Shown piece after piece: positions 1 to 64,000 of a stretch of DNA of 64,000 nucleotides. The stretch spans positions 248,001 through 312,000 of the forward strand of contig OX337241.1 of NCBI GenBank assembly GCA_946965045.2, in the 5' to 3' direction. Below the pieces are notes generated by a model. The model was not told where the DNA came from. It was given only the letters and a program-made list of their open reading frames with translations, and did not search any database. Position numbers and translations under genes: made by a program. Every line of letters starts with the position of its first letter. Positions within the stretch are counted from its first letter, which is position 1. The DNA is from Epithemia pelagica (Eukaryota > Protista > Bacillariophyta).

Positions 1-1221
1 GAAGGGAAAAGGGAACGGTCCTTATTCTTAGCGCTTGGTGAGTCGACTGCATCGGAACACGACAAGATGATTTGAGCTAAAATTTGTGAGCCAATTGTAT
101 AACCGCGCCCTACACACACCTTAAGACGAGACAACAGCTCACGTCTGAAGTCTGAAGGGGTGGGAGGGGGAGAAAGGATCATAAATTCGATAATACACTT
201 TGCTATTGATTGATAATTCGATATTCGATGGACAAGTGACGAGAATACTCGCACAGGGAAACAGGAAACAGGGAAGCGATCGTATTTGGCATTTGGCATA
301 TTATTTCTTGGTTGTTCTCTAGTTCCAATGGCCAGGATAGTACGAGTAGTTGGATATCAGGAGTTATGAGTTTATGAGCTTTGTCTATTAGCTATTGTCT
401 GCTTTACCGATTACCGATGAGTATCATCATTCATGGTCTATCTGATTTCTGATCCCTGTTCCTTGAGTATATGCGCGTCACTGCTACCACAAGGCTACTA
501 ACCCTCTCCTTGACTCAGAACTCAGAAAGACATCTCGAATCTTGACACAATTAGTCAGTCAAGCGTCTCGTATTCCCTCCCTTATCCTTATCCCTCAATC
601 CCTCAGACTTAGCCCTGTTGTCCGCTTCTCTCTTACTCCTATTTTCCATAATCCTTAATCCTTGTCTCACCTCAACTGTCATTTAAGTTATAGTCTTTAG
701 TCTCCTACTAGGCTTTAGGCTTGCGTCCTCTTGTCCTATGTCTGAAGCTGGACCATGATTGTCCGAGAACAACTACCTACCACCTACCTCTACCGACTAC
801 CGAGGTAAAACATAAAACACGAAAAGTACAAGAGCCGTACGGACTACTCTACCAGGTAGACGACCTACCACTTACTTCAGTAGTAGAGCCTATTGTCGGA
901 GCAATACGAGTACATCATAATACTGCTGTATGTACTTACTTGCATAGGAGTAGGCAATAATATGCCCTTCTCGTATGCGGCCTTCCCCATTTCTTGCATC
1001 TTCTTTTAAGGCGTTTGAAAGACTTTTCCCATCCCATTTTCACGTGTATTTCAACTCATTTGGTGTCTAGTAGAGTAGATTTGAACAGATTGGGGCAAAA
1101 TGCGATCACCTCTCATCTTCATTTCTTTTGCGTCTTCGTCACGGGAATAGGGTCGCAAATGGAATGGTGCACCATTGAGTCTTTTTCATCTTGACTCTTG
1201 CCTCTCATTCTTTCTTGAGCG

Positions 1222-2025
1222 ATGAATAACATGGATCAGAACAGCTACATCCATCTCAACAACAGCGGGATGCTTCATCTTCGCCAACGTGATTATGACA
1301 ATGCTATCAGATACTTTCGATATGCACTGGGAAAAGTCGTAAGGGGGCTGACAAGTGACCCTATGGATGTCCAATCTAGTCCGAGGATCCATGATTCTGC
1401 TTTGTCAGTTGTTAAGGACCGATCCAATCTAGGAATAACGATATACACCCCCTCGGCAGAGAGTCTAACCTCCTCAGATCATGACAGCAGCTCATTTTCA
1501 GACCATAACACGTTGATTTTGCATACCGAAGCATTTGGCTTTGCTTCCTCCGACCCCAGAGAGCTGGACATCTACGAAGGTCACCCTCGAATGAAGAATG
1601 AAAGTCATTTTACCAACTTGGTGTCAGGGATCTTGCTCTTCAATTTGGGCCTCTCCTTCCACATGCGGGCCATTGCCTTGAAAAGTCACTCTGAACATCT
1701 ACGTGCACAACATATCTATTGCAGCGCTAAAGAAGTTCTCTTTCGTAGGCATCATCACCTTCAAGATTACACATTTGACAACGGAGTACGCCGACTCCTG
1801 CTCGCGGTTACCAATAACATGGCTCATCTAAGTTTCCATTTCTACGATATTGCTGGAACCAAGAATCATCTCAGTGCGCTCCGATATCTCGTTTTTGGCG
1901 GATCTCAAGAAGAAGCCCAGAATCAAGTCTCTTTTGATGTGCATAGTGATGGTGTGGATCGACATTTTGTGCTAAACGCATTGTTGTCACTTGTCAATAT
2001 TGCCCAAAGCTCTCCCGCAGCTTAA
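1222..2025 (+). CDS. TPR-like helical hypothetical protein (267 aa), diatom-expanded type
   Basis: ATG-started ORF with helical motifs LNNSGMLHL..AIRYFRYALGKV, ILLFNLGLSFH and LLLAVTNNMAHL, typical of an uncharacterised TPR-like family common in pennate diatoms. Family assignment is from memory. Confidence 0.6.
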   Translation: MNNMDQNSYIHLNNSGMLHLRQRDYDNAIRYFRYALGKVVRGLTSDPMDVQSSPRIHDSALSVVKDRSNLGITIYTPSAESLTSSDHDSSSFSDHNTLILHTEAFGFASSDPRELDIYEGHPRMKNESHFTNLVSGILLFNLGLSFHMRAIALKSHSEHLRAQHIYCSAKEVLFRRHHHLQDYTFDNGVRRLLLAVTNNMAHLSFHFYDIAGTKNHLSALRYLVFGGSQEEAQNQVSFDVHSDGVDRHFVLNALLSLVNIAQSSPAA

Positions 2026-3911
2026 TAGTCGCGATGCCATGCATGCTAAACCTCAGGACAAGACCAGGCTATGAACCCTCTCAAGAGAAGAAGGCAAGAA
2101 GAAAGAATGAAGAAACACACGGTCTGTTTCTGGTCGTTGGGTTTGTCCATGCTTGATTTTTCGGGCCTCCGCTTTTTCACAAGTACATAGTCATCAACGC
2201 AATTCTTCCATGAACTCTATTAATATTGCCTGTATTGTTATCCATTGGTGTGTTTGTTGTCTGAGATGCAATGGCCCATGTCTCCTTCCTCTAGATTCTA
2301 GGTGCGGGTTTCCACTCCAAACTCCAAAGATCAAGTTGGTGACATAGCTGGACGAAAAACTACTCGCTCTCGGTCTCGGGTCATGAACGTGATCGGTCGT
2401 AGAAACATTGGATGAAAAAAGTTGGTTGGGACAGACTGATGGGGGATTGCTCGCAAACGCACGAGACCTGGAAGCCTTGCGAAGTGTTCTACTGGGTTGG
2501 CACTCGAGACCCTTCGAATCCTTGCGTTCTTACACACTCTAATGAAAATGAGAATTGTCGGAACTCATCACGTATTAGTATCCGTTCCTTTTGGCTGTTC
2601 GACTTTTGAGTGCCTCCACTGATTCGGGCCCGCCGCTGTTTTCTGGTTCTGATGTTTTCTCCATCTCGATTACAAAAGTACGTAAAAAATGCTGGAAGTT
2701 CCAGAAGGTCTCGTCATACTATCAGTACTTATCATAGTCGCACTTCTATACGATAATCATGTATCATATACCAGAGTAACCAGATATGATCGATGATATC
2801 CATGATAACAAGGTGATAGGTGGACATCAACAACGATAGGTGTCGACGAGAGAATTCGGTGTTGTTCTGTTCTCCATTGCTTTTTCTTTGTTTGTGTGTA
2901 ATCCATACTGCTATCTGCTATCGTCCCCTTGTCTCGTCTTTTTCCTAAACGGACGGCGGACCTTGGCTGTTTGGCACGAATCCCAACGGCTGAGCGTCCT
3001 TAACAGTATCGAACCAATCAAGGAACCGAAGAGAACTGGACAAAAACGAAAGAGAACAGCAAGACAAATCTCATAAAAGAACAGGACAAATTATCCAATT
3101 ACAGCAAAAGCTCCATCGCCCATCGCGTCAAATGTACGGATAAGGCACACCATCAGCGATGAAAGTTGAGTGGGACCGTGGCAAAACAGTCAAGGTGTGC
3201 CCCCTCCTACGCCCATTACAGTTATTACACCCAAACCACTGACCCTTTCCGACTACTGATACAAAAATTCCTTACAAATGATGGACTTCGATGTCCTAAT
3301 CTGAGAGAGAAAAATGATGTCACCACCATAACCTTGCTTGCATCAGCCTTTTATCCCCCAAGTCGCTTCCCCCCAGTTCGGAATAGAACGAGCACGGATG
3401 CGATCCTTTCCGAAGAACAAGTTTGGAGAAAGCGTGGCCAGTACAATTGGTGCATGAACTTGATTGATTGCTTGCCTGCTTCAACCACAGGGAGCAACGG
3501 GTATCATTCTACAGGGATCTTCGATCAACCCGGTATCTTGCCGCTCACCAGCAGCGCTTCCCTCAAAAGTGAAACACTCCAAATCAATCCTCGATCGACA
3601 TGAAACCTTCCGGCAGTTGGCATGGGCACTTTTCTTTCGCTTCTTTCCCCAATGATGATCAATAGTGTTGAAGGATCTCAATCCAAAGCATCAGTCAACC
3701 AAATCCCAGTCTTCTCATCACACTACATCACCCGACGTCCAGTATATCGTTCGGAAGCTCCCAATCCTCTCAACATCGATCGATTCATTTTTCACATGCT
3801 CAGTCATCCCCCATCATGCGGTCGCGGTTTGATGTATCCCCCACGACTTCCGGTCGTGTGTATCCCAACCAACTTTTGCAACCATTCTTGTGGGGAATGT
3901 TTACTCCCGTA

Positions 3912-4060
3912 TGGGCCAAACGCCATGTAAGACCGGGTAGCACAGGTAGTAAAATCCTCCAGTATGAGGGCTTGTGTCTTGGGCCAAGCGCCATGTAAGA
4001 CCGGGTAGCACAGGTAGTAAATTCCCCCAGGATGAGAACAACTTCGAGGGCTTGTCTCTT
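3912..4060. repeat. Imperfect tandem duplication, 68-bp period
   Basis: tgggccaa(a/g)cgccatgtaagaccgggtagcacaggtagtaaa... occurs at 3912 and 3980; the second copy has an insertion of about 12 bp. Confidence 0.9.
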
Positions 4061-4347
4061 CTCTTTAGAAGCTAAGAATGGGTTTCGGCAATCGGTGCGT
4101 CCACATACCTAGAAACAAATTAGGAACAGTGAAGTGATTGGTTAGGCCTAACTCCCACAACAGCGTTTGGGCAATCTTCCACAAACGACCTGTTCCCGAG
4201 ACTATCGCCACTCCTATCCCAAACACTGTCCCAAATATACAAACCAGCCATTCACAGCAACAGGTAATGGTTGTCCCGCCATCGAAGAATAGGTATTGCC
4301 CCCTTGTTGTAATCTCCCCTTTTGACAATCAGATCCACCCAGATCCT

Positions 4348-6075
4348 TCATTGCATCATCTTCGAGGATAGTCCATGATTGACGGTAATGCTGATAGGAG
4401 TCCCAGCATGATTGGATCCAGAAATCTTTGTTGACAACTCTGGATGGAAACCTTCATTGCTCATGTTGCCATTCTCTTTGTCACTGCATGGCTGCTCCCC
4501 GTTCCGCGATTGCAGCCGTTTGGTAGCTGGAAATGATGTTCCATCTAATCTTGAGACTGCCCTTGTGGACGACAACAAGGCTGCAGATGCCCCATCCTTA
4601 TTCTTGAACATGAATCGCCTGGTCATTGAGGAGCTTCGACGGGGAACTGAGCGAGAACGTGATCTACCCTGTCGGCGTCCTCTAGCAGGATTGACAGCCG
4701 TCGATTTTGTAGTAGCGGTGGTGCCTCCGCGTTCCTGTTGTGGTTGCGATTGTCGAGACCGTCGATTCGTTGTTGTTGTTGTCGCAGTCGCAGTGGTCGT
4801 CGTGTTCGGAGCACCAGTGGTCGTCGTTGTGTTGGTAGTCTGTGTGACTCGTTTTCGGGCCCGCAGTGCCGCTGACATGCGTTCTTGAAATCGTTTGCTG
4901 TTGGGAAATGGACGCTGCGCTTCGTATATATCCAAGGGCCAGTGCCCCGTTTGTTGCAATATTCCCAAGGCGTAGAGCTTTGAATCGTGACTGGGACCAT
5001 GTAGGTACACTTGAACTTGATGAAATCGAACGCCCCGTGGGACAGTCTTGTGGGTTCCACTGGTTGCTAGAGTTTCCTCTTTGTTTGCTTCCTTGTTTCC
5101 CGTCCGTTTGGACGAAGAGAGGGAACTGGGACGAAACCATTTTCGTGTTCGATCGGTCCCGGAGGTGTTGCTACTCTTGAAAGAAGAAGAAGAAGAAGAA
5201 GATGTCTTTGAACCGAGCTTGTTTTCTACATGAACAGTCTTTTTGGCATCAAGCTGCTGTTCTCTGTCAGTTGCTTTTAAAGATTCATGCTGCGTCTTGA
5301 TTTTGAGAATGCCTCCCCAACTCTTCGCACCATTCTTTTGCCGTTGCGTTCGAATTTCTTGTACCTCAGCTCCAACAACGGCTCGTTTCGTAGTAGTCGC
5401 TTCCGTCACTGCCGTAGTACCAGTATTGGCAGAGGCCACGAAGTTTCTTGGTTCGTAGTTCTTGTGTCGGGCATGGACTGTAGCAGTTGGGGTTGTTGGT
5501 TGGATGGAATTGGACGATTTTTCGGTATTGGTGGTAGCCGTGGTGGAAGCACTCGCCAGACTCATTTCCGAAGAAAAGGATGACCGTGAAGAGGACGAAG
5601 GCATCTTTTTGGAAGGTAGAATCAGTGGTCCTTTTGCAGTGCCTGATCCAAACAGAGTATGGTGTGATGGTGCCTTCGAATCGGAGGGTTCGGAGAGTTG
5701 CGAAATCTTTTGGAGCGACGAGGTCGACACACTTCGTGAAATTCTCCGCTTGACCAAGGGACCTGGTACAAAAGATGATAGAAGCGATGGTGATGGATGT
5801 GGCAATTGATCAGCCCTCGTTGCCGATCCCTCATGGTCTCTTGTATCGACCACACCTCTTGCTTCCTTCATTCTGTTGGAGTAACTGTAAGATTGGTTGC
5901 CATTGTCATTTCTTTTTTCCATTGGGTGTTGATCCTGCTGCTGCTGCTGCAACTCATTTGGCTTTGTCTTGGAAATGACGGCCATGGAATTGTGCACACG
6001 TTGCAGCTTGTATGCAACGGTTGCATCCTTGTTCTCTGTCGAGGCTTGTTGCGGTGGATGCATCTCGACTGCCAT
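4348..6075 (-). CDS. Low-complexity Ser/Thr/Lys/Arg-rich hypothetical protein (575 aa)
   Basis: Long ATG-started ORF, largely disordered composition, no recognisable domain. Confidence 0.55.
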   Translation of the reverse strand: MAVEMHPPQQASTENKDATVAYKLQRVHNSMAVISKTKPNELQQQQQDQHPMEKRNDNGNQSYSYSNRMKEARGVVDTRDHEGSATRADQLPHPSPSLLSSFVPGPLVKRRISRSVSTSSLQKISQLSEPSDSKAPSHHTLFGSGTAKGPLILPSKKMPSSSSRSSFSSEMSLASASTTATTNTEKSSNSIQPTTPTATVHARHKNYEPRNFVASANTGTTAVTEATTTKRAVVGAEVQEIRTQRQKNGAKSWGGILKIKTQHESLKATDREQQLDAKKTVHVENKLGSKTSSSSSSSFKSSNTSGTDRTRKWFRPSSLSSSKRTGNKEANKEETLATSGTHKTVPRGVRFHQVQVYLHGPSHDSKLYALGILQQTGHWPLDIYEAQRPFPNSKRFQERMSAALRARKRVTQTTNTTTTTGAPNTTTTATATTTTTNRRSRQSQPQQERGGTTATTKSTAVNPARGRRQGRSRSRSVPRRSSSMTRRFMFKNKDGASAALLSSTRAVSRLDGTSFPATKRLQSRNGEQPCSDKENGNMSNEGFHPELSTKISGSNHAGTPISITVNHGLSSKMMQ

Positions 6076-7090
6076 GCGATGTTCTTTTCAACTGATTCTG
6101 GCTTGGTTTGCCTTGCTTTACTTGTACTGTCTGCTGTTATCAATGTCTATTGTGAGGGATGATGAATGGCCTATACACTGTTCACAGGATGCAAGACTGC
6201 ACGTTCCATTGAGGAATCCCAAGTCCCATGGACGTGACCGTGGTCGATTGGTTGGAGTTGGCACTCTATTAGCTCTAGAGGACCGTGGCCTTGTGGTTGG
6301 TACGACTACTACTCTCTTTGTCTTGGGAACATCCTTGTCGAGCGTCGACGAAAATCAAAGCTAGTTGCGTCATGGATATGTGAATATGTGAAAGACCAAG
6401 TAACTCTTGTGTGGGGATTCGTCCAGACGATCCACGAAACTTGGCGATTCGAAAACTGACATTGACACTTTGTGGCGAAGCAAAATTCGATCCCGAAGCT
6501 CGCCGTGCGCAAAAAGCCAGGATATATCTGCCACCAACTGTGACGGTCAACTGTCAAATGACGGTCAACTGAACCACGAACCAATCGATTTCTCACAACT
6601 ACCTAGAGGAGGTAGAGGAGTACATCAAGATTTGCCCCAATGGTAGGTAGTAAGTCATATACTCTCGCACGAGCTGCAGGAACTATTGCAACTTGCAAGC
6701 TTGATCTCTGCTTTTTTGTTTCCGAGATCTACGCCAATGGAGTAAAACAGAGCATGGCCAAGATAGTAACTCCGGCCTAGCTACTCCTATATTATTCTAC
6801 TCCTAGCTCTAGAGTAGGAGCATTGGAGATAAGACACTTAGCAAATTCGTCAGATCAGTCAACCGGTCAGGGTTGGTCTTAACAAGCGTGAAATTTCACA
6901 TGTTTCACACTAAAACACCTTCGGTTTGTCACAGTTTTTAGACGTGAAATCCTAGGGTCTAAACGATGTGAAATGTTTTCACACCCTCCCACCACTTCCC
7001 CCACACCATCATCCATCTGATCCGCACGTACGACAACAAAAACCAATAACCACACTTTGATTGTTGTGCACATATTGATTGTTGTGCACG

Positions 7091-8428
7091 ATGAATCTCT
7101 TGACAATGGAGGAAGAAGAAGAAATTGCTGAACAGGAGACAGCATTTGATGTTCTTGGTTTGATTCAGCTATGGATGCAGATCAAACAACAACAAACACC
7201 AAGAGTACCAAGAAGTCGTTCACCAAGTTGTCCCCTCAAGCTACTCCACTGGGAAACTTTCGTGGCTGCGCATATGACGAACAATCCGAAAGACTTCGAG
7301 AAGTGCATCAGAATGCCTGTGGATGCTTTCGCAAAACTCCATACCTTGATCAAAGACAAGCTTCACAAGGACGAGGACATGGCAGCACGTCGGGGTGGAG
7401 CGATACCCACTGAACTACGGCTTTACATGACCCTTCGTTATCTAGGAGGGGGTGCAATGCACGACATCTGAAGAACTGTGGATGTCAAGAAATCAACAGC
7501 TTATGCTGTTGTTTATGAAGTGTGCCAGGTCATTGCAGCTACTCAGCAGCTGCAGATGTCCTTTCCAATGACAGAGCAGGAATGCCAAGAGGCAGCACTA
7601 GCCTTTCGTAGCATTTCATTTGACGAAGCAATTGTGAATTGCGTTGGAGCAATCGATGGATACTTGCTCCACACGGAGCAACCAAGAAAAAAACTCGTTG
7701 GGAATCAGAGGCAATATTACTCTGGACACTACAAGAAATTTGGGATAAACATTCAAGCTGCATGCGATCATGAATGTAAGTTCACATACTTTGCACTAGC
7801 CGGACCAGGAAGCATGAACGATAAAGTCGCGGTCAACGAATGCTCTTTGGGAACCCTGATCAGCAGACTTCCTCAAGGTTTTTGTGTCATTGGAGACGCC
7901 GCCTATGAGCCTACTGAGCGTCTAACACCTATTTTTTACGGTGTTACAAAAGAAGAGCCACTTTATGACAACTTCAATTTCTTTGCTTCGCAGCTGCGGA
8001 TCAGGATTGAAATGACTTTTGGCTTGATGCAAATGAAATGGCGATTCCTCTTGCAAGCATGGCAAGCCACAAGAAGACTTCCAACCTACGTCATGGCAAT
8101 TGCTCTACTCCACAACTATGTCACGAACTATAGATTGCAACAGAATGCGTCAGTGGAAGAGATGCTCCGACAAGAGTCCCAACAAGATGAAACTATGTTG
8201 CCTTCACAGCCTGTGGACCTAGAAGGAAATGTCATGTTGTATGATGAGAATGGTAATATTGTCAGACGAAGCTTACCTAAGGGACACTCCATTCTTCGCC
8301 ATCTTATGGCTTTACGAATTCAAGAAAAAAATCTTCATCGCCCAGTAACCAACATTAGGAGGCATTCGACTGAGGACAATGCCGACTCTGCAGAGGTTGA
8401 GACAGAGAATAATGCAGAAAATGATTAA
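7091..8428 (+). pseudogene. Harbinger DDE transposase (DDE_Tnp_4-like) with one in-frame TGA at 7469-7471
   Basis: ORFs 7079-7471 and 7478-8428 are in the same frame. Motifs LRYLGGG..HDI*RTVDVKKSTAY, VGAIDG, IGDAAY and RIRIEMTFG give the D-D-E triad. Confidence 0.9.
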
Positions 8429-9764
8429 AGATCTCAACACATATACCTGTAGTCCTAAAATAGTTGCTAATTCAGCAATCCTCTTCTTCATACGTTGTTT
8501 CATTTCGTCACTGTCTTGGTCTTTCAGGGCTGCTGTCAATATGCTGAATTCGTTGAGTAAAGCTGCTTTTCCCATTCGCTCCTCACGTTTCATGGCGTTC
8601 CCAATAATGGCATTCTTCAAATCTCCAATTGCTGATGTCATATGAGAGTCAGTGGTACCATTTGTAGGAGTTGTCGTGCAGGAAATTGGTGAAGGAGCTC
8701 GTGAGGATGCACGAGAGCTCTTACCATCATTCTTGGCAGCAGGAATGCTGTCGATAGCAAAACAAGGAGCAAGAGCACTTGTAAAGGTCGTTTCAAAGTT
8801 CTGGACTGTGTTGCTTTTGGAATAAAAGTAAAAGGCAGTGAACTGTGAAATTTTACCCCCAGACCTTGCTCTCGCTATACCTGCTTTCGCGAAGTCCCAG
8901 GGATCGCTAGAATGACTCCCACTAGCATTCATTGCTGTCTCCATATGTTTCCTCACTTGTAGAAGAGTCTTCAGGATATTATTTGCTTCGTTGGGAGTGA
9001 GCTTGTTGGTGTTCTTGAGGGAGGGATCCAATCCTGCCAGCCCAGCATCCAACACGTGGTTGTTGTACGTCAAGTTTCTGTCATCCTTGTTGTCGTCTCG
9101 AATTTCCAACTTTCCATATTGGTCAGGGTTAATTCTTTTCTCTACTTGGGAATCCTCCTCTGAATACTCTTCTTCTGAATCATCTTCTGATTTTTTCTCA
9201 AGATCGGTGCATTCCTTAAGTTTTTGGGGAGAACAATCGGCACCGTTGACTGCATCGACTACTAGCTTCCAAAATCGCTGGTATTGCGACCCACTACCAG
9301 TTTCTTGAACGGCCCTGGACCTTACATCATTGAAAGCCATGAATTCATCTATAAAGTCACGATGAAACAACACATTGATGAGACGGCAGTGGGTGGATGG
9401 AATCTTCTCCAGCTGTCTTGTGATTATACCAATCTCATTTTTTGTCTTGATGGTATCGTAGCTCTGTCTTGTTGAGGCTGGCTTTCGTGATACCAAGCCT
9501 CCTCACAAGCTTCCTGAGTTGATGCACAGAGAGATCCTTGTCGACGTGCGTCTTGTCGTCGCCTTTTGCAATGATACAGGCAACTTCGACTTCTTCTTCT
9601 TGTCCTTCGTTTGTTTTTATCTTCTTCATCTCAGTTGTAATTGTATACTCATGTAAAGTTAGAGTATCCAGAGCCTCTAAAAATGGTGGAAGAGGTTTTT
9701 CAACACGCTTTGCTTTCTTCTTCTCAGGCCCAACATCCTGAGGTGCAGGAGGAGGGTCCGTCAT
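8312..9764 (-). pseudogene. Harbinger accessory (putative DNA-binding) ORF, frameshifted near 9450-9490
   Basis: ORFs 9435-9821 (ATG at 9764, MTDPPP) and 8312-9496 overlap in different frames inside the TIRs, convergent with the transposase, matching the two-ORF layout of PIF/Harbinger. Confidence 0.7.
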
Positions 9765-10799
9765 GGTGGGGGTTTGTTTGATTTTGCTGGTTGGAACTTG
9801 GCGCAGGCTAAAAAATCTCAATTTTTCTCTCTCCTAGGAACCCATAAACCTCTGTGTGAAATATTGTTCGATGTGAAAAGAGCCCTGGAGAGCAGATTTG
9901 TGAATTTCATCAAATTTCACTGCAACGTCAGGCCACGTAGGCAGAAAGTGTGAAATGTGTGAAATTTCACGCTTGTTAAGACCAACCCTCAGGTCTTCGG
10001 ACATGGTTACACTACATAAACGAAAAAAAGGAAAGTGTCCCGGTGCCGCGCAGTCTAGTTTTCAACGGACCACTGCCGATCACTCTACAGTATAATAAAT
10101 TGTATTACTCTCACCTTGAATGTACTACGTTCCTTCGGGACGCGCAGACCCGTCCGGTACTGGAGAGTTTCCAGTGATCATGCAGTCCAGCTGGGGTCCC
10201 AGAAACATTGTACTGTAGCAGTCATAGTGCCTCGTTACGCAGTATTGAGATCCACCTCGTACGAACTACTCCATCTGTCAGGATTCAAATCATGGTTTTC
10301 GAAACACAATTATGTTATGCACGATTCCGCTCGGATGTAACGTTTCGCTTCGAGAATATGCCCAATACGTATCCCAACCTCGATCGGGGTACACTACAAT
10401 TTCAATATCTACAGTTTCGTGTGCTCGGTCGTAATTTTTTCTTATCTTTTATATTGTACAACATGAGGGAGGTAGTACTTTGCATGATACAGTGACATGG
10501 TCCTTTCGGACTTTTAACAAAGGCAATAAGTGATGGCAACTCCGCAAGTTGCGACCCCCCATGAATTATTCGTACAATTCATCGCCATCACATCATGGAT
10601 CATGGCAAGACTCTCACCGCAGCATATATTTTTTGGGTCAAGACCATCAACCAAGAACAACAACAGGTTTGCTTTCATTCTATTCTAGTCGTTCATTCCT
10701 TCCGTTCCATTGTATCGCATCTCGTTGGATTGCTCCACCGTTTTATCATCTTTACAAGCCAAAAACAGAATTCAAAGGCGATCCTACTAATAATACACC

Positions 10800-11876
10800 A
10801 TGGAGCAAGCATCCTCCTCGTCGTGGTACAGTCTCATGAATGAACATGCCTTGTCGATTCATCGACAACAAATGTGCAAGGCCATTTGGGCCATTGTGTT
10901 GGAACGCCAACGACAACCATGTCAAACAACAACTACTACTACTACGAATCCTCCTCGATTGGTGCAACGCGTCGAACAAGTCTTGTTGGAACATTCTTCC
11001 TCCTTGCAAGATTATTTGAATCGCACCACCTTGCGCAAACGGGTCCGCATGGCGACGTCCGGTGGATCGTCCTTTACCACTCTTGGCAGCCATCAAAGCA
11101 GCAGTAGCAGTTCCTCATCGAGCTGGGGAACCCAAGACACCTCTTGTTCCTCCTTGTCTGTCACCTCCGTTGGTACAGTGTCGCCAACACCAACATGTTC
11201 TTCCTTCATGGGCGCAACAACAACAACGACAACAACGCTCCAGAATCAATCTCCCGAAATTGTTCAAGCCGAACGACGCAAAATGACGTTGCAAATCTTC
11301 AAGTTTTTGGAACGACGCAAGCCCTCCAACAACAACAACGAACCCACGAGCAAACCAAGAGCCAATCACCACCACAAGAAGTTCTCCAAGAAAACGACTC
11401 GACAACCACACCCGTCTTGTAGTCGAACGCACAAGAAACCCAAGCATTGGCATCCTCCACGACAACAACAAGCACCACTACTAGTACAAGTACCACACTA
11501 CGAGCAACAACAAGTAGTAGTAGAAAAGGAAGAAGAAGAAGACGTGTCCATGCAAGAATCATCGGACCAAGGAGAAACAGAATCCTCCTCCTCCTCCTCG
11601 CCAGAACCACCTCAGCCAGCAGAGGAGAACCAGCAGGAACGACACATGCGTGCCACCTTGTTGAGTATGAGTCGCCATTGCGAAGTGTCCTTGTATCGAC
11701 AAGCCACGTCGCTGGAGGAATACAAGAATACGCAAACCTTGCAATCACGACTTCGACAGTTGCTCGATACGTGTCTCGCCCAACGCCATCCACAAGCAAC
11801 AACGACTCCACCACCATCACTACCAGTCAATCCTACCATTGCAACTACTACTACTGCGACGACAAACGGAACATGA
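10800..11876 (+). CDS. KIX-like (Med15/KIX_2-type) domain protein, low complexity (358 aa)
   Basis: Motifs RLVQRVEQVLLEHSSSLQDYLNRTTLRKRV and RHCEVSLYRQATSLEEYKNTQTLQSRLRQL resemble the KIX_2 E-x2-LY-x2-A-x-S-x3-Y-x4-TL-x2-RL pattern. Confidence 0.6.
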   Translation: MEQASSSSWYSLMNEHALSIHRQQMCKAIWAIVLERQRQPCQTTTTTTTNPPRLVQRVEQVLLEHSSSLQDYLNRTTLRKRVRMATSGGSSFTTLGSHQSSSSSSSSSWGTQDTSCSSLSVTSVGTVSPTPTCSSFMGATTTTTTTLQNQSPEIVQAERRKMTLQIFKFLERRKPSNNNNEPTSKPRANHHHKKFSKKTTRQPHPSCSRTHKKPKHWHPPRQQQAPLLVQVPHYEQQQVVVEKEEEEDVSMQESSDQGETESSSSSSPEPPQPAEENQQERHMRATLLSMSRHCEVSLYRQATSLEEYKNTQTLQSRLRQLLDTCLAQRHPQATTTPPPSLPVNPTIATTTTATTNGT

Positions 11877-11936
11877 AGAAGCTACATTCAATCCTACATT
11901 CCAACGACTACTACGACAAACGGAACATGAAGAAGC
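11828..11936. repeat. Imperfect ~60-bp tandem duplication spanning the stop codon of the KIX-like gene
   Basis: caatcctac...actac...gacaaacggaacatgaagaagc occurs twice (about 11828-11882 and 11889-11936). Confidence 0.8.
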
Positions 11937-12608
11937 CACAAAACCGCTCCTCCAATTTTCGTGGAATGGTTTCTCACCGAACCCTTTCTATTCTTGTTTC
12001 CAAAACTCTTGCTCTGTCTCTGACAACTGCGTGTCAGCAAGATATGCCCCAAATCCTGCATGTGCTAGTAGGTAGTCACTACATGGTGTTGGTTCCTTTC
12101 CGATCTGGGTGGATATGATCACCACACACAAAAGATCATTCACCAGACTACGATCACACATTCCGTCATCCTGACAGAAATAACACTAGAAGGCAGCCCA
12201 CAGGCCGAGAAAACAACACCCTTTGGTGAATTTGTGAAAGGGCGGCCATCCCTTTATTGGTATTTAGCCAAAAGGCCACCCACAACACCAATGACTTTCC
12301 ATGACAAATTCTCCGAATGTTACCAAACGCAATTATTTCGGTTGGTTTGTTGTCATCGTCATCATCATCATCTTCTTCGGGCAGTTTTAAACCTAGCATC
12401 TCAATGAAGGTAAACTACTCTACGGCAAGCCCCTGCTGTGGCACAGGCTTAGGGACGGTACATAGGTAGCCCTCTCTTTGAGAAACCCCGAGAGCGACTG
12501 TACAAGTATGATCAGCGATCCAAACGCGATATCTTTGTGCGATCCAAAAGCGATACTGAAATCCTGACTTCGGGTACGGGCACCGGATCTTTTTTTCGAC
12601 AATCCACC

Positions 12609-13754
12609 ATGATGTGGATGCCGTTCTCTAGTAGCCGACGCACTGCTGCTACGGATCTGGAACTTTCGATGCGACAACAGTTGTGTCGTCCCTCAAAACC
12701 AAAATCACACAAAGGAGGAACCGCACCAGTATTCGGTGCACGGGTCCGACGACGCCTGATGACAGGCCTGGTTCTGTGGATGCCACTCCTGGTGGCAACT
12801 ACCACCGTGCCGGGTGTCAGGATGGTATCCGCCCTTGCGGCAACCACCAAAACACCGAGTCCTCGTACGATTTTGATTACCGGTGCCACCGATGGGATTG
12901 GCCAACATACGGCCCAAAAATTGGCGGCCGATGGCAGCGTACATTTACTGGTGCATGGCAAACGCCGTGGTGGTGTGGGAGCAGACTTGGTGGAGGATTT
13001 GAGGCAACGAGGGGCCTTGTCGGCCACGTACTTTGCTGCCAATTTCAACGATTTGACCGAGGTGGAACAATTGGCACGGGACGTCAAGAACCATTTATCC
13101 TCTTCTTCTGATGCGGCTGCCTCGTTGGATGTCTTGATCAACAATGCCGGTATCTTTGATCCTCCGCTTCCGGCCAAGTCCGTACAAGGCTTTGATCAAA
13201 CGTGGGCCGTCAATGTCATGGCTCCCTTTGTCTTGACGCGACGGTTGTTGCCCTTGTTGGCCGCCAGTCACCATGACTGTCCTCGCATTATTACCACCTC
13301 GTCCATTAGTCAATCCTATACACTACCATCGTCCATGGACGAATTGTTTGGAATGGGAACCTTTGCGGAACGGTCCAAATCGGGCCATACGGCCTACAGT
13401 CATTCCAAATTGGGCGATTATTTGTTTACCGTGGAATTGGCCAAACGCTTACAACAATCCTCCAGTCCTCCATTGGCACGCATCAAGTGTTTGACCATGG
13501 ATCCTGGAACGGTCAATACCAAAATGCTCTTGGCCGGATGGGGTCCCTGTGGCATTCCGGTGAAACAAGCGGACAATACCTATCGATTGGCGACCGAGTA
13601 TGGGGCCCAACAAGACTCGGGAACCTATCATTTTGGAGGCAGTGGATCGCCCGATGCTCGGAATCCCGAGAAATTACAGCTTTTGTTTGACACCTTGGAA
13701 GACTGTACCAATTGTTCCTATCGCAATCTGGAACAAGATCTTCATGACATGTAA
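12609..13754 (+). CDS. Short-chain dehydrogenase/reductase (retinol dehydrogenase/WWOX-like); start uncertain (12609 or 12759)
   Basis: TGATDGIG nucleotide-binding motif, DVLINNAG, YSHSK catalytic YxxxK and DPGTVNTKML. Hydrophobic N-terminal segment from M12759 may be a signal peptide. Confidence 0.9.
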   Translation: MMWMPFSSSRRTAATDLELSMRQQLCRPSKPKSHKGGTAPVFGARVRRRLMTGLVLWMPLLVATTTVPGVRMVSALAATTKTPSPRTILITGATDGIGQHTAQKLAADGSVHLLVHGKRRGGVGADLVEDLRQRGALSATYFAANFNDLTEVEQLARDVKNHLSSSSDAAASLDVLINNAGIFDPPLPAKSVQGFDQTWAVNVMAPFVLTRRLLPLLAASHHDCPRIITTSSISQSYTLPSSMDELFGMGTFAERSKSGHTAYSHSKLGDYLFTVELAKRLQQSSSPPLARIKCLTMDPGTVNTKMLLAGWGPCGIPVKQADNTYRLATEYGAQQDSGTYHFGGSGSPDARNPEKLQLLFDTLEDCTNCSYRNLEQDLHDM

Positions 13755-14172
13755 CCGGCCACTGGTTCAGCAAGGAAACACACCGACACTTGCTGATCCA
13801 GCAATGGACACACTTTTGTTTCAGCAATTGCCCATTTCAAGTTTGGATACAAGGAAACCAAGAATTATTCCGTGAAACGAAGAAGAATCAAGCGAGGATT
13901 TTTGGTTCTACTGGACACTTGTTGAAGAGGTTGTGGTGGCGCAACGGACCCATATATTAGGTTCGTATAAGGGAGGCTCTTTCATATCTCCTTGCTCACC
14001 TCTTGGACCTGCCTGCCATCCTTGTAGACGACTAGGTATAAGTGAGATAGAGAGAGTCCGCACAAGGCAGTAATGCTTCCATTCTATGACTGCAAAAAAA
14101 CTTGACGGTCAAATCTTACGAGAGCACACTTGGATGCCACATTTGTTTTTGGTATTAGCATCGTTACGAGGG

Positions 14173-14273
14173 AGAGGAGTGTGTATGAGAGAAAGATAAT
14201 ACCTGCCGATGGAATCTCTCTTAAGAGGAGTGTGTATGAGAGAAAGATAATACCTGCCGATGGAATCTCTCTT
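14173..14273. repeat. Direct tandem repeat, 2 x 50 bp (period 51)
   Basis: agaggagtgtgtatgagagaaagataatacctgccgatggaatctctctt at 14173-14222 and 14224-14273. Confidence 0.95.
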
Positions 14274-14556
14274 GTAGACAAACCCATTCTTGACTACCTT
14301 CCTAGGAAGTGCAGATTCTCTGCTCCTCTAGTAGTCTATCCCGAAGACTTATTGCTATATTCCAATTTCTATCTGTGACCGTATTAGATCGGTCGCTCAT
14401 TGTTTTCGTGCGCCATGTCACGTTGGAACGAGAAAAAATGAACAGTCCACCACAATTATAGAGGATGACCATGACCCAAAGAAGGTTGTCAGCTTGTTCA
14501 TTTCTCCTCTTGTTGCAGTAACGAGAGTTCTGGTTTTCACGCAAGTACCGCAACTC

Positions 14557-16416
14557 ATGAGACGAAGAAACCGGTTCCACCAATGGAGGTTGGTGTGGTT
14601 CGTCTTTGTGGGTGTCGCCATGGTACTACGTGTGATCCAAGTGGTGGTCCAGATCAGTCCGCAAGCCTTGGGAACTGACTTGTCCATGGACATGGCCATT
14701 TTGGAAGAAGAATGGCTTCGGCCTCTCAATACTACTATTAGTACGAGTACAACGGAACTATCATGGTTGGCAGGAGAATCCTCGTCGAAAGAGGCACATC
14801 CAGTGAATGCCACGAATCACAACAACAGCAAGACGACGAACCAGAATCGCAAGATGCCGTTTTCCATTCCAAAGAAAAACAAGGAGGACAACAAGAATGA
14901 CAAGGTCTCAACAGAGCTGTCTACCATGCAACAACTACAACCATCAACGAGGCAAAAGCAACAAGAACAAGAACAACAAGAACAACCTCTAACGTTACCC
15001 CAACAAGAACAGCATGAAATTGTGGATTACGACAATTCGTTTTCGGCCTGTCTCATGATTATGGACGAAAATCATCGCTTGCCAGAATGGCTCGCCTATC
15101 ATTACTACATGATGCCTTTACGCCATGTCGTCTTGTTGGTCGATCCCCGATCGGAAACTTCCCCCATGGACACTGTGCAGCGATGGCGTCCGTACATAAA
15201 GATTGACGTTTGGAACTTTACCGATTTGCATCAATACAAACCCCAGTCCAAAAAACACGCCAATTTGGATTCCTGGGAACGGCATCGACGGGTCCAAAAA
15301 TTCTTTTACACGCAATGTGGTCACTACTTTCGAACCCACAATCGAACCTGGACGACCTTTCATGATGTGGATGAATATATCTATTTGAATCCCTTGAGTG
15401 TCCTGCATGCCACACAGCGTCTCACAGTACCTGGCAACATTCGCCGTTACTTGGAAGAAAGATCCCATGGAACAATATCCTCTCCTACCACAGAAACAAC
15501 AACAAGTGATGGGGCAACCACACGCAAACGAGGACGACACCAACAAGGGACAACAAGAACAACTTCAATGCATCGAACAAAGGGCAAATTATACCAGGCC
15601 ATGCACAAGGATCATTGTATCTTGATGGAACGCAATTATTTTGGTTCTGTTCCCGAGTCGATGGATCGCATTCAACAAGGCGTGCCATCCTTTTTGAATG
15701 CTAGTCACTTTGAAACCTTGTCCTGGCTCCATCGCACGAGCCATACCGATATGGTACTCAATGGCATGGGCAAATCCATTGTGGACGTGTCCGGCCCTCC
15801 CTCTTTGACCTTTACGGGCAATGTGCATCGAATTATACCCTCGTGTTCCGCCCAAACCTTTCCCGTGGGCATGGGTCCCTTGCGCATTCGACATTACCTG
15901 GGCAGTTGGCAAGCCTATGCCAGTCGCAACGATGCCCGTGTCGGTGTGAAACGGAATCGAGAGCGATACTTGTTCGTGGCCACCGTCGGGGAACACGATT
16001 TGCCCGATGATTCGGTTCGACCCTGGCTCGAGGGATTTTGTCGACAATTTCATTGGAATATAACCTTGATTCAATCGCTGCTGCAGGGAAGTGGACAGGT
16101 ACCACCCATTTCGCAACAGGTACGACAAGCGCAATGGTCCATGACACCTCAACAAATTGCCACTGTCATTCAAGAGGGCAAAAACCAAGCATCCCAACAA
16201 CCACAAAACCGTCAACAAGATACACGCTTTGCCAAATGGCTGGAACGACGGTTTGTCGTCCATACCTTGCCCAATGGGACGGTTCAAGTACAAGTACGAA
16301 ACCCTCCTCCTCATCATCATCATCATGCCGCTGCCGTTAATGAATCCATGGCATCGACCTCGTCCAGACCAGACGTTGTGTACGATTTGGAACCCTATCC
16401 CTACTCCTTTGAGTAG
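14557..16416 (+). CDS. Type II membrane glycosyltransferase-like protein (GT92/GT2-like)
   Basis: N-terminal signal anchor, then FSACLMIMDENHRLPEWLAYHY, HVVLLVD, WTTFHDVDEY (DxD), GKSIVDVS and IRHYLGS. Confidence 0.8.
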   Translation: MRRRNRFHQWRLVWFVFVGVAMVLRVIQVVVQISPQALGTDLSMDMAILEEEWLRPLNTTISTSTTELSWLAGESSSKEAHPVNATNHNNSKTTNQNRKMPFSIPKKNKEDNKNDKVSTELSTMQQLQPSTRQKQQEQEQQEQPLTLPQQEQHEIVDYDNSFSACLMIMDENHRLPEWLAYHYYMMPLRHVVLLVDPRSETSPMDTVQRWRPYIKIDVWNFTDLHQYKPQSKKHANLDSWERHRRVQKFFYTQCGHYFRTHNRTWTTFHDVDEYIYLNPLSVLHATQRLTVPGNIRRYLEERSHGTISSPTTETTTSDGATTRKRGRHQQGTTRTTSMHRTKGKLYQAMHKDHCILMERNYFGSVPESMDRIQQGVPSFLNASHFETLSWLHRTSHTDMVLNGMGKSIVDVSGPPSLTFTGNVHRIIPSCSAQTFPVGMGPLRIRHYLGSWQAYASRNDARVGVKRNRERYLFVATVGEHDLPDDSVRPWLEGFCRQFHWNITLIQSLLQGSGQVPPISQQVRQAQWSMTPQQIATVIQEGKNQASQQPQNRQQDTRFAKWLERRFVVHTLPNGTVQVQVRNPPPHHHHHAAAVNESMASTSSRPDVVYDLEPYPYSFE

Positions 16417-16550
16417 CATTCCTTACATGCATATGAAACGGTATGTCCTGGCTCATGACTGGTTGGTTTCTAAATCCAATTGCTCAAAGAAACCACACCA
16501 GCAAAAGGATGGAATGATTTGGAGTATTGGATTGTTGTGACGCCTCCTCC

Positions 16551-16657
16551 TTCTTCTTCTTCTTCTTCTTCTTCTTCTTCTTCTTCTTCTTCTTCTTCTT
16601 CTTCTTCTTCTTCTTCTTCTTCTTCTTCTTCTTCTTCTTCTTCTTCTTCTTCTTCTT
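16551..16657. repeat. (TTC)n microsatellite, about 35 units
   Basis: Uninterrupted TTC run of 107 nt in intergenic DNA. Confidence 0.98.
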
Positions 16658-17254
16658 GTTATTTTATAGGAGGGATGAGTGGGTGACTATAACATGGTCC
16701 TAGCAACATTCCCATGATGCACCACAGGCAACCGCAAAGGACCACACGATGCAGCCTTGTCGTTGTCGTCGTCTCGTAGAGCGACCGTTTCTACTTCACC
16801 AGCCACATGGTTGGGACCATGACACGTCCGCCTGTTGTCATGCCGAGAAACAAAACAGCTCGTATCTCGTATGCATTCATTGTGAAGAAGACTCTGAAGA
16901 GCCATCCCTGGTGAGTTCCATTCGGTATCGACACTTGTCTCCTTACGCATCCACATGGGAAGATTCCTAGGGAGATCGTTGTTCCTTGAACTATTACCTC
17001 TACTAGGTAGCTATACTGGTAGAGCAGTATTCGACCCAGGAGTTTTCGCGACCCCCCATTCCCATTGCGACAAGGATTGTCGTGGCCTTGTAAGATAACG
17101 AGGCCCAATATAATAGGGGGCCCAAAACGCGGGGCGGCAAGCTCCTATTGTACCTGCCTCTCCATATATCATACTGTCCAATCTTACCGCGGTTCGCCGA
17201 AGCAAAAAGTGTTTTCTTGTTTTCCATTTAGATATATGTTAGATATGTTTGTCG

Positions 17255-20239
17255 ATGAGCTGTGTTTCTGTTTCCACAAAAGGGCCACCAAAACAACAAC
17301 AACAACAACAAAGAGGAAGGGACTTGGGAGTCATAGTTTCACCACCAGAAGAAGGGGAGAACGACAACAACCACAACGTGAAGGGTTCCATGGCGGGCAA
17401 ACCCCAACAGCATGATGATGATGACGGCTTGCAATCCACCAGTCGAACCAGCAACAACGAAAACAGACTACTACAGCATGCAACGACGTTTGAACCTATC
17501 AAGAGGTGGTCATTGGTGGTCGTTGTCACCATTGTCGTAGTTCTGGGCCGAGTCCGTGCCACCACGACTTGTACTCACCACCTGGTGGAGGAGGAGGTGT
17601 GTCCCAATTCCGCAGTATCCTCCTCCTCCTCCTCGTCGTCGTACGACGACCCCCAGCAATCATTTCAATGTAAGTATCCTACACATAAAGAAAGTTGTAC
17701 GGCCTATTCAAAGAATACACTGTGCCTCTCGAAAGACAAAATCCTGCAACCGGTGGAACGAAAGACACGTAACGGGCGCAACCATTGTGTTGTTCGTTGC
17801 CAGATTCAGAGAGAGCGAGAGAGTCCTGTTGCTTACACTTTTGTGTATTTTCTTGGTTTTGCGGAACCAAAGGTTCTATTTACATGGCTCCCTCCTCTCT
17901 CAAGGGAGCCGAAGACGGCTTTGGAGTTTATACGACGCGTCGTATTCGCAGGAATCAAGCCTTGTTGCAATCGGGTTTGCCCGATGCACCTTCGATTCCC
18001 GTCTTGGACTATGAATTTCTGCCTCTCAGCACCAGTACGACGACAAAACCAAACAACAACCACAAGGATCCAGACGATAATACGACGCAACAAACGACAG
18101 TTCAACAAGAAGAATTGCTGGAAATTCGTCGGGCTCGCCGACAATTTATAGGATTGTTTGACAATTATTGGTGGGGACGTGGCAAACCCGATCATGTCAG
18201 TTTCTTGACCCATGGATCATCCATTGATTTTCAAATCACCTTTGGGAGTTTGCCCAATCACCATTGTGTTTTGGATGCTGTAGAGGCCTTTTACCCACAC
18301 AGTCGCAATGCCGACGGCTATGCTCCCCATGACGATTCCTATGATCGGCAACAACAACACCACCATTCGTCGTCCGTGTCCTCTCGTAATGGTGCCAATC
18401 CCACGACAAGAACCCTTTTACTAGCGGGTGCCATTTCGTATCACAATGGTCGCAATTTTACCGCTCGCCGAACGGTCGAAGCCGGAGAAGAATTGTTTTT
18501 GAATTATGGACATTGCGATCCGCATCCAAATGTCTTTGATTTTCCAAAGCATGCTAATTCCTGGCAGAGACACATTCCCGTTCCAGACGATTTTCAACAC
18601 GTCGTGAACCTGCTTCAAACCCACTATCGGCCATGGTTACAAAAGCAACAACAACAACAACAACAACAACAAGAGAACCACGAAGATCGAACCGCCAATC
18701 AGCTGTCGTTGATCAACGTCCGCAATCCGTTGGTGCAACGACTTTTGCCGAAAACACGCGCCGAGTTGGAACGTGTCTTGTTGGGCTATACAGACGACAC
18801 GGACGAAACCATGTCCTCCTCCTTGCTGTACCGGGTCGTTCGATCTGTGAAACGTGTCTTCTGGATGGGCTCTAAACAAGAAAACACCGACAACAATGAC
18901 AAGTCCTCATTGCGGATGTTGCAACGGGTGGCCCGATACTTGGGAACGACACCACGGTCCGTCGAATGGATTGTGTTTGGAACAGTTGGTGGCCAAACCC
19001 AGTACCATACCCTATGCGGGCCGTGGTGCCTTTACCCAACAGGCCATTGCCCAAGGCCAAGTGATTGTTCCGGCACCCATTTTGCACATTGTGGATAAAC
19101 GAGCCTTGAATGTGTACACACGCGACGGACAAGAGCAACAACAGCAATTGCTCTTGAATTATTGCATTGGACATGCCGAATCGTCTGTCTTGCTGTGTCC
19201 CAATACCAATGCAATTCTTATCAATCATTATCGAAAATGGTTTCCGGCCTATCAAGCACTGGATGGCCACGACGCATCATGGTCACAACAAGATCACAAG
19301 AAGGAGGATGAGGAGGATGGTCCTAATGCACGATTTCAATGGTCCACGCACGATCGGAGGAGTGACCAATGGAGGAAACTGACTGTGGACCAATTGTGGA
19401 ATTCTTCAACCGGAGGACAACGCGGCTTGTTTATGGAGGTGGTAGCCTTGCGTGATATTGCGGAAGGAGAAGAAGTCACGGTCGATTACGGTCCCGACTG
19501 GGAACGGGCCTGGAATCAACATGTGGAACGACACGTCCAGCGACAAGAAGCGGAGCACCGCCCTTCAACTAACGCAGAACGGTCGGAAATGGCGCCGTCG
19601 AGTCATGATGAATTCTGGAAGATGAGCATACAAGTGGCGAATGAACAAGAAATCATTCAGTTGCAATCGGGTGATTTGCGCAAAACTACCTGGCACGAGA
19701 ATGACTACTTGTTTACCGGTTGTGAATATGACGTTGATGACGAATGGGACAAGAGCAAAGTATTTCGAGAGGCCCGCCCCGACTGGCCCAATCTGGACAA
19801 TGAGACCTTGCTCCGTCTGTTTTCCCACAATGCCATGGAATCCGACTTCTACAATGGAGACGATAACAAGGTTCAAGACGCCAATGGTACATGGCACTTT
19901 TCATCACCGGCTCTCATGTATTCTACACACGGTGATGAATTGTTTTGGCCCTGCACCGTAATTGGTCTTTCATCATCGTCTTCCGAGGGTACTAATTCAA
20001 CCTATACCGTTCGCATTCACCAGCGCGAGGACCAACAGACTCCGCCATGGGCAAAGAATGAGTTGCCCCGATTCTTGACGAATTTCCCCCGGAATGCGAT
20101 TCATTACTTTGTCAAGCCACAGGCTAGTGACCAACAGCATCCAGAGGCGTTTCGACACTTTATTGGTTTGCCACCATCCAACGCCGGGGATGGTAAAGAA
20201 CGTACGACGTTTCCGGAGCAATGGAAGAATTTACGATAG
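17255..20239 (+). CDS. Membrane/secreted double SET-like domain protein; intron 17670-17872 and an apparent frameshift near 18965
   Basis: GTAAGT donor at 17670 and AG acceptor at 17872 join to give QCSIYMAPSSLKG..FGVYTT. SET motifs GSLPNHH and FTARRTVEAGEELFLNYG; second SET STIPYAGRGAF, ILINH and VALRDIAEGEEVTVDYG. Reading frame changes at RSVEW/NGLCLE. Confidence 0.75.
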
Positions 20240-20741
20240 AGCTATTTCAGCTCTGTGACAATGGCTTCCGTAGAATGGTGAAAAGAGAACCGAATAGAAC
20301 ATAAAGATGGGTGGGGCCGTTGCACAATCAGGGAGCTGCCTAACTCATGTTCATCCCATTGAATCTCTAGATCCCGTCGGCAATCGAAGATGCACGCCGT
20401 CCGTGAACTGTGCGTTCTAGTCTATTATCCCTTCCCTTTGATGAGCTATTCTCTGTTTTGACACTCGTCATAAATCATGCTCCCTCCAAGTTCAAGGCAT
20501 TTCATGAATCACGAATATTGATGCTAACATATATTGAGAAGTTACGCTATGTGACGCCGACTAGGTTCAAACGATAACAATGATGAACGCATCAAAGAAT
20601 ACGAGACTGTAGTTCAGACGATACTCCATATAAACAACAGCATGCGACGCAACAAGCTAGAATCATACACAACCATAACTTCAAACCCTTTTGGCCATTC
20701 CCTGCCTCTTTGGTAGTTGCGGTGCTGCAACGACTATACTC

Positions 20742-22433
20742 CTACGACAAATCCCCATTGGCATCTCCACTACTTGGTGGAGCGACGGACGGTGTTGATG
20801 ATGACGGCGACAAGTTCCCCATGGCGTCTTGTTCTTGCAAGGACGGTGGTGCTTCTAAATGAACTTCCTTGAGAATCCCAATGCCTCGCACATGCCCCTC
20901 ACGTAAAATGACTCGCATTCCTTTCCGAATGTATTGTGGTCCTTGCAAAAAGGAAAAGACGGCACGTGCTCGTTGTCCAGGTCGCAACACGGTAGGTTGT
21001 GTTTTGGAGGCATCACGCGCCATGGCACGTCGTGTGGTGGTGGTTTCTGTAGTAGTAGAAGCTACCGCTGCGGCACCCGTGGCGTTGACATGAAGAATTT
21101 GAAAGTCTTCCAATCGGCACGTTTGTTTCAAATGCAAGATATGCATGGTCGTTTGGGTTTGTCCTCGCACCATGGTGACAGCGTCGCCCTTGGCCAAACA
21201 AATCTCGGCCGTAAAGGCTACAGCCGGTGGCGTCAAGGGTTCCTTTTGCATGACCATACCCTTTCGGGACAAGAGTCGTCGTTGTGGTTTGGTCAAGGCC
21301 ACGGCAAAGCAGGCGGCATGACCGGCCCAGACACGATCGACCAAGGTTTGGGCGACATGAATGGATTTGGCGACCGTTTTCATAAAGGTGGCATCTTTGA
21401 GGGGTCCAATATACAAGGTATCGCCCTTGTTGGCATGACCGGCATTGACAAAGCCCGACAAGACGGTTCCGACACCCGTCACATTGAAAATTTCTTCAAT
21501 CAAAAATTCAAACGGACGATCGTGCTTTTTGGAATGGATCCGACGTTTGGGTACCGTCCACAACAATTGTCGGACCAACTCCAATCCATTGCCCGTGACA
21601 CAGGAACATTCCAAAATGGGTGCCACGGCATGCGTCTTGTCACGTACCACGGACAAATCGTCGGTACTCCGTACGGCAAAGGGTTTTTTGCCAATATCCG
21701 GTGCTCTCAATGCTTGAGCAATGCGTTGTCGAGAATGCTTCAACACATTGGGTGGTGCCGCATCGACTTTGGTAATGACGACAATGACTGGAATACCACA
21801 CATGTGACAGAGGGACAAATGATGGACCGTCATGTAGGTTAAACCCTGAGAGGCATTGACCAAGACCAGGGCATAGTCGGCCATGCCTCGCGACAATCCA
21901 GCAATGGTGGTTTTGAAATACTTTTCGTGTCCAGCCAAATCGATCAAACTCACAGTTCGTGATTGGGCTTGTTTGGCCACATAGCGTTCGGCATAACGAC
22001 CAACACTCTTTGGAGGAATCACAGTTTGGCCGTGTTTGTCGTAGGCCAACAAGTGACTGGTAATTGTACTGGTCCGTCCGGATTCAACCTCATGCTTGAA
22101 CTTCGATACAAGCAAACGATTGGATCCATTGCCATCGTCTAGTTTGGAATGACACAAGGTCCCAATCAAGGTGGATTTACCGGCATCGACATTACCCACA
22201 ACGGCTACTCGTAAATGAAGATTGGACAAGAGTTCCAAAATATGACTCTGAGGATCCTCGTCCGTCGACGGTAACGACGAGGAAAGGAGACTTGTTGTTG
22301 TATTCAAGCTTGCCTTGTCCTCGGGTTCCTTCATCAGGTCGTCGGACGATGAGGAATGGGCCTCCTTCTTTTCAACCTCCTTCGCCACCACCATCTCTTC
22401 TTGTGGCTGTGGTGATGATGCGTGAGGCGACAT
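20742..22433 (-). CDS. GTPBP2: GTP-binding protein 1/2 family translational GTPase (563 aa)
   Basis: RVAVVGNVDAGKSTL (G1), KHEVESGRTSTI (G2), LIDLAGHEKYFKTT (G3), VITKVD (G4), followed by EF-Tu-like beta-barrel domains II/III. Confidence 0.92.
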   Translation of the reverse strand: MSPHASSPQPQEEMVVAKEVEKKEAHSSSSDDLMKEPEDKASLNTTTSLLSSSLPSTDEDPQSHILELLSNLHLRVAVVGNVDAGKSTLIGTLCHSKLDDGNGSNRLLVSKFKHEVESGRTSTITSHLLAYDKHGQTVIPPKSVGRYAERYVAKQAQSRTVSLIDLAGHEKYFKTTIAGLSRGMADYALVLVNASQGLTYMTVHHLSLCHMCGIPVIVVITKVDAAPPNVLKHSRQRIAQALRAPDIGKKPFAVRSTDDLSVVRDKTHAVAPILECSCVTGNGLELVRQLLWTVPKRRIHSKKHDRPFEFLIEEIFNVTGVGTVLSGFVNAGHANKGDTLYIGPLKDATFMKTVAKSIHVAQTLVDRVWAGHAACFAVALTKPQRRLLSRKGMVMQKEPLTPPAVAFTAEICLAKGDAVTMVRGQTQTTMHILHLKQTCRLEDFQILHVNATGAAAVASTTTETTTTRRAMARDASKTQPTVLRPGQRARAVFSFLQGPQYIRKGMRVILREGHVRGIGILKEVHLEAPPSLQEQDAMGNLSPSSSTPSVAPPSSGDANGDLS

Positions 22434-23403
22434 GAGAGAGAAAAAGAATGAGTTGGCTTCTCTCTTTCGGACTTGGGTCTTTGACGTTGAGGTGCAAACA
22501 ATCGGAAGAATGTGATTGCTTCTTGATGTATACGGTTGTCTTGAAAGTTTAGTTCTGCAGTAGTAGGTGATGCCTTGGAGCTTCTGCTAATAACAGGACC
22601 GATTCGGAGGAGTATGATAATAAGGATAATAACCTTGGTTCTAACTGCCTTGGTCGTAATAATCGGTGTTCTGCGTCGTAGTCGTTAATGATCGTAGTGT
22701 TCGTTGTGTTGTTGTTCCAAAAGATCTCGTCCATTGCCATGCACCGGTCGAGAGGAGGGAAAAAAGAGGCTTTTTTCTTCTTCTTCTTCTAGCTCCAACA
22801 GGGGACGCCAAAAGCAAAACCGTATAGAGCAATAATAAGAATTCGATCCACAAACAGAGAGTATCAATCTCTCTCTCTCGATAACAGTAGCAAGAACAAC
22901 AACAACCAGACTGGAGACTTGAGAGAGAGTTCCAGAACAGCAAAACAAAAGGGGATTGATTCAAAACAGCAACGTCCCAAAAGGAATGCTTGCAAGCACA
23001 GAATCGTTCCAAAGATGAAAACAAGGAGGGGGGTCTTTCAAAACACCAAACAGATATGTGATGTCTCGTCGTTCTGCTTCTTTTGCCGACAAAGATCGCT
23101 GTCGATGGATCTTTTTTTGGCATCGGTCTCGTCTACTTTTTACATCATAGTGGTTTTCTGCCAAACTGATTGGACTGAGATGGCGCCGCACCCGGATTGC
23201 GGGTGGGGATGTAAGGAGCTATGATGGAAGGAGACGTTCGTGAATCGTCGCTTATTTCATAGTTATGCTACATCTAACAACCACCACAGAAATCTCTCGA
23301 CGCTATAAACTTTTCAGTATGTAAAAAATATGGAGTATAGAGTCCATGCATATTACGAGAGAGGTTTACGACTACGGTTCTCCTAGATTGTGGGATTGTT
23401 TGA

Positions 23404-24731
23404 TTAGGCGACGACGGAAGGAGCAGTCATGGCCACGGGCAAGACTTCGCCACTGGCCAAATCCAAGGGAAAGTTGTGAGCGTTACGTTCGTGCATGACT
23501 TCCATACCCAAATCGGCGCGGTTGATAATGTCGGCCCAGGTGTTGATGACACGGCCCTGAGAGTCAATCACGGCTTGGTTAAAGTTGAATCCGTTCAAGT
23601 TAAAGGCCATGGTCGAGACACCCATGGCAGTCAACCAGATACCAATCACGGGCCAGGCGGCCAAGAAAAAGTGCAAGGCACGCGAGTTGTTGAAAGACGC
23701 GTATTGGAAGATGAGACGACCAAAGTATCCGTGGGCGGCGACAATGTTGTAGGTTTCTTCTTCTTGACCAAACTTGTAACCGTAGTTGGTGGATTCACTT
23801 TCGGTGGTTTCACGAATCAAGGAGGAAGTCACCAAGGAACCATGCATGGCAGAAAAGAGGGATCCACCAAAGACACCAGCAACACCAGCCATGTGGAAGG
23901 GGTGCATCAAAATGTTGTGTTCGGCTTGAAACACCAACATAAAGTTAAAGGTTCCGGAGATACCAAGGGGCATACCATCGGAGAAGGATCCTTGTCCAAT
24001 GGGGTAGTTGAGGAAGACAGCAGTGGCTGCAGCAACAGGGGCCGAAAAGGCGGTAAAGATCCAAGGGCGCATACCCAAACGGTAGGAAAGTTCCCATTCA
24101 CGGCCCATGTAGGCGGCCACACCAGTCAAAAAGTGCAAGACAATCAATTGGTATTCACCACCATTGTACAACCATTCATCCACCGAAGCAGCTTCCCAGA
24201 TGGGGTACAAGTGCATACCGATGGCGTTGGAAGAGGGGACAACGGCACCCGAAATAATGTTGTTACCATACAACAAGGATCCAGCAACGGGTTCACGGAT
24301 TCCATCAATATCGACTGTGGTAAATCAACAATGTTAGTGGACTCATTTCTCTTGTGGTTATCATTTTTTAGTCAAGGAGCGCACATACCGGGAGGAGCAG
24401 CGATAAAGGCGGTGATGAAGCAAGTGGTGGCGGCGAGCAAGGTGGGGAACATGAGGGTTCCAAACCATCCAATGTAGAGGCGGTTTTCGGTACTGGTGAT
24501 CCAGTTGGAAAACTTTTCCCAGACAGTGGCAGTGTTGCGCTTGGCGACAGCGTTCGTGTCCAAAGAGGCAGCCTTCAATTGGAAATCGGTCTCGGCCTCC
24601 ACATTGGTAGGAACAAAGGCAACGGCCGAAGACGAGGAAGTACGGGCGTTGGTGTTCAAAGGAGCAGGTGCGGTGAAAGCATTGGCTTGAGAAGCCAAAA
24701 GAGTGGCAACAATGGCAGTGGCGAACTTCAT
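23404..24731 (-). CDS. psbA: Nucleus-encoded photosystem II reaction-centre protein D1 with bipartite plastid-targeting presequence; exons 24389-24731 and 23404-24314, 417 aa
   Basis: Spliced product is a 57-aa presequence plus a 360-aa D1. With offset 57, residues D61, E65, H118, Y161, D170, E189, H190, H198, H215, H252, S264, H272, H332, E333, H337, D342 and A344 are all in register. Presequence [22 protein letters not shown]. Intron GTATGT...CACTAAC...CACAG. Confidence 0.98.
24315..24388 (-). other. 74-nt phase-1 spliceosomal intron in psbA
   Basis: 5' GTATGT, branch point CACTAAC, 3' CACAG. Removal restores [14 protein letters not shown] (codon G|TC); the unspliced frame hits a stop. Confidence 0.96.
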
Positions 24732-24763
24732 TTTTCTCTTGTTTTGGAAGATGAACTCGAAAT

Positions 24764-24853
24764 TGTGAGAACGGACAGTTCAGGACCGTCCCTGCATTTT
24801 GAAGAGAGGGGAACCCAACTATACTCTGACTCTGATGAGGAACACGTACGTGT
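24764..24853 (-). promoter_or_regulatory. Candidate psbA core promoter: TCACA initiator-like motif and ACACGTACGTGT palindrome
   Basis: TCACA on the minus strand at 24764-24768, 33 nt upstream of the ATG. Perfect 12-bp palindrome with two ACGT cores at 24842-24853. Function is inferred. Confidence 0.3.
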
Positions 24854-25432
24854 CGAGAATGAAGAACCTGCCCTGTGTCTTTGACAAGCATCCGTCGAAT
24901 CCTTGCCTTTGCAAACCGTGTTGCTAAGATACCAGCCAGCTGTCCATTCGACACAATTAGATTCTTTGCCAGTAGCATTACTAGCAAGTCGACCAGGACT
25001 GCTTGCGAGGCATTTGGCCTTTCTGTCGCAAAAATGAGCTGTTTGATCCATCAGCAAACGACCACGCAAAAATTGTATCTGCCGAAATAGGTAGAAGGAA
25101 GCCACATCAATTCCCAACACTGGGTCAGATCCTTCTTTCGATTCGACAGCTCAGATGTGTGTACCCTACTAGCCCTCTACAAATATACCATGCATGGGTA
25201 AACATTCATACATTCATCCCACCCATGTTCACAGTGCCATAGGAAGCGACGAAAGATTCCAAGTCAGATTGACAGACTGATGCCCTTTCTTCGTCGTGTC
25301 TTTATTACAGATGCGCTTATCAGTACAATAGCATCTATTGCGCATCTTTTCTGTGCGACTGAATCTCGCGATTCGGAAGCATCTTCCGCGAATTCCAGTC
25401 GCTTTTCATAAACGACCGTCACTCGTTATTCG

Positions 25433-28276
25433 TTACACACTGTCGAGTCCTTGGCGTTGACTCTCTCGGTGTCGTGCTTCTGCGTCGTCATCGTCATCTT
25501 CGTCAAAACTATCCTGAGAGTCCTCCAAATCATAATCCGGCCAACGAGTCGTCACGGACAGGAGCGAATCTTGTCGTTGCGGAGTCAAAGTTTCTGGTCG
25601 TCGTCGTTCTGGTGAACCACTACTAGGTTCCTGCAAATCGGAAAAGGTTTGATAAATGCGTTCTTGTTGAATCGCCCAAAAGGATGAAAAGGATGACAAT
25701 GGATACGCTAGCAAATGATCTTGTGAATCGTCCGATCGCGACGTGACCAACGTGGTCGCAGTCGACGACCGCACTGTTCCAGAAGAAGAGGGACGCACAT
25801 GTCGTTGTGGCCGTCGTGGTCGAGGTGACGATCGCGGTGGCGAAGACCGTGATCGCTGTAGTAAAGGAGAAGACGAGGAAGGTCGCTGTCGACGACCCAT
25901 GGTTCGTTGCTGAGATGATGATGAGGGACGGAACGGCCATTCTGGCACGTCTCCTTCATGTTGCGGTAAGGCGTCGCTCGAGGATGCGCGGAGCCGTTGG
26001 GCATACCAGGCTCGAGAAAGGCGTTGTGTCGTGCTGCTAGGAGTAGCATCCGTGGCGCTGTTGCTGTTAGAGTTGCTGTCATTGTTGGTTCGATGAGTTG
26101 TACGAATGTTGTGGCGTGAGGATGGAGCATGTGGAACTCGTGGAAGTGGCCGTATCGGTCTCTGCAGTTGCGAATTTTGTTGTTGTTGGGCCAGTATTTG
26201 TCCCACAATATGAGCAAAAGACCCAGAAGACGAGTCATCATCATCATTGCCCCCCTCCTCATCGTCATCGTGGTCTTCACTCATGGTGCTGTCATTGTCC
26301 AGAGGACTCGTCGTGGTGAAAGGATTGCGACGAGCCTGTGGTTTGAACATTTCTACCCGACGTCGACATACAGGACAGGTCAATTGATCTCGTTCACAAT
26401 GACATGCCCACTCCTCCCAACATGTCGTATCAAATACATGACCACAGGGAAGTAGCTTCAACGGAAGACCATCCGAGCCGACCATTCTCCCTACTTGATG
26501 ATGTTTATGCTTGGACAACAATGGCAGTGTTTCACCGCGGCCACTTCTATATTGAAAGCTTTCCAAACAAATGGGACAACAGGTTGCCTTGAATTTCCCT
26601 TGAAGGGCCCGTCCAGCATGAATCAAATCCCATTGGTTTTGTACCATGCGGAGCCACCGCTTGGTATCGTCACACCATGTGTGACATTCGCGGCAAGTGA
26701 TGGTACCAAGACTGGCCACAACACAGCACTGAAAACACCAGGCGACCGCTACCGCAATGGCGGCCAACCATCCCAAGGAAATCCACCACCAATTCTTTTT
26801 GTTTTTCGTAGTATTACTTGTAGGATTGGTCGATGCCTCGTCGCCGTCCTCCCGATTGTTGTCGTCTGTTTCTGAATCGGATAGTACTTCTTGCTCGTCG
26901 TCCTCACTATCCGCTTCATCCGTAGACACGGATCTTTGGCCCTTGGATTGGGTTCCATTGTTGCTCACGAGAAGATGCTCTTGACCATTTTCAATCTCAT
27001 GCACCTCCTCCAACCCAACTTCAGGAGCAGCGTTTGGTTCCTTGGAATGTACTCCAGCGTCCTGTGCTGTCAGATGATTTGGTGTCGACGACGACATTGT
27101 TGGTTGTCCATTCTGGGTTTTATCTTTCTCCAAACTCTGTCCCACCAAAATGGAATTTGGGTCGCTGGTTGTTGTTGCGGACGACGATTCCTTGGGTTGA
27201 GCTTCCAAAAACCACTGGACTGTTTCTTGAATGGCTCGGACCACCTCGCCCTGTTGCATCAACGTCGTCAACGAGTATTTGAGCGTGATCCACCCGCTAC
27301 TGTCGTCGTCGTCATTGGGGGATCTCGGAGGAAGAGGGTGGAGGGGATTCACCGAAATGGTACGCCGGACCGTTGGAGAATGAACATAGATAAAGGCTTG
27401 TTGGTCCGTTGGAGAAATGACCAATAGATCGAAGGACGAGGGTTTGACCTCGGTGGTAAAAAAGCGATAGAGTAGACCCGTAAACGTTCCAATGTCACAA
27501 CGGTCTCGGTCGCAATCCACTCCGAACCACTGTGTGATCCAAATGAGGCGACCACACAAGCATCATGAGGGTGACTGTCCATGAGCAACCACAGTGACAC
27601 AATCGGTACAACACAAACATATCTTACGTACCACGTAAGGTAAGGCGTTTTGTTTGTGCACAGACCGTTCGGGAGGCAAAATCACCACCACCACCATTGG
27701 GGCCGTAGTAGTATTCGTTGTAGAATCCGGCGCCAGATTGCGAATGGTTTGACGTTCCATGGCGGTCAATGTGGCACTGGGATCGCACAGGGTGACCAGC
27801 TCCTCGTGACGACTCGCGTTATTATTATTATTATTGTTGTTGTTGGTATCGTCCAGGAACCGACGACCGCATTCCTCAAACGGCGTCAACCATTGGCGTT
27901 CTCGTTCTTGATGGATTCGGTGCGCAACCGACAAGTGAGCCGATACGGTACCACTGGTATCATACGGACCGTCGTTCCAATGGTCGGACAAATGGTAGTG
28001 CGAATCATGGTACGACGAATGGTACGAGCCATGGTTGGACGAATGATCATACGAATCATGGTACGACAAATGATGGTAGGAAGAATGACTCCGGGATGCG
28101 ACACCGGCCTGTCGCTGGGAGACCAATGCCGTCGCAAACGTAAACAGAGAACTAGGAATCAGCACAACAATCACGGTCACGGCCACCAGGAGGTACCAGG
28201 GAAGACGACCGAAAAAAAAAGAAGAAGAAGAAGAACCACCACCACGACTCCATCCTGGTTGCCCGGTTGTCCTCAT
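25433..28276 (-). CDS. TPM/MOLO1-like domain, transmembrane helix and RING finger protein; intron 27530-27631
   Basis: Donor GTACGT at 27631 and acceptor CACAG at 27530 join two ORFs in frame. Hydrophobic N-terminus, ECGRR..LCDPSATLT and DLLVISPTDQQAFI (TPM-like), TM segment WWWISLGWLAAIAVAVAW, RING CPIC...CGHVFDTTC...CPVC. Confidence 0.75.
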
Positions 28277-30379
28277 GGTGGTGTGACGGTGGAAGGAAAG
28301 TATCGACACCAACATATGATGGGACTCCCAACAACACAGTGAATGAGTGAGTGAGATCGACTCCTGACTTGTGTGTTTGTCCTATTGTGGAAGGAATGTT
28401 CCACAACCAGAAATGCCAACGGACAGTATAATAGGTACAGACGTGTGTGCGTTCGACCAAAGAGTGACGAGAGATGTCGGCTACGAGTTTTCAGGAACCG
28501 TCGCCGTTCATGGGGTGTGTTCCGTTTCGACAGTACGGATCTTTACAATATCTCCAAAGACACGAGATGAGCGATAGAGGAAGAATGCAGCGACAGAACA
28601 ATTGTTGAAGGTTTGTGGAGAAATTGATGGCATCGCGGTGCGTGTGTGGTGACACCCTGGAAATGCGCAATCCCGGAAAAATGAGAAGAGAAACAAACGC
28701 GACCGCGTCACCAGGAAATTCGGAGGGGTAGCTCTGGTAGCTAGGAGTTTGGCTGATTCGGAGCATAGGGAAATGGTGGAGCGCGATCATGTCTTCTATC
28801 ACATCTCCTTGATCATGAAACGAACTATGGATACTACCCGTCTATACAAATCAAACCTTTTGGTCCGTTTGGATCTCCCAACGTTTCATGGGTGAGAGAA
28901 GAAGTCTGCATCCTAACTCAACGCATTCCGAACTGCCACCGGCCGAATCATAGGCTCCACCATAGGAGATAGAGTGATGAAACAAAACAGGTTGTCATTC
29001 CTCGGTGGAGTAGCTTTTGGTGTGAGAAATATACCATGATTCACAGGGGGAAAACGGTCTAGATTTGTGGACACTGGCCACCCACGGTTCAACCGCCGGC
29101 ACTACCACACCCAAAGGAACAGCACAGCCATGCAGGATCCCAGCCTTTTGTGGTTTCGTAGGAAACGGTGGGACTATGGGGAACGGTGGGACTCCGGGGA
29201 CCCGCGGCCTCTATACCGAAATCACATGGAACAAGGCTGTGCTATCCATGGTTGGCGTTCTCGCACAACCATGAGTATTGCGCAACGGCAAGCTGTCCAT
29301 TGGCATTGCGCTTTGAAACTACGTTCTGTCAAAGTCCATGGTGGGTGTTGTTCTAGCTAGGAAGAGGAGGAGTCGTACCTAGATCCAACATTTCTCATTG
29401 TACCGTTGAAAGACTCTATCGCTACTTTTTTATGTATCTTGTGGGTAGCTTTTCTTCCCAAACCGTCCGTGCGGGATCCATAGAGTCGTCAAACGTGCGT
29501 GACTCGCCAGACAAAGAATCCTCGTCCTGCGTCCATGCGTTGAAGCTCCCAAGTCACATAGATCCATGTGCGTGAGGCGAGCGCGAGCGGACGACGTCTC
29601 TCAAGAATACGGGATCGAAGAGTACTCCCCCGGCAAGTGTAGAAGAATATTCTTGGGAGTCCGTTCGCCTCCCCACCACGCCGGTCAAGCGCCTCCCGAG
29701 CGTCCATTCCGGATTTTGGATTCTTGTAAAGGCCATGTTTTAGTTATCGATCGTGTCGAATTCGGCCAAGGGGTGTAGTGATTGCTCCGGAGTCGTGCCG
29801 CGACGAGCACATTCCCGCGCGCGGAGTGCCCTCAACAGACAGAGACTGCCGACGAAAAATTCGATAGCAGTGTAGCGTGGTACAGAATTTTTGTCGAAAC
29901 CCTGGACATGATCCAATTTTTTGTCTTGGGAAGGACACCAAAATTGCCATAAGTGCAGTGGTCGGTAGGAAGTTCTCCATCCACCCTTTGGTATAAGTAC
30001 AATAAGTCAGCCCCACCTTATCGTACGAGGGGTGATTTCCCAAAGGAATGAATGGCCCAGCCCGACCAAGCAGGCTCGATATCGTAAAAGCTTAAGTATA
30101 AATTTATCGGTTGAGTCTCAGTTCAGACTGGCCGGCGCATTTTACTTAGAGCGCCAAAATGTGAATCGGAACAGTGTCGGTGGCCGGAAAACGAATCCGA
30201 CGAAAAAGGTGAGGCTGGACTTTTTTTGGTTTGCCCTCTCTTTTTTCAACACACCAACATCATCTCTCGGATCGATCGGATCCAGAACACGCTACTTGTG
30301 CTCACAATTCCTCAGCTGGTCTTTACTGCAAGCTGCCACCAAACCAACCACTCACAGGAAACCGTTTGTGATTCTCAAG

Positions 30380-31270
30380 ATGAAGATTGCGATTCTCGCC
30401 TTGATCTTTGCCCAAGCCGTCTCGGCCTGGGACGACATGCCCATGGATGACGTGTACCACGACGATGACGATGACTACAGCGGCAAGAAGGGCGGCAAGG
30501 GTGGAAGCGGCAAGAAGGGCAGTCCCCCTTCGTACCAACCTCCCTACGACCGTTGTTACTACCACCCCACTTCGTACGGCTGCCCCGATTACGACCATTG
30601 CGAACACTACCCAATGAGCCAAGGATGCTACGATATCTGTGATTACTACCCCGATTACTACGGCTGCGATGGTTACGATCCGTGTGCCTACAACCCATGG
30701 ATGTGCCCCGACTACGACGATGACTACTATGGCGGCAAGAAGTCCGGCAAGGGCGGCAGCGGCAAGAAGGGATCCGACGATGACTACTACTCCTACGACG
30801 ATTACTTCTTCTACGACGACTACTACCATGACGACTACTACTACGGACCCTATCCTGGACTTCCGTACTACGGTGGTGGCGGATATGGCTACGGCTACGG
30901 CTATGGAGGTGGCTACGGCTACGGATACGGAGGCATTGGCGGCGGATACGGCTATGGCTACGGATTCGGCGGCTGCTACGGATACGGTTACGACGGCGAT
31001 GACTACTATGGCGGTAAGAAGAGCGGCAGCGGCAAGAAGGGTGGATCGGACGACTACTACTACTACGGCGGCTGCGGCGGATACTATGGCGGCGGCTACG
31101 GCCGTGGATTCTTCCCCTTCCCCGGACAACGATTCCCTATCGTTGCCTTGGTCCCCATTGGGTTCACCGGATACCGACCAAGCCCCGTACCGTACCCCAT
31201 GCCCATTATTCCCGGACCAGAACCCCCAAGTGGCAAGAAGTCCGGAAAGGGCAAGGGTGGAAGTTCGTAA
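30380..31270 (+). CDS. Secreted Tyr/Gly/Asp/Lys-rich protein, cingulin/silaffin-like putative frustule or matrix protein (296 aa)
   Basis: Signal peptide MKIAILALIFAQAVSA, four GKK(G/S)GKG-type lysine blocks, DDDYY tracts, three C-x3-P-x3-G-C units and a (GY)n tract. Confidence 0.85.
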   Translation: MKIAILALIFAQAVSAWDDMPMDDVYHDDDDDYSGKKGGKGGSGKKGSPPSYQPPYDRCYYHPTSYGCPDYDHCEHYPMSQGCYDICDYYPDYYGCDGYDPCAYNPWMCPDYDDDYYGGKKSGKGGSGKKGSDDDYYSYDDYFFYDDYYHDDYYYGPYPGLPYYGGGGYGYGYGYGGGYGYGYGGIGGGYGYGYGFGGCYGYGYDGDDYYGGKKSGSGKKGGSDDYYYYGGCGGYYGGGYGRGFFPFPGQRFPIVALVPIGFTGYRPSPVPYPMPIIPGPEPPSGKKSGKGKGGSS

Positions 31271-31899
31271 ACGATGACACCACCACAGGATCACACCAAG
31301 GCACTCTTTATGTGAAAACCGCAAGTTAATTTATATATGATGGGCGTACGGAGGAATGGGAACGTGTTGTGTGGGTTCCCAAAAAGGAGGCGAACCACAG
31401 GTGTTATGTTTTGGAAGGCTCACCCATGACTGGCTTGGTGGTAGTGAAGGATACACACAAGTCAGATCGTTGGAAGCCAGCGCCCAGTACTATAATCTAT
31501 AGACGTTGTTACTTTAGTCACTGAAAATCACCACATCTTGATGTTACCTAGCTACCTTGTAATCCATTACGAAGGAGTTCCTACCCCAAATCGAATCTTT
31601 TTTCAATAATTTGCGGTCTTCGGAGTCGCTCTCCCAAAAATGTCTTTTGGCGCCTTCTCGTTTCCGTTGCCGTGGTAGTGTCTCCAGGGACCATGCCCAC
31701 AACGGACAAAATGGGCGAACCATCAAGTCCGGGGAACATTGTCCCCGACAAAAAAGTACACAGCATGATATTATCAATTTCCAATACATTCGTAGGCCTA
31801 TAATATATATATATGTTATAGACGTTGTTGCAACACAAAAAAGTCGTCCGTATCATCATGACATCCACAAAGAAGGCGAGCGTCGTGCTAGAGGTATGT

Positions 31900-32700
31900 A
31901 GGATCTTTATGTGAGGGGATAGCAACCATAGCAAACCATTTGTTTGTCCCATCACGATCGTGGGGTGAGAGAGGGGTCTTTGGGGGGATCATTTGGAAAA
32001 TCACCCCCAATGAGGCCGTCCCTATAGCATCGACAAAACCAAACCTGAAGCGTGACACGTCACTAAAAACCCGGAAATATGACGGCAAATCCGGGTTTTC
32101 TGTCATTTCAGGTTTTGCAACGACAAAAGCTGAGCGCAGGTTTTGTAATTTTTTTAACCCTCCAAACCAATTTTTACCATTAGGGATAATCCGAAATGAC
32201 ATTAGGGATAGTGTTTTATCTATGCTAGTGTATAATTTTCCTACAGAAATGACAAATGACGGTTACTATATGCGCGGCGCGCGTTCGACTTCAACGGTCA
32301 CCCTAACCCCAATGAGGCTACATGAAACATGCGGGCTTGATGTCCTACTTTCAAAACTTTTAGTATTCAACTAATAGAAGTGAATTTGGGGACTGTTGGG
32401 GGCCTTGGGGGAATGCAGCGCGGAATCGGGTTTTGGTTTTGCCGGTGCCATAGGACGGCGAAACGCGCCAAAACTGAATTTAGTGATGACGTCACGCTTC
32501 AGGTTTGGTTTTGTCAATGCTATAGGAATGGCCTGACACCTTCTTTCTCGTTTGACACACAAGTCCAGTAAAGGATCTATGGGAGGGGATAGCAACCATA
32601 GCAAACCCCATTTACGATCGTGGGGTGAAAGAGGGGTCTTTGGGGGGTCATTTGGAGAATCACCCCCAATGACACCTTCTTTCTCGTTTGACACAAGTCG
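31900..32700. repeat. Tandem duplication of a ~130-140 bp unit; the first copy is interrupted by the MITE
   Basis: aggatct..gaggggatagcaaccatagcaaacc..acgatcgtggggtga..aatcacccccaaTGAcaccttctttctcgtttgacac occurs twice. Confidence 0.85.
32014..32533. mobile_element. PIF/Harbinger-type (Tourist-like) MITE, 520 bp
   Basis: About 53-bp imperfect TIRs (GGCCGTCCCTATAGCATCGACAAAACCAAACCTGAAGCGTGAC...), TGA TSD at 32011-32013 and 32534-32536. An empty site with a single TGA lies at 32670-32672 in the adjacent duplicate. Confidence 0.9.
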
Positions 32701-32921
32701 AGTCATTGACAAGATTCTTCCTCGCGCCATTGCATTCCAACGAAGCCTTGCAGATCCATCATCGTCATTAATTTACAACCGTTGTTGTTGTTGTTGTTGT
32801 TGTTGTGTCTCAAAGCAGAAGCAGCCATATCGTTGGACAATCTCCCGTGTGATTTTGTCCCTCCATCAACAGTCCCCTTGACACCAAGAACAAGAAAAGA
32901 AACCAAAAATTACAGTCCAAA

Positions 32922-34031
32922 ATGTCTGCCGGTCATCGTGAATTCGTCTTGCCTCCCGGTGAGGGTCAAAAGGTTTGTGTGGGTGGCGGAGCCGGGTTTA
33001 TTGGGAGTCACATTGCGCGTCGTCTCAAGGAGGCTGGGTATTATGTGATTGTGGTGGATTGGAAACGCAACGAGTTCATGGCCAATGACGAATTTTGCAA
33101 CGAGTTCATTTTGGACGATTTGCGCAAACTCGAAGTGGCCTGTCAAGCCTGTGTGGGATGTACGCAAGTGTACAATTTGGCAGCCGATATGGGCGGCATG
33201 GGCTTTATTGTCAGTAACGAATCCGTCTTGGCCTTTAACAATACGGCCATTTCCATGAACATGTTGGAAGCCGCGCGACGAAACAATGTCAAGGATTTCT
33301 TTTATTCCAGTTCGGCCTGTGTCTACAACGAAGCCAAGCAAGAAGATCCGGAAAATCCCGGCTTGATCGAAGCCGATGCCTGGCCGGCTCGTCCTCAAGA
33401 CATGTACGGGTTGGAAAAGTTGTACGCCGAAGAAATGGCCTTGGCCTACGGTCGCGACTTTGATCTCAAGGTGCGGATTGCCCGGTTCCACAACATTTAC
33501 GGTCCGCGGGGAACCTGGAAGGGCGGTCGGGAAAAGGCTCCCGCCGCCTTTTGTCGCAAGGCCATTACCAGTACCGAGCATTTTGAAATGTGGGGCGATG
33601 GCAAACAAACCCGGTCCTTTACCTTTATTGACGACTGTGTGGAAGGTGTCTTGCGTCTCATGTTTTCCGATTGCAATGTCCCCATCAACTTGGGATCGAC
33701 GGAAATGGTGGATATGATTGAATTTGCCAAGATCGCCCTGAGTTTTGAAAACAAACAGTTGCCCATTAAGCATATTGATGGACCCATGGGCGTCCGAGGC
33801 CGGAACTCGAACAACAAGTTGATTTTGGAAAAGTTGGGCTGGGAACCGACCATGAAGATTGCCGATGGCTTGCGCAAAACGTACTTTTGGATCAAGGAAC
33901 AAATTGACAAGGAGGGAGGTGCCGAGGCGGCAGCCAAGTATGCCACTTCCGAAATTGTCCAACAAGTGGATGATTCGCTCATGCAATTGGGCAAGGACAA
34001 GTCGACCGCCATTGATGGCAGTGCCAAATAA
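32922..34031 (+). CDS. GME: GDP-mannose 3,5-epimerase (369 aa)
   Basis: GGAGFIGSH, NLAADMGGMGFI, YSSSACVY, YGLEK, RFHNIYGP.GTWKGGREKAPAAFCRK, WGDGKQTRSFTFIDDCVEG and GPMGVRGRNSNN. Confidence 0.96.
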   Translation: MSAGHREFVLPPGEGQKVCVGGGAGFIGSHIARRLKEAGYYVIVVDWKRNEFMANDEFCNEFILDDLRKLEVACQACVGCTQVYNLAADMGGMGFIVSNESVLAFNNTAISMNMLEAARRNNVKDFFYSSSACVYNEAKQEDPENPGLIEADAWPARPQDMYGLEKLYAEEMALAYGRDFDLKVRIARFHNIYGPRGTWKGGREKAPAAFCRKAITSTEHFEMWGDGKQTRSFTFIDDCVEGVLRLMFSDCNVPINLGSTEMVDMIEFAKIALSFENKQLPIKHIDGPMGVRGRNSNNKLILEKLGWEPTMKIADGLRKTYFWIKEQIDKEGGAEAAAKYATSEIVQQVDDSLMQLGKDKSTAIDGSAK

Positions 34032-34993
34032 GAAGAACGAAGCAGGTTGGTGTTTGCGGGTACAGGAGAACCCGAACCGTATTCGACGAGCGTGTTAGGC
34101 TCCATGTGTTTATGAGTATAAGAAAAAAATTAATGGAAACCATGTTCAAAGTGTGTCACAATATGGATAGCCATTCGATATACGAGTAGGAGAGGATCTG
34201 TTTTCGGTCTTTTTCGTTGTAGGAGTTGAATCCCAAGAATAATAGACAAGTTTTGTCAATGGGGATGAAGATTGGAGTCTACAACTAGGCTCCCACATCG
34301 AGATATTCTATTAGAGTAGATAGTCCAAAGTCCAAACACGTCTCATTCGTCATACCGTCCGTCCGTCACTCTCGCTTCCATGACCGCCCGACCGGCGCTG
34401 CGTTGGGACAGGCAGTCGACCAATGGAAAGCGCTAAAAAATTAGACGCAGCGTCGGCCAACAACCAAACACACCTCCTCTGCGCCTACTACATCTTTCTC
34501 CGCCTGGAACTGGAACGGCAGAGAGTTATCTTGGATGCGCGCTGTCCTTCCTGTGCCGTTTTGCAGTTCCAGAGACAACGCCATAACCTCTCTTTGCGTG
34601 TTGACCTGTGCGTCTGTGTGTGTGTCTCTCTTGCAAGGATCCAACTATTTCCTCTAGATAGATAGGACAGTTTGAGAAGAGCAGCGGGTCTTTTTTTTTT
34701 GGAAAAGCAAACGGGGACTTGGGTCATTGCACATTTCATTGTTCCGGAAGGGTTGAAATATCTCCCTCTCTGTCTATCTCTCTTGGTTCTGCTTTTGGTG
34801 ATCTTTTTTGCCATACAATCTACATTCTGCTCCAATTGTGACACTCCACACCAACGTGAAAAGGACGAAACATACCGTTGACTCTCTGTCTCTTTGGATT
34901 ATTGGAACTGTTTTCCAGTGGAAGGATTGCACTCGATTCCAATCAATTGATTGACAATTCACCCCAAACAACAACCAGAACCACAACAACATC

Positions 34994-37635
34994 ATGTCTG
35001 CTCCAGCCGTAGGTCCAGCGGGTGGTGGTGCGGGTGCACCGACCTTGCCCAATAATACGGCCAATACCAACAATAACAACAACAATGGCCCCATGGCGGC
35101 AGCCGTGGCATCCACCAACAACTCTACCAACACGGCTGGCAACACCAACAGCAACTCGACCGCTTCTTCTTCCTTTGTTCCACCACCGGGGACTCCCATT
35201 TCCATTTTACCGGCGCCCTCGATTCAATTGGCCCGGGCCTTGGAGGCCACATCCGTCCAAGAGTTGTCGACCATGTCGGCCTATGAATTGTTTCAAAAAC
35301 AAATTGAATCCGGATCGACGGAAGCTTCCTTGGATGCCATGAAACGATTGAGTGTCGTGTCCATTACCATGGGACCGGAAGGCATTCAAGGTCAATTGTT
35401 GCCCTACTTGACGGCCCTCGTGACGCAAACCACGACGCCCGGGGCCACGGCCGCGACGGCCACTGCCTTGGCGGCGGCGGCGAGTGGAACACCCAATTTG
35501 GCCCACGTACCACCGCCCTCGGACGAATGGCTGCTGTGGTTGGCGCAGGAATTGAAATTGGTGGCGCAATTTTACATGCAATCGGCCACGGCCGCCCAAT
35601 CGACCAAGTATGCTGTGGAAGATTTTTTGCCCATTTTGGAACGCTTGGCGGCCGTTGAAGAAACGGTTGTCCGGGAAGAAGCCGTCCAGGTGTTTGCCGA
35701 TATTTGTCAACGGGCCGTCCGCTTTTCCCCACCCCCCGTCGCCTCGGTGTGGATGGCTCTTATCAAACGATTGGTCAATGCCGATTGGTTCACCCCCAAA
35801 GTAAGTGCGGCCGGAATTTTGCCCCACTTGTTTGACATTGTCACCAACAAGGCCACCAATGGGGGGAGTGGCGACGCCTCGCCGACCACGGCCTCGTCGA
35901 TGCAAGCCCATCCGGCCGCCTTGGAATTGTTGGCCTTGTACAAGGAATTGTGTAGTGACGAAACGCCCATGGTTCGTCGGGCGGCGGCCCAACATTTGGG
36001 CTTGGCCTTGTGTCATTCCGGCTGGGCCTATCGTGACGATGGATTGGCCATTACCACCGTGACCAAATTGTGTCATGACGAACAAGATTCCGTCCGACGC
36101 TTGGCCGTCGTCTCCCTCGCCCATGCCTCGACGGGATATGCCCAACAATCGCCGCAATGGACCGCCCAACATTGGTTGCCCCTCTTGAAAGAAGCCTCGA
36201 CCGATTTGAGTTGGTACGTCGTGTTTGTATTAATTGTGTGCTGGTGTGTGTTTGTCTGGTGTGCGTGTTGGTAGGAGGGACATGGTTCTTGTCACTGGAT
36301 GGCACACGCATCGGTGGGGAACCAACATTATTTCTGTACATGCGCGAGTCCAGAAGTGACTTGCATGCAACATGGTCAGGATAGAGTATTATTATTTGTT
36401 CGTCTGTGTGTTTGTGGATGATTGTGATGAGCGTGGACATGGCAGAGTATGGATTGGCACTGCGGAGATGACCTATGTACTACCCACAACATGTTCTGAC
36501 TTGCTGTTTTGTTCTCCGTTTTGCGATTGTGTTGTGATTGTGATTATTATTATCCTGTGCAAATTCATGTGAATGTCGGATCTCCTATGGTAGGCGCGTC
36601 CGTCACAATTTGGCCAAACATTTTTCCGACGTGGCCACCAACATTGGTGTGAACAAGGATCGTCGTTTGACCAGTGAACAAGCCTTGGTCATGGCTTGCT
36701 TTGTCACATTATTGACGGATGTCGAAGCCGAAGTACGGGCCGCGGCGGTCGGACATTTGGCCCGCATGGTCGCCTGGGGTGGCCAGCCTCTCTTTGTCAC
36801 TCATTTGCAACCCCTTCTCCCCGCCTTGGCCGATGATGTCGTCATGGAAGTCCGGTCCAAATGTGCCTTGGCACTCATGGATGCCGCTCATGGTGGAACT
36901 CTGGAAGATGCACTCATTCTACAAGCCTTTGGTCCCCTACTAGAAGCCTTTTTGCAAGACGAATTTCACGAAGTACAATTGCAAGTCTTGACGAATCTAC
37001 ACAAGATTGCGCACTTGTTACAAGGATTGACCGGTGTCGTTTCCACCTTGATGCAAATGTCCAAAGCCACCAATTGGCGAGTTCGTCAAGCTGTCGCACA
37101 ATTGTTACCCCATTTGGCCGAAGCTCGGGGATTGGAATTCTTTTCCCAAGTTCTGTTGGAACCGGCCTGGTTGACCCTCTTGTTGGATCCCGTTTCGTCC
37201 GTCCGACAGGCCATTGTCCAGGGCATGCCCTTGTTGGTCAAGGTGGCCGGTGACGATTGGATTTTGCAAAATTTGTTGCCCCACCATGTCAAGATTTATC
37301 AACAATCGTCGTCGTCGTATTTGATGCGGATTACCATGTTGCACAGTTTTATTCTGGCCGCGACGGCGGCGCGAGGGCCGCTCTTGCCCGAAGTGGTGAA
37401 TTTGGTCTGTACCAAGGGTTTGACGCAAGACAAGGTGGCCAATGTTCGAATGGTGGCCGCCAAGGGATTGTTGCAAATTGCCCAAGCCTTGCAATCGGGC
37501 CAGGCCCTGGATACCTCCAATGCCGTCTTGTCGGCACAAATTCGACCAACCTTGCAACAAAAATTGGCATCGGGGGAAGACGATGTCGATGTACGACAGA
37601 CCTGTCAAGTGGCCTTGGATTTTATGAGTGGTTAA
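34994..37635 (+). CDS. PPP2R1A: Protein phosphatase 2A scaffold subunit A (HEAT repeats); intron 36214-36593, about 753 aa
   Basis: LAAVEETVVREEAV, DWFTPKVSA, CSDETPMVRRAAA, DEQDSVR, DLSW|RVR (spliced TG|G), DVEAEVRAAA, NWRVR, DPVSSVRQA, DKVANVR and DDVDVR. Confidence 0.93.
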
Positions 37636-38053
37636 GTACTGAATTACAATCCATCCTCCAGCAACACGACAACAACAACAACGAACGTTCGGTCCAATCT
37701 ACCACCGCAACAAGAACCACTGCGAAACGAGTAACGTCCAAGCGTCAGTGACGCGACGACGTTTGTACTACCACACACACATTCACTTTATCACACCTCA
37801 TCTATACACTCACTCACACATAAAATATTTCACGCACACACACTCAAATAATACGACTCTAGCAGCAGCCAATCACACACACACACACACATGTGTCCTC
37901 TCTGTCTCTTTCTTATCTTTCAATGACAGGATGCTTCCCAACGCACATCCGAAAGCCAACTAGCTAGATAGAGAGAGAGGCAGTGCCCTCGATTCGGCCA
38001 ACGGTTTGCCAATTTTTGCACGTTCGATGAACCCACCCGAAATAGAGGTAATT

Positions 38054-38933
38054 CTAACCACTGGTGGCCCACATTCGCAGAGCATTCTCATAATTCCACA
38101 GGAGACACTTTTCCAGAATCTCAGCTGCTTCAACCGAGTACAAATCAGTTGGGGAGTTCGACCAACACAAGCTGAGATCAGACACACCGGGAATACCCAT
38201 GACGAGCGATAACACCCCATTGTCGGTCTCTTCTGTTACAAGTTTTAAACGTCTTCCAGTTGGATAGTGCAAAGCCACGTCGGCACCAGAGATGGTCCAC
38301 CTTCTGCATCTTGTCTGTCAAGAGCAGCGTTACTCCCCAGTCTAGAAAGCAAACCTTCACCAATATCGTTGACATTCAGGATCAACTGCAAAGGTATCTT
38401 GTAGCACACTTGACCGGCCACGTAGTTGTTTGATAGCCGTTTGGCGGCCGCAAAGGTCTGATGGCAAATGTTTGCTGTGTTTTCCGACGCTTTCCTCTTC
38501 CCCTCGCTGTTCCAGCGAAATTGATGTGGACATCTCTACTCAAAGCCAAACGATTATACTCCTGTTTGTCCAACCATTCGTAAATGCCTTTACACTTCGA
38601 GCTTGGGAAGATGTGTGCAGACTCAGGGTCCGCCAATACAAACGAAAGATCATTTTCGAATCGTTGAAAAACAGATGTGGGATCTCGCCTCGAGAGCAAG
38701 GTGACATCCACGGTAATGTCATCGTTTGTACAAACGTCGATCAACATATCAACAACAGGCGATCCCAGTTGTGCCTCGTCATTTTGCGCGACGTAATGTG
38801 TCTCTAATATATAGAAGTTCGTGTCAATGGGATAGCTGGGGACCATTATCGCAGTCAATTCGTTCACCACACTTCCCTCATTATTTGTAAGGACAAGTTG
38901 CCCCTTTTCTCCACTTTTGTCACACAGAACCAC
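38054..38933 (-). pseudogene. HNH endonuclease (HNH_2/Crinkler-type) fragment, 5'-truncated and frameshifted
   Basis: ESAHIFPSSKC...NRLALSRDVHINFAG matches the AHI.P...N.L.L...H..FD HNH_2 pattern. Coding-like sequence continues in two other frames (VCYKIPLQLILNV; EILEKCLLWNYENAL). No ATG start. Confidence 0.6.
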
Positions 38934-38950
38934 AACTAGTAGTCATACCT

Positions 38951-40048
38951 TTAACATCCATCGAAACAAGACGTTAGAAAGTCCCGAACGGATTCCGTTT
39001 TGACCCCCTGTATTGAGCCGAGTATTTCTTCTGTTGACATTGGCTTGACGGGTGATTCTATTTCTCCGCACATTTCCAGCAAAGTCTTGGCCAGCAACAA
39101 GTAATCAGTCTTTTTCTCAGCCAAAGGAGGTAAGTCTGAGGGGTAGTAGTTGCGTGTGCATTCTATGATTTCTTGTCCGATTGGCTTGGCTGCACCGTAG
39201 TCACCAAGGTAGCAATTTCCTTCTAGTAAGAAGACACTGGACGGCTTGAGATCCAAGTGGCAATAGCCATTCTTGTGCATGTGCTGAATGGCGCGCTTCA
39301 GCTGGTTGCCGAATTTCAACAGAACTGTTTCTGTCAGTGGAATTTTGCATTGAGCGAGTGTGATTTGGAAATGTTTCATCAGGATCCCTGACCGCGATCG
39401 AGCATACGGGACAGAGAGGTCGCCATTTTCATCTGTTATCTCAATCGTAGCGCTTTCGAAGTGTACGTGTTCGATGACAACAAGATTGTTTTTTTCGGCG
39501 TCCTCCATGATTTTTTCCATCACGCTTATCTCGTGGTCGATACTTTTGGGTGTAGATACCTTGAGTATCATCGGATACCCATCTCGGAACGCATGCAACA
39601 AGACAGCCTTGGAATCTGATACACGGAAAGGTTGAGCCACTGATATGCCTTGTTCACGGAGGACAATTTCTGTCGCTGATCGTGGGATTATCGACGCGGT
39701 GTAATAGAGATCGGCAGCAGCCACTGGTTCCACTATAAGGGGAATAGACGCCGCATAGTGCTTGATAATTTGCATCATAATCGGCTGAATAGGAGTGATT
39801 CCTTGCGCCAGCAATAAAGAACGAAAACGCTCTATCCCTTCACCTTGCCGCTGCTGCTGCTGTTGACCATGAAGCTGATCAATGGGTGGACCCAGCGTGT
39901 ACGTGCCGTTATGAACGAGGCAATTGTAGCTTTCCCGTACACCATCTTTCATTAAGCCCTTCACGCCTTCAGTCTTCAATAATTCGAGGTAGTCTTCTCG
40001 GTCGCTAATTTCCACGGCTCCAACGCTTTCAACATTGATCGTGATCAT
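38951..40048 (-). CDS. Divergent Ser/Thr protein kinase, copy 1 (365 aa from ATG 40048); catalytic-loop Asn replaced by Ser
   Basis: MILKV...HE (subdomains II-III), GYCHLDLKPSSVF, LGDYGAA, TDYLLLAKTL. Copy 2 has KPSN at the same site. Confidence 0.85.
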   Translation of the reverse strand: MITINVESVGAVEISDREDYLELLKTEGVKGLMKDGVRESYNCLVHNGTYTLGPPIDQLHGQQQQQRQGEGIERFRSLLLAQGITPIQPIMMQIIKHYAASIPLIVEPVAAADLYYTASIIPRSATEIVLREQGISVAQPFRVSDSKAVLLHAFRDGYPMILKVSTPKSIDHEISVMEKIMEDAEKNNLVVIEHVHFESATIEITDENGDLSVPYARSRSGILMKHFQITLAQCKIPLTETVLLKFGNQLKRAIQHMHKNGYCHLDLKPSSVFLLEGNCYLGDYGAAKPIGQEIIECTRNYYPSDLPPLAEKKTDYLLLAKTLLEMCGEIESPVKPMSTEEILGSIQGVKTESVRDFLTSCFDGC

Positions 40049-40049
40049 A

Positions 40050-40148
40050 GTTGTGGGTTGCTGTTGTGGGTTGTTGTTGTTGTGGGTTGTTGTTGTTGTG
40101 GGTTGCTGTTGTGGGTTGTTGTTGTTGTGGAGGTTGTTGTTGTTGTTG
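40050..40148. repeat. Compound (GTT)n/GTGG microsatellite upstream of kinase copy 1
   Basis: Repeated ttgtgggttgctgttgtgggttgttgttg blocks. Confidence 0.8.
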
Positions 40149-40209
40149 ATGCAAACGGTCACGCTTTCATGAGTACTGTACTACGCTGTTCATGGGGAAT
40201 GGGGATGCA

Positions 40210-42484
40210 AATTTGCCCGAATGAGACAGAGGATCCCTGATCCATCCACCAGCACCAGGGGATTCTTGAAGGAAAACCCTGACGAGCCATTTCAAGTTGT
40301 TGTTTTTTGTTGAAGAGGTAGTTCCCCTCGTTGAGTATTAGATCCTTGTTCGCCAAACGAATAGGTGTGGCTGGCGGTTGGCGGTTAGCGAAACTTCTTT
40401 TTCGCGAAAGGCGCGCCTGTCGCCCCACCCGTCTGCCCATCGATCGTCGTGACGGAAAAGGCGATGATCCGAGAACATCTCCAGACGCATTGCCAATCAC
40501 CGCAGAAGCATCCTAAATCCTATTATGAAAGCTTTTGTGTCTGTGTCGGTAGGTGGATGATAATGATACTACTAGGATATAACATCATCTTCCATTCGAT
40601 CCATCCATCCACAATAGCATCATCATCATCATCAAGACAAAACACAAGATGACACAGAGCCAACACAGAAAAAGACTGAATGAAGCACGCCATTCTTCGG
40701 TCCGCGCAACGCATGGATTCGTCCGACAACGATCAAGGAGGGAGGACGACTACTGTGGTCGACGAAAACAAAATCAGGATCCCTATCATTACTCTTGTCG
40801 TGGGACCCATCCGCTGCATCATGACGACGGCCATGACAGGCAAGGGTGGTCGTCGTTGTCAGCAGACAAGAATCGTTGGATCCAGTGGCTGTTGCGAACT
40901 GCAACAAGAATTCGTTCTACACAACGACCGTTGCTGCAACGACAACCACCATCCAAGGATGAGAATTTCCATGACCAAAACGCTGTGTTCCAGACGTTGG
41001 CTGGTCCGCAACGGATGCGGCGGCGGTCTTGGAATTGGCACGGCATGTTTGTCACTCTAGTATTCTCCCTGGTGGTGGTGGTAGTCCATGGTTGGACGCC
41101 TACAATACGAATATCTCCTGGGAGAAGGACTCGAAGGATACAATGGATGTATTCCAGTGCCACTCCACGAGACGTTCTACCTCCAAACGACAATGACAAT
41201 GAGGTCTCACCCTCCACTGTCGTCGAGTCCTTTTCCTATGATTCGACTACCAATGCTTTGGATCGATATTATCATGCCGATATGGAACGCATTTTGAACA
41301 CCAAACGTACCATGTGGGAGCAACAGTTGCACGACACGAGACGGTCGCAAGACGACGACGACAATGATGATGACGACGACAAGTATGCACCCTTTGCTCC
41401 TTGGTTTGCTCGACACAAGTCGTCTCCTCGCCGAGCACCAGGCGACGGCAGAAACAGTCACATCCATAACGAGGATCGAACCCCACTATTGGACGACCAT
41501 ACCTTGAACGTTTTGGCCTGGATCCGACAATTGAATCGCAAACAACGACCACCTATTGTCACGCATGATTTTGATGGAGCCCAACGCGTCCATGAAATGT
41601 TGTTGGAATGGCAACAACGACAATTGCCAAACGAATGGCATGCGCTACAACAACAACAGCAACAGCAATGGTCGAGTGGCATGAAATCCTATGAAATTGT
41701 CATGCAAGCCTATTTGCAACGAGGACGATTGCGATGGTTGGGAACCGATCCTCACGATGATGTCTATCCGACCACTCCGAGTTTGGACGAGACGATTCAG
41801 GTCTTGTTTGATCCAGAGTTTTTGGTGGAAGACGACAAGACAAGAGAAGAAACTACCATGAATCTCCGCAAAGTGATTTGTGCCGCCGATGTGCTGCAGG
41901 ATTTGTATCACCAATGGCAATGGAATCATCCATCCCAGTCACGGCAGTATATTCGCAATCGCGAAACCACTGGAGTAATTGTAGACTCGGAACCCGGTTC
42001 GAATGCTACTACTAGTAGTAGTAGCAGCACGAGTGGTGTCCCGGAACCTCCCATGCCCAACAACGCGGTTCCCCTATTGTGGAATCCAGTGTCAGCCTGT
42101 TGGTTGGCCGGTCAGGCCGTCCGTGCCACTCAACGAGGCGGCCGGGAACGGAATTATGCCGAATGGGCCCTCGACTTTGTCCATGCCTTGCGAAACCATA
42201 CTCTTGCCACCAACAACAACGCCAAGATGCCGGTGGAAGCCTTGCTCCATGGGATTCATGCGGCTGCCTGGCATCAAGACATTTCGCATCCGACCACCGA
42301 TTCCACTCCGTCCATCCCAACCAGTACTACTACTTCCAGTGCGGAGGAGGAGAAGGAGGAGGAACGGACGGTCCATTATCTACAACCAGAGGAGGAAGGT
42401 GGGGTATTCTCCAAGAAGGAAACGAACGACAAGTACCATTGGGTCCATGCCATGTGGAATGAGCTGATTGCTCTGCTTCATCCC
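40210..42484. repeat. Segmental duplication (~2.3 kb) of 54116-56411: intergenic region plus 5' part of the PPR gene
   Basis: Near-identical sequence from aatttgcccgaatgag to gagctgatt(g/a)ctctgcttca in both copies. Confidence 0.97.
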
Positions 42485-42559
42485 GATGATATGATCACGA
42501 AGAATGAGACACTTTACTCGTACCTAATACGGTTTGGTACTCGACAATCTACTAGCTAG
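41045..42559 (+). pseudogene. 3'-truncated duplicate of the PPR gene: presequence and N-terminal region, no PPR repeats, novel 26-aa tail
   Basis: Matches ORF 54573-58394 up to about WNELIALL, then diverges into HPDDMITK...RQSTS and stops. Confidence 0.85.
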
Positions 42560-42679
42560 CTCTACTTGCTCTAGTAGAGGATAGCAAATGGTTTTTGCAC
42601 CTAGCTAGAGGAGGTACACAGTTAACAGTTATGGATAGCGCGCAGCGGGTCGACTACTCGTAGACCGAAAGTTCAAAGT

Positions 42680-43148
42680 GGGCCTCTACTGTATGTCATA
42701 AACTTAATCCAATGCAAAACTTAGAAATAATTCCAAAAAGTAGAGCTTAAGTATAAGATCACGACTGCTACTGAATGTCCTAGACGCAAAATGACAAGCT
42801 GTGAATCACACGCCAGCATATTTTATACAATATGCAAGGATGAATATGTTAATTAGTTTTTCGCGCCGTATCCCCCACAGACCCCCAGACACTTCTCTAA
42901 ATAACAAAGAAGGTTGTGAAAATAATAATGTCACAGGGAAGGCATACGATTTAGAATATTCATGTCTGAATATTTATAACCATTTTGATTTCAGAATAAG
43001 TTTACGACGAAAGTTCATGAGCCGGGGCCTACCCCCGGACAAATTTCGTCTCAGATTTATCTCAAATCTAAAATGCTCAGGTTATGGGCTCAAATTTAAG
43101 AGCCGGTTGGGATTGAGATTTGGGGGTTACGACATACAGTAGAGTTCC
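42680..43148. mobile_element. Putative MITE, 469 bp, AT-rich
   Basis: 22-bp TIRs GGGCCTCTACTGTATGTCATAA / GGAACTCTACTGTATGTCGTAA (3 mismatches), flanked by AGT on both sides (42677-42679, 43149-43151). Confidence 0.6.
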
Positions 43149-43314
43149 AGTTACAAAGTTGCAAATTTAAACCTTTTAATTTTTGAATAATCTACATCGG
43201 CGAAGTCCGTTCTAAACTACTCCTACTCTAGCACCTAGTAGATGGTGGCCGTGAAGACCGCCCTTCTTCTCCAGCTAGGTACTCCTAGTCCACTGGGCAA
43301 TCTAAACCAAGTTA

Positions 43315-44113
43315 GGCTATCTCCACCCGAGTGCCGCTATGCTGACGTATTGGGGCTTTCTGATTGGCCTCGCTATCCGGATAGCGGATTAGCGGAGCCA
43401 AAGGGAAATAAACTCCACGATCTCCGTTAAAAGAACGCCGCTATCTCGCGTTGCGCATACGCATTGCGCATATGCCCTCTATTGTTTCGGTTAAAAAGGG
43501 TGCGACCGCGGAAGTTGCGGAATTCAAACAAGACAATCAACGTGAGCACAAAGCATAAACCAAAGATGGAGGACTCGTTGTTCTCCCTCTTCATTGTTGA
43601 CTGTCATGGTGAATCATGTTGTTGTTCATGGCCAATGTATATGTAGGTTGTAGGTTGCAGTCAAATCTTCCTATTCCCTGTCCGATTTCCGACTGAATGT
43701 CTGATAATTGATAATCGAACTCATCAATAGTTTGAATGATGCATTTGTTTGATTGTTGCATTCCTTCCGATCCGTGATCCTCGAATCATCTTGCTGTGCA
43801 TGGTTCTTGTCCCATTGTAGGAAGTAGGGAACACAACAATGGAAAAAGAGATGGTAAGCGATCGTCACAATCAATCCGTGCCATCATTGCCATGTTTTCT
43901 ACACGAGAGATTCAAAGTTTCACTGTTGGCAGCAGACGTTAATTTATTTATGCCGACGGTTATATTTTGCTCCGCTATCCGCTATTTTTCCCGCTATTCG
44001 GGGCCCCAAATAAAGGCAAAAATAGCGGAAAGCGGAGCTGTTTAGCGGTTAGAGGAGATGGTGGAGTTCGATAGCGGTTTTTGGGCCTTTAACGGGCCCG
44101 GGTGGAGATAGCC
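43315..44113. mobile_element. PIF/Harbinger-type MITE, 799 bp
   Basis: Perfect 15-bp TIRs GGCTATCTCCACCCG, TTA TSD (43312-43314, 44114-44116), subterminal CCGCTA/TAGCGG repeats and hairpins at both ends. Confidence 0.88.
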
Positions 44114-44267
44114 TTAGGTCTATATTCATTTGGATGGTTTGGACACTTTATTCAACATTCACAAATCGTTCAATCAATTTCTCCATGATAGCGATTCTTG
44201 TCCTCATTTCAGTCCCTCCTGGTCCACCCTCTTTTGTCACACAGAACCACAACTAGTAGTCATACCT

Positions 44268-45218
44268 TTAGCATCCATCGAAACAAGACGTTAGAAAGTC
44301 CCGAACGGATTCCGTTTTGACCCCCTGTATTGAGCCGAGTATTTCTTCTGTTGACATTGGCTTGACGGGTGATTCTATTTCTCCGTACATTTCCAGCAAA
44401 GTCTTGGCCAGCAACAAGTAATCAGTCTTTTTCTCAGCCAAAGGAGGTAAGTCTGAGGGGTAGTAGTTGCGTGTGCATTCTATGATTTCTTGTCCGATTG
44501 GCTGGGCTGCACCGTAGTCACCAAGGTAGCAATTTCCTTCTAGTAAGAAGACATTGGACGGTTTGAGATCCAAGTGGCAATAGCCATTCTTATGCATGTG
44601 CTGAATGGCGCGCTTCAGCTGGTTGCCGTATTTCAACAGAACTGTTTCTGTCAGTGGGATTTTGCATTGAGCGAGTGTGATTTGGAAATGTTTCATCAGG
44701 ATCCCTGACCGCAATCGAGCATACGGGACAGAGAGCTCGCCATTTTCATCTGTTATCTCAATCGTAGCGCTTTCGAAGTGTACGTGTTCGATGACAACAA
44801 GATTGTTTTTTTCGGCGTCCTCCATGATTTTTTCCCATCACACTTATCTCGTGGTCGATACTTTTGGGTGTAGATACCTTGAGTATCATCGGATAGGCAT
44901 CTCGCATTGCATGCAACAAGACAGCCTTGGACGGATCTGATGCACGGTAAGGTTGAGCAACTGATATGCCTTGATCACGGAGGACAATTTCTGTCGCTGA
45001 TCGTGGGATTATCGACGCGGTGTAGTAGAGATCGGCAGCAGCCACTGGTTTCACTATAAGGGGAATAGACGCCGCATAGTGCTTGATTAATTGCATCATA
45101 ATCGGCTCACTAGGAGTGATTCCTTGTGCCAGCAATAAAGAACGAAAACGCTCTATCCCTTCACCTTGCCGCTGCTGCTGCTGTTGACCATGAAGCTGAT
45201 CAATGGGTGGACCCAGCG
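44268..45218 (-). pseudogene. Protein kinase copy 2 (duplicate of 38915-39898), 5'-truncated with a +1 frameshift near 44835
   Basis: Near-identical to copy 1. tttttt-CCC-atca here versus tttttt-CC-atca in copy 1. Homology ends at cccagcgt (about 45218). Retains HLDLKPSN. Confidence 0.85.
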
Positions 45219-46135
45219 TTTGGTTATCCCAATCAACAAAACAATTTTCAATGGACGACAAACGATATCATTGTTGGATCGGTGATAGAACGAAGCAAGG
45301 TTTTCGATAAAGTCCCGAGTGAGAAATGAAAAGAGATTTGTTTTGTTAAATAAGCACGTAAATTAAAAAAAGATGATGTGAGGGCTTCAATTTGTTCATT
45401 CATTTATGCTGTCATGCGCAAATGATTGTTGCTGCTGAGGCAGTGTTGCTCAATACCAGCCTGTCCAGATAATTGATGAAAGAGGCAGAATGACAAGAAT
45501 CTTCTGCTTCTACGAAAAAGTGTTTTCCTCTCATCCTTGTCGTTTCTCTGCGGTTCTTTGCTTGCCTTGTCGGAGGATCTGTTTCCGTGGAATGGCACTG
45601 GGAGTTTGTAAGGGAGGAATATCTACCTAGGCGTGCCACGCGTGACGACTATAGTGTTGTTTTCCTTACTAGCGAGTAAAGAAAAGGACTCTTGTTGCAA
45701 AAATTGTGTGTCTACGGTGTTAGGTACTACGTCTTCGTTCCTTACTGTCATCGATGCGTTGAATCGTTGGTGGAGACGTTGTGTCACCAATTTGGGCGAC
45801 GAGATGTGTTAAGGACGGACCTGCCATCGTTCGTGGGATACCGCTGCCTCTAAGTATCTTCTGAGTCACTTAGGGCCATGGACCGTTATGACAATGGTCA
45901 TGGGATCCCGTCCTTAAGAACGACAATCGTTACATAGGCATTGTCAATCGTTACATAGGCATCGTCGCCTGGATCCATCGTCCGTCGTTTTGCGTTTTGT
46001 GAAAGGCGGTTCGATGATGCGTTGGGCCTAATGGAGTCATGAGGTTTGCGTCTGCGGTCCCCCAAGGTCCCCATCAGTGACATATGCCCGCATGTACAAT
46101 ATTCGAACACTCCCTCACGCAGCGTGAAAATCTGA

Positions 46136-49100
46136 CTACCAGCCCATAATACGCGTGCGATGCCGCTCGAACGTCTCTTTATCCAGTGCTTTGGTAAAGA
46201 TATCCGCGGTCTGCAACTCCGTATCGCAAGGGAGGATCGTAATCTCTTTCTTCTCGACATAGGACTTGAAATGAAATAGCTTGGTACAGAGGTATCGCGT
46301 GCGTGGTCGATACTTATAGACCGTAGCCAATTCGTAAGCTCCGTTATTGTCTTCAAAAGCTCGACAATGTACTCTGGGTTGTGTTGACAGAACAGGGAAG
46401 CCGAGTGATTTCATCTCTTTTGTAATGTTCATAAGTGGAATGACTGTACGCAATGAAGTAGAGAGGCTGATAATTTCCGCTTCCGTTGTGGACAGTGCAA
46501 TCTCGGACTGTAACTTTGATGCCCACACTATGGGACAACCTCCATAAAAGATGACATATCCGGAACGGGATCGGGCCATATCTGATCGTGGTATATCTGT
46601 CTTGTTGAAGTTGCCACAAAAATCGGCATCGGCATAAACGTCGAAATTTTCTTTGTCCTGTGGTTTGAGCACTAGTCCTCGTGACCGTGTACCAGCGAGG
46701 TAGCGCCCAATCTGCTTTACTGCTCGTCCGTGTACCTGCTTTGGATTCGCGGAAAAGCGTGCACATTGATGTACTGCGTAGGATATATCAGGTCGTGTAC
46801 TTTTCTCGAGGAAATTCAGTTTCCCGATGACCGAGCGATAGTTGAAGTGCCCATCAAAAGGGTCCCCATCATCATCGGCGCGCATCTTCACTGTGGTTGC
46901 TGCCGGCACGTCGCGAGTATTCGTGTCCGCTGGTAATCGTAGATCATCAAGGATAGCGTCGATCAAGCGAGTCTGGGAGAGGTGAAGATGTCCGGTCTCT
47001 TGTTTTGTAATATTGACCCCAAGAAAATCTTCTACCCCGTCTTCATATGTAATCTTAAGCCCAATGTCCTGCATCTGAGTGATAATGTCGTCGAGCTCTT
47101 GTGGATCAGGCCCTGTCAAGATGGAGTCATCTGTGTACAAGATATAGAGGCTGCGTCCTTTGTAGAAGACACATTCATCATGATCACTCTGTTTGAATCC
47201 CACTTGTTCCAATTGCTGTACTAGGTGTTTATTCCAGACACGCGCGGCCTGTTTCTGACCGTAGTAATTCCGTTTAATCTTGAGAACAAAATCTTCGGCT
47301 CGTTGTTTTCCGGTCGTGTCGAATGTAAACCCTCTAGGTGCCTCCATGTACATATCAGTTTCCGCCACGGCTTGAGTATAGGCGAGGACATAGTCTATCT
47401 GCTTCATCGCCCATCCTTGCGAAATAGCCGTCGTTAAGACATAGCGGACCACAGGCCATTGGACTACGGGAGCATAAGTCTCCCAATAGTTCACTCCTTT
47501 GGTCTGTCTTGATCCATCAAATGCCAAGCGTGACTTCCATTTATAGATTTCACCTGTCTGCAGTTTCCGCTTCCGGACACAACTCCATACTGCTCTAGTC
47601 ACATAGCTACCCGGTGGTATATCTTGTCGTCGAACCACTTCCCAGAGACCGTTTGCGGTGTGATCCTGGACCTCCTTTTGGGCAGCCTTTATAAATTCCA
47701 ATCGATCTGGTTGTCGCATGGCTTCGTGCCAATACATGACATCTGGATTTGCTTGGGCCTGTGCGGTCATGGAGATCAACCCAGGTAACGTCACTGCCAG
47801 CTCACCTAGAGGATCTAGGTCGTCCCCCAAGGAATCCATATAGTCTTGATATCGCATAGTTGGTTTGGGTTGTCGTTGTGACCTGCGGACTCCAAAGGCT
47901 CCCTCATTTGTCGGCTGGATTAGCTCTTCGTTGTCGATTGGTAACGGAACTATAGGTGGCTCCTCTAGGGTAGAATTGTGATCTACCTCCCTCATTTGTG
48001 AGGGTAGTTGTGAGTCACGTGTGTCGGTAGTGTGGTGATCTGGTTGGGACTGATCCATGGTTTTACCCTTGCGGAACCCGACCTTCTGCTGCCAGTAGGA
48101 GACAGGTTGTGCTTCCCCGAAACTACGTCGCATAGTCTCAAAACGGTCATCATATTGAACATGGAATTGGGGAGAAGATAAACCGGAGGACAATGAGAGA
48201 ATAAGCCCCACGGTTCTTGAATGTTGGGCAGAGTATCCCAAGAAGATACCAACCCGAGAGCGTTCGGACCATTTGGGAATCCCTTTTCCTGATTGTAGAG
48301 CATTGTCTAAGACATAACTTGGGCATCCAAATGTGTGCGCATGTCGCAAGTTGAATCGTGCTGGAGAACCAGAGAAGAGTTCCAAAGGCGTCGTTTTCTT
48401 ATGTTTCGCCATAGGTGCAGAGTTGAAGATATCCGATGCATAGCGTACTGCATAGGGCCAGAGGTTCGGAGTAATAGCAGAGGGCCATCGACGATGTGCA
48501 TGGAGTAGCATAGTCCGTGCTGAATCTTGTAGGTCCCTTATGCGCCTCTCAGCCATACCGCTCTGAAAATGCGCGTTGACGCCGCTGAACGTCAAGCGCT
48601 GTCCTTTGTCTCGCACTGCTTTGCGAAATTGGTTGTCAGCAAAAATGCCGTTGTCTGCATGATAGTGCATGATTGCGACCCCGTGCGTATCCGCCCATGC
48701 TTCAAATCGCTCCTTAGCTTCGATGGTATCTGCAGCCGACGTCGATCGTTGTAGGTGGACGTATCCTATACCAGAGTAGTGGTCCACGAAAACAGTCGCT
48801 ACCCGATATCTATCGCGTGTTGGAGTACCTCGTAAGTGGGCAATATATCCTGGTGTTGTTGATATTAGTTGGTCGACCGATACACATTGGCCTGGACGAG
48901 TCATAACATCCAGTGTACCCCTTGTACCTTTCACTCGCCATGGTTTCTTCGTCGCTTTCCCGTACATACAGGCTGTACATGCTGGAACAGCGCATGAACC
49001 AAGTCGCTTGGGCAATTCACCTCGTCGTGCCATTTCTTGAATCTTAGCAAATGACAGATGGCCGAGCCGATGATGAACGCGTAGGAGTTCAACCGTCGGG

Positions 49101-50065
49101 TTTTCGATTGGCACTTCTTCTTCATTGGGAATCACATGTACCACTTTTTCATCTTCGAAGAGAAAATCCGTGGTGATGGGCTGATCCCGTTGTGGAAAAT
49201 ACTGTTCGTTGTGCTCGTCATCCATGTCAAATTCTACATCGTTGGAATCTTGTTCGATCTGGGCGCTTGGTGAGTTCTCATTGATGCTTTCGTCATCCTC
49301 GATCAGATTCGCATGACTAACGATCGGTGGATTCTCATCTTCTTCCTCCGGTGTCGCGTGTACTTTGCAGCAGAAAGCATGGAACTTGAGCATACCGTTT
49401 GCAGTGTACAGTTGTCCCACGTTTGTCCCTCTTCGATTGAGTGGGATGGTTCTCGTATATTCGCGTTGGTTCCATTCGAGAATGATGTTGTCAGCTGTGG
49501 TGATGCAGCGAGTGCCATCTGGATTCGGCTTGTGGTCTTTGGCTACTTGTGCCCAGTGTTGGGGAGAGAAAAGTCTGTTGGAGGTCGATGGTATGTAGAA
49601 TGATCGAGGCAGGACGAATGTATGGATGGCACCGTTGTCGTCTTCGAAGTGCCACTTGATCGTCGTGGAGTAGATTTCCGTTTTGAACAATCCTGCAATG
49701 CCCTTGATCTTTCTTCTTACGGGCTGGATTGCTGTTATGCAGTCGGTGATATCGTTTGTGATAGACGATGTTGCACAGTTGTCAACAAACACGGGCTGGC
49801 TATCGGAGTCGAACTTGACTTGATGTGCTGCGGCTGGTTTGCCTGTTATCGGAGCTGCGAGTATTGTTGCCATGCATAACATTCGCATTGTTTGTCTATT
49901 CCATCTTGGTTTCTTTGTTTGTCTTCGTATCCTGTTGCTATTGCATGTTGGTGTTAGAAACCATAGCTTAGGCCGCAGACTCGTCTTGTCATCTTGGGAA
50001 GGGTTAGCCGACCTAACATCATCATCACTATATACTAGGACAGACATGTAGAGGATTGTTGTCAC
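46136..50065 (-). CDS. pol: Copia Pol polyprotein (protease, integrase, reverse transcriptase, RNase H); true start uncertain
   Basis: FVDNCATS (protease), HHRLGH...CTAC (HHCC zinc finger), SVDQL/ADNG/AERRIRDL (DDE), QIDYVLAY and LYTDDSI (RT), YADADF/STTEAE/FEDN/ADIFTK (RNase H). Confidence 0.95.
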   Translation of the reverse strand: MTTILYMSVLVYSDDDVRSANPSQDDKTSLRPKLWFLTPTCNSNRIRRQTKKPRWNRQTMRMLCMATILAAPITGKPAAAHQVKFDSDSQPVFVDNCATSSITNDITDCITAIQPVRRKIKGIAGLFKTEIYSTTIKWHFEDDNGAIHTFVLPRSFYIPSTSNRLFSPQHWAQVAKDHKPNPDGTRCITTADNIILEWNQREYTRTIPLNRRGTNVGQLYTANGMLKFHAFCCKVHATPEEEDENPPIVSHANLIEDDESINENSPSAQIEQDSNDVEFDMDDEHNEQYFPQRDQPITTDFLFEDEKVVHVIPNEEEVPIENPTVELLRVHHRLGHLSFAKIQEMARRGELPKRLGSCAVPACTACMYGKATKKPWRVKGTRGTLDVMTRPGQCVSVDQLISTTPGYIAHLRGTPTRDRYRVATVFVDHYSGIGYVHLQRSTSAADTIEAKERFEAWADTHGVAIMHYHADNGIFADNQFRKAVRDKGQRLTFSGVNAHFQSGMAERRIRDLQDSARTMLLHAHRRWPSAITPNLWPYAVRYASDIFNSAPMAKHKKTTPLELFSGSPARFNLRHAHTFGCPSYVLDNALQSGKGIPKWSERSRVGIFLGYSAQHSRTVGLILSLSSGLSSPQFHVQYDDRFETMRRSFGEAQPVSYWQQKVGFRKGKTMDQSQPDHHTTDTRDSQLPSQMREVDHNSTLEEPPIVPLPIDNEELIQPTNEGAFGVRRSQRQPKPTMRYQDYMDSLGDDLDPLGELAVTLPGLISMTAQAQANPDVMYWHEAMRQPDRLEFIKAAQKEVQDHTANGLWEVVRRQDIPPGSYVTRAVWSCVRKRKLQTGEIYKWKSRLAFDGSRQTKGVNYWETYAPVVQWPVVRYVLTTAISQGWAMKQIDYVLAYTQAVAETDMYMEAPRGFTFDTTGKQRAEDFVLKIKRNYYGQKQAARVWNKHLVQQLEQVGFKQSDHDECVFYKGRSLYILYTDDSILTGPDPQELDDIITQMQDIGLKITYEDGVEDFLGVNITKQETGHLHLSQTRLIDAILDDLRLPADTNTRDVPAATTVKMRADDDGDPFDGHFNYRSVIGKLNFLEKSTRPDISYAVHQCARFSANPKQVHGRAVKQIGRYLAGTRSRGLVLKPQDKENFDVYADADFCGNFNKTDIPRSDMARSRSGYVIFYGGCPIVWASKLQSEIALSTTEAEIISLSTSLRTVIPLMNITKEMKSLGFPVLSTQPRVHCRAFEDNNGAYELATVYKYRPRTRYLCTKLFHFKSYVEKKEITILPCDTELQTADIFTKALDKETFERHRTRIMGW

Positions 50066-50266
50066 TAGTAATATATAGATGAGCTGCTCGACCGTCTTGT
50101 AGAACAGCCCGAGGAATGACCTCGGGTCTCGTTGTCACTCTTCGTCAGAAGATTCTTCTTGGGCCGGTAGATCAGCTAGAGCACTCGCGAGGCGAAGGGC
50201 AGGAGTTGTACCATCATTGTTCTTCTCGGCATGAGCTAGATCATAGGCCTTCTTTTTCTCGCCGGT

Positions 50267-51376
50267 TCAGCCCCGTCCGTTGCACGTGTCGGAAGTGTGT
50301 TTCTTGTTAAGTGACCATTTTTCATGCCACTTACACCAATAGTACATTTTTCCGTTGACTTCTTTTACTTCTGGGCCTCCCTCATGTGGCCCAATGGTGA
50401 GCCACGATTCTTTTGCTGATTCTTTGGTCTTTTGCTCGCCCTGTTTGGATCCCTTGGTCGTGGACAGCGGGGCTGTTTTTCCTTTCTCCATCTTCTTGAC
50501 TTTGGCCTCAAGGGCAATAATCTTCTGGTCACGTTCGGATAGAGCCTGCCATTTCTTCGCTTCTACCAGGCCTTGGTACTTGAGACGGGCCCAATCCATG
50601 AGTTGCGTCGCCGAGAGATTCGGAGAATCTCCTTCTTCGTATGCGTTCTTCCGACGACGGATCATCTCCAAGAAGTTCTCATCATTCACAGTCTCATAAG
50701 CTTTGAAAAGGTTAGGGAGTAAGTCCAGCGTTCGTTCACCGCGGGCATGCAAACCTTGAAGAGTAGCCTTCACATAGGAGTTGAACTTGATGATGTCACC
50801 GTTGAAGTCTGCAATATGAATATGCAGATCGGACAAGCGCTGGCGAAGTACCATCACGGTCGCCTCGGTATCCACATACGCGAGGGAAATGATCACTTTG
50901 AGAAGGAGTGGACCACTGCCAACGTCGTCGATAATAAAGTCTTCGCGTCGTAGGTTTACTTGCGCCTTCGCATCTTCGTTGAGCGACGCCATCAAACACA
51001 TGTAGGACATATAGGAATTCTGAGAAATCCTGTTCTGTCCGATGAAACTATCGACGTAGGTGCGAACCTGGGCGAGCGAGACGCGACCGTAGGCTTGAGT
51101 CAAGAGATGCGTAGGTGCTGGTGGCGGTGCTGGTCCAGCTGCTGGAGGAACCACAATGTGTTCGGGAATGGAAAAGGTGCTGGTCCAAGACTGTTCGACG
51201 ATCCGATCTTGGAATGAGTCGAGAAACGTCTTCAGCCCTTCCGCGTGGAGATCGTAGAGATCACCACCGTCAAAGAGTCCAGTCGTTGCCTGCTTGTAGA
51301 GCTTTGCTCCAGCTGCCGTTGCAAAGTTGACGATGTTGTTCGCGTTTGCGTTAGCGGGAGAGATTGCGAAAGCCAT
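50267..51376 (-). CDS. gag: Copia Gag (369 aa to the first TGA; the frame continues 44 codons to a second TGA at 50135-50137)
   Basis: ATG just inside the 5' LTR. CoDi-like motifs GPLLLKVII, FNSYVK and LFKAY, and a C-terminal YYWCKWHEKW..HTSDTC zinc knuckle. Confidence 0.88.
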   Translation of the reverse strand: MAFAISPANANANNIVNFATAAGAKLYKQATTGLFDGGDLYDLHAEGLKTFLDSFQDRIVEQSWTSTFSIPEHIVVPPAAGPAPPPAPTHLLTQAYGRVSLAQVRTYVDSFIGQNRISQNSYMSYMCLMASLNEDAKAQVNLRREDFIIDDVGSGPLLLKVIISLAYVDTEATVMVLRQRLSDLHIHIADFNGDIIKFNSYVKATLQGLHARGERTLDLLPNLFKAYETVNDENFLEMIRRRKNAYEEGDSPNLSATQLMDWARLKYQGLVEAKKWQALSERDQKIIALEAKVKKMEKGKTAPLSTTKGSKQGEQKTKESAKESWLTIGPHEGGPEVKEVNGKMYYWCKWHEKWSLNKKHTSDTCNGRG

Positions 51377-52039
51377 GGCAGACGATGGACGTGTGCTGTC
51401 TAAAGCGCAGAGGAAGCGTGTTGTTTTCCTTACTAGCGAGTAAAGAAAAGGACTCTTGTTGCAAAAATTGTGTGTCTACGGTGTTAGGTACTACGTCTTC
51501 GTTCCTTACTGTCATCGATGCGTTGAATCGTTGGTGGAGACGTTGTGTCACCAATTTGGGCGACGAGATGTGTTAAGGACGGACCTGCCATCGTTCGTGG
51601 GATACCGCTGCCTCTAAGTATCTTCTGAGTCACTTAGGGCCATGGACCGTTATGACAATGGTCATGGGATCCCGTCCTTAAGAACGACAATCGTTACATA
51701 GGCATTGTCAATCGTTACATAGGCATCGTCGCCTGGATCCATCGTCCGTCGTTTTGCGTTTTGTGAAAGGCGGTTCGATGATGCGTTGGGCCTAATGGAG
51801 TCATGAGGTTTGCGTCTGCGGTCCCCCAAGGTCCCCATCAGTGACATATGCCCGCATGTACAATATTCGAACACTATAGATGAACGCTTAAGGGAGGACG
51901 TCGACAATGCAAAACATCTACGTGTCACTCAAAGCATGAGACCCTGTTCTAGTTTACCATGTCCGATCTTCAGACCGAAACTCGAATGCTTTGCGCCATG
52001 AAGTTTACCACGCCATTGATCGCCATGCTCATCCAACAT

Positions 52040-54078
52040 TCAGCCAAAAAACTCGTGATCCAGAGACTCTGCTGCAGACAGGCGCTTCGCTGGATCCTCT
52101 TGCGTTTGTGTGTGTACGTAACGATGGCCATTAATGTCCAGCTGGTTCCACTGCTCAACTAGCTTTCCAAATTGCCACATATCACATGCTTTCGTCCAAG
52201 ACCCCCCCGATTCAACCACAACAAGCTCTGGTGGAAGCAAATTGGGGTTGTAGTCTTCCAAATCTAAATCAATCCTGTTTGCCCATTCTAGGTCCATCAA
52301 GTACCACCTACTGTCCGCAAACATGACGTTTGCGGGTCGAATGTCTCTATGGACCCATCCATGGTCGTGGAGCCAACGAAGGGCTGAAAGGACTTGGCGT
52401 CCAGCATTCTTTACCTCTGCAACATTTCGAGGCGATTTGCCACAATATCCGACAGGACTAATTTGTAACGTCAACCAGCCTCTCCTGGAAAATTTCCACT
52501 TCTCGACTGATATCAAACTAGGCACCTGCATTTTTTGAATTTCTCCGTACAGTTCTTCCAGGACAGCGTCATTAGTAAAGTGACAAGTTTTCTTCACCAC
52601 AAAGAAACCAAGAATGCTTACGTCACTGGACTGCGTTTTAATTCGGTCTCCAAGTTTTATCACATTTCCCACTGGATACTCCTCCTCCAATGACAACAAA
52701 ACTCGCGAGATATTCACGGCGTACCTTACGCAGAGGCTTCTCCCCCCAATGGTGGCCAGATCAACCTGCGGTGCTATCGAAGTAAGTTTGCTGTCGTCCC
52801 GATTGATGGCCCAGAATTCCAGAATGTTCCCCCCGCAAGCATAACAGATCAGATATGGCACACCTCCGAAATAGGCGTCAGAAAAACAATTTAGTTTTGT
52901 CACGAGCTCATCTCTGGCCGCCTGTATCTCACCCGGGGTCGCCTTGTCCTCTCCCTTGAAAGCCAGGACGCCCGAGGGCAACCAGACAAGCACGTCTGGC
53001 CGCAAGTTGGATACTGTAGCACCACTGTGGTCAACTCCGTTTCGATTCATTCTGAAAGAGCACCTTGCATATCTGCCGATTTTAGACATGATCCCTAAGA
53101 CGAGGTTATCAATCGGCGAATGCACGCTGTCTTCATTATCACCATATTTTTGGAGAGAATGGACAGCATCTCTGACCAAACCAAGCTCAGGAATAAGTAC
53201 AGAATCCTCTAGCGCCGAAGATGAAATAACGTCATCTATCGGACGGTCGGAGATAGAGACAGGGTGTGCGGAGGGCAATGCTCTAGGTAATGGTGCCTGC
53301 ACGACACGCCCCAGATCGTCGATTCCAGGAACGGGTGGGATATTTTGACACCAAGCTTCCAGTATTTCCTCAGATTGGATGTTGATTTGATCGTGCTGAC
53401 GCGCGGCGAAGCCAGAGGCGGAGTTATGATTGCTGGGCACCTTGGCATACACAACAAACTATATTAGAAAAACAAATAATGTGTCATGACATTGACATAC
53501 GGACCATCTCTTCTCCATACCAGCTCGTCCAGATAATTGATGAAATAGACAAAGAGATTCGAATCTCAAAATCGAATACAGATACACAATCAAAAATTCA
53601 AACTCACTTGTGCCTCCTTTTCTTCGCTGGTTCTTTCTGCCTTTCGGAGACGAATAATATATTGATTGAGTCTCTTTCGCGCAAAGAAATCGGTAACATT
53701 TAATGCTTCATATACTTCAGTCATATCTTCATTTTCAGGATCAAATTGCTCAAGGGGTATGCCAGTACCAGATCCATCTTTATATGCTGCAGCTGCTTTA
53801 TTCCATCGCCGTTCCTCATCTGTTGTTTGCGAGATTCCAAAATCGCGAAGAAGCTGCCCTCGTTCCGCTATTGAGAGCCTGTTGTATTCGGCCTTGGTAG
53901 TAATGTTGGATAACCATTGACGAAATTCTGGCTGGGCGAGGCTCCAATAATCAGGCGCATGGCGTGCACCACCTCGTCCTCGCCCGCGACCCATCCCGCT
54001 CCTTCGCCCTCGCCCTCCTCCTTTTGCTGGACTAGAATCTCTTTTGTCACCCTCCGCTTTGTCGTCTCTGTCTGCCAT
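52040..54078 (-). CDS. Crinkler-like REase-fold plus kinase protein; exons 53608-54078 and 52040-53458, 629 aa
   Basis: Donor GTGAGT at 53607 and acceptor CTAATATAG at 53459 join the exons in phase 0. RPDVLV...FKGEDKA (PD-(D/E)xK-like), then WVHRDIRPANVM and LMDLEWA kinase motifs. Confidence 0.8.
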
Positions 54079-54968
54079 GGCGCCACTTACAGAAAGTTGA
54101 GGTTGCCGTGTGGGGAATTTGCCCGAATGAGACAGAGGATCCCTTATCCATCCACCAGCACCAGGGTATTCTTGGAGGAAAACGCCGCAGTCCTCGTCTC
54201 CGACGAGCCATTTCAAGTTGTTGTTTTTTGTTGAAGAGGTAGTTCCCCTCGTTGAGTATTAGATCCTTGTTCGCCAAACGAATAGGTGTGGCTGGCGGTT
54301 GGCGGTTAGCGAAACTTCTTTTTCGCGAAAGGCGCGCCTGTGGCCCCACCCGTCTGCCCATCGATCGTCGTGACGGAAAAGGCGATGATCCGAGAACATC
54401 TCCAGACGCATTGCCAATCACCGCAGAAGCCATCCTAAAGATCCTATTATGAAAGCTTTTGTGTCTGTGTCGGTAGGTGGATGATAATGATACTACTAGG
54501 ATATAACATCATCTTCCATTCGATCCATCCATCCACAATAGCATCATCATCATCATCAAGACAAAACACAAGATGACACAGAGCCAACACAGAAAAAGAC
54601 TGAATGAAGCACGCCATTCTTCGGTCCGCGCAACGCATGGATTCGTCCGACAACGATCAAGGAGGGAGGACGACTACTGTGGTCGACGAAAACAAAATCA
54701 GGATCCCTATCATTACTCTTGTCGTGGGACCCATCCGCTGCATCATGACGACGGCCATGACAGGCAAGGGTGGTCGTCGTTGTCAGCAGACAAGAATCGT
54801 TGGATCCAGTGGCTGTTGCGAACTGCAACAAGAATTCGTTCTACACAACGACCGTTGCTGCAACGACAACCACCATCCAAGGATGAGAATTTCCATGACC
54901 AAAACGCTGTGTTCCAGACGTTGGCTGGTCCGCAACGGATGCGGCGGCGGTCTTGGAATTGGCACGGC

Positions 54969-57900
54969 ATGTTTGTCACTCTAGTATTCTCCCTGGTGGT
55001 GGTGGTAGTCCATGGTTGGACGCCTACAATACGAATATCTCCTGGGAGAAGGACTCGAAGGATACAATGGATGTATTCCAGTGCCACTCCACGAGACGTT
55101 CTACCTCCAAACGACAATGACAATGAGGTCTCACCCTCCACTGTCGTCGAGTCCTTTTCCTATGATTCGACTACCAATGCTTTGGATCGATATTATCATG
55201 CCGATATGGAACGCATTTTGAACACCAAACGTACCATGTGGGAGCAACAGTTGCACGACACGAGACGGTCGCAAGACGACGACGACAATGATGATGACGA
55301 CGACAAGTATGCACCCTTTGCTCCTTGGTTTGCTCGACACAAGTCGTCTCGTCGCCGAGCACCAGGCGACGGCAGAAACAGTCACATCCATAACGAGGAT
55401 CGAACCCCACTATTGGACGACCATACCTTGAACGTTTTGGCCTGGATCGGACAATTGAATCGCAAACAACGACCACCTATTGTCACGCATGATTTTGATG
55501 GAGCCCAACGCGTCCATGAAATGTTGTTGGAATGGCAACAACGACAATTGCCAAACGAATGGCATGCGCCACAACAACAACAACAACAGCAACAGCAATG
55601 GTCGAGTGGCATGAAATCCTATGAAATTGTCATGCAAGCCTATTTGCAACGAGGACGATTGCGATGGTTGGAAACCGATCCTCACGATGATGTCTATCCG
55701 ACCACTCCGAGTTTGGACGAGACGATTCAGGTCTTGTTTGATCCAGAGTTTTTGGTGGAAGACGACAAGACAAGAGAAGAAACCACCATGAATCTCCGCA
55801 AAGTGATTTGTGCCGCCGATGTGCTGCAGGATTTGTATCACCAATGGCAATGGAATCATCCATCCCAGTCACGGCAGTATATTCGCAATCGCGAAACCAC
55901 TGGAGTAATTGCAGACTCGGAACCCGGTTCGAATGCTACTACTAGTAGTAGTAGCAGCATGAGTGGTGTCCCGGAACCTTCCATGCCCAACAACGCGGTT
56001 CCCCTATTGTGGAATCCAGTGTCAGCCTGTTGGTTGGCCGGTCAGGCCGTCTGTGCCACTCCGCGAGGAGGCATGGAACGCAATTATGCCGAACGGGCCC
56101 TCGACTTTGTCCATGCCTTGCGAAACCAAACTCTTGCCACCACCAACAAGATGCCGGTGGAAGCCTTGCTCCATGGGATTCATGCGGCTGCCTGGCATCA
56201 AGGCATTTCACATCCAACCACCGATTCCACTCCGTCCATCCCAACCAGTACTACTACTTCCAGTGCGGAGGAGGAGGAGGAACAGACGGTCCATCATCTA
56301 CAACCAGAGGAGGAAGGTGGGGTATTCTCCAAGAAGGAAACGAACGACATGTACCATTGGGCCAGGGAAGCCCATGCCATGTGGAATGAGCTGATTACTC
56401 TGCTTCAACCCAATACAATCGCGAATGAAACAATAACAAGCAGGATGCCAGTCCAAGCAATTCCCTTTTGGGCCTATCGTCCATTAGGACAGGAACATGA
56501 CGAAACGACCACCATCAGTAGTGCCAATCGTCACATGGCGTCTTGTCAGAACACTCTGGAAGTGTGTCTCTTGGCCAGTGCCTTGACCATTCAAGCATGG
56601 AGTAAGAGTGGAAGTCCTGGAAGTGGACCGAGCGCCCATGCTATTTTGGATCGGATGCGAGTCTGGAATACCACCTTGACGAGACTGCAAACCTCGACGG
56701 AATCCAAAGACGGAGCAGCGATGACCAAGGGTGGGTCGCGGTTCTTGGATACCGAGGTGTATTTGGACGTGATTTTGGCCTGGTGCAAAGATGGAAATCC
56801 CACTCAAGCACAACATGTGTTGGACGACATGATTGACCTGTATCATCAAGGTGCCTTTGTCAATTGGCCGGCTGACCTTACAAAGACCGAGGAGAAACCG
56901 GTGCTTCCCACGATTGCGTTTAACAGTGTGATATCCGCATGGGGCAAACAGGGGGCCATGACAAAGGCCATTCAAGTATTGCAAAAGATGCAAAAACTTT
57001 CTCAAACAAGCATCCCCGACCAGCCCCTTGCGGCGGCGCCCAACGTCCTCTCGTACAATCTCATTCTTTCTTCCCTGCTTCATCAGAGTACGAAAGACGG
57101 CAAAAAGAAAAAACAATACCGCAACAAGGAACGACAACAGGACGAGTTGGCCACGAATACCAAATGTGCGCTGAGTCTGGTGGGTTACATGGAAGACCAA
57201 TACGACTTGCAGCCAGCCATTCGCCCCAATGCCTTGACATATTGGACGTTGATTCGAATCTTGTTGGAAACCGTTACACAAACAGCCAATGCTCGTCCCC
57301 GCAAGATGCGACAGGAAGAATACACCGATACGAAAGATTCTTCTTTTATGACAAATCGCAGTTGGTTGCTCATGAAACACGTTCAAAGTGCACTCAAGCA
57401 GTTGATGGTTTCATGGGAAGAAGGAGACCGTTCGGTAGATCCCAGCAATCGTATCTTCAACATGGTGATCAATACCTATGCCAAAAAGGGAGGAAAGGAC
57501 ACGGACGTTGTTTTTGAGTTGTTGGAGCAAATGAAACAATCCAAAATGCTGGGGATTCAACCGGATATCATAACCTTGACATCTGTCTTGGAATATTTGT
57601 CCAAGCATCCTTCGTCTCCACCATCGTCTTCCTCTACGTTGGCGCTGGACATGCTGCAAGAAGCCGTTACCAACTACAAAGAAACACTTCGTCCAGAGTT
57701 GCGACCGAATGTTCGATTCTTTAGCATGGTGATTCTAACCCTGAGCCAAACCGGTGGCTCGGTGCATGATGCTCGTTCCGTACTGACCGATTTATTGGAT
57801 CTTTATGAGGAAACGGGCCATTCCGACTTGGTACCCAATTCCTATCCCTACAATTACGTCTTGAATTGCGCCGCGAATACCTTGGCCACAACGTGGGAAG

Positions 57901-58394
57901 AACGACAACAAGCCTTTTGTGTAGCGGCCCAAACCTACAAGGATATTCGCAATTCACCATTTAATCAAACGGTGCAATCGGACAGTTTTACCTATGGATT
58001 TTGGATGAAATGTTGCAACAACTTGTTGGACCAAGGCAATCCACAACAAGCTGAGTTGCGAGAAAAGTGTCTCCGATTTGCCTTTGACGAATGCAAGGAA
58101 CGTGGATTGGTGACCAAGGAAATCCTGACCCGTTTGTATCAAGGATGTTCCACCGATACGGTTCGTGAGATATTGCAGGAGTCTCTTGAAACAGAATCGA
58201 CCGGATTCTCGTCCCGTCACCTCGGAAGACAAGAAGCGTTTTCGAACACGGTGCTGCCACCCGACATTTCCCACCTCCCTCCATCATGGAGTCGAAATAC
58301 GAGGAAACCATATTCCCAAAGGAAACGCCTTCGTCCTCGACAAACTCGAACCCGACACAACAGCAACAACAAGAGATGGACACAGCATTCGTGA
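54969..58394 (+). CDS. Pentatricopeptide repeat (PPR) protein, probably plastid-targeted (about 1141 aa from ATG 54969)
   Basis: PPR-like repeats (TIAFNSVISAWGKQG, PNVLSYNLILSS, PNALTYWTLI, PSNRIFNMVINTYAK, PDIITLTSVL, PNSYPYNYVLNCAA, DSFTYGFWMKCC). N-terminus MFVTLVFSLVVVVVHG-WTPT looks like a signal peptide with an aromatic +1 residue. Confidence 0.9.
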   Translation: MFVTLVFSLVVVVVHGWTPTIRISPGRRTRRIQWMYSSATPRDVLPPNDNDNEVSPSTVVESFSYDSTTNALDRYYHADMERILNTKRTMWEQQLHDTRRSQDDDDNDDDDDKYAPFAPWFARHKSSRRRAPGDGRNSHIHNEDRTPLLDDHTLNVLAWIGQLNRKQRPPIVTHDFDGAQRVHEMLLEWQQRQLPNEWHAPQQQQQQQQQWSSGMKSYEIVMQAYLQRGRLRWLETDPHDDVYPTTPSLDETIQVLFDPEFLVEDDKTREETTMNLRKVICAADVLQDLYHQWQWNHPSQSRQYIRNRETTGVIADSEPGSNATTSSSSSMSGVPEPSMPNNAVPLLWNPVSACWLAGQAVCATPRGGMERNYAERALDFVHALRNQTLATTNKMPVEALLHGIHAAAWHQGISHPTTDSTPSIPTSTTTSSAEEEEEQTVHHLQPEEEGGVFSKKETNDMYHWAREAHAMWNELITLLQPNTIANETITSRMPVQAIPFWAYRPLGQEHDETTTISSANRHMASCQNTLEVCLLASALTIQAWSKSGSPGSGPSAHAILDRMRVWNTTLTRLQTSTESKDGAAMTKGGSRFLDTEVYLDVILAWCKDGNPTQAQHVLDDMIDLYHQGAFVNWPADLTKTEEKPVLPTIAFNSVISAWGKQGAMTKAIQVLQKMQKLSQTSIPDQPLAAAPNVLSYNLILSSLLHQSTKDGKKKKQYRNKERQQDELATNTKCALSLVGYMEDQYDLQPAIRPNALTYWTLIRILLETVTQTANARPRKMRQEEYTDTKDSSFMTNRSWLLMKHVQSALKQLMVSWEEGDRSVDPSNRIFNMVINTYAKKGGKDTDVVFELLEQMKQSKMLGIQPDIITLTSVLEYLSKHPSSPPSSSSTLALDMLQEAVTNYKETLRPELRPNVRFFSMVILTLSQTGGSVHDARSVLTDLLDLYEETGHSDLVPNSYPYNYVLNCAANTLATTWEERQQAFCVAAQTYKDIRNSPFNQTVQSDSFTYGFWMKCCNNLLDQGNPQQAELREKCLRFAFDECKERGLVTKEILTRLYQGCSTDTVREILQESLETESTGFSSRHLGRQEAFSNTVLPPDISHLPPSWSRNTRKPYSQRKRLRPRQTRTRHNSNNKRWTQHS

Positions 58395-59249
58395 CACGTC
58401 TATTGGTGCACTCAGTCCATAAAAAAGGAACGTTCTCCGTGCCCATCAGCATGAGACCGTTACCCCAACACTAGTCCTGAAATGTATCTCTGATTCTTGC
58501 AGACGTTCGGAGAGAAGACTCTCATGAAAATCTCTTTTCGAGACCAATCAATCGAGACCCCATCATCTCGATGAGTCTCGGTGTTCGTAAAGGTAGAATC
58601 CACACCACAGGGCAGGAAATAGAAGGATCAAATCAAATCATGTATATTTGCTTTTGTTGCAATCTAGATCAGAAGCATGAACCTACACTCCATCCAAGAC
58701 AAAACCAAAACAGACTCGCGTCGTATTGCTTGCATCTCCCGAGCCGTTTTAAACCATTATGCCGGTGTATCAAGTTATCAAAGTGGAAAGCCTGGTTAGG
58801 TGGGGGATTGGACTCACCTATCGCACAAATTCCCAAAAATGCATAATCTCATGCTTATTAGGAATCGTCTGACTCCGTGTCGGACGATCCTGTCCATGTT
58901 CCAGAACCAGGCTTGATGTGTCTTGATGTCTTTGTCTTCGTGACTCAAGCTATCAGAGTACCAGGAACGAGATGCGATTGACTTTTCTGCTACGTACACC
59001 TTTCCATATACTGCCTCTCGCATGATACCGAATGGGTGAGGCCCTAGATTCACTTCAAAACTTCTCAAGAAAGTCAACTCACCACTCGACAAAAGACACG
59101 CGTCACCTTTCACTGCAAAGCCTGTCTCCCACAAAAGATACTCATCAACAACTTGGTTTTGACAAAGTTATCAAAGCCTCGGTCAAAAAATCGAACTTGC
59201 CACTCAAAATCGAACTTGCCTCCACCACTCTACCATAAAAGATCCAACC

Positions 59250-61817
59250 ATGATGGGATCTCCCTATACTTTCCTTTCAAATGCACCAAGCGTGGCTCTG
59301 GTGACACCAGAGTCAGGGATGCGAGGAAGGAAAGGACACTGTGAAAACTGGAGTGACTGGAGTGACTGCGGATGCCAGAAGGCAATATATTACACACACA
59401 GTCCATCCTGTTGTGGACTCCCCATCGAGGAAGGCCATTGTATCCAACGATCACAAGTTTATAACGGGCCCTGGATCCATGTCCTCTGTCCCAATGCGAC
59501 ATCTGATCGAGGGATTGTTACTCTACAAAAAGGGCTTCGTAAAGTCAACCTCGGTTCGTTGCGACAAACACTCAATTTTGATACCGCCCCTCCGTCCGAA
59601 TCACCTCAGAGCGTTCTCCTTATCGATGGGCCAGAAAGGAATCAAAGTACGACTGAAGACGTCTTTTCAAGTCTATTGTTTGAACCATCAAGCATTGAAA
59701 CACAATGTTTCACAGACGAAATCATCAACTATAGGGCACCGAAAGGACAGCTTGTATGTGTCAATGCTTTGGCAGGATGTGGGAAAGCAACCACGATTGC
59801 TGCCTTATGCAATACTATTGTGGAGCGCGATAGAACTGCGCAGGTCTTGTACCTGGTTTTTAACGCAGAGATTCAAGATGAGGCCAAGTCCAGCAATAAG
59901 TTTCCAAAGGACCGAATGGAGATTCGTACCACACATGCCTTTGTCTTGCGGCAGTATTTCACTCCAAAACGAATGCATCTCGTGAATCCGTGTAAATCGC
60001 ATTCGACGGAAAATATAATCATGATATTGGGCCTCGAGGCAGATTCTTGTGTGCAAAAGATTCGAGAATGGATGGACAAGCAGGACACTTTTGAGAAATG
60101 GGAACAAGCCGTTTTCGCGGTTGCTGCCACCATTCGAAAGACACTGGAAGCTTTTGAAGCCTCTACGGAGAAACATGTCATGGAGTTCCATGTACCCTGG
60201 CCGGATCACGATCCAAACTTGAACGCATTAGCATTATCTGAACGAACGGCCTGGATAACACTGATTGAGAGAAGCTAGTACGTAGCATGGGCACAACTCT
60301 ATTTCGATCACGTACGTGAACTGTGCGAATACATAAGAGATTATCCTGTGGAACCTGATAAAACACCGAGAATCATTACGCATGACGGATATCTGAAGGT
60401 AGCACAATTGTCCACGCTCGACATTTCCTTTTCTCATGTGGCCATTGGCGGGGCACAAGATATGACTCCCTGTCAAGCCGACTTATTCTGGGGATCTCAT
60501 CAGCGCAAAGACAAGGTAATTTATCTTTTCGGAGATCAGTATCAGCAAATTTATCGTTTCCGAGGAGTAGGTGACGATTTCCGTACCATGAGTAAGCATG
60601 CTTCAGACGGAACACAAGAAACAAAAATGCAGCGATTTCGCTTGACAGGATCCTTTCGTTTTGGAGAGAACGTTGCTAAGTTTGCTTCCTGCATTGTGGA
60701 GTCAATGGGCTCTGAAGCATTACAAGGACTTGCCTTAGTAGAGGGGAGAGTCTCTCAATCTTCGGACTTTCTGTATGGAGTGGTGATCTGTCGGGGCAAA
60801 AATGGAATGAGCCAATTCCTTCTCCAGCAGAAACCGGAGCGCTGGTGTTTTTTGGATGACGATGCTTTCTGTACTTACTCTCAGATACCGGGTTGGGTGT
60901 GGGACCTTGAAGCATTTGTCTGGTCCCTGAATGATGACGTATTTATGTATCGTGGTGAAACGTTCAATACCTTGGATGATATTCTTCGATACATTGACGA
61001 CGTAGAAGACATAGCCCTTTTGCGACAAGTTTCGTTCCTTCTCATGTTGAAAGATTCTAATACGAAACTGGATGACTTTACGAACGAGATTAGACTTTCT
61101 TATGCTCCAATGAAGGAAGGGGAAACGGTGGATACTTATCAAGGAGCCATACTGACTTCGGTCCATCAAGCCAAGGGGATGGAATTTGACAAAGTTTTGG
61201 TTTGGGATGATTTCCCTTTTGGAATAGTGAGAGATGTGAGCTTTCTCTGTATGCGACGTATTGAAGATGAGGCTAATTTGGTGTATGTGGCCATGACACG
61301 ATGCAAAGTCAACCTCTACTTATCGGATACGACTTTTGACTACCTGAAGGAATTACGACAAGCTCGAGAAAATCGGTTCTGTTTCGGAGATGATACAGAT
61401 GGTATTTCCGCTTTTGAAGCACAATGCAAGTCTTTTGAATCACTGCGCCAAGAATGGGATGTGAAATGGAATGCGTTTGAACAAGACACACCACCTGAAA
61501 GTGAGAATCACGTGACTCTTGGCCACCTATTTGCGATTCGTTCGTTTGCGGACATTCCTTGGCCCGATTTGTTGCATGAAACCAATCCCTATTTTCTGGA
61601 CCCGAAAATGGAGGAAGAGGAACAAAAGTCGCTTTTGCGAAAAATGATGTGGCGTTTCCACCCCGACAAGTTTCTTCCCCGCATGTCATTACGACTGGAG
61701 GCGATCCAATCGACTGACGAATACAATCGCATCGTGTCTCATCTCAATCGCTTGTTTCAGTTGGCTCGTCGAAACTTGCGAATGTTGCAGCTCGGTGATG
61801 GCGAATCGTTTGAATGA
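59250..61817 (+). pseudogene. UvrD/FBH1-like SF1 DNA helicase with C-terminal J-domain-like HPD segment; in-frame TAG at 60276-60278
   Basis: Two ORFs in the same frame. Motifs AGCGKATT (Walker A, altered), LYLVFN, TTHAF, HDGYLK, GGAQD (Walker B DEAQD altered), GDQYQQIYRFRG, LTGSFRFG, SVHQAKGMEFD and NLVYVAMTR; C-terminal RFHPDKF. Confidence 0.85.
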
Positions 61818-63571
61818 GTGTGTCCCTTGTGTAGAATCTTATTTTCCAATTACTAGTCTCTCTCTATCCATCCGACTCTTCCAATTCTTGTAGAAGATTC
61901 ATGACCTAGCAATAGGAAAGAGACTGGTGATACTGGCAGAATTTTGACCCATTGCGTGTTGCACATTTGGTGATGGAGAGCTGGAGGAGCAGAAGTCGTG
62001 CTCTACAGTGGCACGATTATGGAAAAACCAGAGGCGCTATTACCTTTTGCTTCAGATTTCATTTGGTGAATACTTTGCTAGGCAATGAGAAGACGCTCAT
62101 TGTCTAGCACAAGATCTGCATTCACTACCAAGCATGAAATTGACACGAGTATAACAGCACGCGCTTCGTTGCATCGTCTTTTATTTCCATCATTCATTGC
62201 ATTTGTCCGATTTGGTTCCTCACAACTAGGGAAGTCTACGAGTGACCATCAATCATTAATGCTACGGTCTGTGTGGCAACAAGTCACCATCTCATTCAGG
62301 AACGATTTCCCTGGCGGTGTACTGCGTATTTGCAATTTACGTACTCGGTGAATCCTTTTGTGGGACCAGCGACGAAGGAAGGCCGCCACGCTTCCTGAAA
62401 TTTCTGTCTTTTCATGACCCAACGGTGCGACAATAGAGGCAAAGAGTACAAGATCATTCTTTTTCGAGTCCCGTGATCACGTCCAGATGCCAACACGTAC
62501 TTATTTCTCTATACATTTACTCTCTTCAAGATACTCACTATTCCCCGAGATAATACAAAAGAGCGAGGTACATGAAAATCGTGTTCGTCTGAGTTCAGTA
62601 TGAACGGGACGGGTGGGCCGGAAGGCTTGGGGTCTGGGGTGGGAATTTCCAGAAAGACCAGCTGTTCCGAAAACGGACGGACACTAGAGTAAAAAGTACA
62701 ATTGAGCAAACATGGCGGTTGATGAAACGGTTAAATATATACGGCAATGATTTAGCAATGAATATTTTAATGGTCAGTCATGGTATGATTTGGAGGTGCA
62801 CCTCCAACCGCGTAAAATGTGAGTGGGGACTTACCCTTGACGAATCTCTAGTAGTAATGTAAGACGCCCAACCGTTCTGGAATGACTGAAACAAGACTTT
62901 TTGTTTGAAAGCTCGTAGGAACAGGTAGCAAGACGTTAGAGAGAATTGCTGTGTTCGATAACGGGCGTGAATCGCTACAACGGCAGAGTTAAATTCATAT
63001 TATCATCATACAGCAACAAAGAATTATAAATTGACTAGGAAAGCATATATTATGAATTTTGTTTTTCTTCGTTCGTTCTGCTGACCAGGATGCATGTGGT
63101 ATTGATAATAGCATATTGGTATACGATAAAAGCAGAAGCCCTTATATCTCTCGATTGGCACTCATATTGTATTTCAGTACACATATCACAATCGCTCAAT
63201 GGAACATCGCGAAATTGCCTTTTGCGCCTGATCCTGATGGTCCGCAACGTCGACAAGATGACACTCGTAGCAGTGGCTCGTAACAGGTAGAACTGTAGCT
63301 TAAACTGTTGACCTCTATAGATACAATCAATTAGCATCCAAATAGACAACTAGAACATTCATTAGCAACCGAATCAGATTGAGTCGCAGAACTAGTAGCT
63401 ACCGAGTTTAAAAATTTGTTCAAGACCCAAGACATAGAGTTGGTGTGAGCGACTCGGGGATCAGCACATAAAGAAGAAGACAGAATCATTGCTAAGAAGG
63501 CTCAAGCTAAAAATTCAAACCGGGATATTAAATGGTCATGGATCAGTCCTACTTACTACGTGCTCTACCGC

Positions 63572-63820
63572 TTAGCTCTGATTTGCCGATTAGCTCTGAT
63601 CTGCCGTTGAGCTCCGATATGCCGTTTAGCTCCGATATGCCGTTTAGCGCCTTTCTGCCGTTTAGCGCCTTTCTGCCGTTTAACGCCTCCTAGTACAAAA
63701 TCCTACGTGTTTTCTCGTAGCTCCTTCCGTTTAGCGCCTTTCTTCCGCTTAGCTCCGATCTGCCGTTTAGCTCCGATCTACCGTTTAGCTCCGATCTGCC
63801 GTTTAGCTCCAATCTGCCGT
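63572..63820. repeat. 18-bp minisatellite in two arrays (6 and 5 full units plus partials)
   Basis: Consensus TTAGCTCCGATCTGCCGT with variant TTAGCGCCTTTCTGCCGT. Arrays at 63572-63690 and 63731-63820. Confidence 0.95.
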
Positions 63821-64000
63821 TTTGAGTTTTCAGCTTATCCTCATTATTTGGCTAGCTTCATCGTAGCTAATCCTATGTTGTGTGTGTGTCGTTTGTCTCC
63901 ATCTCATTTTTTCATTCTATCAGTGCATTGGTTTGTTGTGTCAAATAGCAGTGCATAGCACACGAAGGGCTGAGGATTGAGGATGCACACCGATCACAAT

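What the first reader, a model, noticed from the sequence alone, without database searches (positions are those of the whole stretch)
23404..24731. A full-length, apparently functional nucleus-encoded PSII D1 (psbA)
Seen: a spliced 417-aa ORF, 57-aa presequence plus a complete 360-aa D1, sitting between two ordinary eukaryotic nuclear genes (GTPBP2 and an intron-containing TPM-RING gene). All Mn4CaO5 ligands (D170, E189, H332, E333, D342, A344), TyrZ-H190, chlorophyll ligands H118/H198, non-haem Fe ligands H215/H272 and QB-site H252/S264 are intact, with no stops or frameshifts. Established: psbA is one of the genes retained in the plastid of essentially all photosynthetic eukaryotes, even dinoflagellate minicircles, and is the textbook case for redox-coupled (CoRR) and hydrophobicity arguments for retention. 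Inference: this is a functional endosymbiotic gene transfer giving a second, cytosol-translated source of D1 for PSII repair. I know of no characterised natural example, but could not search the literature.
Basis: partly seen in the sequence, partly recalled or inferred. Interest (0 to 1): 0.98.

Follow-up and report, generated by a model that had tools for sequence, protein, structure and literature searches.

The report
Nuclear-encoded photosystem II D1 gene
This diatom nuclear chromosome carries a spliced, expressed and strongly conserved gene for D1, the photosystem II core protein that textbooks say is always encoded in the chloroplast, and the same gene family occurs in raphid pennate diatoms of three orders.

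Summary
On the minus strand, 24731..24389 and 24314..23404 are joined across a 74-nt GT..AG intron. They encode 417 aa: an ER signal peptide, an invariant Ala|Phe plastid-import motif, a Ser/Thr-rich linker and a complete D1. All 24 cofactor and ligand residues checked are intact.

It is not an artefact or a dead plastid insert.
- An RNA-like run of the same organism holds the exact spliced form.
- A poly(A) metatranscriptome holds near-identical pieces that include 3'UTR.
- GC3 is 0.61, against 0.25 for a diatom plastid psbA.
- dN/dS against Epithemia clementina is 0.014 at dS about 1.

About 45 database proteins share the same presequence. The labelled ones come from Epithemia, Seminavis, Nitzschia, Pseudo-nitzschia, Amphora and Entomoneis. 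They form one clade (100/99) nested among diatom plastid D1s, which points to a single old plastid-to-nucleus transfer. One intron is shared between Epithemia and Seminavis. Helices A-C are less hydrophobic than in plastid D1.

Import, assembly into PSII and a role in repair are inferred, not shown. Ten full-text searches found no description of a natural nuclear psbA. The gene models are nevertheless already public, named psbA in N. inconspicua and protein D1 in S. robusta.

The scan had already noted a second copy 72.5 kb upstream in this genome.

The parts
24678..24731 (-). ER signal peptide (aa 1-18, MK + hydrophobic core, ends ..ANA)
   Evidence: The h-region has mean Kyte-Doolittle 2.26. 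It is homologous across the family, and the Ala at -1 is invariant in 22/22 sequences.
24561..24677 (-). Transit-peptide-like region and N-terminal extension (aa 19-57). It starts with the invariant Phe (+1) of the diatom ASAFAP-type motif and contains a second conserved ..AxF(V/A)P motif.
   Evidence: F19 and F38 are invariant, and T20, L36, P40 and L58 are nearly invariant in 22 sequences. Residues 19-40 are 32% Ser+Thr with no acidic residues.
24389..24560 (-). Rest of exon 1: D1 residues about 1-57 (diverged N-terminal tail, then helix A up to ..AAPP)
   Evidence: Translation, alignment to plastid D1, and a Photo_RC match at profile positions 1-29.
24315..24388 (-). Spliceosomal intron, 74 nt, GT..AG, phase 1
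   Evidence: Sequence. Run X3 shows an exact 74-nt skip at depth 361, while DNA-type contigs keep the intron. E. clementina and Seminavis robusta have an intron at the same homologous position and phase.
23455..24314 (-). Exon 2, mature D1 residues 58-344 (helices B-E, all Mn4CaO5, TyrZ, P680, pheophytin, Fe and QB residues)
   Evidence: Pfam 4e-75, residue check, gapless alignment to 6JLU_A.
23407..23454 (-). 16-aa C-terminal extension after A344 (the CtpA-type processing site ..LDLA|SGE..)
   Evidence: Translation. The site is conserved in all nuclear-type sequences.
23404..23406 (-). Stop codon
23343..23403 (-). 3'UTR (minimum extent)
   Evidence: The poly(A) metatranscriptome contig covers 23343-23570 with 1 mismatch, and the X3 spliced contig reaches 23359.
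20742..22433 (-). Downstream neighbour: EF-Tu-type GTPase (GTPBP-like), marking nuclear context
   Evidence: Pfam GTP_EFTU 8.4e-27.
25433..27559 (-). Upstream neighbour: RING-finger protein, marking nuclear context
   Evidence: Pfam RING families. A DNA unitig spanning 24450-25957 links it to psbA exon 1.

Best explanation
This is a genuine nuclear gene for a standard, water-oxidising type of PSII D1. It arose by one ancient transfer of the diatom plastid psbA to the nucleus in an ancestor of raphid pennate diatoms. It then acquired a bipartite plastid-targeting presequence and introns, took on nuclear codon usage, and has been kept under strong purifying selection.

Proposed mechanism (inferred):
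1. The mRNA is translated at the chloroplast-ER, and the signal peptide is cut before the invariant Phe.
2. The Phe-led transit peptide carries the protein across the periplastidal and envelope membranes.
3. The protein is inserted into the thylakoid after translation.
4. Its 16-aa C-terminal tail is removed after A344.
5. It joins D2 in PSII. This gives a nucleus-controlled D1 supply alongside the plastid-encoded copy, most plausibly for the PSII repair cycle.

The lower hydrophobicity of helices A-C and the conserved N-terminal extension are read as adaptations that let a five-helix protein pass through the import route.
For: - Gene model and intact residues.
- Exact splicing in an RNA-like run of the same organism, with depth 361 against 4 for the neighbouring GTPase and 0 in the 23136-23302 intergenic bin.
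- Near-identical poly(A) metatranscriptome contigs that include 3'UTR.
- Full-length presequence-bearing transcripts in MMETSP transcriptomes of Amphora, Nitzschia sp. RCC80, Pseudo-nitzschia australis and Entomoneis.
- Nuclear loci with eukaryotic neighbours and introns in N. inconspicua (3.5-Mb contig), E. clementina and S. robusta.
- Nuclear-type D1s form one clade, UFBoot 100 / SH-aLRT 99. It sits inside a group (87/90) that also holds 360-aa plastid-type D1s: the Proboscia plastid D1 and the cluster whose member P0128 lies on a plastid contig with ccs1-psbA-psb28.
- The presequence is homologous across the family, with an invariant A|F.
- The phase-1 intron after ..AAPP is shared by the window, E. 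clementina and Seminavis.
- GC3 is 0.61 against 0.25 in the plastid gene, and nucleotide identity to plastid psbA is 76%.
- dN/dS is 0.014-0.064.
- 38 of 39 nuclear-type sequences keep all 24 key residues.
- Helix A hydrophobicity is 1.66 against 1.88 and helix C 1.25 against 1.52, with C35T fixed in all 39 nuclear-type sequences and I50T and V160T/N predominant.

From the literature: engineered nuclear D1 with a transit peptide is reported to work in plants (PMC10458752 abstract).
Against: - No protein-level evidence is available: import, thylakoid insertion, CtpA processing and presence in PSII are all untested.
- Plastid-encoded D1 is inserted during translation, and no route for inserting D1 after translation is known in nature.
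- The hydrophobicity contrast compares one clade with its relatives, so its p-values are not independent events.
- The plastid psbA of this organism was not seen directly.
- Run X3 is not labelled as RNA. That reading rests on its depth profile and the intron skip.
- The DNA runs may be the sample the assembly came from.
Confidence: 0.75

Rival explanations
1. The gene is real, expressed and conserved, but its product is not a bulk PSII D1. It could be a condition-specific isoform, or a protein with an assembly, regulatory or sentinel role, as with specialised cyanobacterial D1 paralogues.
For: The family has duplicated repeatedly: at least 6 copies in E. clementina and at least 2 in this genome. 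A fast-evolving second nuclear clade differs from plastid D1 at 49-59 core positions. The N-terminal tail is about 45 aa longer than in plastid D1.
Against: The window copy and 38 of 39 type-1 relatives keep every Mn, TyrZ, P680, Fe and QB residue and E130. dN/dS of 0.014 on the whole core fits full catalytic constraint. The gene appears highly expressed in X3.
Confidence: 0.15
2. The nuclear gene has replaced the plastid copy in this organism, so the plastid psbA is lost or a pseudogene.
Against: psbA was found in every diatom plastome surveyed, including N. inconspicua and Pseudo-nitzschia, which also have the nuclear gene (PMC12412971). DNA run X4 shows a depth of about 12,180, against about 170, exactly on the bin that holds the 60 nt most similar (90%) to plastid psbA.
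Confidence: 0.05
3. The gene was acquired horizontally from a cyanobacterium, a cyanophage or the Epithemia diazoplast, rather than from the diatom's own plastid.
For: Epithemia hosts a cyanobacterial endosymbiont, and psbA is known to move on cyanophages (own knowledge).
Against: The nuclear clade nests among diatom plastid-type D1s, far from the cyanobacterial rows. The family predates Epithemia, since it is shared with Naviculales and Bacillariales. [quoted passage not shown]
Confidence: 0.02
4. The locus is an assembly chimera, a contaminant, or a recent non-functional plastid DNA insert (NUPT).
For: Plastid DNA fragments are common in nuclear assemblies (own knowledge).
Against: The gene has a spliceosomal intron that is removed in RNA and a conserved targeting presequence. 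It is only 76% identical in nucleotides to plastid psbA, with nuclear GC3. dN/dS is 0.014. Unitigs link it to both flanks, and orthologues lie in three other nuclear assemblies.
Confidence: 0.01

Closest known systems
Plastid-encoded D1 (PsbA) of diatoms, e.g. chain A of the Chaetoceros gracilis PSII-FCPII structure 6JLU
   Same: Same fold and length of the mature part, a gapless 300-residue alignment, all cofactor ligands, and a 16-aa C-terminal extension.
   Different: It is encoded in the nucleus, has an intron, carries a 57-aa bipartite presequence and extension, uses nuclear codons, and has less hydrophobic helices A-C (C35T, I50T, V160N in the window, where most of the family has T).
Known plastid-to-nucleus transfers in diatoms, e.g. 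Psb28 of Thalassiosira pseudonana, 'a gene in the process of endosymbiotic transfer' (PMC2950852)
   Same: A plastid copy and a nuclear copy with a bipartite presequence coexist (abstract listed).
   Different: Psb28 is a small soluble accessory factor. Here the cargo is the five-helix reaction-centre core subunit, the textbook case of a gene said to be confined to the organelle. The transfer is old and family-wide.
Engineered nuclear D1 in Arabidopsis, tobacco and rice (nuclear psbA fused to a transit peptide; follow-up PMC10458752)
   Same: The concept is the same: a nucleus-encoded D1 supplements the plastid supply (abstract listed).
   Different: That case is artificial and recent, and uses a primary-plastid transit peptide. 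This one is natural, many millions of years old, must cross four membranes, and carries evolved sequence changes.
Multi-copy psbA families of cyanobacteria and cyanophage psbA (own knowledge)
   Same: Extra psbA copies supply or diversify D1. The nuclear family has also duplicated and split into a conservative and a divergent type.
   Different: Those copies are translated in the same compartment where D1 is inserted, so no import is needed.
Rogue or ChlF-type D1 paralogues of cyanobacteria (own knowledge)
   Same: They are divergent members of the D1 family.
   Different: Those lack Mn-cluster ligands. The window protein keeps all of them, so it is not of that kind.

Membership tests
PSII D1 (PsbA), standard water-oxidising type | Photo_RC domain, five helices colinear with solved D1 | tested here: met
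   Pfam PF00124 at E=4e-75. Gapless alignment of 300 residues to 6JLU_A.
PSII D1 (PsbA), standard water-oxidising type | Mn4CaO5 ligands D170, E189, H332, E333, H337, D342 and the A344 carboxyl terminus | tested here: met
   All are present in the window protein, and in 38 of 39 nuclear-type relatives.
PSII D1 (PsbA), standard water-oxidising type | TyrZ Y161/H190, P680 ligand H198, ChlZ H118, pheophytin E130, Fe ligands H215/H272, QB-site H252/F255/S264 | tested here: met
PSII D1 (PsbA), standard water-oxidising type | C-terminal extension cleaved after A344, and incorporation into PSII | not testable with these tools
   The extension and the ..LDLA|S site are present. Processing and assembly need biochemistry.
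Diatom nucleus-encoded, stroma/thylakoid-targeted proteins (bipartite presequence, ASAFAP-type motif) | N-terminal signal peptide followed by Phe at +1 of the cleavage site | tested here: met
   The sequence reads MK + hydrophobic core, then ..ANA|FTAP. A18 and F19 are invariant in 22/22 family members. No signal-peptide predictor was available, so this was judged by inspection and hydropathy.
Diatom nucleus-encoded, stroma/thylakoid-targeted proteins (bipartite presequence, ASAFAP-type motif) | Transit-peptide-like region rich in Ser/Thr and poor in acidic residues | tested here: met
   Residues 19-40 are 32% S+T with 0 D/E.
Diatom nucleus-encoded, stroma/thylakoid-targeted proteins (bipartite presequence, ASAFAP-type motif) | Nuclear gene features: spliceosomal intron, nuclear neighbours, nuclear codon usage, spliced/poly(A) RNA | tested here: met
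Diatom nucleus-encoded, stroma/thylakoid-targeted proteins (bipartite presequence, ASAFAP-type motif) | Demonstrated plastid localisation | not testable with these tools
   Needs GFP fusion or proteomics.
NUPT / plastid-derived pseudogene | Near-identity to plastid DNA, plastid composition, neutral decay | tested here: not met
   76% nucleotide identity, GC3 0.61 against 0.25, dN/dS 0.014.
Rogue / ChlF-type D1 | Loss of Mn-cluster ligands | tested here: not met
   All ligands are retained.
Cyanobacterial or cyanophage psbA acquired by HGT | Phylogenetic placement with cyanobacterial or phage D1 | tested here: not met
   It nests among diatom plastid D1s.

The most novel reading that the evidence does not exclude
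Raphid pennate diatoms naturally make part of their photosystem II D1 from nuclear genes and import this five-helix reaction-centre core across four membranes. That would be a living counter-example to the rule that reaction-centre core subunits cannot be, or must not be, encoded outside the organelle. The adaptations are visible in the sequence: a conserved N-terminal extension and de-hydrophobised helices A-C. The nuclear family is also diversifying into isoforms, as in cyanobacteria.
Probability: 0.6. Interest if true: 0.95.

Novelty: new variant of a known kind. Interest (0 to 1): 0.88.

Why it matters
psbA is the standard example in both main explanations of why organelles keep genomes. 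One is redox-coupled local control (CoRR). The other is that very hydrophobic proteins cannot be imported.

A natural nuclear D1 that is expressed and selectively maintained, and that is shared by diatoms of three orders of raphid pennates, a very species-rich diatom group, turns that debate into an experiment. One can ask whether the imported protein enters PSII, under what conditions, and which sequence changes made import possible.

It also gives an evolved template for the crop-engineering idea of supplying D1 from the nucleus. And it means that D1/psbA transcript or protein measurements in these diatoms, and psbA reads in poly(A) metatranscriptomes, may mix two genetic compartments.

Tried and rejected
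- **Other copies in the window.** tblastn found none.
- **Diazoplast or cyanobacterial origin.** Rejected by the trees and by the family's distribution.
- **NUPT or assembly artefact.** Rejected.
- **Rogue-D1 reading.** Rejected.
- **Literature.** They found only engineered plant lines. Subscription-only papers are not covered.
- **Proteome tables.** The supplementary tables of the Epithemia genome papers are not held, so proteomic detection could not be checked.
- **The search of earlier findings.** The look-up by relatives and the word search for the plastome returned nothing.
- **First dN/dS run.** One search used a wrong core/presequence split and was redone.
- **Sister group.** The sister of the nuclear clade within diatom plastid D1 is unresolved (support 11/0), so the donor lineage cannot be narrowed further.
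- **Organism.** Its name is coded in the run table. Epithemia pelagica is a guess based on 98% identity to E. clementina and on near-identical pieces held by marine metatranscriptomes. It was not verified.

Full report
**1. What is in the sequence**

Two minus-strand ORFs, 24731..24372 and 24276..23404, join across a 74-nt intron at 24388..24315. The intron has GT..AG ends and a CTAAC branch-like site. The joined CDS is 1254 nt and gives 417 aa.

Exon 2 matches Pfam Photo_RC at E=4e-75, and the end of exon 1 matches the first 29 positions of the same model. D1 numbering equals protein position minus 57. All 24 functional residues I checked are intact:
- the Mn4CaO5 ligands D170, E189, H332, E333, H337, D342 and A344;
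- TyrZ Y161 and H190;
- H198, H118 and E130;
- the iron ligands H215 and H272;
- the QB-site residues H252, F255 and S264;
- D61, E65, Q165, E244, Y246, N298 and R334.

Exon 2 aligns without a gap over 300 residues to D1 of the solved Chaetoceros gracilis PSII (6JLU_A). A 16-aa extension follows A344.

The neighbours are an EF-Tu-type GTPase and a RING-finger protein. Base composition shows no break at the locus.

**2. It is a live nuclear gene**

I laid four public runs on 21800-26800.
- Runs X1 and X4 of the same coded organism behave like DNA. Their depth is even, and their contigs run through the intron. Unitigs tie the 3' end of the gene to the downstream spacer (22417-23446) and exon 1 to the RING gene (24450-25957).
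- Run X3 of the same organism behaves like RNA. Depth is 4 on the GTPase, 0 in the 23136-23302 intergenic bin and 361 on the D1 gene. One 1166-nt contig skips exactly 24315-24388.
- A poly(A)-selected aquatic metatranscriptome (X8) holds two contigs with one mismatch each. One of them runs 61 nt into the 3'UTR.

Caveats: X3 is not labelled as RNA in the table. The DNA runs may be the assembly's own sample.

**3. It belongs to a family**

The protein search returned about 45 D1 proteins of 403-457 aa, all with the same kind of N-terminal extension. The labelled ones are:
- six paralogues of Epithemia clementina, 96-98% identical over the exon-2 query;
- Nitzschia inconspicua, two copies on 3.5- and 4.2-Mb contigs, named psbA;
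- Nitzschia sp. RCC80;
- Pseudo-nitzschia australis;
- Amphora coffeiformis;
- Entomoneis sp.;
- Seminavis robusta, named protein D1;
- a Bacillariaceae MAG.

NCBI taxonomy places these in Surirellales, Naviculales and Bacillariales, which are all raphid pennates. Several are complete ORFs from MMETSP transcriptomes.

The loci in N. inconspicua, E. clementina and S. robusta have introns. In N. inconspicua the neighbours are recognisable eukaryotic genes: a squalene cyclase-type gene, a MatE transporter and a RasGEF.

**4. One origin, from the plastid**

In a careful maximum-likelihood tree of 26 nuclear-type and 54 plastid or cyanobacterial D1s, the nuclear-type proteins form one clade (UFBoot 100 / SH-aLRT 99, stem 0.087). 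That clade sits inside a group supported at 87/90. The group holds the Proboscia plastid D1 and the cluster whose member P0128 lies on a plastid contig with rpl27-secA-rpl34-cbbX-ccs1-psbA-psb28-groEL-dnaK. The exact sister group is unresolved.

The presequences are themselves homologous. They share M1, A18, F19 and F38 as invariant residues, and several nearly invariant ones, in 22 sequences. This argues for a single fusion event.

The phase-1 intron after ..AAPP lies at the same homologous site in the window, E. clementina and Seminavis. It is absent from N. inconspicua, which has four other introns. This dates that intron to before the Surirellales-Naviculales split.

A diazoplast or cyanobacterial source is excluded by the tree, by the wide distribution, and by the reported loss of all photosystem genes from diazoplasts.

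**5. Selection and amelioration**

GC3 is 0.61 in the window gene and 0.52-0.57 in the other nuclear copies, against 0.25 in the plastid gene. Nucleotide identity to plastid psbA is 76%.

Over 332 gap-free core codons, Nei-Gojobori dN/dS values are:
- 0.014-0.016 against the E. clementina copies, with dS about 1.0-1.07;
- 0.046 against N. inconspicua;
- 0.064 against Seminavis;
- 0.056 between two E. clementina paralogues.

This level of constraint rules out a pseudogene.

**6. What differs from plastid D1**

Compared with 47 diatom-like plastid D1s, the 39 nuclear-type proteins are less hydrophobic in three helices:

| Helix | Nuclear-type | Plastid-type |
|---|---|---|
| A | 1.66 | 1.88 |
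| B | 0.25 | 0.36 |
| C | 1.25 | 1.52 |

Helix E does not differ, and helix D is marginally more hydrophobic in the nuclear-type proteins (0.81 against 0.77). The strongest substitutions are C35T (39/39), A19N (38/39), I50T (32/39), V160T or N (39/39), T43A and Y48F.

This fits the idea that lowering hydrophobicity eases passage through import channels. Because it contrasts one clade with its relatives, the p-values overstate independence.

The native N-terminal tail is still traceable (LERR-type against VAKR/LEKK-type). It is preceded by about 45 extra residues after the likely signal-peptide cut.

**7. Mechanism**

Shown: a nuclear gene, spliced and abundant RNA, a conserved ER signal peptide with the A|F motif that diatom stromal proteins use, an intact catalytic protein, and an intact C-terminal processing site.

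Inferred:
- entry into the chloroplast ER by Sec61;
- cleavage before F19;
- passage through the periplastidal and envelope translocons;
- insertion into the thylakoid after translation;
- CtpA cleavage after A344;
- assembly with D2;
- use in PSII repair alongside plastid-made D1.

Plastid psbA was found in every diatom plastome surveyed, including N. inconspicua and Pseudo-nitzschia. In DNA run X4, the bin 23804-23970 reaches a depth of about 12,180, against about 170 nearby. That bin holds the 60 nt most similar (90%) to plastid psbA. This fits a high-copy plastid gene in the same cells, but I did not read that contig.

**8. Comparison with what is known**

The nearest natural parallel is Psb28 of Thalassiosira, which has plastid and nuclear copies (PMC2950852), but that is a small soluble factor. 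Nuclear D1 has been engineered in plants (PMC10458752).

Ten full-text searches and checks inside six papers found no description of a natural nuclear psbA. The two Epithemia genome papers mention PsbA only as an antibody control. The library does not cover subscription-only journals, and the gene models are already public, so the finding may be hidden in plain sight rather than unseen.

**9. Verdict**

The PSII role is probable but untested. I class it as a new variant of a known kind: endosymbiotic gene transfer with a bipartite presequence, applied here to a reaction-centre core subunit. Interest is high.

Noticed in passing
P0282, P0283, P0284 (Amphora coffeaeformis), P0285 (Seminavis robusta); not in the window: There is a second, fast-evolving nuclear D1 clade (SH-aLRT 100, stem 0.26). 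It nests inside the nuclear family and has the same presequence type. All 24 key residues are kept, but it differs from plastid D1 at 49-59 core positions, for example P162S, I163M, M172L, F186L and Y262F. Seminavis and Amphora have both types, so the nuclear family has split into isoforms.
   Followed up: partly
In the DNA runs, two different foreign 3' flanks branch off at 23400 and 23404, right after the stop codon. Unitigs also break at variant sites inside the CDS. Both fit at least two further paralogues.
   Followed up: partly
window 23804-23970: DNA run X4 reaches a depth of about 12,180 in this one bin, against about 170 around it. The bin coincides with the 60 nt most similar (90%) to a diatom plastid psbA. 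This is probably the plastid gene of the same cells, but the contig itself was not shown.
   Followed up: partly
L002:1105-2533 and L002:8001-9432 (Epithemia clementina): Two D1 paralogues (P0025, P0016) lie 5.5 kb apart on one strand. At least six copies sit on three contigs in this 418-Mb genome. All have the same two introns.
   Followed up: partly
L001:6001-7576 (Nitzschia inconspicua): The orthologue has four introns, after codons 162, 240, 258 and 361. None is at the Epithemia/Seminavis position, so intron gain and loss continued after the transfer.
   Followed up: yes
P0292 (metagenome, 426 aa): This is a long-branch nuclear-type D1 with H252Q, N298D and R334Q. It may be a decaying or re-purposed copy.
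   Followed up: no
window 24600-25504: In the RNA-like run X3, one 905-nt contig (depth 372) runs from inside D1 exon 1 through the whole upstream spacer into the 3' end of the RING gene. The cause could be overlapping UTRs, read-through or an assembly join. It is not resolved.
   Followed up: no
window 24158-24160 (D1 residue 111): Epithemia type-1 copies, including the window, carry P111E (NGGEYQ), a change otherwise seen in the divergent type-2 clade. This could be convergence or gene conversion. It was not tested.
   Followed up: no

What the first reader, a model, noticed from the sequence alone, without database searches (positions are those of the whole stretch)
24561..24731. Acquired bipartite ER-signal plus transit peptide replaces the native D1 N-terminus
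Seen: [57 protein letters not shown]. This is a basic residue, a hydrophobic core, A-x-A cleavage, +1 Phe (ANA|FTAP, an ASAFAP-type motif), then a Ser/Thr/Ala-rich transit-like segment. The stromal D1 residues 1-13 (canonically MTATLERRES..L) are remodelled to [13 protein letters not shown]. Established: signal plus +1 aromatic is the route across the four membranes of diatom complex plastids. Inference: the presequence may have been recruited from another plastid-targeted nuclear gene, and mature D1 must insert into thylakoids post-translationally rather than co-translationally.
Basis: partly seen in the sequence, partly recalled or inferred. Interest (0 to 1): 0.85.

Follow-up and report, generated by a model that had tools for sequence, protein, structure and literature searches.

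The report
Plastid-import leader on nuclear D1 gene
A diatom nuclear gene encodes the core photosystem II protein D1, normally made only inside chloroplasts, and carries in front of it a conserved import leader (signal peptide plus transit peptide) shared by dozens of related diatom genes, which makes a textbook "never-transferred" gene a natural test case for organelle gene transfer.

Summary
Window 24561-24731 (minus strand) encodes the quoted 57 residues in frame with a two-exon, nuclear-style, full-length D1 gene of 417 aa.

The leader is not a chance feature. It aligns with the leaders of 38 other N-extended D1 proteins from raphid pennate diatoms (Epithemia, Nitzschia, Pseudo-nitzschia, Amphora, Seminavis, Entomoneis). 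These proteins form one clade next to plastid-encoded D1, and the leader is under purifying selection (dN/dS about 0.15).

- **Added, not replaced.** The leader sits in front of the native N-tail. Residues 58-70 still align one-to-one with plastid D1 residues 1-13.
- **Only residues 19-38 look like a transit peptide.** They contain no acidic residues, are rich in Ser/Thr and net positive, and end in a conserved motif that fits the published diatom stromal-peptidase site. Residues 39-57 are an acidic, length-variable linker ending in a second conserved motif.
- **No donor gene was found.** Neither a profile search of 1.84 billion proteins nor a word-index search of a 5.8-billion-cluster collection found one.

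Ten full-text searches found no paper describing a natural nuclear psbA. The scan had already noted a second, truncated copy elsewhere in this genome.

Localisation, the cleavage sites and the 5' end of the transcript in this organism remain untested.

The parts
24678..24731 (-). Signal peptide, residues 1-18 (M-K, hydrophobic core, A-N-A at -3 to -1).
   Evidence: Read directly. In the family the signal peptide is 17-18 aa, with -1 Ala in 39/39 and -3 small in 39/39. dN/dS against E. clementina is 0.10-0.12.
24618..24677 (-). Transit peptide proper, residues 19-38. It starts with the invariant F19 (F-T-A-P) and ends S-A-V-A just before F39. This is the predicted stromal processing site.
   Evidence: In all 39 family members this segment has no acidic residues. 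It is 33% Ser+Thr, has mean net charge +2.2 and is 15-30 aa long. It ends in the conserved S-S-A-L-[N/A/K/S] motif followed by F-x-P. These properties match the measured diatom transit peptides and cleavage consensus in PMC3774753.
24561..24617 (-). Acidic linker, residues 39-57. It begins with the invariant F39-x-P41 and ends in the conserved L-x-A-[A/S]-[S/T]-L motif. It is either an N-terminal extension of mature D1 or a second removable segment.
   Evidence: In the family this segment is 13% D/E, has mean net charge -1.5 and is 10-28 aa long. F39 is invariant; P41, L52 and L57 are kept in at least 90% of members.
24522..24560 (-). Retained but diverged native D1 N-tail, residues 58-70, equivalent to plastid D1 residues 1-13.
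   Evidence: Same length and register as plastid D1 up to Trp14, with T2, R8 and A11 kept. It has the highest dN of any exon-1 segment, about 0.4-0.5.
24389..24521 (-). Rest of exon 1: D1 from Trp14 through helix A to Pro57, plus the first base of codon 58.
   Evidence: Pfam Photo_RC match. Zero or one non-synonymous change against E. clementina.
24315..24388 (-). Spliceosomal intron: 74 nt, GT-AG, phase 1, with an ACTAAC branch-site-like element.
   Evidence: Removing it gives an uninterrupted 417-aa D1. E. clementina copies have an intron at the same position and phase; Nitzschia inconspicua does not. DNA contigs of organism A span it.
23404..24314 (-). Exon 2: D1 residues 58-344, a 16-aa C-terminal tail and the stop codon.
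   Evidence: Pfam Photo_RC, E = 4e-75. All checked cofactor ligands are kept. The C-terminal tail resembles that of plastid and cyanobacterial D1. A poly-A metatranscriptome contig covers 23343-23570.

Best explanation
Residues 1-57 are a working plastid-import leader placed in front of a complete, nucleus-encoded D1.

Shown here:
- The gene is nuclear. It has a spliceosomal intron, nuclear codon usage and eukaryotic neighbours.
- The D1 part is intact.
- The leader was acquired once, in the ancestor of a D1 clade spread across raphid pennate diatoms, and has been kept by selection.

Inferred mechanism, in order:
1. The 18-residue signal peptide takes the precursor co-translationally into the ER lumen, which is continuous with the outermost plastid membrane.
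2. Signal peptidase cuts after A-N-A and exposes F19.
3. The 20-residue, acid-free, Ser/Thr-rich transit peptide starting with that Phe carries the protein across the remaining three membranes.
4. The stromal peptidase most likely cuts after residue 38 (S-A-V-A | F-V-P).
5. This leaves a D1 with a roughly 19-residue acidic extension plus the diverged native tail. Alternatively, a second cut at A-S-L-D | T would give an N-terminus at the position of canonical Thr2.
6. The imported five-helix protein must then be inserted into thylakoids after translation. This differs from plastid-made D1, which is inserted while being translated.

The less hydrophobic helix A (V35T and I50T, fixed in the clade) fits passage through the ER translocon without arrest.
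For: - Sequence and gene model.
- Nuclear context: the flanking genes are an EF-Tu-family GTPase and a RING protein, and a copia retroelement and a PPR gene lie further along the window. Codon usage matches the neighbours, with TTG as the main Leu codon and no TTA. DNA contigs of organism A run from the coding sequence into both flanks and across the intron at even depth.
- Family: 39 N-extended D1 proteins have alignable leaders. Named sources are Epithemia clementina, Nitzschia inconspicua (on a 3.5-Mb contig between eukaryotic genes), Nitzschia sp. RCC80, Pseudo-nitzschia australis, Amphora coffeiformis, Entomoneis sp. and Seminavis robusta. Several are complete ORFs from MMETSP transcriptomes, so orthologous transcripts include the leader.
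- One clade: SH-aLRT 99, next to plastid-encoded D1 of diatom type. One of those plastid proteins, P0033, lies in a plastid gene neighbourhood.
- Ligands kept: Y161, D170, E189, H190, H198, H215, H272, H332, E333, H337, D342 and A344.
- Leader statistics and motifs match the measured Thalassiosira transit peptides and cleavage consensus in PMC3774753.
- dN/dS of 0.15 for the leader.
- Helix A mean hydrophobicity is 1.71, against 2.17 in plastid and cyanobacterial D1.
- Engineered nuclear D1 with a transit peptide raises D1 abundance in rice (PMC10458752).
Against: - There is no localisation or N-terminal proteomic data for any member.
- No RNA evidence exists for the 5' end or the splice junction in this organism. 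The RNA runs laid covered only 23343-24170.
- SignalP, ASAFind and HECTAR could not be run.
- At the predicted stromal site the window has Val, not the usual Leu, at -2. Only 3 of 39 members do.
- The residue after the predicted cut is an invariant Phe, whereas the published consensus favours Ala, Ser or Met.
- Whether a five-helix protein can pass the ER translocon unarrested is assumed, not shown.
Confidence: 0.82

Rival explanations
1. The whole stretch 19-57 is one long transit peptide, removed near L57/D58, so mature nuclear D1 starts about where plastid D1 does.
For: - The motif A-[A/S]-[S/T]-L-[D/S/A/G] at 53-58 is as conserved as the first site (L57 in 38/39).
- It also fits the rule Ala/Ser at -3, Leu at -2, small or charged at -1.
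- In the window, a cut at A-S-L-D | T puts the new N-terminus at the Thr2 equivalent.
- A 39- to 40-residue transit peptide lies within the published 12-42 range.
Against: - Residues 39-57 are 13% acidic across the family, against under 1% in measured diatom transit peptides.
- In most members the residue after this site is Pro (24/39), a poor position for a cut.
- The residues that follow are not net negative in the window.
Confidence: 0.35
2. The leader was taken from another nuclear gene for a plastid protein, by exon shuffling or recombination.
For: - This is a common route for transferred genes (general knowledge).
- Language-model features of residues 1-57 resemble the N-termini of small plastid-targeted proteins of red-lineage algae. 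The scores of 0.64-0.78 are below the level that counts as more than a lead.
Against: - A leader-only profile searched against 1.84 billion representatives gave 16 hits. Fourteen are fragments of the same nuclear-D1 family and two are repeat proteins.
- The word search returned only E. clementina paralogues.
- Nothing similar lies elsewhere in the window.
- No intron lies at the leader/D1 junction in the window, E. clementina or N. inconspicua.
- The acquisition is old, so a donor signal may simply have decayed.
Confidence: 0.15
3. The extension is not used. The gene is an inactive nuclear copy of plastid DNA, or translation starts further downstream.
For: - There is no RNA evidence for the 5' end in this organism.
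Against: - The reading frame is intact, an intron is present, codon usage is nuclear and all ligands are kept.
- The leader is under purifying selection and conserved across seven or more named taxa.
- Exon 1 has no internal ATG at the D1 start, because canonical Met1 is replaced by Asp.
Confidence: 0.03

Closest known systems
Bipartite (ASAFAP-type) presequences of nucleus-encoded plastid proteins in diatoms, e.g. FCP light-harvesting proteins and extrinsic PSII subunits
   Same: An 18-residue signal peptide, Ala at -1, Phe at +1, an F-x-x-P context, and an acid-free, Ser/Thr-rich, net-positive transit peptide of about 20 residues ending in an Ala-Leu-small motif.
   Different: - The cargo is the five-helix reaction-centre protein D1.
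- A conserved acidic 10-28-residue segment with an invariant second Ala | Phe-x-Pro follows the transit peptide.
- The residue after the predicted stromal cut is Phe rather than Ala, Ser or Met.
Plastid-encoded D1 (psbA) of diatoms
   Same: 93-94% identity over exon 2. All cofactor ligands, Glu130 and the C-terminal processing tail are kept. The N-tail has the same length up to Trp14.
   Different: - It is encoded in the nucleus, with an intron and nuclear codon usage.
- Met1 is replaced, and 57 residues are added in front.
- The N-tail is free to vary.
- Clade-fixed changes are C18S, V35T, I50T and V91M.
- Plastid psbA is reported in all diatom plastomes (PMC12412971), so this is probably an additional copy.
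Engineered nuclear psbA with an RbcS transit peptide in Arabidopsis, tobacco and rice
   Same: D1 is made in the cytosol behind a transit peptide and is reported to raise D1 abundance (PMC10458752).
   Different: The engineered case is man-made, uses a primary plastid with two membranes, needs no signal peptide, and uses a transit peptide borrowed from a known donor.
Nuclear transfers of hydrophobic mitochondrial core subunits (cox2 in legumes, cox3 in chlorophycean algae). Recalled from memory, not checked here.
   Same: A membrane core subunit moved to the nucleus, gained a presequence and lost hydrophobicity in its first helix.
   Different: A different organelle and import machinery. In those cases the organelle copy was lost.

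Membership tests
Diatom bipartite plastid-targeting presequence (ASAFAP type) | N-terminal signal peptide with a basic n-region, a hydrophobic h-region, and small residues at -3 and -1. | tested here: met
   K2; residues 3-13 have mean Kyte-Doolittle 2.26; A-N-A at -3 to -1. In the family -1 is Ala in 39/39 and -3 is A/S/T/C in 39/39. No SignalP run was possible.
Diatom bipartite plastid-targeting presequence (ASAFAP type) | Phe, Tyr, Trp or Leu immediately after the signal-peptide cut. | tested here: met
   F19, invariant in 39/39. The requirement is stated in PMC3774753.
Diatom bipartite plastid-targeting presequence (ASAFAP type) | Transit peptide of 12-42 aa, Ser/Thr-rich, almost free of Asp/Glu, net positive. 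| tested here: met
   Residues 19-38: 20 aa, 7 Ser/Thr, 0 acidic, +1. Family values: 0 acidic residues, 33% Ser+Thr, mean +2.2, compared with the published values. Residues 39-57 do not meet this feature.
Diatom bipartite plastid-targeting presequence (ASAFAP type) | Stromal-peptidase site: Ala/Ser at -3, Leu at -2, small or charged at -1, then Ala/Ser/Met and a net-negative start. | tested here: inconclusive
   Family values at site 1: Ala 29/39 at -3, Leu 33/39 at -2, N/A/K/S at -1. The window has A-V-A. The next residue is an invariant Phe, which is atypical. A second candidate site lies at 54-58.
Diatom bipartite plastid-targeting presequence (ASAFAP type) | Demonstrated delivery of a reporter to the plastid stroma. 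| not testable with these tools
   Needs GFP fusions in a transformable diatom.
Photosystem II D1 (PsbA, Pfam PF00124) | Photo_RC domain over the full length. | tested here: met
   E = 4e-75 for exon 2 and a weaker match for the end of exon 1. Exon 2 is 93-98% identical to D1 proteins.
Photosystem II D1 (PsbA, Pfam PF00124) | Ligands of the Mn cluster, TyrZ, P680, non-haem iron and the QB site, plus the Ala344 processing site. | tested here: met
   All 22 positions checked are identical to plastid D1 in the window. A 16-aa C-terminal tail follows Ala344.
Photosystem II D1 (PsbA, Pfam PF00124) | Encoded in the plastid genome (true of every previously described photosynthetic eukaryote, as far as found here). 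| tested here: not met
   GT-AG intron, nuclear neighbours, nuclear codon usage, and contigs bridging into the flanks.
Inactive nuclear insert of plastid DNA (NUPT) | Plastid-like base composition, no intron, decay of the reading frame. | tested here: not met
   GC3 of 0.61, an intron, an intact frame, and dN near 0 in the D1 part.

The most novel reading that the evidence does not exclude
After the transit peptide is cut at residue 38, nuclear D1 keeps a conserved acidic N-terminal extension. This extension begins with an invariant Phe-x-Pro and ends in L-x-A-A-S-L.

It is proposed to be a dedicated signal that lets a fully made five-helix reaction-centre protein be sorted to thylakoids and assembled into photosystem II after translation. 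It could also serve as a longer stromal handle for the FtsH protease in D1 turnover.

Raphid pennate diatoms would then run a second, nucleus-controlled supply line for D1 alongside the plastid gene. That would be a natural counter-example to the view that reaction-centre genes must stay in the organelle.
Probability: 0.3. Interest if true: 0.9.

Novelty: new variant of a known kind. Interest (0 to 1): 0.8.

Why it matters
D1 is the standard example of a gene that stays in the chloroplast. Two explanations are usually given:
- It is too hydrophobic to import.
- Its synthesis must be controlled on site by the redox state of the organelle (the CoRR idea).

A natural D1 encoded in the nucleus, carrying an import leader and conserved across a large diatom group, would show that import of this protein is possible across four membranes. 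It would also give a system in which both explanations can be tested directly.

The leader is the part that makes this work. Knowing where it is cut, and what the conserved extra segment does, would show how a five-helix core subunit can be inserted after translation. That is also relevant to efforts to supply D1 from the nucleus in crops.

Tried and rejected
- **Reads.** The two best runs of organism A behave as DNA: even depth over the intron and flanks. The metatranscriptome contigs cover only 23343-24170. So neither the splice junction nor the 5' end could be checked in RNA.
- **Donor search.** I tried a leader-only profile against 1.84 billion representatives, a word search with the E. 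clementina leader, tblastn of the leader against the window and the protein atlas (scores under 0.8, leads only). None gave a donor.
- **Literature.** Ten full-text searches found no paper on a natural nuclear psbA. The Epithemia genome preprint uses PsbA only as a blot control. Subscription journals are not covered.
- **Plastid psbA DNA.** DNA for a codon comparison could not be fetched because the sample file was too large.
- **Frame error.** The first Pfam call used the wrong frame for exon 2 and was repeated correctly.
- **C-terminal tail.** I had expected from memory that the C-terminal tail would be a nuclear novelty. The data show it resembles plastid and cyanobacterial tails, so I dropped that idea.
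- **Rejected readings.** A lumen-targeting (tripartite) signal is rejected: residues 39-57 have no twin-Arg and no hydrophobic stretch. Targeting to the Epithemia nitrogen-fixing endosymbiont is rejected because the family also occurs in diatoms without one.
- **Not run.** I did not run a structure prediction, because the window's spliced protein has no single reference.

Full report
**What is there**

On the minus strand, ATG 24731 opens a gene of two exons: 24731-24389 and 24314-23404. They are separated by a 74-nt GT-AG intron in phase 1 that contains an ACTAAC element. The spliced product is 417 aa.

- An in-frame TGA lies 51 nt upstream, so no longer reading frame exists.
- The remainder is a full-length D1. 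Pfam Photo_RC scores E = 4e-75 for exon 2.
- All 22 checked ligand and functional positions are identical to plastid D1. These include TyrZ, the Mn-cluster ligands, His198, His215, His272, Ser264 and Ala344.
- The 16-residue C-terminal tail is of the ordinary plastid and cyanobacterial kind.

**The gene is nuclear**

- The genes flanking it are an EF-Tu-family GTPase and a RING-finger protein. A copia-type retroelement and a PPR protein lie further along the window.
- Codon usage matches the flanking genes: TTG is the main Leu codon, TTA is absent, and GC3 is 0.61.
- In two runs of the source organism that behave as DNA, contigs run from the coding sequence into both flanks and across the intron at even depth.
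- Depth inside the coding sequence rises two- to four-fold, and an alternative 3' flank appears at 23400. Both point to further paralogues.
I could not inspect it.

**A family, not a singleton**

A search with exon 2 returned many D1 proteins of 403-460 aa with N-terminal extensions.

- Thirty-eight of the 120 listed hits carry an extension that aligns with the window's from Met1 to the D1 core, making 39 with the window.
- Named sources are Epithemia clementina (at least six copies, some in tandem), Nitzschia inconspicua, Nitzschia sp. RCC80, Pseudo-nitzschia australis, Amphora coffeiformis, Entomoneis sp. CCMP467 and Seminavis robusta.
- The N. inconspicua gene sits on a 3.5-Mb contig between an oxidosqualene-cyclase-like gene and a DUF1499 gene (a RasGEF-like gene lies just beyond), and has its own introns.
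- Several members are complete ORFs from MMETSP transcriptomes. In those species the transcript therefore includes the leader and is spliced.
- In a tree of the D1 core, all extended forms make one clade (SH-aLRT 99). The single exception in labelling, P0051, is a member whose start was mis-called.
- That clade sits next to diatom-type plastid D1. One of those plastid proteins lies in a plastid gene neighbourhood.
- Plastid psbA is reported in all diatom plastomes (PMC12412971), so the nuclear gene is probably an additional copy.
- The intron after codon 114 is at the same site and phase in E. clementina and is absent in N. inconspicua. Metagenomic gene calls that read on into "…AAPPGK…" show it in further relatives.

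**Anatomy of the leader**

Across the 39 sequences the leader splits into four segments.

| Segment | Window residues | Family length | Acidic residues | Other properties |
|---|---|---|---|---|
| Signal peptide | 1-18 | 17-18 aa | 5.3% | -1 Ala 39/39; -3 always A/S/T/C; next residue Phe 39/39, mostly followed by T-[V/A]-P |
| Transit peptide | 19-38 | 15-30 aa (mean 21.7) | none in any member | 33% Ser+Thr; mean net charge +2.2 |
| Acidic linker | 39-57 | 10-28 aa | 13% | mean net charge -1.5; ends in L-x-A-[A/S]-[S/T]-L (L57 in 38/39) |
| Native N-tail | 58-70 | 10-19 aa | 17.6% | mean net charge -0.5; 13 residues before Trp14 in the window |

- **Transit peptide.** It ends in S-S-A-L-[N/A/K/S], followed by an invariant Phe and a near-invariant Pro two residues on. 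N-terminal proteomics of Thalassiosira pseudonana (PMC3774753) gave these values: 12-42 aa with a mean of 20, 18% Ser and 14% Thr, 0.3% Asp and 0.6% Glu, and mean charge +2.6. The cleavage consensus was Ala/Ser at -3, Leu at -2 and small or charged at -1, followed by a net-negative start. The match to those values is close. The window has Val at -2, as do 3 of 39 members. The Phe after the cut is unusual.
- **Native N-tail.** In the window it aligns gap-free with plastid residues 1-13 and keeps T2, R8 and A11. The native N-terminus is therefore retained behind the leader, with Met1 replaced by Asp. It has not been replaced.

**Selection**

Against three E. clementina copies, synonymous sites are saturated (dS of 1.1 or more). 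Results by segment:

| Segment | dN/dS or dN |
|---|---|
| Whole leader (1-57) | dN/dS 0.15-0.16 |
| Signal peptide | dN/dS about 0.1 |
| Transit peptide | dN/dS 0.2-0.27 |
| Linker | dN/dS about 0.15 |
| D1 core of exon 1 | 0-1 non-synonymous changes |
| N-tail (58-70) | dN about 0.4-0.5, the highest |

My reading, as an inference, is that the constraints acting on the start of the plastid gene do not apply once the gene is nuclear. Such constraints could include translation start or handling of the nascent chain.

**Origin of the leader**

The leader is homologous throughout the clade, so it was acquired once, before these raphid lineages split.

- A profile of leaders only, with no D1 residues, was searched against 1.84 billion representative proteins. 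It gave 16 hits. Fourteen are fragments or mis-called models of the same nuclear D1 family, each continuing into the D1 N-terminus. Two are repeat proteins.
- A word-index search with the E. clementina leader, using the 5.8-billion-cluster collection, found only its own paralogues.
- No intron lies between leader and D1 in the three genomes examined.
- The recruitment idea is therefore unsupported. It is not excluded either, given the age of the event.

**How it most likely works**

Steps 1-3 follow the established route for diatom plastid proteins (summarised in PMC3774753). They are inferred here from sequence.

1. Co-translational entry into the ER.
2. Signal-peptidase cut before F19.
3. 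Phe-dependent passage of the next three membranes.
4. A stromal cut after residue 38 (my preferred site, about even odds). A cut at A-S-L-D | T, alone or as a second step, would place the new N-terminus at the Thr2 equivalent.
5. Insertion of the finished protein into thylakoids.

Plastid-made D1 is inserted during translation (textbook knowledge, not tested here).

Clade-fixed V35T and I50T lower helix A hydrophobicity from a mean of 2.17 to 1.75, and to 1.71 in the window. This fits a need to avoid arrest in the ER translocon.

Engineered nuclear D1 with a transit peptide is reported to raise D1 abundance in rice (PMC10458752), so import of D1 as such is feasible.

**What remains open**

- Localisation.
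- The true cleavage site or sites.
- The role of the conserved linker, with its second Ala | Phe-x-Pro.
- The transcript start in this organism.
- The physiological role beside the plastid copy.

Only the 3' end (23343-23570) was seen in a poly-A metatranscriptome.

**Novelty**

Ten full-text searches found no description of a natural nucleus-encoded D1. A 2023 review states that D1 is chloroplast-encoded (PMC10640588).

Public annotations already name two members: "protein D1" in Seminavis and "photosystem II qb protein psbA" in N. inconspicua. The sequences themselves are therefore not new. Their nuclear, leader-bearing nature seems not to have been discussed in the papers I could search.

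The targeting mechanism is of a known kind. The cargo and the extra conserved segment are the new variant.

Noticed in passing
window 24780-24797 (minus strand): An ATG 66 nt upstream of the start codon is followed by an in-frame TGA at -51. This would be a five-codon upstream ORF if the transcript starts further upstream.
   Followed up: no
window 23400 and 23900-24100: In the organism's DNA runs, depth inside the D1 coding sequence is two to four times that of the flanks. An alternative 3' flank also joins at 23400. The same alternative flank appears in a marine metatranscriptome, so a paralogue with another 3' UTR exists and is probably expressed.
   Followed up: partly
window 45654-51717: A copia-type retroelement: a 1309-aa ORF at 46139-50065 on the minus strand, with gag-pre-integrase and RVT_2 domains. 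It is flanked by 300-nt direct repeats that are 100% identical (45654-45953 and 51418-51717). They look like LTRs of a recent insertion.
   Followed up: partly
window 40281-41946 vs 54202-55876; 38911-39913 vs 44228-45234: Near-identical (93-100%) direct repeats about 13.9 kb and 5.3 kb apart. The first pair overlaps the start of a PPR-repeat ORF (54573-58391) and a 636-aa ORF without a Pfam match (40649-42559). This suggests a recent segmental duplication.
   Followed up: no
L002:3105-4533 and 10001-11432; L003:10001-11410: Epithemia clementina carries at least six nuclear D1 genes, two of them 7 kb apart in tandem. They share the window's intron after codon 114/115 and have a second intron near codon 303-305 that the window lacks.
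   Followed up: partly
window 24389-24521 and exon 2: The substitutions C18S, V35T, I50T and V91M are fixed in the nuclear clade. The window and its closest relatives also have P→E at about D1 residue 111, V145T and V159N, which lower the hydrophobicity of helices A-C.
   Followed up: partly
window 24522-24560: The D1 N-tail is well conserved in plastid-encoded D1 but is the fastest-evolving part of the nuclear gene (dN about 0.4-0.5). This hints that its conservation in plastids reflects constraints tied to plastid expression.
   Followed up: partly

What the first reader, a model, noticed from the sequence alone, without database searches (positions are those of the whole stretch)
23920..24460. 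Hydrophobic-to-polar substitutions clustered in D1 helices A-C, a possible import adaptation
Seen, in D1 numbering: T35, T50, E111, T121, T145 and N160. Canonical plastid D1, recalled from memory, has V/C35, I50, P111, L121, V145 and I/V160. All fall in or at the edges of the first three TM helices, while helices D and E and the QB loop look nearly canonical. N160 is adjacent to redox-active TyrZ (Y161). Established: relocated organellar membrane-protein genes (cox2, cox3, atp6 in chlamydomonad algae; legume cox2) show reduced TM hydrophobicity that permits import. Inference: the same constraint acted here, which would directly test the hydrophobicity hypothesis for D1; the variant could also have altered photochemistry.
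Basis: partly seen in the sequence, partly recalled or inferred. Interest (0 to 1): 0.8.

Follow-up and report, generated by a model that had tools for sequence, protein, structure and literature searches.

The report
Polar signature in nuclear-encoded D1
A diatom nuclear gene for the photosystem II core protein D1 carries a small, conserved set of polar substitutions in its first three membrane helices. These mark an old family of imported D1 proteins, but only one of the three helices is clearly less hydrophobic, so the simple "less hydrophobic, therefore importable" idea is only partly borne out.

Summary
All six residues (T35, T50, E111, T121, T145, N160) are present in a 417-aa, intron-containing, presequence-bearing nuclear psbA (minus strand, 23404-24731).

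In about 60 nuclear-type D1 proteins from raphid pennate diatoms, T35 is universal, T50 is usual, and position 160 is always T or N. About 55 plastid and cyanobacterial D1s have C/V, I and V/I there. E111, T145 and N160 are later additions in a sub-clade. T121 also occurs in plastid D1s and is ordinary variation.

Only 7 of 335 positions are diagnostic of the nuclear family; 6 lie in helices A-C and none in D/E. The gene is under strong purifying selection (dN/dS 0.02-0.07) and every cofactor ligand checked is intact.

The host keeps a canonical plastid psbA (C35, I50, P111, I121 read; 145/160 unread).

Net hydrophobicity against the nearest plastid D1s is unchanged in helix A (C35T and I50T are offset by T43A, S46T and Y48F), unchanged or slightly raised in B, and clearly lower only in C. 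Nuclear D1s also lose cysteines, from about 3 to 1.

Import or biogenesis adaptation is plausible but not shown; isoform tuning is a serious rival. The scan noted the same idea on a paralogue about 72 kb away.

The parts
23404..24731 (-). Nuclear psbA (D1) gene: exon 1 24731-24389, intron 24388-24315 (74 nt, GT..AG, phase 1 after D1 codon 57), exon 2 24314-23407, stop 23406-23404. Product 417 aa.
   Evidence: Exon 2 matches diatom D1 6JLU at E = 4.6e-192. The only D1 copy in the window.
24561..24731 (-). 57-aa presequence (signal peptide ...ASQANA|FTAP plus a transit-like part) that replaces D1 residues 1-9.
   Evidence: The same architecture occurs in about 60 homologues. Not the subject of this finding.
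24399..24470 (-). TM helix A (D1 31-54) with T35 (24458-24456), A43 (24434-24432), T46 (24425-24423) and T50 (24413-24411). All four lie on one helical face (0-80 degrees).
   Evidence: Net ddG +0.04 against both the near-plastid consensus and the host plastid D1.
24504..24509 (-). S18 and N19 in the stromal N-terminal tail. C18 is lost; N19 is present in 46 of 47 distinct nuclear D1s.
24079..24159 (-). TM helix B (D1 110-136) with E111 (24156-24154) at its lumenal cap and T121 (24126-24124).
   Evidence: E111 occurs in 39/60 nuclear D1s and in no plastid D1. T121 occurs in 16/60 nuclear D1s and in 11 of 55 distinct plastid-type D1s.
23992..24063 (-). TM helix C (D1 142-165) with T145 (24054-24052) and N160 (24009-24007), next to TyrZ Y161. 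The only helix with a clear net loss of hydrophobicity.
   Evidence: Position 145 is V in 54/55 plastid/cyanobacterial D1s and position 160 is V or I in 55/55. Nuclear D1s have T or N at 160 in 60/60 and T145 in 17/60. ddG +2.87 here and +1.02 as the family mean, above zero in all 47 distinct nuclear D1s.

Best explanation
The six residues belong to a derived, selectively maintained signature of an old family of nucleus-encoded, plastid-targeted D1 paralogues in raphid pennate diatoms.

A core set is shared by nearly the whole family: loss of C18 and C35, N19, T35, A43, T46, T50, and a hydroxyl or amide residue at 160. Because it is so widely shared it was probably acquired early, soon after the gene moved to the nucleus (inferred). 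E111, T145 and the T160-to-N change are confined to the sub-clade that includes this gene. T121 is ordinary variation at a tolerant site.

The most likely role (inferred, not shown) is to fit D1 to its new biogenesis route. Instead of co-translational insertion at the thylakoid, the protein is made on ER-bound ribosomes, crosses Sec61, the periplastid and envelope translocons in an unfolded state, and is inserted post-translationally. Two features fit this route. Cysteines fall to a single residue, so no intramolecular disulfide can form in the oxidising ER lumen. Helix C becomes markedly more polar towards its ends.

It is not a general lowering of transmembrane hydrophobicity. Helix A is remodelled along one naturally variable face with no net change, and helix B is essentially unchanged.
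For: Shown:
- Residues and gene model.
- Family-wide conservation of T35 (60/60), T50 (50/60) and T/N160 (60/60), against C/V, I and V/I in 55 plastid/cyanobacterial D1s.
- Only 7 of 335 positions are diagnostic and 6 of them lie in TM A-C.
- A tree with nuclear D1 held as one clade has a log-likelihood 14.35 higher than the free quick tree (AU test p = 0.64, so the clade is not rejected).
- A phase-1 intron at D1 codon 57/58 is shared with Epithemia clementina and Seminavis robusta.
- dN/dS is 0.018 and 0.065 at dS of about 1, and 21 of 21 cofactor or catalytic residues are intact.
- Helix C ddG is positive in all 47 distinct nuclear D1s, and +2.87 here.
- Kyte-Doolittle mesohydrophobicity is 0.987 (nuclear) against 1.049 (near plastid); this gene scores 0.960 and has the lowest maximum 17-residue value, 1.888.
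- 39 of 47 distinct nuclear D1s have exactly one Cys, against mostly 3-6 in plastid types.
- The host plastid psbA is present with C18, G19, C35, T43, S46, I50, P111 and I121.
- Orthologues appear in MMETSP transcriptomes.
Against: - Net hydrophobicity of helix A is unchanged (+0.02 family, +0.04 here). The one central change, T43A, favours membrane insertion.
- Helix B is -0.48 against the nearest plastid consensus.
- Positions 35, 43, 46, 50 and 121 are among the most variable in all D1s (87th-99th percentile of entropy), so part of the clustering simply reflects tolerance. This gene's full set of differences is not enriched in A-C after that correction (p = 0.72).
- Unmodified psbA expressed from the nucleus is reported to work in plants (review PMC11355022). 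Hydrophobicity is therefore not an absolute barrier, at least for primary plastids.
- The plastid copy persists, so functional specialisation is equally open.
- C47 is retained, so any cysteine purge is incomplete.
- No import or localisation data exist.
Confidence: 0.45

Rival explanations
1. Isoform tuning. Nuclear D1 is a second, nucleus-controlled D1 isoform that coexists with plastid D1. On this view the substitutions adjust function or partner contacts rather than import. Candidates are packing next to TyrZ (160, 145), the ChlZ/carotenoid/PsbI side of helix A, and the lumenal cap of helix B. The parallel is the few-residue differences between cyanobacterial D1 isoforms.
For: The host keeps a canonical plastid psbA at about 1200-1500 contig depth, beside nuclear-type pieces at 100-230. 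Positions 145 and 160 are essentially invariant (V; V/I) in all plastid and cyanobacterial D1s, yet they are the ones changed, next to Y161. The four helix-A changes lie on one face and compensate each other in hydrophobicity, which looks like a remodelled surface. Further change at 160 (T to N) is confined to one sub-clade.
Against: The classical tuning site 130 is E in both nuclear and plastid diatom D1. Helices D and E, the QB pocket and all Mn/Ca, Fe, P680 and pheophytin ligands checked are unchanged. No expression or biophysical data were obtained. The sites could not be mapped on a PSII structure here.
Confidence: 0.3
2. Founder effect at tolerant sites. Most of the signature (35, 43, 46, 50, 121) is neutral or nearly neutral variation. 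It happened to be fixed in the single transferred copy or soon after, and is now frozen by ordinary purifying selection or epistasis, with no role in import or function.
For: These positions rank at the 87th-99th percentile of variability among plastid and cyanobacterial D1s, with S/T/C/A/V/I all seen. T121 toggles at least 14 times on the tree and occurs in plastid D1s. There is no net hydrophobicity change in helix A.
Against: T35 is kept in 60/60 nuclear D1s while plastid D1s toggle between C and V. Polar 160 is kept in 60/60 against 0/55, at a site that otherwise admits only V or I. V145T hits a site that is V in 54/55. 6 of 7 diagnostic sites fall in TM A-C even after weighting for variability (p = 0.018). 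dS of about 1 or more between copies gave ample time for reversal.
Confidence: 0.2
3. Decay. The gene is a degenerating nuclear plastid-DNA insert (NUPT) and the polar residues are damage under relaxed selection.
Against: The reading frame is intact. It has a spliceosomal intron shared with other genera, a conserved bipartite presequence, dN/dS of 0.018-0.065, 21/21 essential residues intact, GC 0.52 against 0.38-0.42 for plastid psbA, and about 77% nucleotide identity to plastid psbA.
Confidence: 0.02

Closest known systems
Nucleus-relocated mitochondrial membrane-protein genes with lowered TM hydrophobicity (legume cox2; chlamydomonad cox2a/b, cox3, atp6). Recalled from the literature, not re-read here.
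   Same: An organelle-derived gene for a multi-span core membrane protein now sits in the nucleus with an intron and a targeting presequence. It carries derived hydrophobic-to-polar substitutions in TM helices relative to the organelle-encoded form.
   Different: Net hydrophobicity falls in only one of three affected helices. The organelle copy is retained. The route goes through the ER and four membranes of a complex plastid. Cysteine loss accompanies the changes. No import assay exists.
Cyanobacterial psbA multigene families (D1:1, D1:2, D1' and rogue D1 isoforms). Recalled knowledge.
   Same: Two or more D1 genes sit in one organism, differing at a handful of residues while all ligands are kept.
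   Different: Here the isoforms are split between two genomes. The known tuning site Q/E130 does not differ. The differences sit in helices A-C rather than around pheophytin and QB.
Engineered nuclear expression of psbA with a transit peptide in Arabidopsis, tobacco and rice (summarised in PMC11355022).
   Same: D1 made in the cytosol and imported into plastids alongside the plastid-encoded copy.
   Different: That case is artificial, uses an unmodified D1 sequence and concerns a primary plastid with two envelope membranes. The diatom gene is natural and old, and carries a conserved substitution signature.
Thalassiosira pseudonana psb28, with plastid and nuclear copies and a bipartite presequence on the nuclear one (PMC2950852, listed).
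   Same: A diatom PSII-related gene with both a plastid copy and a nuclear, presequence-bearing copy.
   Different: Psb28 is a small peripheral protein without TM helices, so hydrophobicity is not at issue.

Membership tests
Photosystem II D1 (psbA; Pfam PF00124 Photo_RC) | Full-length sequence similarity to experimentally solved D1 | tested here: met
   Exon 2 against 6JLU chain A: E = 4.6e-192, aligned 1-300 to 59-358. Database homologues carry PF00124.
Photosystem II D1 (psbA; Pfam PF00124 Photo_RC) | Cofactor and Mn4CaO5 ligands, TyrZ/H190, and the C-terminal processing site at A344 | tested here: met
   D61, E65, H118, E130, Y161, Q165, D170, E189, H190, H198, H215, H252, F255, S264, H272, N298, H332, E333, H337, D342 and A344 are all present. 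A 16-aa extension follows A344.
Relocated organellar membrane-protein genes adapted by reduced TM hydrophobicity | Nuclear gene with a spliceosomal intron and a targeting presequence | tested here: met
   74-nt GT..AG intron and a 57-aa signal-plus-transit leader. The intron position is shared with E. clementina and S. robusta.
Relocated organellar membrane-protein genes adapted by reduced TM hydrophobicity | Derived polar substitutions in TM helices relative to the organelle-encoded homologue of the same lineage | tested here: met
   Met at 35, 50 and 111 against the host plastid D1, and at 145 and 160 against all 55 plastid/cyanobacterial D1s. At 121 the host plastid has I, but T121 occurs in 11 of 55 plastid-type D1s, so it is not nuclear-specific.
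Relocated organellar membrane-protein genes adapted by reduced TM hydrophobicity | Net reduction of hydrophobicity in the affected TM helices | tested here: inconclusive
   Helix A +0.04, B -0.28 (consensus) or +1.13 (host), C +2.87 kcal/mol on the Hessa-2005 scale. Kyte-Doolittle mesohydrophobicity is 0.96 against 1.05. The GES maximum 17-residue value is unchanged. Clear only for helix C.
Relocated organellar membrane-protein genes adapted by reduced TM hydrophobicity | Organelle copy lost or non-functional (completed relocation) | tested here: not met
   Runs X1, X2 and X4 of the same organism hold a plastid-type psbA contig. It covers L003:1452-2585 in X1 and X2 and 1490-2579 in X4, at about 93% identity, with depth 1214, 1502 and 112.
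Relocated organellar membrane-protein genes adapted by reduced TM hydrophobicity | Substitutions shown to be needed for import | not testable with these tools
   Needs reversion mutants with localisation or import assays.
D1 isoform systems (functionally distinct psbA paralogues) | Two or more D1 genes in one organism | tested here: met
Nuclear and plastid copies. Seven nuclear paralogues are listed for E. clementina.
D1 isoform systems (functionally distinct psbA paralogues) | Difference at known functional tuning sites (e.g. Q/E130), or differential expression | tested here: not met
   E130 in both forms. Differential expression was not tested.

The most novel reading that the evidence does not exclude
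A handful of substitutions is what makes the PSII reaction-centre protein D1 transportable across the ER and the four plastid membranes, and insertable post-translationally. The set is loss of C18 and C35, T35, T50, polar 160, later T145 and E111. If so, these residues form a natural, minimal recipe for nuclear encoding of psbA. They would also allow a direct experimental contrast between import-constraint and redox-control (CoRR) explanations for why psbA is otherwise always kept in plastid genomes.
Probability: 0.2. Interest if true: 0.9.

Novelty: new variant of a known kind. Interest (0 to 1): 0.7.

Why it matters
psbA is the textbook gene that is never moved out of the plastid. Hydrophobicity and import limits are one classical explanation for that; redox control of expression is the other.

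A natural, conserved, imported D1 that differs from plastid D1 at only about seven family-wide positions gives a short and experimentally tractable list of candidate enabling changes. The analysis also shows that the simple prediction of lower hydrophobicity in all affected helices does not hold. Only helix C is clearly more polar, helix A is remodelled without net change, and cysteines are removed. That shifts attention to ER-lumen passage and post-translational assembly in complex plastids.

Because the plastid copy is retained, the case also raises the possibility of a nucleus-controlled D1 isoform with altered surroundings of TyrZ.

Tried and rejected
I did not reconstruct ancestors by other means. 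I used consensus comparisons of living sequences and minimum change counts from treekit instead.
2. The quick ML tree placed the long cyanobacterial branch inside the nuclear clade at an unsupported fork. The tree with nuclear D1 constrained as one clade has a higher likelihood, so I treat that placement as a search or long-branch artefact.
3. Reading the whole host plastid D1 from read laying failed. The table shows only 40 of 145 difference rows, apparently complete up to L003:1902 (codon 134). Codons 145 and 160 could not be read. No stored protein or locus matches the inferred host N-terminal 134 aa exactly; the best is 128/134, and all of the nearest have V145 and V/I160.
4. Laying plastid reads directly on the window gene was rejected, because nuclear and plastid psbA share only about 76-78% nucleotide identity.
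5. A literature search for structural contacts of D1 residues 35, 50 and 160 found nothing relevant. Searches for a described natural nuclear psbA in diatoms found none.
6. The full position-dependent Hessa-2007 dG predictor was not used, because I could not recall its parameters reliably.
7. The pseudogene/NUPT reading was rejected.

Full report
**What is there.**
The minus strand between 23404 and 24731 holds a psbA gene in two exons. Exon 1 is 24731-24389 and exon 2 is 24314-23407, separated by a 74-nt GT..AG intron. The 417-aa product begins with a 57-aa leader (signal peptide ending ...ASQANA|FTAP plus a transit-like part), then continues as D1 from about residue 10. D1 numbering is residue number minus 57. 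Exon 2 matches the solved D1 of Chaetoceros gracilis (6JLU) at E = 4.6e-192 and that of Thalassiosira pseudonana (8IWH) at 1.2e-185. It is the only D1 copy in the window. Window GC is 0.44-0.52. The gene's D1-coding part (from D1 codon 1) has GC 0.52, against 0.38-0.42 for diatom plastid psbA, and the two share only 74-78% nucleotide identity.

**The observation.**
All six residues are present, with these codons:
- T35: ACC, 24458-24456
- T50: ACC, 24413-24411
- E111: GAA, 24156-24154
- T121: ACT, 24126-24124
- T145: ACC, 24054-24052
- N160: AAC, 24009-24007

The states in 55 distinct plastid-type and cyanobacterial D1s are:
- position 35: V 28, C 25
- position 50: I 46
- position 111: P 47, T 8
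- position 121: I 32, T 11, L 9
- position 145: V 54, L 1
- position 160: V 34, I 21

The claim that helices D and E and the QB loop are nearly canonical also holds. Against the nearest plastid consensus, helix D has 0 differences, helix E has four conservative ones (L277A, L281I, S287A, I290V), and the QB region has only N230S.

**It is a family signature, not a peculiarity of this gene.**
The protein search returned dozens of D1 proteins of 403-457 aa that all start with a signal peptide and an A|F-type cleavage motif. Cluster look-up added more. Named sources are:
- Epithemia clementina (seven paralogues, 97-98% identical to this gene's exon-2 product)
- Nitzschia inconspicua
- Nitzschia sp. 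RCC80
- a Bacillariaceae metagenome-assembled genome
- Pseudo-nitzschia australis
- Amphora coffeiformis
- Entomoneis sp. CCMP467
- Seminavis robusta

All are raphid pennate diatoms. Several of these sequences come from MMETSP transcriptomes, so the family is expressed. In 60 nuclear-type D1s the key positions read as follows:
- T35: 60/60
- T50: 50/60
- position 160: T or N in 60/60, never V or I
- E111: 39/60
- T145: 17/60
- N160: 13/60
- T121: 16/60

I scanned all 335 aligned positions for states held by a majority of nuclear D1s but rare in plastid D1s. Only seven emerge: A/G19N, C35T, T43A, S46T, I50T, P111E and V160T. Six of the seven lie in TM helices A-C and none in D/E. The binomial p is 7e-4 by length, and 0.018 when each position is weighted by its natural variability.

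Two results argue for one old transfer. First, a tree with the nuclear D1s held as one clade has a log-likelihood 14.35 higher than the free quick tree (AU test p = 0.64). Second, the phase-1 intron after D1 codon 57 is shared by this gene, E. clementina and S. robusta.

**Selection.**
Against E. clementina P0024 the D1 core has dS 0.995, dN 0.0175 and dN/dS 0.018. Against S. robusta, dN/dS is 0.065. All 21 ligand or catalytic residues checked are intact. The pseudogene or relaxed-selection reading is therefore excluded. The polar residues have been retained over synonymous divergence that is near saturation.

**The host's own plastid D1.**
Four runs of the same coded organism hold the window region. 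I laid them on a diatom plastid psbA locus from a metagenome (L003). X1, X2 and X4 each give a contig across the gene: L003:1452-2585 in X1 and X2 with 83 differences, and 1490-2579 in X4 with 77 differences. That is about 93% identity, at depth 1214, 1502 and 112. Short nuclear-type pieces lie beside it at depth 100-230, and their loose ends match the window gene. The plastid copy is therefore retained.

Applying the listed differences gives host plastid D1 residues 1-134 with C18, G19, C35, T43, S46, Y48, I50, P111, I121, C124 and A125.

There is a caveat. Only 40 of 145 difference rows were printed, apparently complete up to codon 134. That completeness is my inference from the counts, and codons 145 and 160 could not be read. 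Every plastid D1 examined has V (once L) at 145 and V or I at 160, including the 20 closest to the host sequence.

**Is helix hydrophobicity reduced?**
Against all plastid and cyanobacterial D1s pooled, helices A, B and C of nuclear D1s are less hydrophobic and D and E are not. That contrast is confounded by phylogeny, because diatom plastid D1s are themselves less hydrophobic in A and B than other lineages.

Against the nearest plastid-type consensus, the summed Hessa-2005 ddG is:

| Helix | Nuclear family mean | This gene |
|---|---|---|
| A | +0.02 | +0.04 |
| B | -0.48 | -0.28 |
| C | +1.02 (positive in 47/47) | +2.87 |
| D | -0.38 | 0.00 |
| E | +0.09 | +0.17 |

Against the inferred host plastid D1, helix A is +0.04 and helix B (110-134) is +1.13.

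In helix A the polar gains are C35T (+0.65) and I50T (+1.12). They are cancelled by T43A (-0.41), S46T (-0.32) and Y48F (-1.0). T43A sits at the centre of the helix, where polarity matters most for translocon recognition, whereas T35 and T50 sit near the ends. That weighting is an inference from the known position dependence of the Sec61 scale.

Whole-protein measures move slightly in the predicted direction:
- Kyte-Doolittle mesohydrophobicity: 0.987 (nuclear) against 1.049 (near plastid); this gene 0.960.
- Kyte-Doolittle maximum over 17 residues: 2.116 against 2.189; this gene 1.888, the lowest seen.
- GES maximum over 17 residues: unchanged.

**Where the sites sit.**
Positions 35, 43, 46 and 50 fall within an 80-degree arc of the helix A wheel. 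Positions 145 and 160 fall within 60 degrees on helix C, on the Ala-rich face opposite F147, P150, F158 and Y161. Positions 35, 43, 46, 50 and 121 are among the most variable in all D1s (87th-99th percentile). Position 145 is nearly invariant and 160 admits only V or I. The helix A changes therefore occupy a naturally tolerant face, while the helix C changes hit conserved sites. I could not map the residues onto a PSII structure, because no coordinates are available and a literature search for contacts found nothing.

**A second regularity: cysteine loss.**
Nuclear D1s have a mean of 1.0 Cys in residues 10-344, and 39 of 47 have exactly one, C47. The nearest plastid D1s have 2.9, other plastid D1s 4.0 and cyanobacterial D1s 3.75. 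C18 and C35 are the ones lost. C35T may therefore be about removing a thiol rather than adding polarity. For example, it could prevent intramolecular disulfides during passage through the ER lumen (inference).

**Interpretation.**
The best-supported reading is that these residues are a selected signature of nuclear encoding. Most of it is shared by nearly the whole family, and a part is confined to the sub-clade containing this gene. I rate adaptation to the new biogenesis route as most likely (about 0.45). That route is ER passage, unfolded transit through several translocons and post-translational thylakoid insertion. Simple hydrophobicity reduction is shown only for helix C.

A serious rival (about 0.3) is functional or assembly tuning of a second, nucleus-controlled D1 isoform, given that the plastid gene persists and the conserved sites 145 and 160 flank TyrZ. 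A neutral founder effect at tolerant sites (about 0.2) can explain 121 and perhaps 43 and 46. It fits poorly with the 60/60 retention of T35 and of polar 160.

Reports that unmodified psbA expressed from plant nuclei is functional (summarised in PMC11355022) argue that hydrophobicity is not an absolute barrier in primary plastids. They say nothing about the Sec61 step of complex plastids.

**Novelty.**
Four literature searches found no paper describing a natural nuclear psbA in diatoms, although public annotations already name the proteins. Earlier notes of this scan cover three related items: the gene and its leader, a truncated paralogue about 72 kb before the window, and the same polar-substitution idea on that paralogue. 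The hydrophobicity precedent (cox2, cox3, atp6) is recalled knowledge and was not re-read here.

**Limits.**
- The 'near plastid' comparator is a consensus of 14 metagenomic and plastid-type sequences chosen from the tree, not a known donor.
- Counts across sequences are not phylogenetically independent.
- The organism is coded. Its nearest named relative is Epithemia clementina, but dS of about 1 shows this is a different species or an old paralogue.

Noticed in passing
window 23407-24560 (D1 residues 10-344); proteins P0016-P0193: Nuclear-type D1s are depleted of cysteine. 39 of 47 distinct sequences keep exactly one Cys (C47), while plastid and cyanobacterial D1s mostly have 3-6. C18 and C35 are the residues lost. 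This may relate to passage through the oxidising ER lumen.
   Followed up: partly
window 24315-24388; L081:1844-1920; L083:1874-1953: The phase-1 intron after D1 codon 57 is shared by this gene, Epithemia clementina P0024 and Seminavis robusta P0185. Each of those two has a second intron at a different place (after codon 246 and after codon 281) that this gene lacks. The intron structure of Nitzschia inconspicua P0036 could not be resolved by my script.
   Followed up: partly
L003:1452-2585 laid with runs X1-X4: The host retains a plastid-type psbA (about 93% identical to L003) at contig depth of about 1200-1500. Nuclear-type psbA pieces lie at about 100-230. The nuclear D1 therefore coexists with plastid D1.
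   Followed up: yes
window 22800-25400: Marine and aquatic metatranscriptome runs, some poly-A selected (X5-X11), hold 10-24% of the sampled 31-mers of this stretch. That hints at near-identical transcripts in the environment.
   Followed up: no
window 24534-24560 (D1 residues 1-9): The native D1 N-terminus (MTATLERRQ in the host plastid copy) is replaced by DTNAVAKRN at the junction with the presequence. The conserved Thr2 is therefore absent, and the mature N-terminus must be created by transit-peptide cleavage.
   Followed up: no
about 72.5 kb before the window start (earlier notes s1-226330, s1-226417): A second nuclear psbA copy in the same genome is reported to be cut short by a premature stop. 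The same polar-substitution idea was noted there.
   Followed up: no
window 20742-22433 (-) and 25433-27559 (-): The flanking long ORFs are ordinary-looking eukaryotic genes, consistent with a nuclear chromosomal context. One is a GTP-binding elongation-factor-like protein and the other a Ser/Asp-rich protein with a RING-type Cys/His motif. Both calls were made by eye from the translations only.
   Followed up: no
tree: In the quick ML tree the cyanobacterial D1 branch (length 0.17) attaches inside the nuclear clade at an unsupported fork. The constrained tree with nuclear D1 monophyletic is better by 14.35 log-likelihood units, so this is probably a search or long-branch artefact.
   Followed up: partly

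Follow-up and report, generated by a model that had tools for sequence, protein, structure and literature searches.

A nuclear psbA gene with a shared intron and nuclear codon usage in a diatom, and evidence for its old transfer from a diatom-type plastid

psbA, encoding D1 of photosystem II (PSII), is a standard organelle-retained gene, and its retention is explained either by the need to make a hydrophobic, fast-turnover product on site or by local redox control. To our knowledge, D1 is plastid-encoded in every photosynthetic eukaryote described. A psbA gene interrupted by an intron, found in the 64-kb stretch of DNA analysed here (the window), raises the question of whether such a sequence is a trivial insertion of plastid DNA (NUPT) or a functional gene of some age; intron and codon evidence is what sets the two apart. 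A first-pass annotation of the sequence had read the intron and the codons as signs of an old transfer under selection. From the evidence below we consider it very likely that the window gene is an old, selected nuclear psbA, derived from a diatom-type plastid and transferred before the sampled raphid pennates diverged.

Structure and nuclear setting of the window gene

The gene consists of two exons on the reverse strand (Table 1). Exon 1 encodes a leader of ∼65 aa, which replaces the native D1 N-terminus, D1 residues about 12–57 and the first base of the Val58 codon. This codon (codon 115 of the gene) is cut after base 1 by the intron, between AAPP and VDIDG. If the intron were retained, whose length is not divisible by 3, translation would run through five codons (GMCAP) to a stop, and its removal exactly restores an invariant D1 motif of 15 residues. 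A dynamic-programming spliced aligner, benchmarked on annotated Epithemia, Nitzschia and Seminavis proteins with residue-for-residue agreement, independently recovered the two-exon model without stops or frameshifts. The GT-AG intron with its CACTAAC motif inside PPVDIDG thus lies where the first-pass annotation had placed it. In homology searches, which were run exon by exon, the Pfam Photo_RC profile (PF00124) matched exon 2 at 4e-75 (252.8 bits, profile positions 34–255 of 260), and profile positions 1–29 were supplied by exon 1.

Table 1. Features of the psbA locus in the window, with the evidence for each.
Feature	Position	Strand	Description and evidence
Exon 1	24389..24731	-	343 nt; ATG at 24731; translation, Photo_RC N-terminal match aa 85–113, spliced alignment
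Predicted signal peptide	24678..24731	-	18 residues, from sequence pattern; then F (ANA/FTAP, ASAFAP-type junction)
Intron	24315..24388	-	74 nt, spliceosomal-type GT-AG, GTATGT...CACAG, phase 1 in Val58 codon
CACTAAC branch-point-like motif	24333..24339	-	branch A 19 nt ahead of 3′ splice site
Exon 2	23404..24314	-	911 nt including TAA (23406..23404); D1 residues 58–344 and 16-aa C-terminal extension
RING-finger gene, upstream of psbA	25433..27559	-	Pfam RING matches

The leader resembles the bipartite plastid-targeting leaders of diatoms, in which, as predicted here, the signal peptide is followed by an aromatic residue at +1. The same pattern, M[KR] followed by a hydrophobic stretch and by AxA before F, was present in 40 of 41 leader-bearing database relatives. 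In the D1 part, all aligned positions of known importance that we inspected were kept, namely Tyr161, His190, Asp170, Glu189, His198, His215, His272, His332, Glu333, His337, Asp342 and Ala344, together with the QB-site residues His252, Phe255 and Ser264; no ligand is missing at Tyr-Z/His190, the Mn4Ca cluster, P680, the non-heme iron or the QB pocket. The 16 residues past Ala344 form a diatom-type extension of the kind that CtpA would remove. The best solved structure was chain A of PDB 6jlu, which we take to be the Chaetoceros gracilis PSII-FCPII structure, with 93% identity over 300 residues (640 bits). On these features it is well founded to suppose that the product would work as D1 in PSII.

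The nuclear copies also have clade-specific substitutions relative to plastid D1 (C35T, Y48F, I50T, V160T/N and L277A). T35 and F48 occur in all 14 mapped nuclear loci, the motif GWFGT in 42 of 42 nuclear rows, and T or N at position 160, which adjoins Tyr-Z, in 36 of 42. Derived residues held in common by the nuclear copies fit a single origin.

The surroundings of the gene are those of nuclear DNA. GC content over the window psbA (∼0.50) equals that of its flanks, the long ORFs around it encode EF-Tu-type GTPase, RING, SET, NAD-epimerase and HEAT-repeat domains (Pfam), and its orthologues sit on contigs of 0.7–3.5 Mb. When three diatom-type plastid contigs (L028–L030, with the gene order ycf46-like AAA, ccs1, psbA) were compared by blastn with the whole 64 kb, the psbA coding sequence was their sole match, at 77–78% identity from base 1 of exon 2 onwards, and no plastid flanking DNA was found in the 64-kb window. 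As to the identity of the neighbours, the NAD-epimerase ORF is the gene that had been annotated as GME, and the HEAT-repeat ORF is PP2A-like.

The RING-finger gene upstream of psbA is conserved as its neighbour in Epithemia clementina. In tblastx comparisons, window positions 25640–26778 matched positions 772–1886 of the Epithemia contig L001, upstream of a psbA copy at 3105, and the RING-gene segment of the window matched L001 again at 8681–8806, ahead of a second psbA copy. Because a RING-gene match lies upstream of psbA in both the window and Epithemia, we conclude that the psbA locus is positionally orthologous in the two. Judging from the repeated match, the duplication unit in Epithemia takes in part of the neighbouring RING-finger gene.

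Codon usage, divergence and selection

We calculated codon statistics over D1 residues 20–344, taking as the reference the 15 further ORFs in the window with a length of 350 aa or more. GC3 of the window psbA was 0.609, compared with 0.511 for the window ORFs (range 0.45–0.64), 0.26–0.36 for diatom plastid psbA and 0.168 for neighbouring plastid genes; the leader (0.60) did not differ from the rest of the gene. The codon adaptation index (CAI) against the window ORFs was 0.777 for the window psbA, 0.64–0.82 for the ORFs themselves and 0.56–0.58 for plastid psbA, so that on both measures the gene falls inside the range of the nuclear ORFs of the window and outside that of plastid psbA. Relative synonymous codon usage (RSCU) correlated positively with that of the nuclear set (+0.49) and negatively with that of the plastid set (−0.15).

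Individual codons gave the same picture. Leucine is encoded by TTG in 71% and by TTA in 0% of cases, compared with 96% TTA in plastid psbA, and GCC (66%), CCC (77%), ACC (74%) and GTC (47%) are each at 0% in plastid psbA; AAC reaches 95%. Phenylalanine is encoded by TTC in 36% and TTT in 64%, the same share as in the window ORFs, compared with 60% TTC in plastid psbA. Of the codons that the first-pass annotation had listed as nuclear in style, GCC, GTC, TTG, AAC and CCC were borne out, and TTC, which is not preferred, has to be dropped. The effective number of codons (ENC) was 32 for the window psbA and 52 for the pooled window ORFs. So strong a preference for the codons favoured in the nucleus is typically seen in genes with high expression.

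Divergence from plastid psbA is concentrated at synonymous sites. Against the plastid genes of L028 and L030, nucleotide identity was 77–78% and protein identity 92–94%; by codon position, identity came to 0.93 for the first two and to 0.44–0.47 for the third. The high nucleotide identity to plastid psbA that would mark a recent insertion was thus not found. Owing to saturation of synonymous sites, NG86 dS against plastid psbA was undefined and YN00 returned nan for most pairs, and the dN/dS values that follow are to be read as bounds only. Relative to the nearest nuclear orthologue, that of Epithemia clementina, dN was 0.015, dS ∼1.0 and omega 0.015, and relative to 12 other nuclear loci omega was 0.02–0.065 at dS of 1.1–2.4. 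Since the plastid pair L028–L030 gave an omega of 0.068, nuclear psbA is at least as constrained as plastid psbA. These values, with saturation against plastid psbA and dS of about 1 or more among nuclear orthologues, agree with the long purifying selection that had been proposed from the conserved protein and its changed codons. Between the window and Epithemia, the leader evolved ∼18 times faster than the mature part (dN 0.28 and 0.015), a fast leader on a slow core being the pattern expected if a targeting peptide is fused to a constrained core.

The gene family in diatoms and the age of the Val58 intron

With exon 2 as the query, a word-index search of proteins returned dozens of D1 proteins of 403–460 aa that bear the same type of leader. 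Epithemia clementina has at least six psbA paralogues, on contigs of 0.18–1.2 Mb, and the nuclear psbA genes of Nitzschia inconspicua lie on contigs of 3.5 and 4.2 Mb. Other named carriers were Nitzschia sp. RCC80, Pseudo-nitzschia australis, Amphora coffeiformis, Entomoneis sp. CCMP467, Seminavis robusta and a Bacillariaceae MAG; we take all named carriers to be raphid pennates. Three of the database products agree with spliced gene models. P0021, an intron-free product from a 1.4-kb contig, equals the spliced model of locus L016 at 430 of 430 residues, P0064 equals that of L008 at 436 of 438, and P0044, the product of an MMETSP transcript of Amphora coffeiformis, runs unbroken over the five introns of L003 at 97% identity. 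From these matches we conclude that members of the nuclear psbA family are transcribed and spliced.

We mapped introns on genomic DNA of Epithemia, Nitzschia and Seminavis and on 25 metagenomic loci. The phase-1 intron in the Val58 codon was present at the identical base in the window, in both Epithemia copies on L001, in Seminavis robusta (L033) and in five metagenomic lineages (L007, L015, L009–L012, L021/L022 and the Amphora-like L003). In these carriers the junction reads CCN G/GT...AG/TY GAY ATY GAT GG, with slashes at the splice sites. For Seminavis robusta, the spliced aligner reproduced the annotated model CAB9521354.1 at 427 of 427 residues. Among the mapped loci, the Val58 intron was absent from Nitzschia inconspicua, L004, L006, L008, L013/L014/L023 and L016–L019, and in L005 an intron interrupts the Pro57 codon, exactly 3 nt upstream of the Val58 site. 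ACTAAC-like motifs were found in the Epithemia and L005 introns as well. The loci without the Val58 intron have others, at D1 positions 73, 89, 99, 124, 177/178, 195, 200, 246/248, 281, 298, 301/302 and 326, and Epithemia psbA is interrupted a second time at D1 246, where the window gene has no intron. As read from these positions, intron turnover went on after the Val58 intron arose.

When plastid psbA was used to root the DNA trees, the Val58 intron required at least four changes of state, and the intron was present in every major subclade. One early gain followed by about four losses would be more parsimonious than at least six gains at a single base. Outside the splice signals, the sequences of the Val58 introns were no more similar to each other than shuffled controls, which fits great age. 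Because the intron is common to Epithemia clementina, Seminavis and five metagenomic lineages, it predates the split of these raphid pennates and was inherited in the window lineage rather than gained there. The use of the intron as a sign of an old transfer is thereby strengthened, the search for orthologues sharing its position having found seven lineages besides the window.

Full-text literature searches found no published account of a natural nuclear psbA in diatoms. A paper on Nitzschia putrida lists psbA among 'nuclear-encoded plastid proteins', where it stands next to psbC and psaA, so that the list is no specific report of a nuclear psbA. The Epithemia genome preprint detected no NUPTs by DNA homology and used anti-PsbA as a loading control only (PMC11383321). 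psbA was found in every diatom plastome of one survey (PMC12412971); the nuclear genes thus come on top of the plastid gene without replacing it, and no need for a nuclear copy is obvious.

Donor, proposed history and alternative explanations

We placed the gene in a protein tree of 56 rows (IQ-TREE, LG+C20+F+G4). Nuclear psbA formed one clade (support 100/100) on a stem branch of 0.10, in which the window grouped with Epithemia (96/84). This clade was grouped with diatom-type plastid D1 at 92/91, within a red-lineage clade (100/95). Among the diatom-type plastid rows of that group were Proboscia, the sole named one, the two plastid contigs whose genes stand in diatom order, and clusters P0033 and P0040; few plastid D1 clusters can be named, since D1 collapses at 90% identity. 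Placed apart from the nuclear clade were Meringosphaera, whose plastid presumably derives from a dictyochophyte, a further red-lineage group, green D1 (100/96), and the D1 of cyanobacteria and cyanophages. Window D1 shares 93–94% identity with diatom D1, compared with 83–88%, and 88% at most, with cyanophage D1. Each of the residue motifs that the first-pass annotation had called diatom-type was present in 8–11 of the 11 diatom-type plastid D1 rows (RADLG in all 11), in none of the 3 green rows and in 0–3 of the 11 rows from cyanobacteria or phages. The extension ASG[DE]VLPVA was confined to diatom plastid D1, with 8 of the 11 rows, and to the nuclear copies.

These data place the nuclear clade beside diatom-type plastid D1 and not outside the diatoms, and a cyanophage or bacterial donor, which the first-pass annotation had argued against, falls in a separate part of the tree. 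Its naming of the host's own plastid lineage as the donor holds as far as a diatom-type plastid; a particular diatom lineage lies beyond the resolution of D1. The tree and motifs, with support below maximal, would thus resolve the donor to diatom-type plastid D1 only and to no particular diatom group.

A history consistent with these results is that psbA moved from a diatom-type plastid to the host nucleus ahead of the divergence of the sampled raphid pennates. After the transfer, the gene would have acquired a bipartite plastid-targeting leader and spliceosomal introns, of which the Val58 intron is probably the oldest. Its synonymous sites would have been completely recast to nuclear codon usage, and purifying selection on the D1 part appears since then to have matched that on plastid psbA in strength. 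In the cell, the mRNA would be spliced and then translated on ER-bound ribosomes, and the precursor would pass the four plastid membranes by means of its signal and transit peptides. Insertion into the thylakoid and trimming after Ala344 would then yield a working D1 in PSII beside the plastid-encoded D1. We know of no natural gene for which import of the five-helix D1 over four membranes has been demonstrated.

Several other explanations of the window gene were weighed against this history. Homology to psbA is what a recent, non-functional NUPT that keeps its open frame by chance would also show, and NUPTs are common in nuclear genomes. However, such an insertion should not have come to 77–78% identity with saturated synonymous sites and no plastid flanks, nor should it have nuclear codon usage and GC3, a spliceosomal intron, a targeting leader, omega of 0.015–0.065 and orthologues at a syntenic Epithemia locus. 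In addition, a search by DNA homology in the Epithemia genome paper had turned up no NUPTs (PMC11383321). We reject the NUPT reading as refuted by nucleotide divergence and codon usage and give it practically no credence. It is very improbable that the gene was acquired horizontally from cyanophages, cyanobacteria or algae other than diatoms, although cyanophages carry psbA and their D1 is 83–88% identical to that of the window, because phage and cyanobacterial D1 are separate in the tree and the nuclear clade lies with diatom-type D1 (92/91) in the red-lineage clade (100/95). The higher identity to diatom D1 (93–94%), the diatom-type extension and RADLG point the same way, and it is the tree placement with diatom-type plastid D1 on which we reject a cyanophage origin. 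A contaminant or an assembly artefact was likewise rejected as a reading of the window psbA.

The other two alternatives accept a nuclear gene and concern its role and the history of its intron. The gene could be conserved and expressed, with a product that is a stress-specific or regulatory isoform or that acts outside mature PSII; cyanobacteria keep specialised D1 isoforms, the nuclear stem branch is long (0.10), and the nuclear copies have fixed changes foreign to plastid D1, such as GWFGT (42 of 42) and T/N160 (36 of 42). We regard this as unlikely, given that the ligands of the Mn cluster, P680, non-heme iron and QB are all kept along with the CtpA-type extension, that identity to the solved diatom D1 is 93%, that omega is as low as for plastid psbA and that the codon bias is of the highly expressed type (ENC 32). 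Somewhat less likely again is that the Val58 intron was inserted repeatedly at a favoured site, in which case it would not be ancestral and would carry little information on age. Introns of the family do lie 3–4 nt apart between lineages (D1 177/178, 246/248, 298 and 301/302), the L005 intron is exactly 3 nt from the Val58 site, and similarity between the intron sequences does not exceed that of shuffled controls. Repeated insertion would, however, have had to strike the same base in the same phase in seven lineages and the window, across every major subclade, where one gain and about four losses are more parsimonious than at least six gains. The age of the gene is also supported independently of the intron, by saturated dS, taxonomic breadth and synteny. 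An old nuclear psbA with an ancestral Val58 intron and a D1 product thus remains our preferred reading.

The comparison with plastid-encoded diatom PsbA (6jlu chain A) brings out both sides of this reading. The two share 93% identity, the ligands, the C-terminal extension and the Photo_RC domain, whereas the window gene differs in being nuclear, intron-split and leader-bearing, with GC3 of 0.61 as opposed to 0.26–0.36 and with clade-specific substitutions. For NUPTs, the likeness is confined to plastid DNA as the ultimate source, and the window gene lacks their high DNA identity, plastid flanks, plastid base composition and decay. Functional endosymbiotic transfers are known in diatoms; Thalassiosira species have nuclear copies of psb28 and petF. 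With such genes the window psbA has in common its nuclear location, introns, nuclear codons, bipartite leader and F at +1, but its cargo is D1, a five-helix core subunit of the reaction centre, and the plastid copy has been kept.

We lean slightly towards the view that in raphid pennates nuclear genes routinely supply a share of the D1, which is imported over four membranes. If this is true, the rule of an organelle-bound D1 gene would have had a natural exception since ancient times, and the CoRR and hydrophobicity explanations would become directly testable in Seminavis and Nitzschia, which can be cultured. An old, conserved nuclear psbA argues that neither hydrophobicity nor redox control absolutely bars transfer to the nucleus, and it offers natural material for studying the import of a reaction-centre core protein. 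It is also relevant to crop engineering, where nuclear D1 is made artificially: in Arabidopsis, tobacco and rice, targeted D1 from an engineered nuclear psbA was reported to supplement PSII (reviewed in PMC11355022), from which it follows that imported D1 can work in principle. Those plant genes are artificial, use a single transit peptide into a two-membrane plastid and have no evolutionary history, whereas the diatom genes are natural, old and in some species multi-copy, and their product has four membranes to cross.

A polar residue beside Tyr-Z

The residue of D1 that directly precedes the redox-active Tyr161 (Tyr-Z) is Asn in the nuclear psbA of the window. Position 160 is likewise Thr or Asn in most of the nuclear copies (36 of 42), whereas the 11 diatom plastid D1 sequences all have Val there; a polar residue next to Tyr-Z marks the nuclear psbA clade.

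Features of the nuclear psbA neighbourhood and of related loci
Feature	Location	Strand	Remark
RING-finger ORF	window 25433-27559	-	partly conserved upstream of Epithemia psbA
D1 residue 160 codon	window 23998-24000		AAC (Asn)
Nuclear psbA copy 1	L001:3105-4530		Epithemia clementina
Nuclear psbA copy 2	L001:10001-11432		Epithemia clementina
D1-like gene	L025:242-1267
D1-like gene	L026:625-1539
psbA	L024:2003-3091		Tara contig; intronless, without leader
Intron	L005:1563-1635		phase 1, Pro57 codon

Synteny and paralogues in Epithemia

Two psbA copies lie in tandem at the Epithemia clementina locus, spaced ∼7 kb apart (dS 0.047, dN 0.001 between them), and upstream of both is sequence resembling the RING-finger gene of the window. 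Because part of this ORF, whose long, low-complexity tails are rich in Ser, Asp and Pro, is conserved upstream of Epithemia psbA, it serves as a syntenic anchor between the two taxa. At least six distinct nuclear paralogues, spread over three contigs of E. clementina, suggest recent tandem amplification or gene conversion.

Intron positions across the family

Relative to the usual Val58 position, the intron of locus L005 is displaced upstream by exactly 3 nt, an offset that could reflect either intron sliding or a separate insertion beside the common site. A second common position, after D1 residue 195 (phase 0, HNILMH|PFHMAG), is occupied in the Nitzschia inconspicua and Amphora-like loci (L002 and L003) and in L006, and several loci carry near-coincident sites (177/178, 246/248, 298 and 301/302) that are 3–4 nt apart between lineages. 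The position after residue 195 and these near-coincident sites hint at an early gene rich in introns or at insertion hot spots.

Divergent and phage-like relatives

The Tara psbA (GC3 0.45) probably comes from a cyanophage or a picocyanobacterium, since its D1 clusters with that of Prochlorococcus phage P-SSM4 (support 98/93), and it was likely retrieved solely through the conserved D1 portion of the query. The D1-like genes of L025 and L026 are AT-rich (GC3 0.21–0.23) and highly divergent, and share a long branch (length 1.0; SH-aLRT 100).
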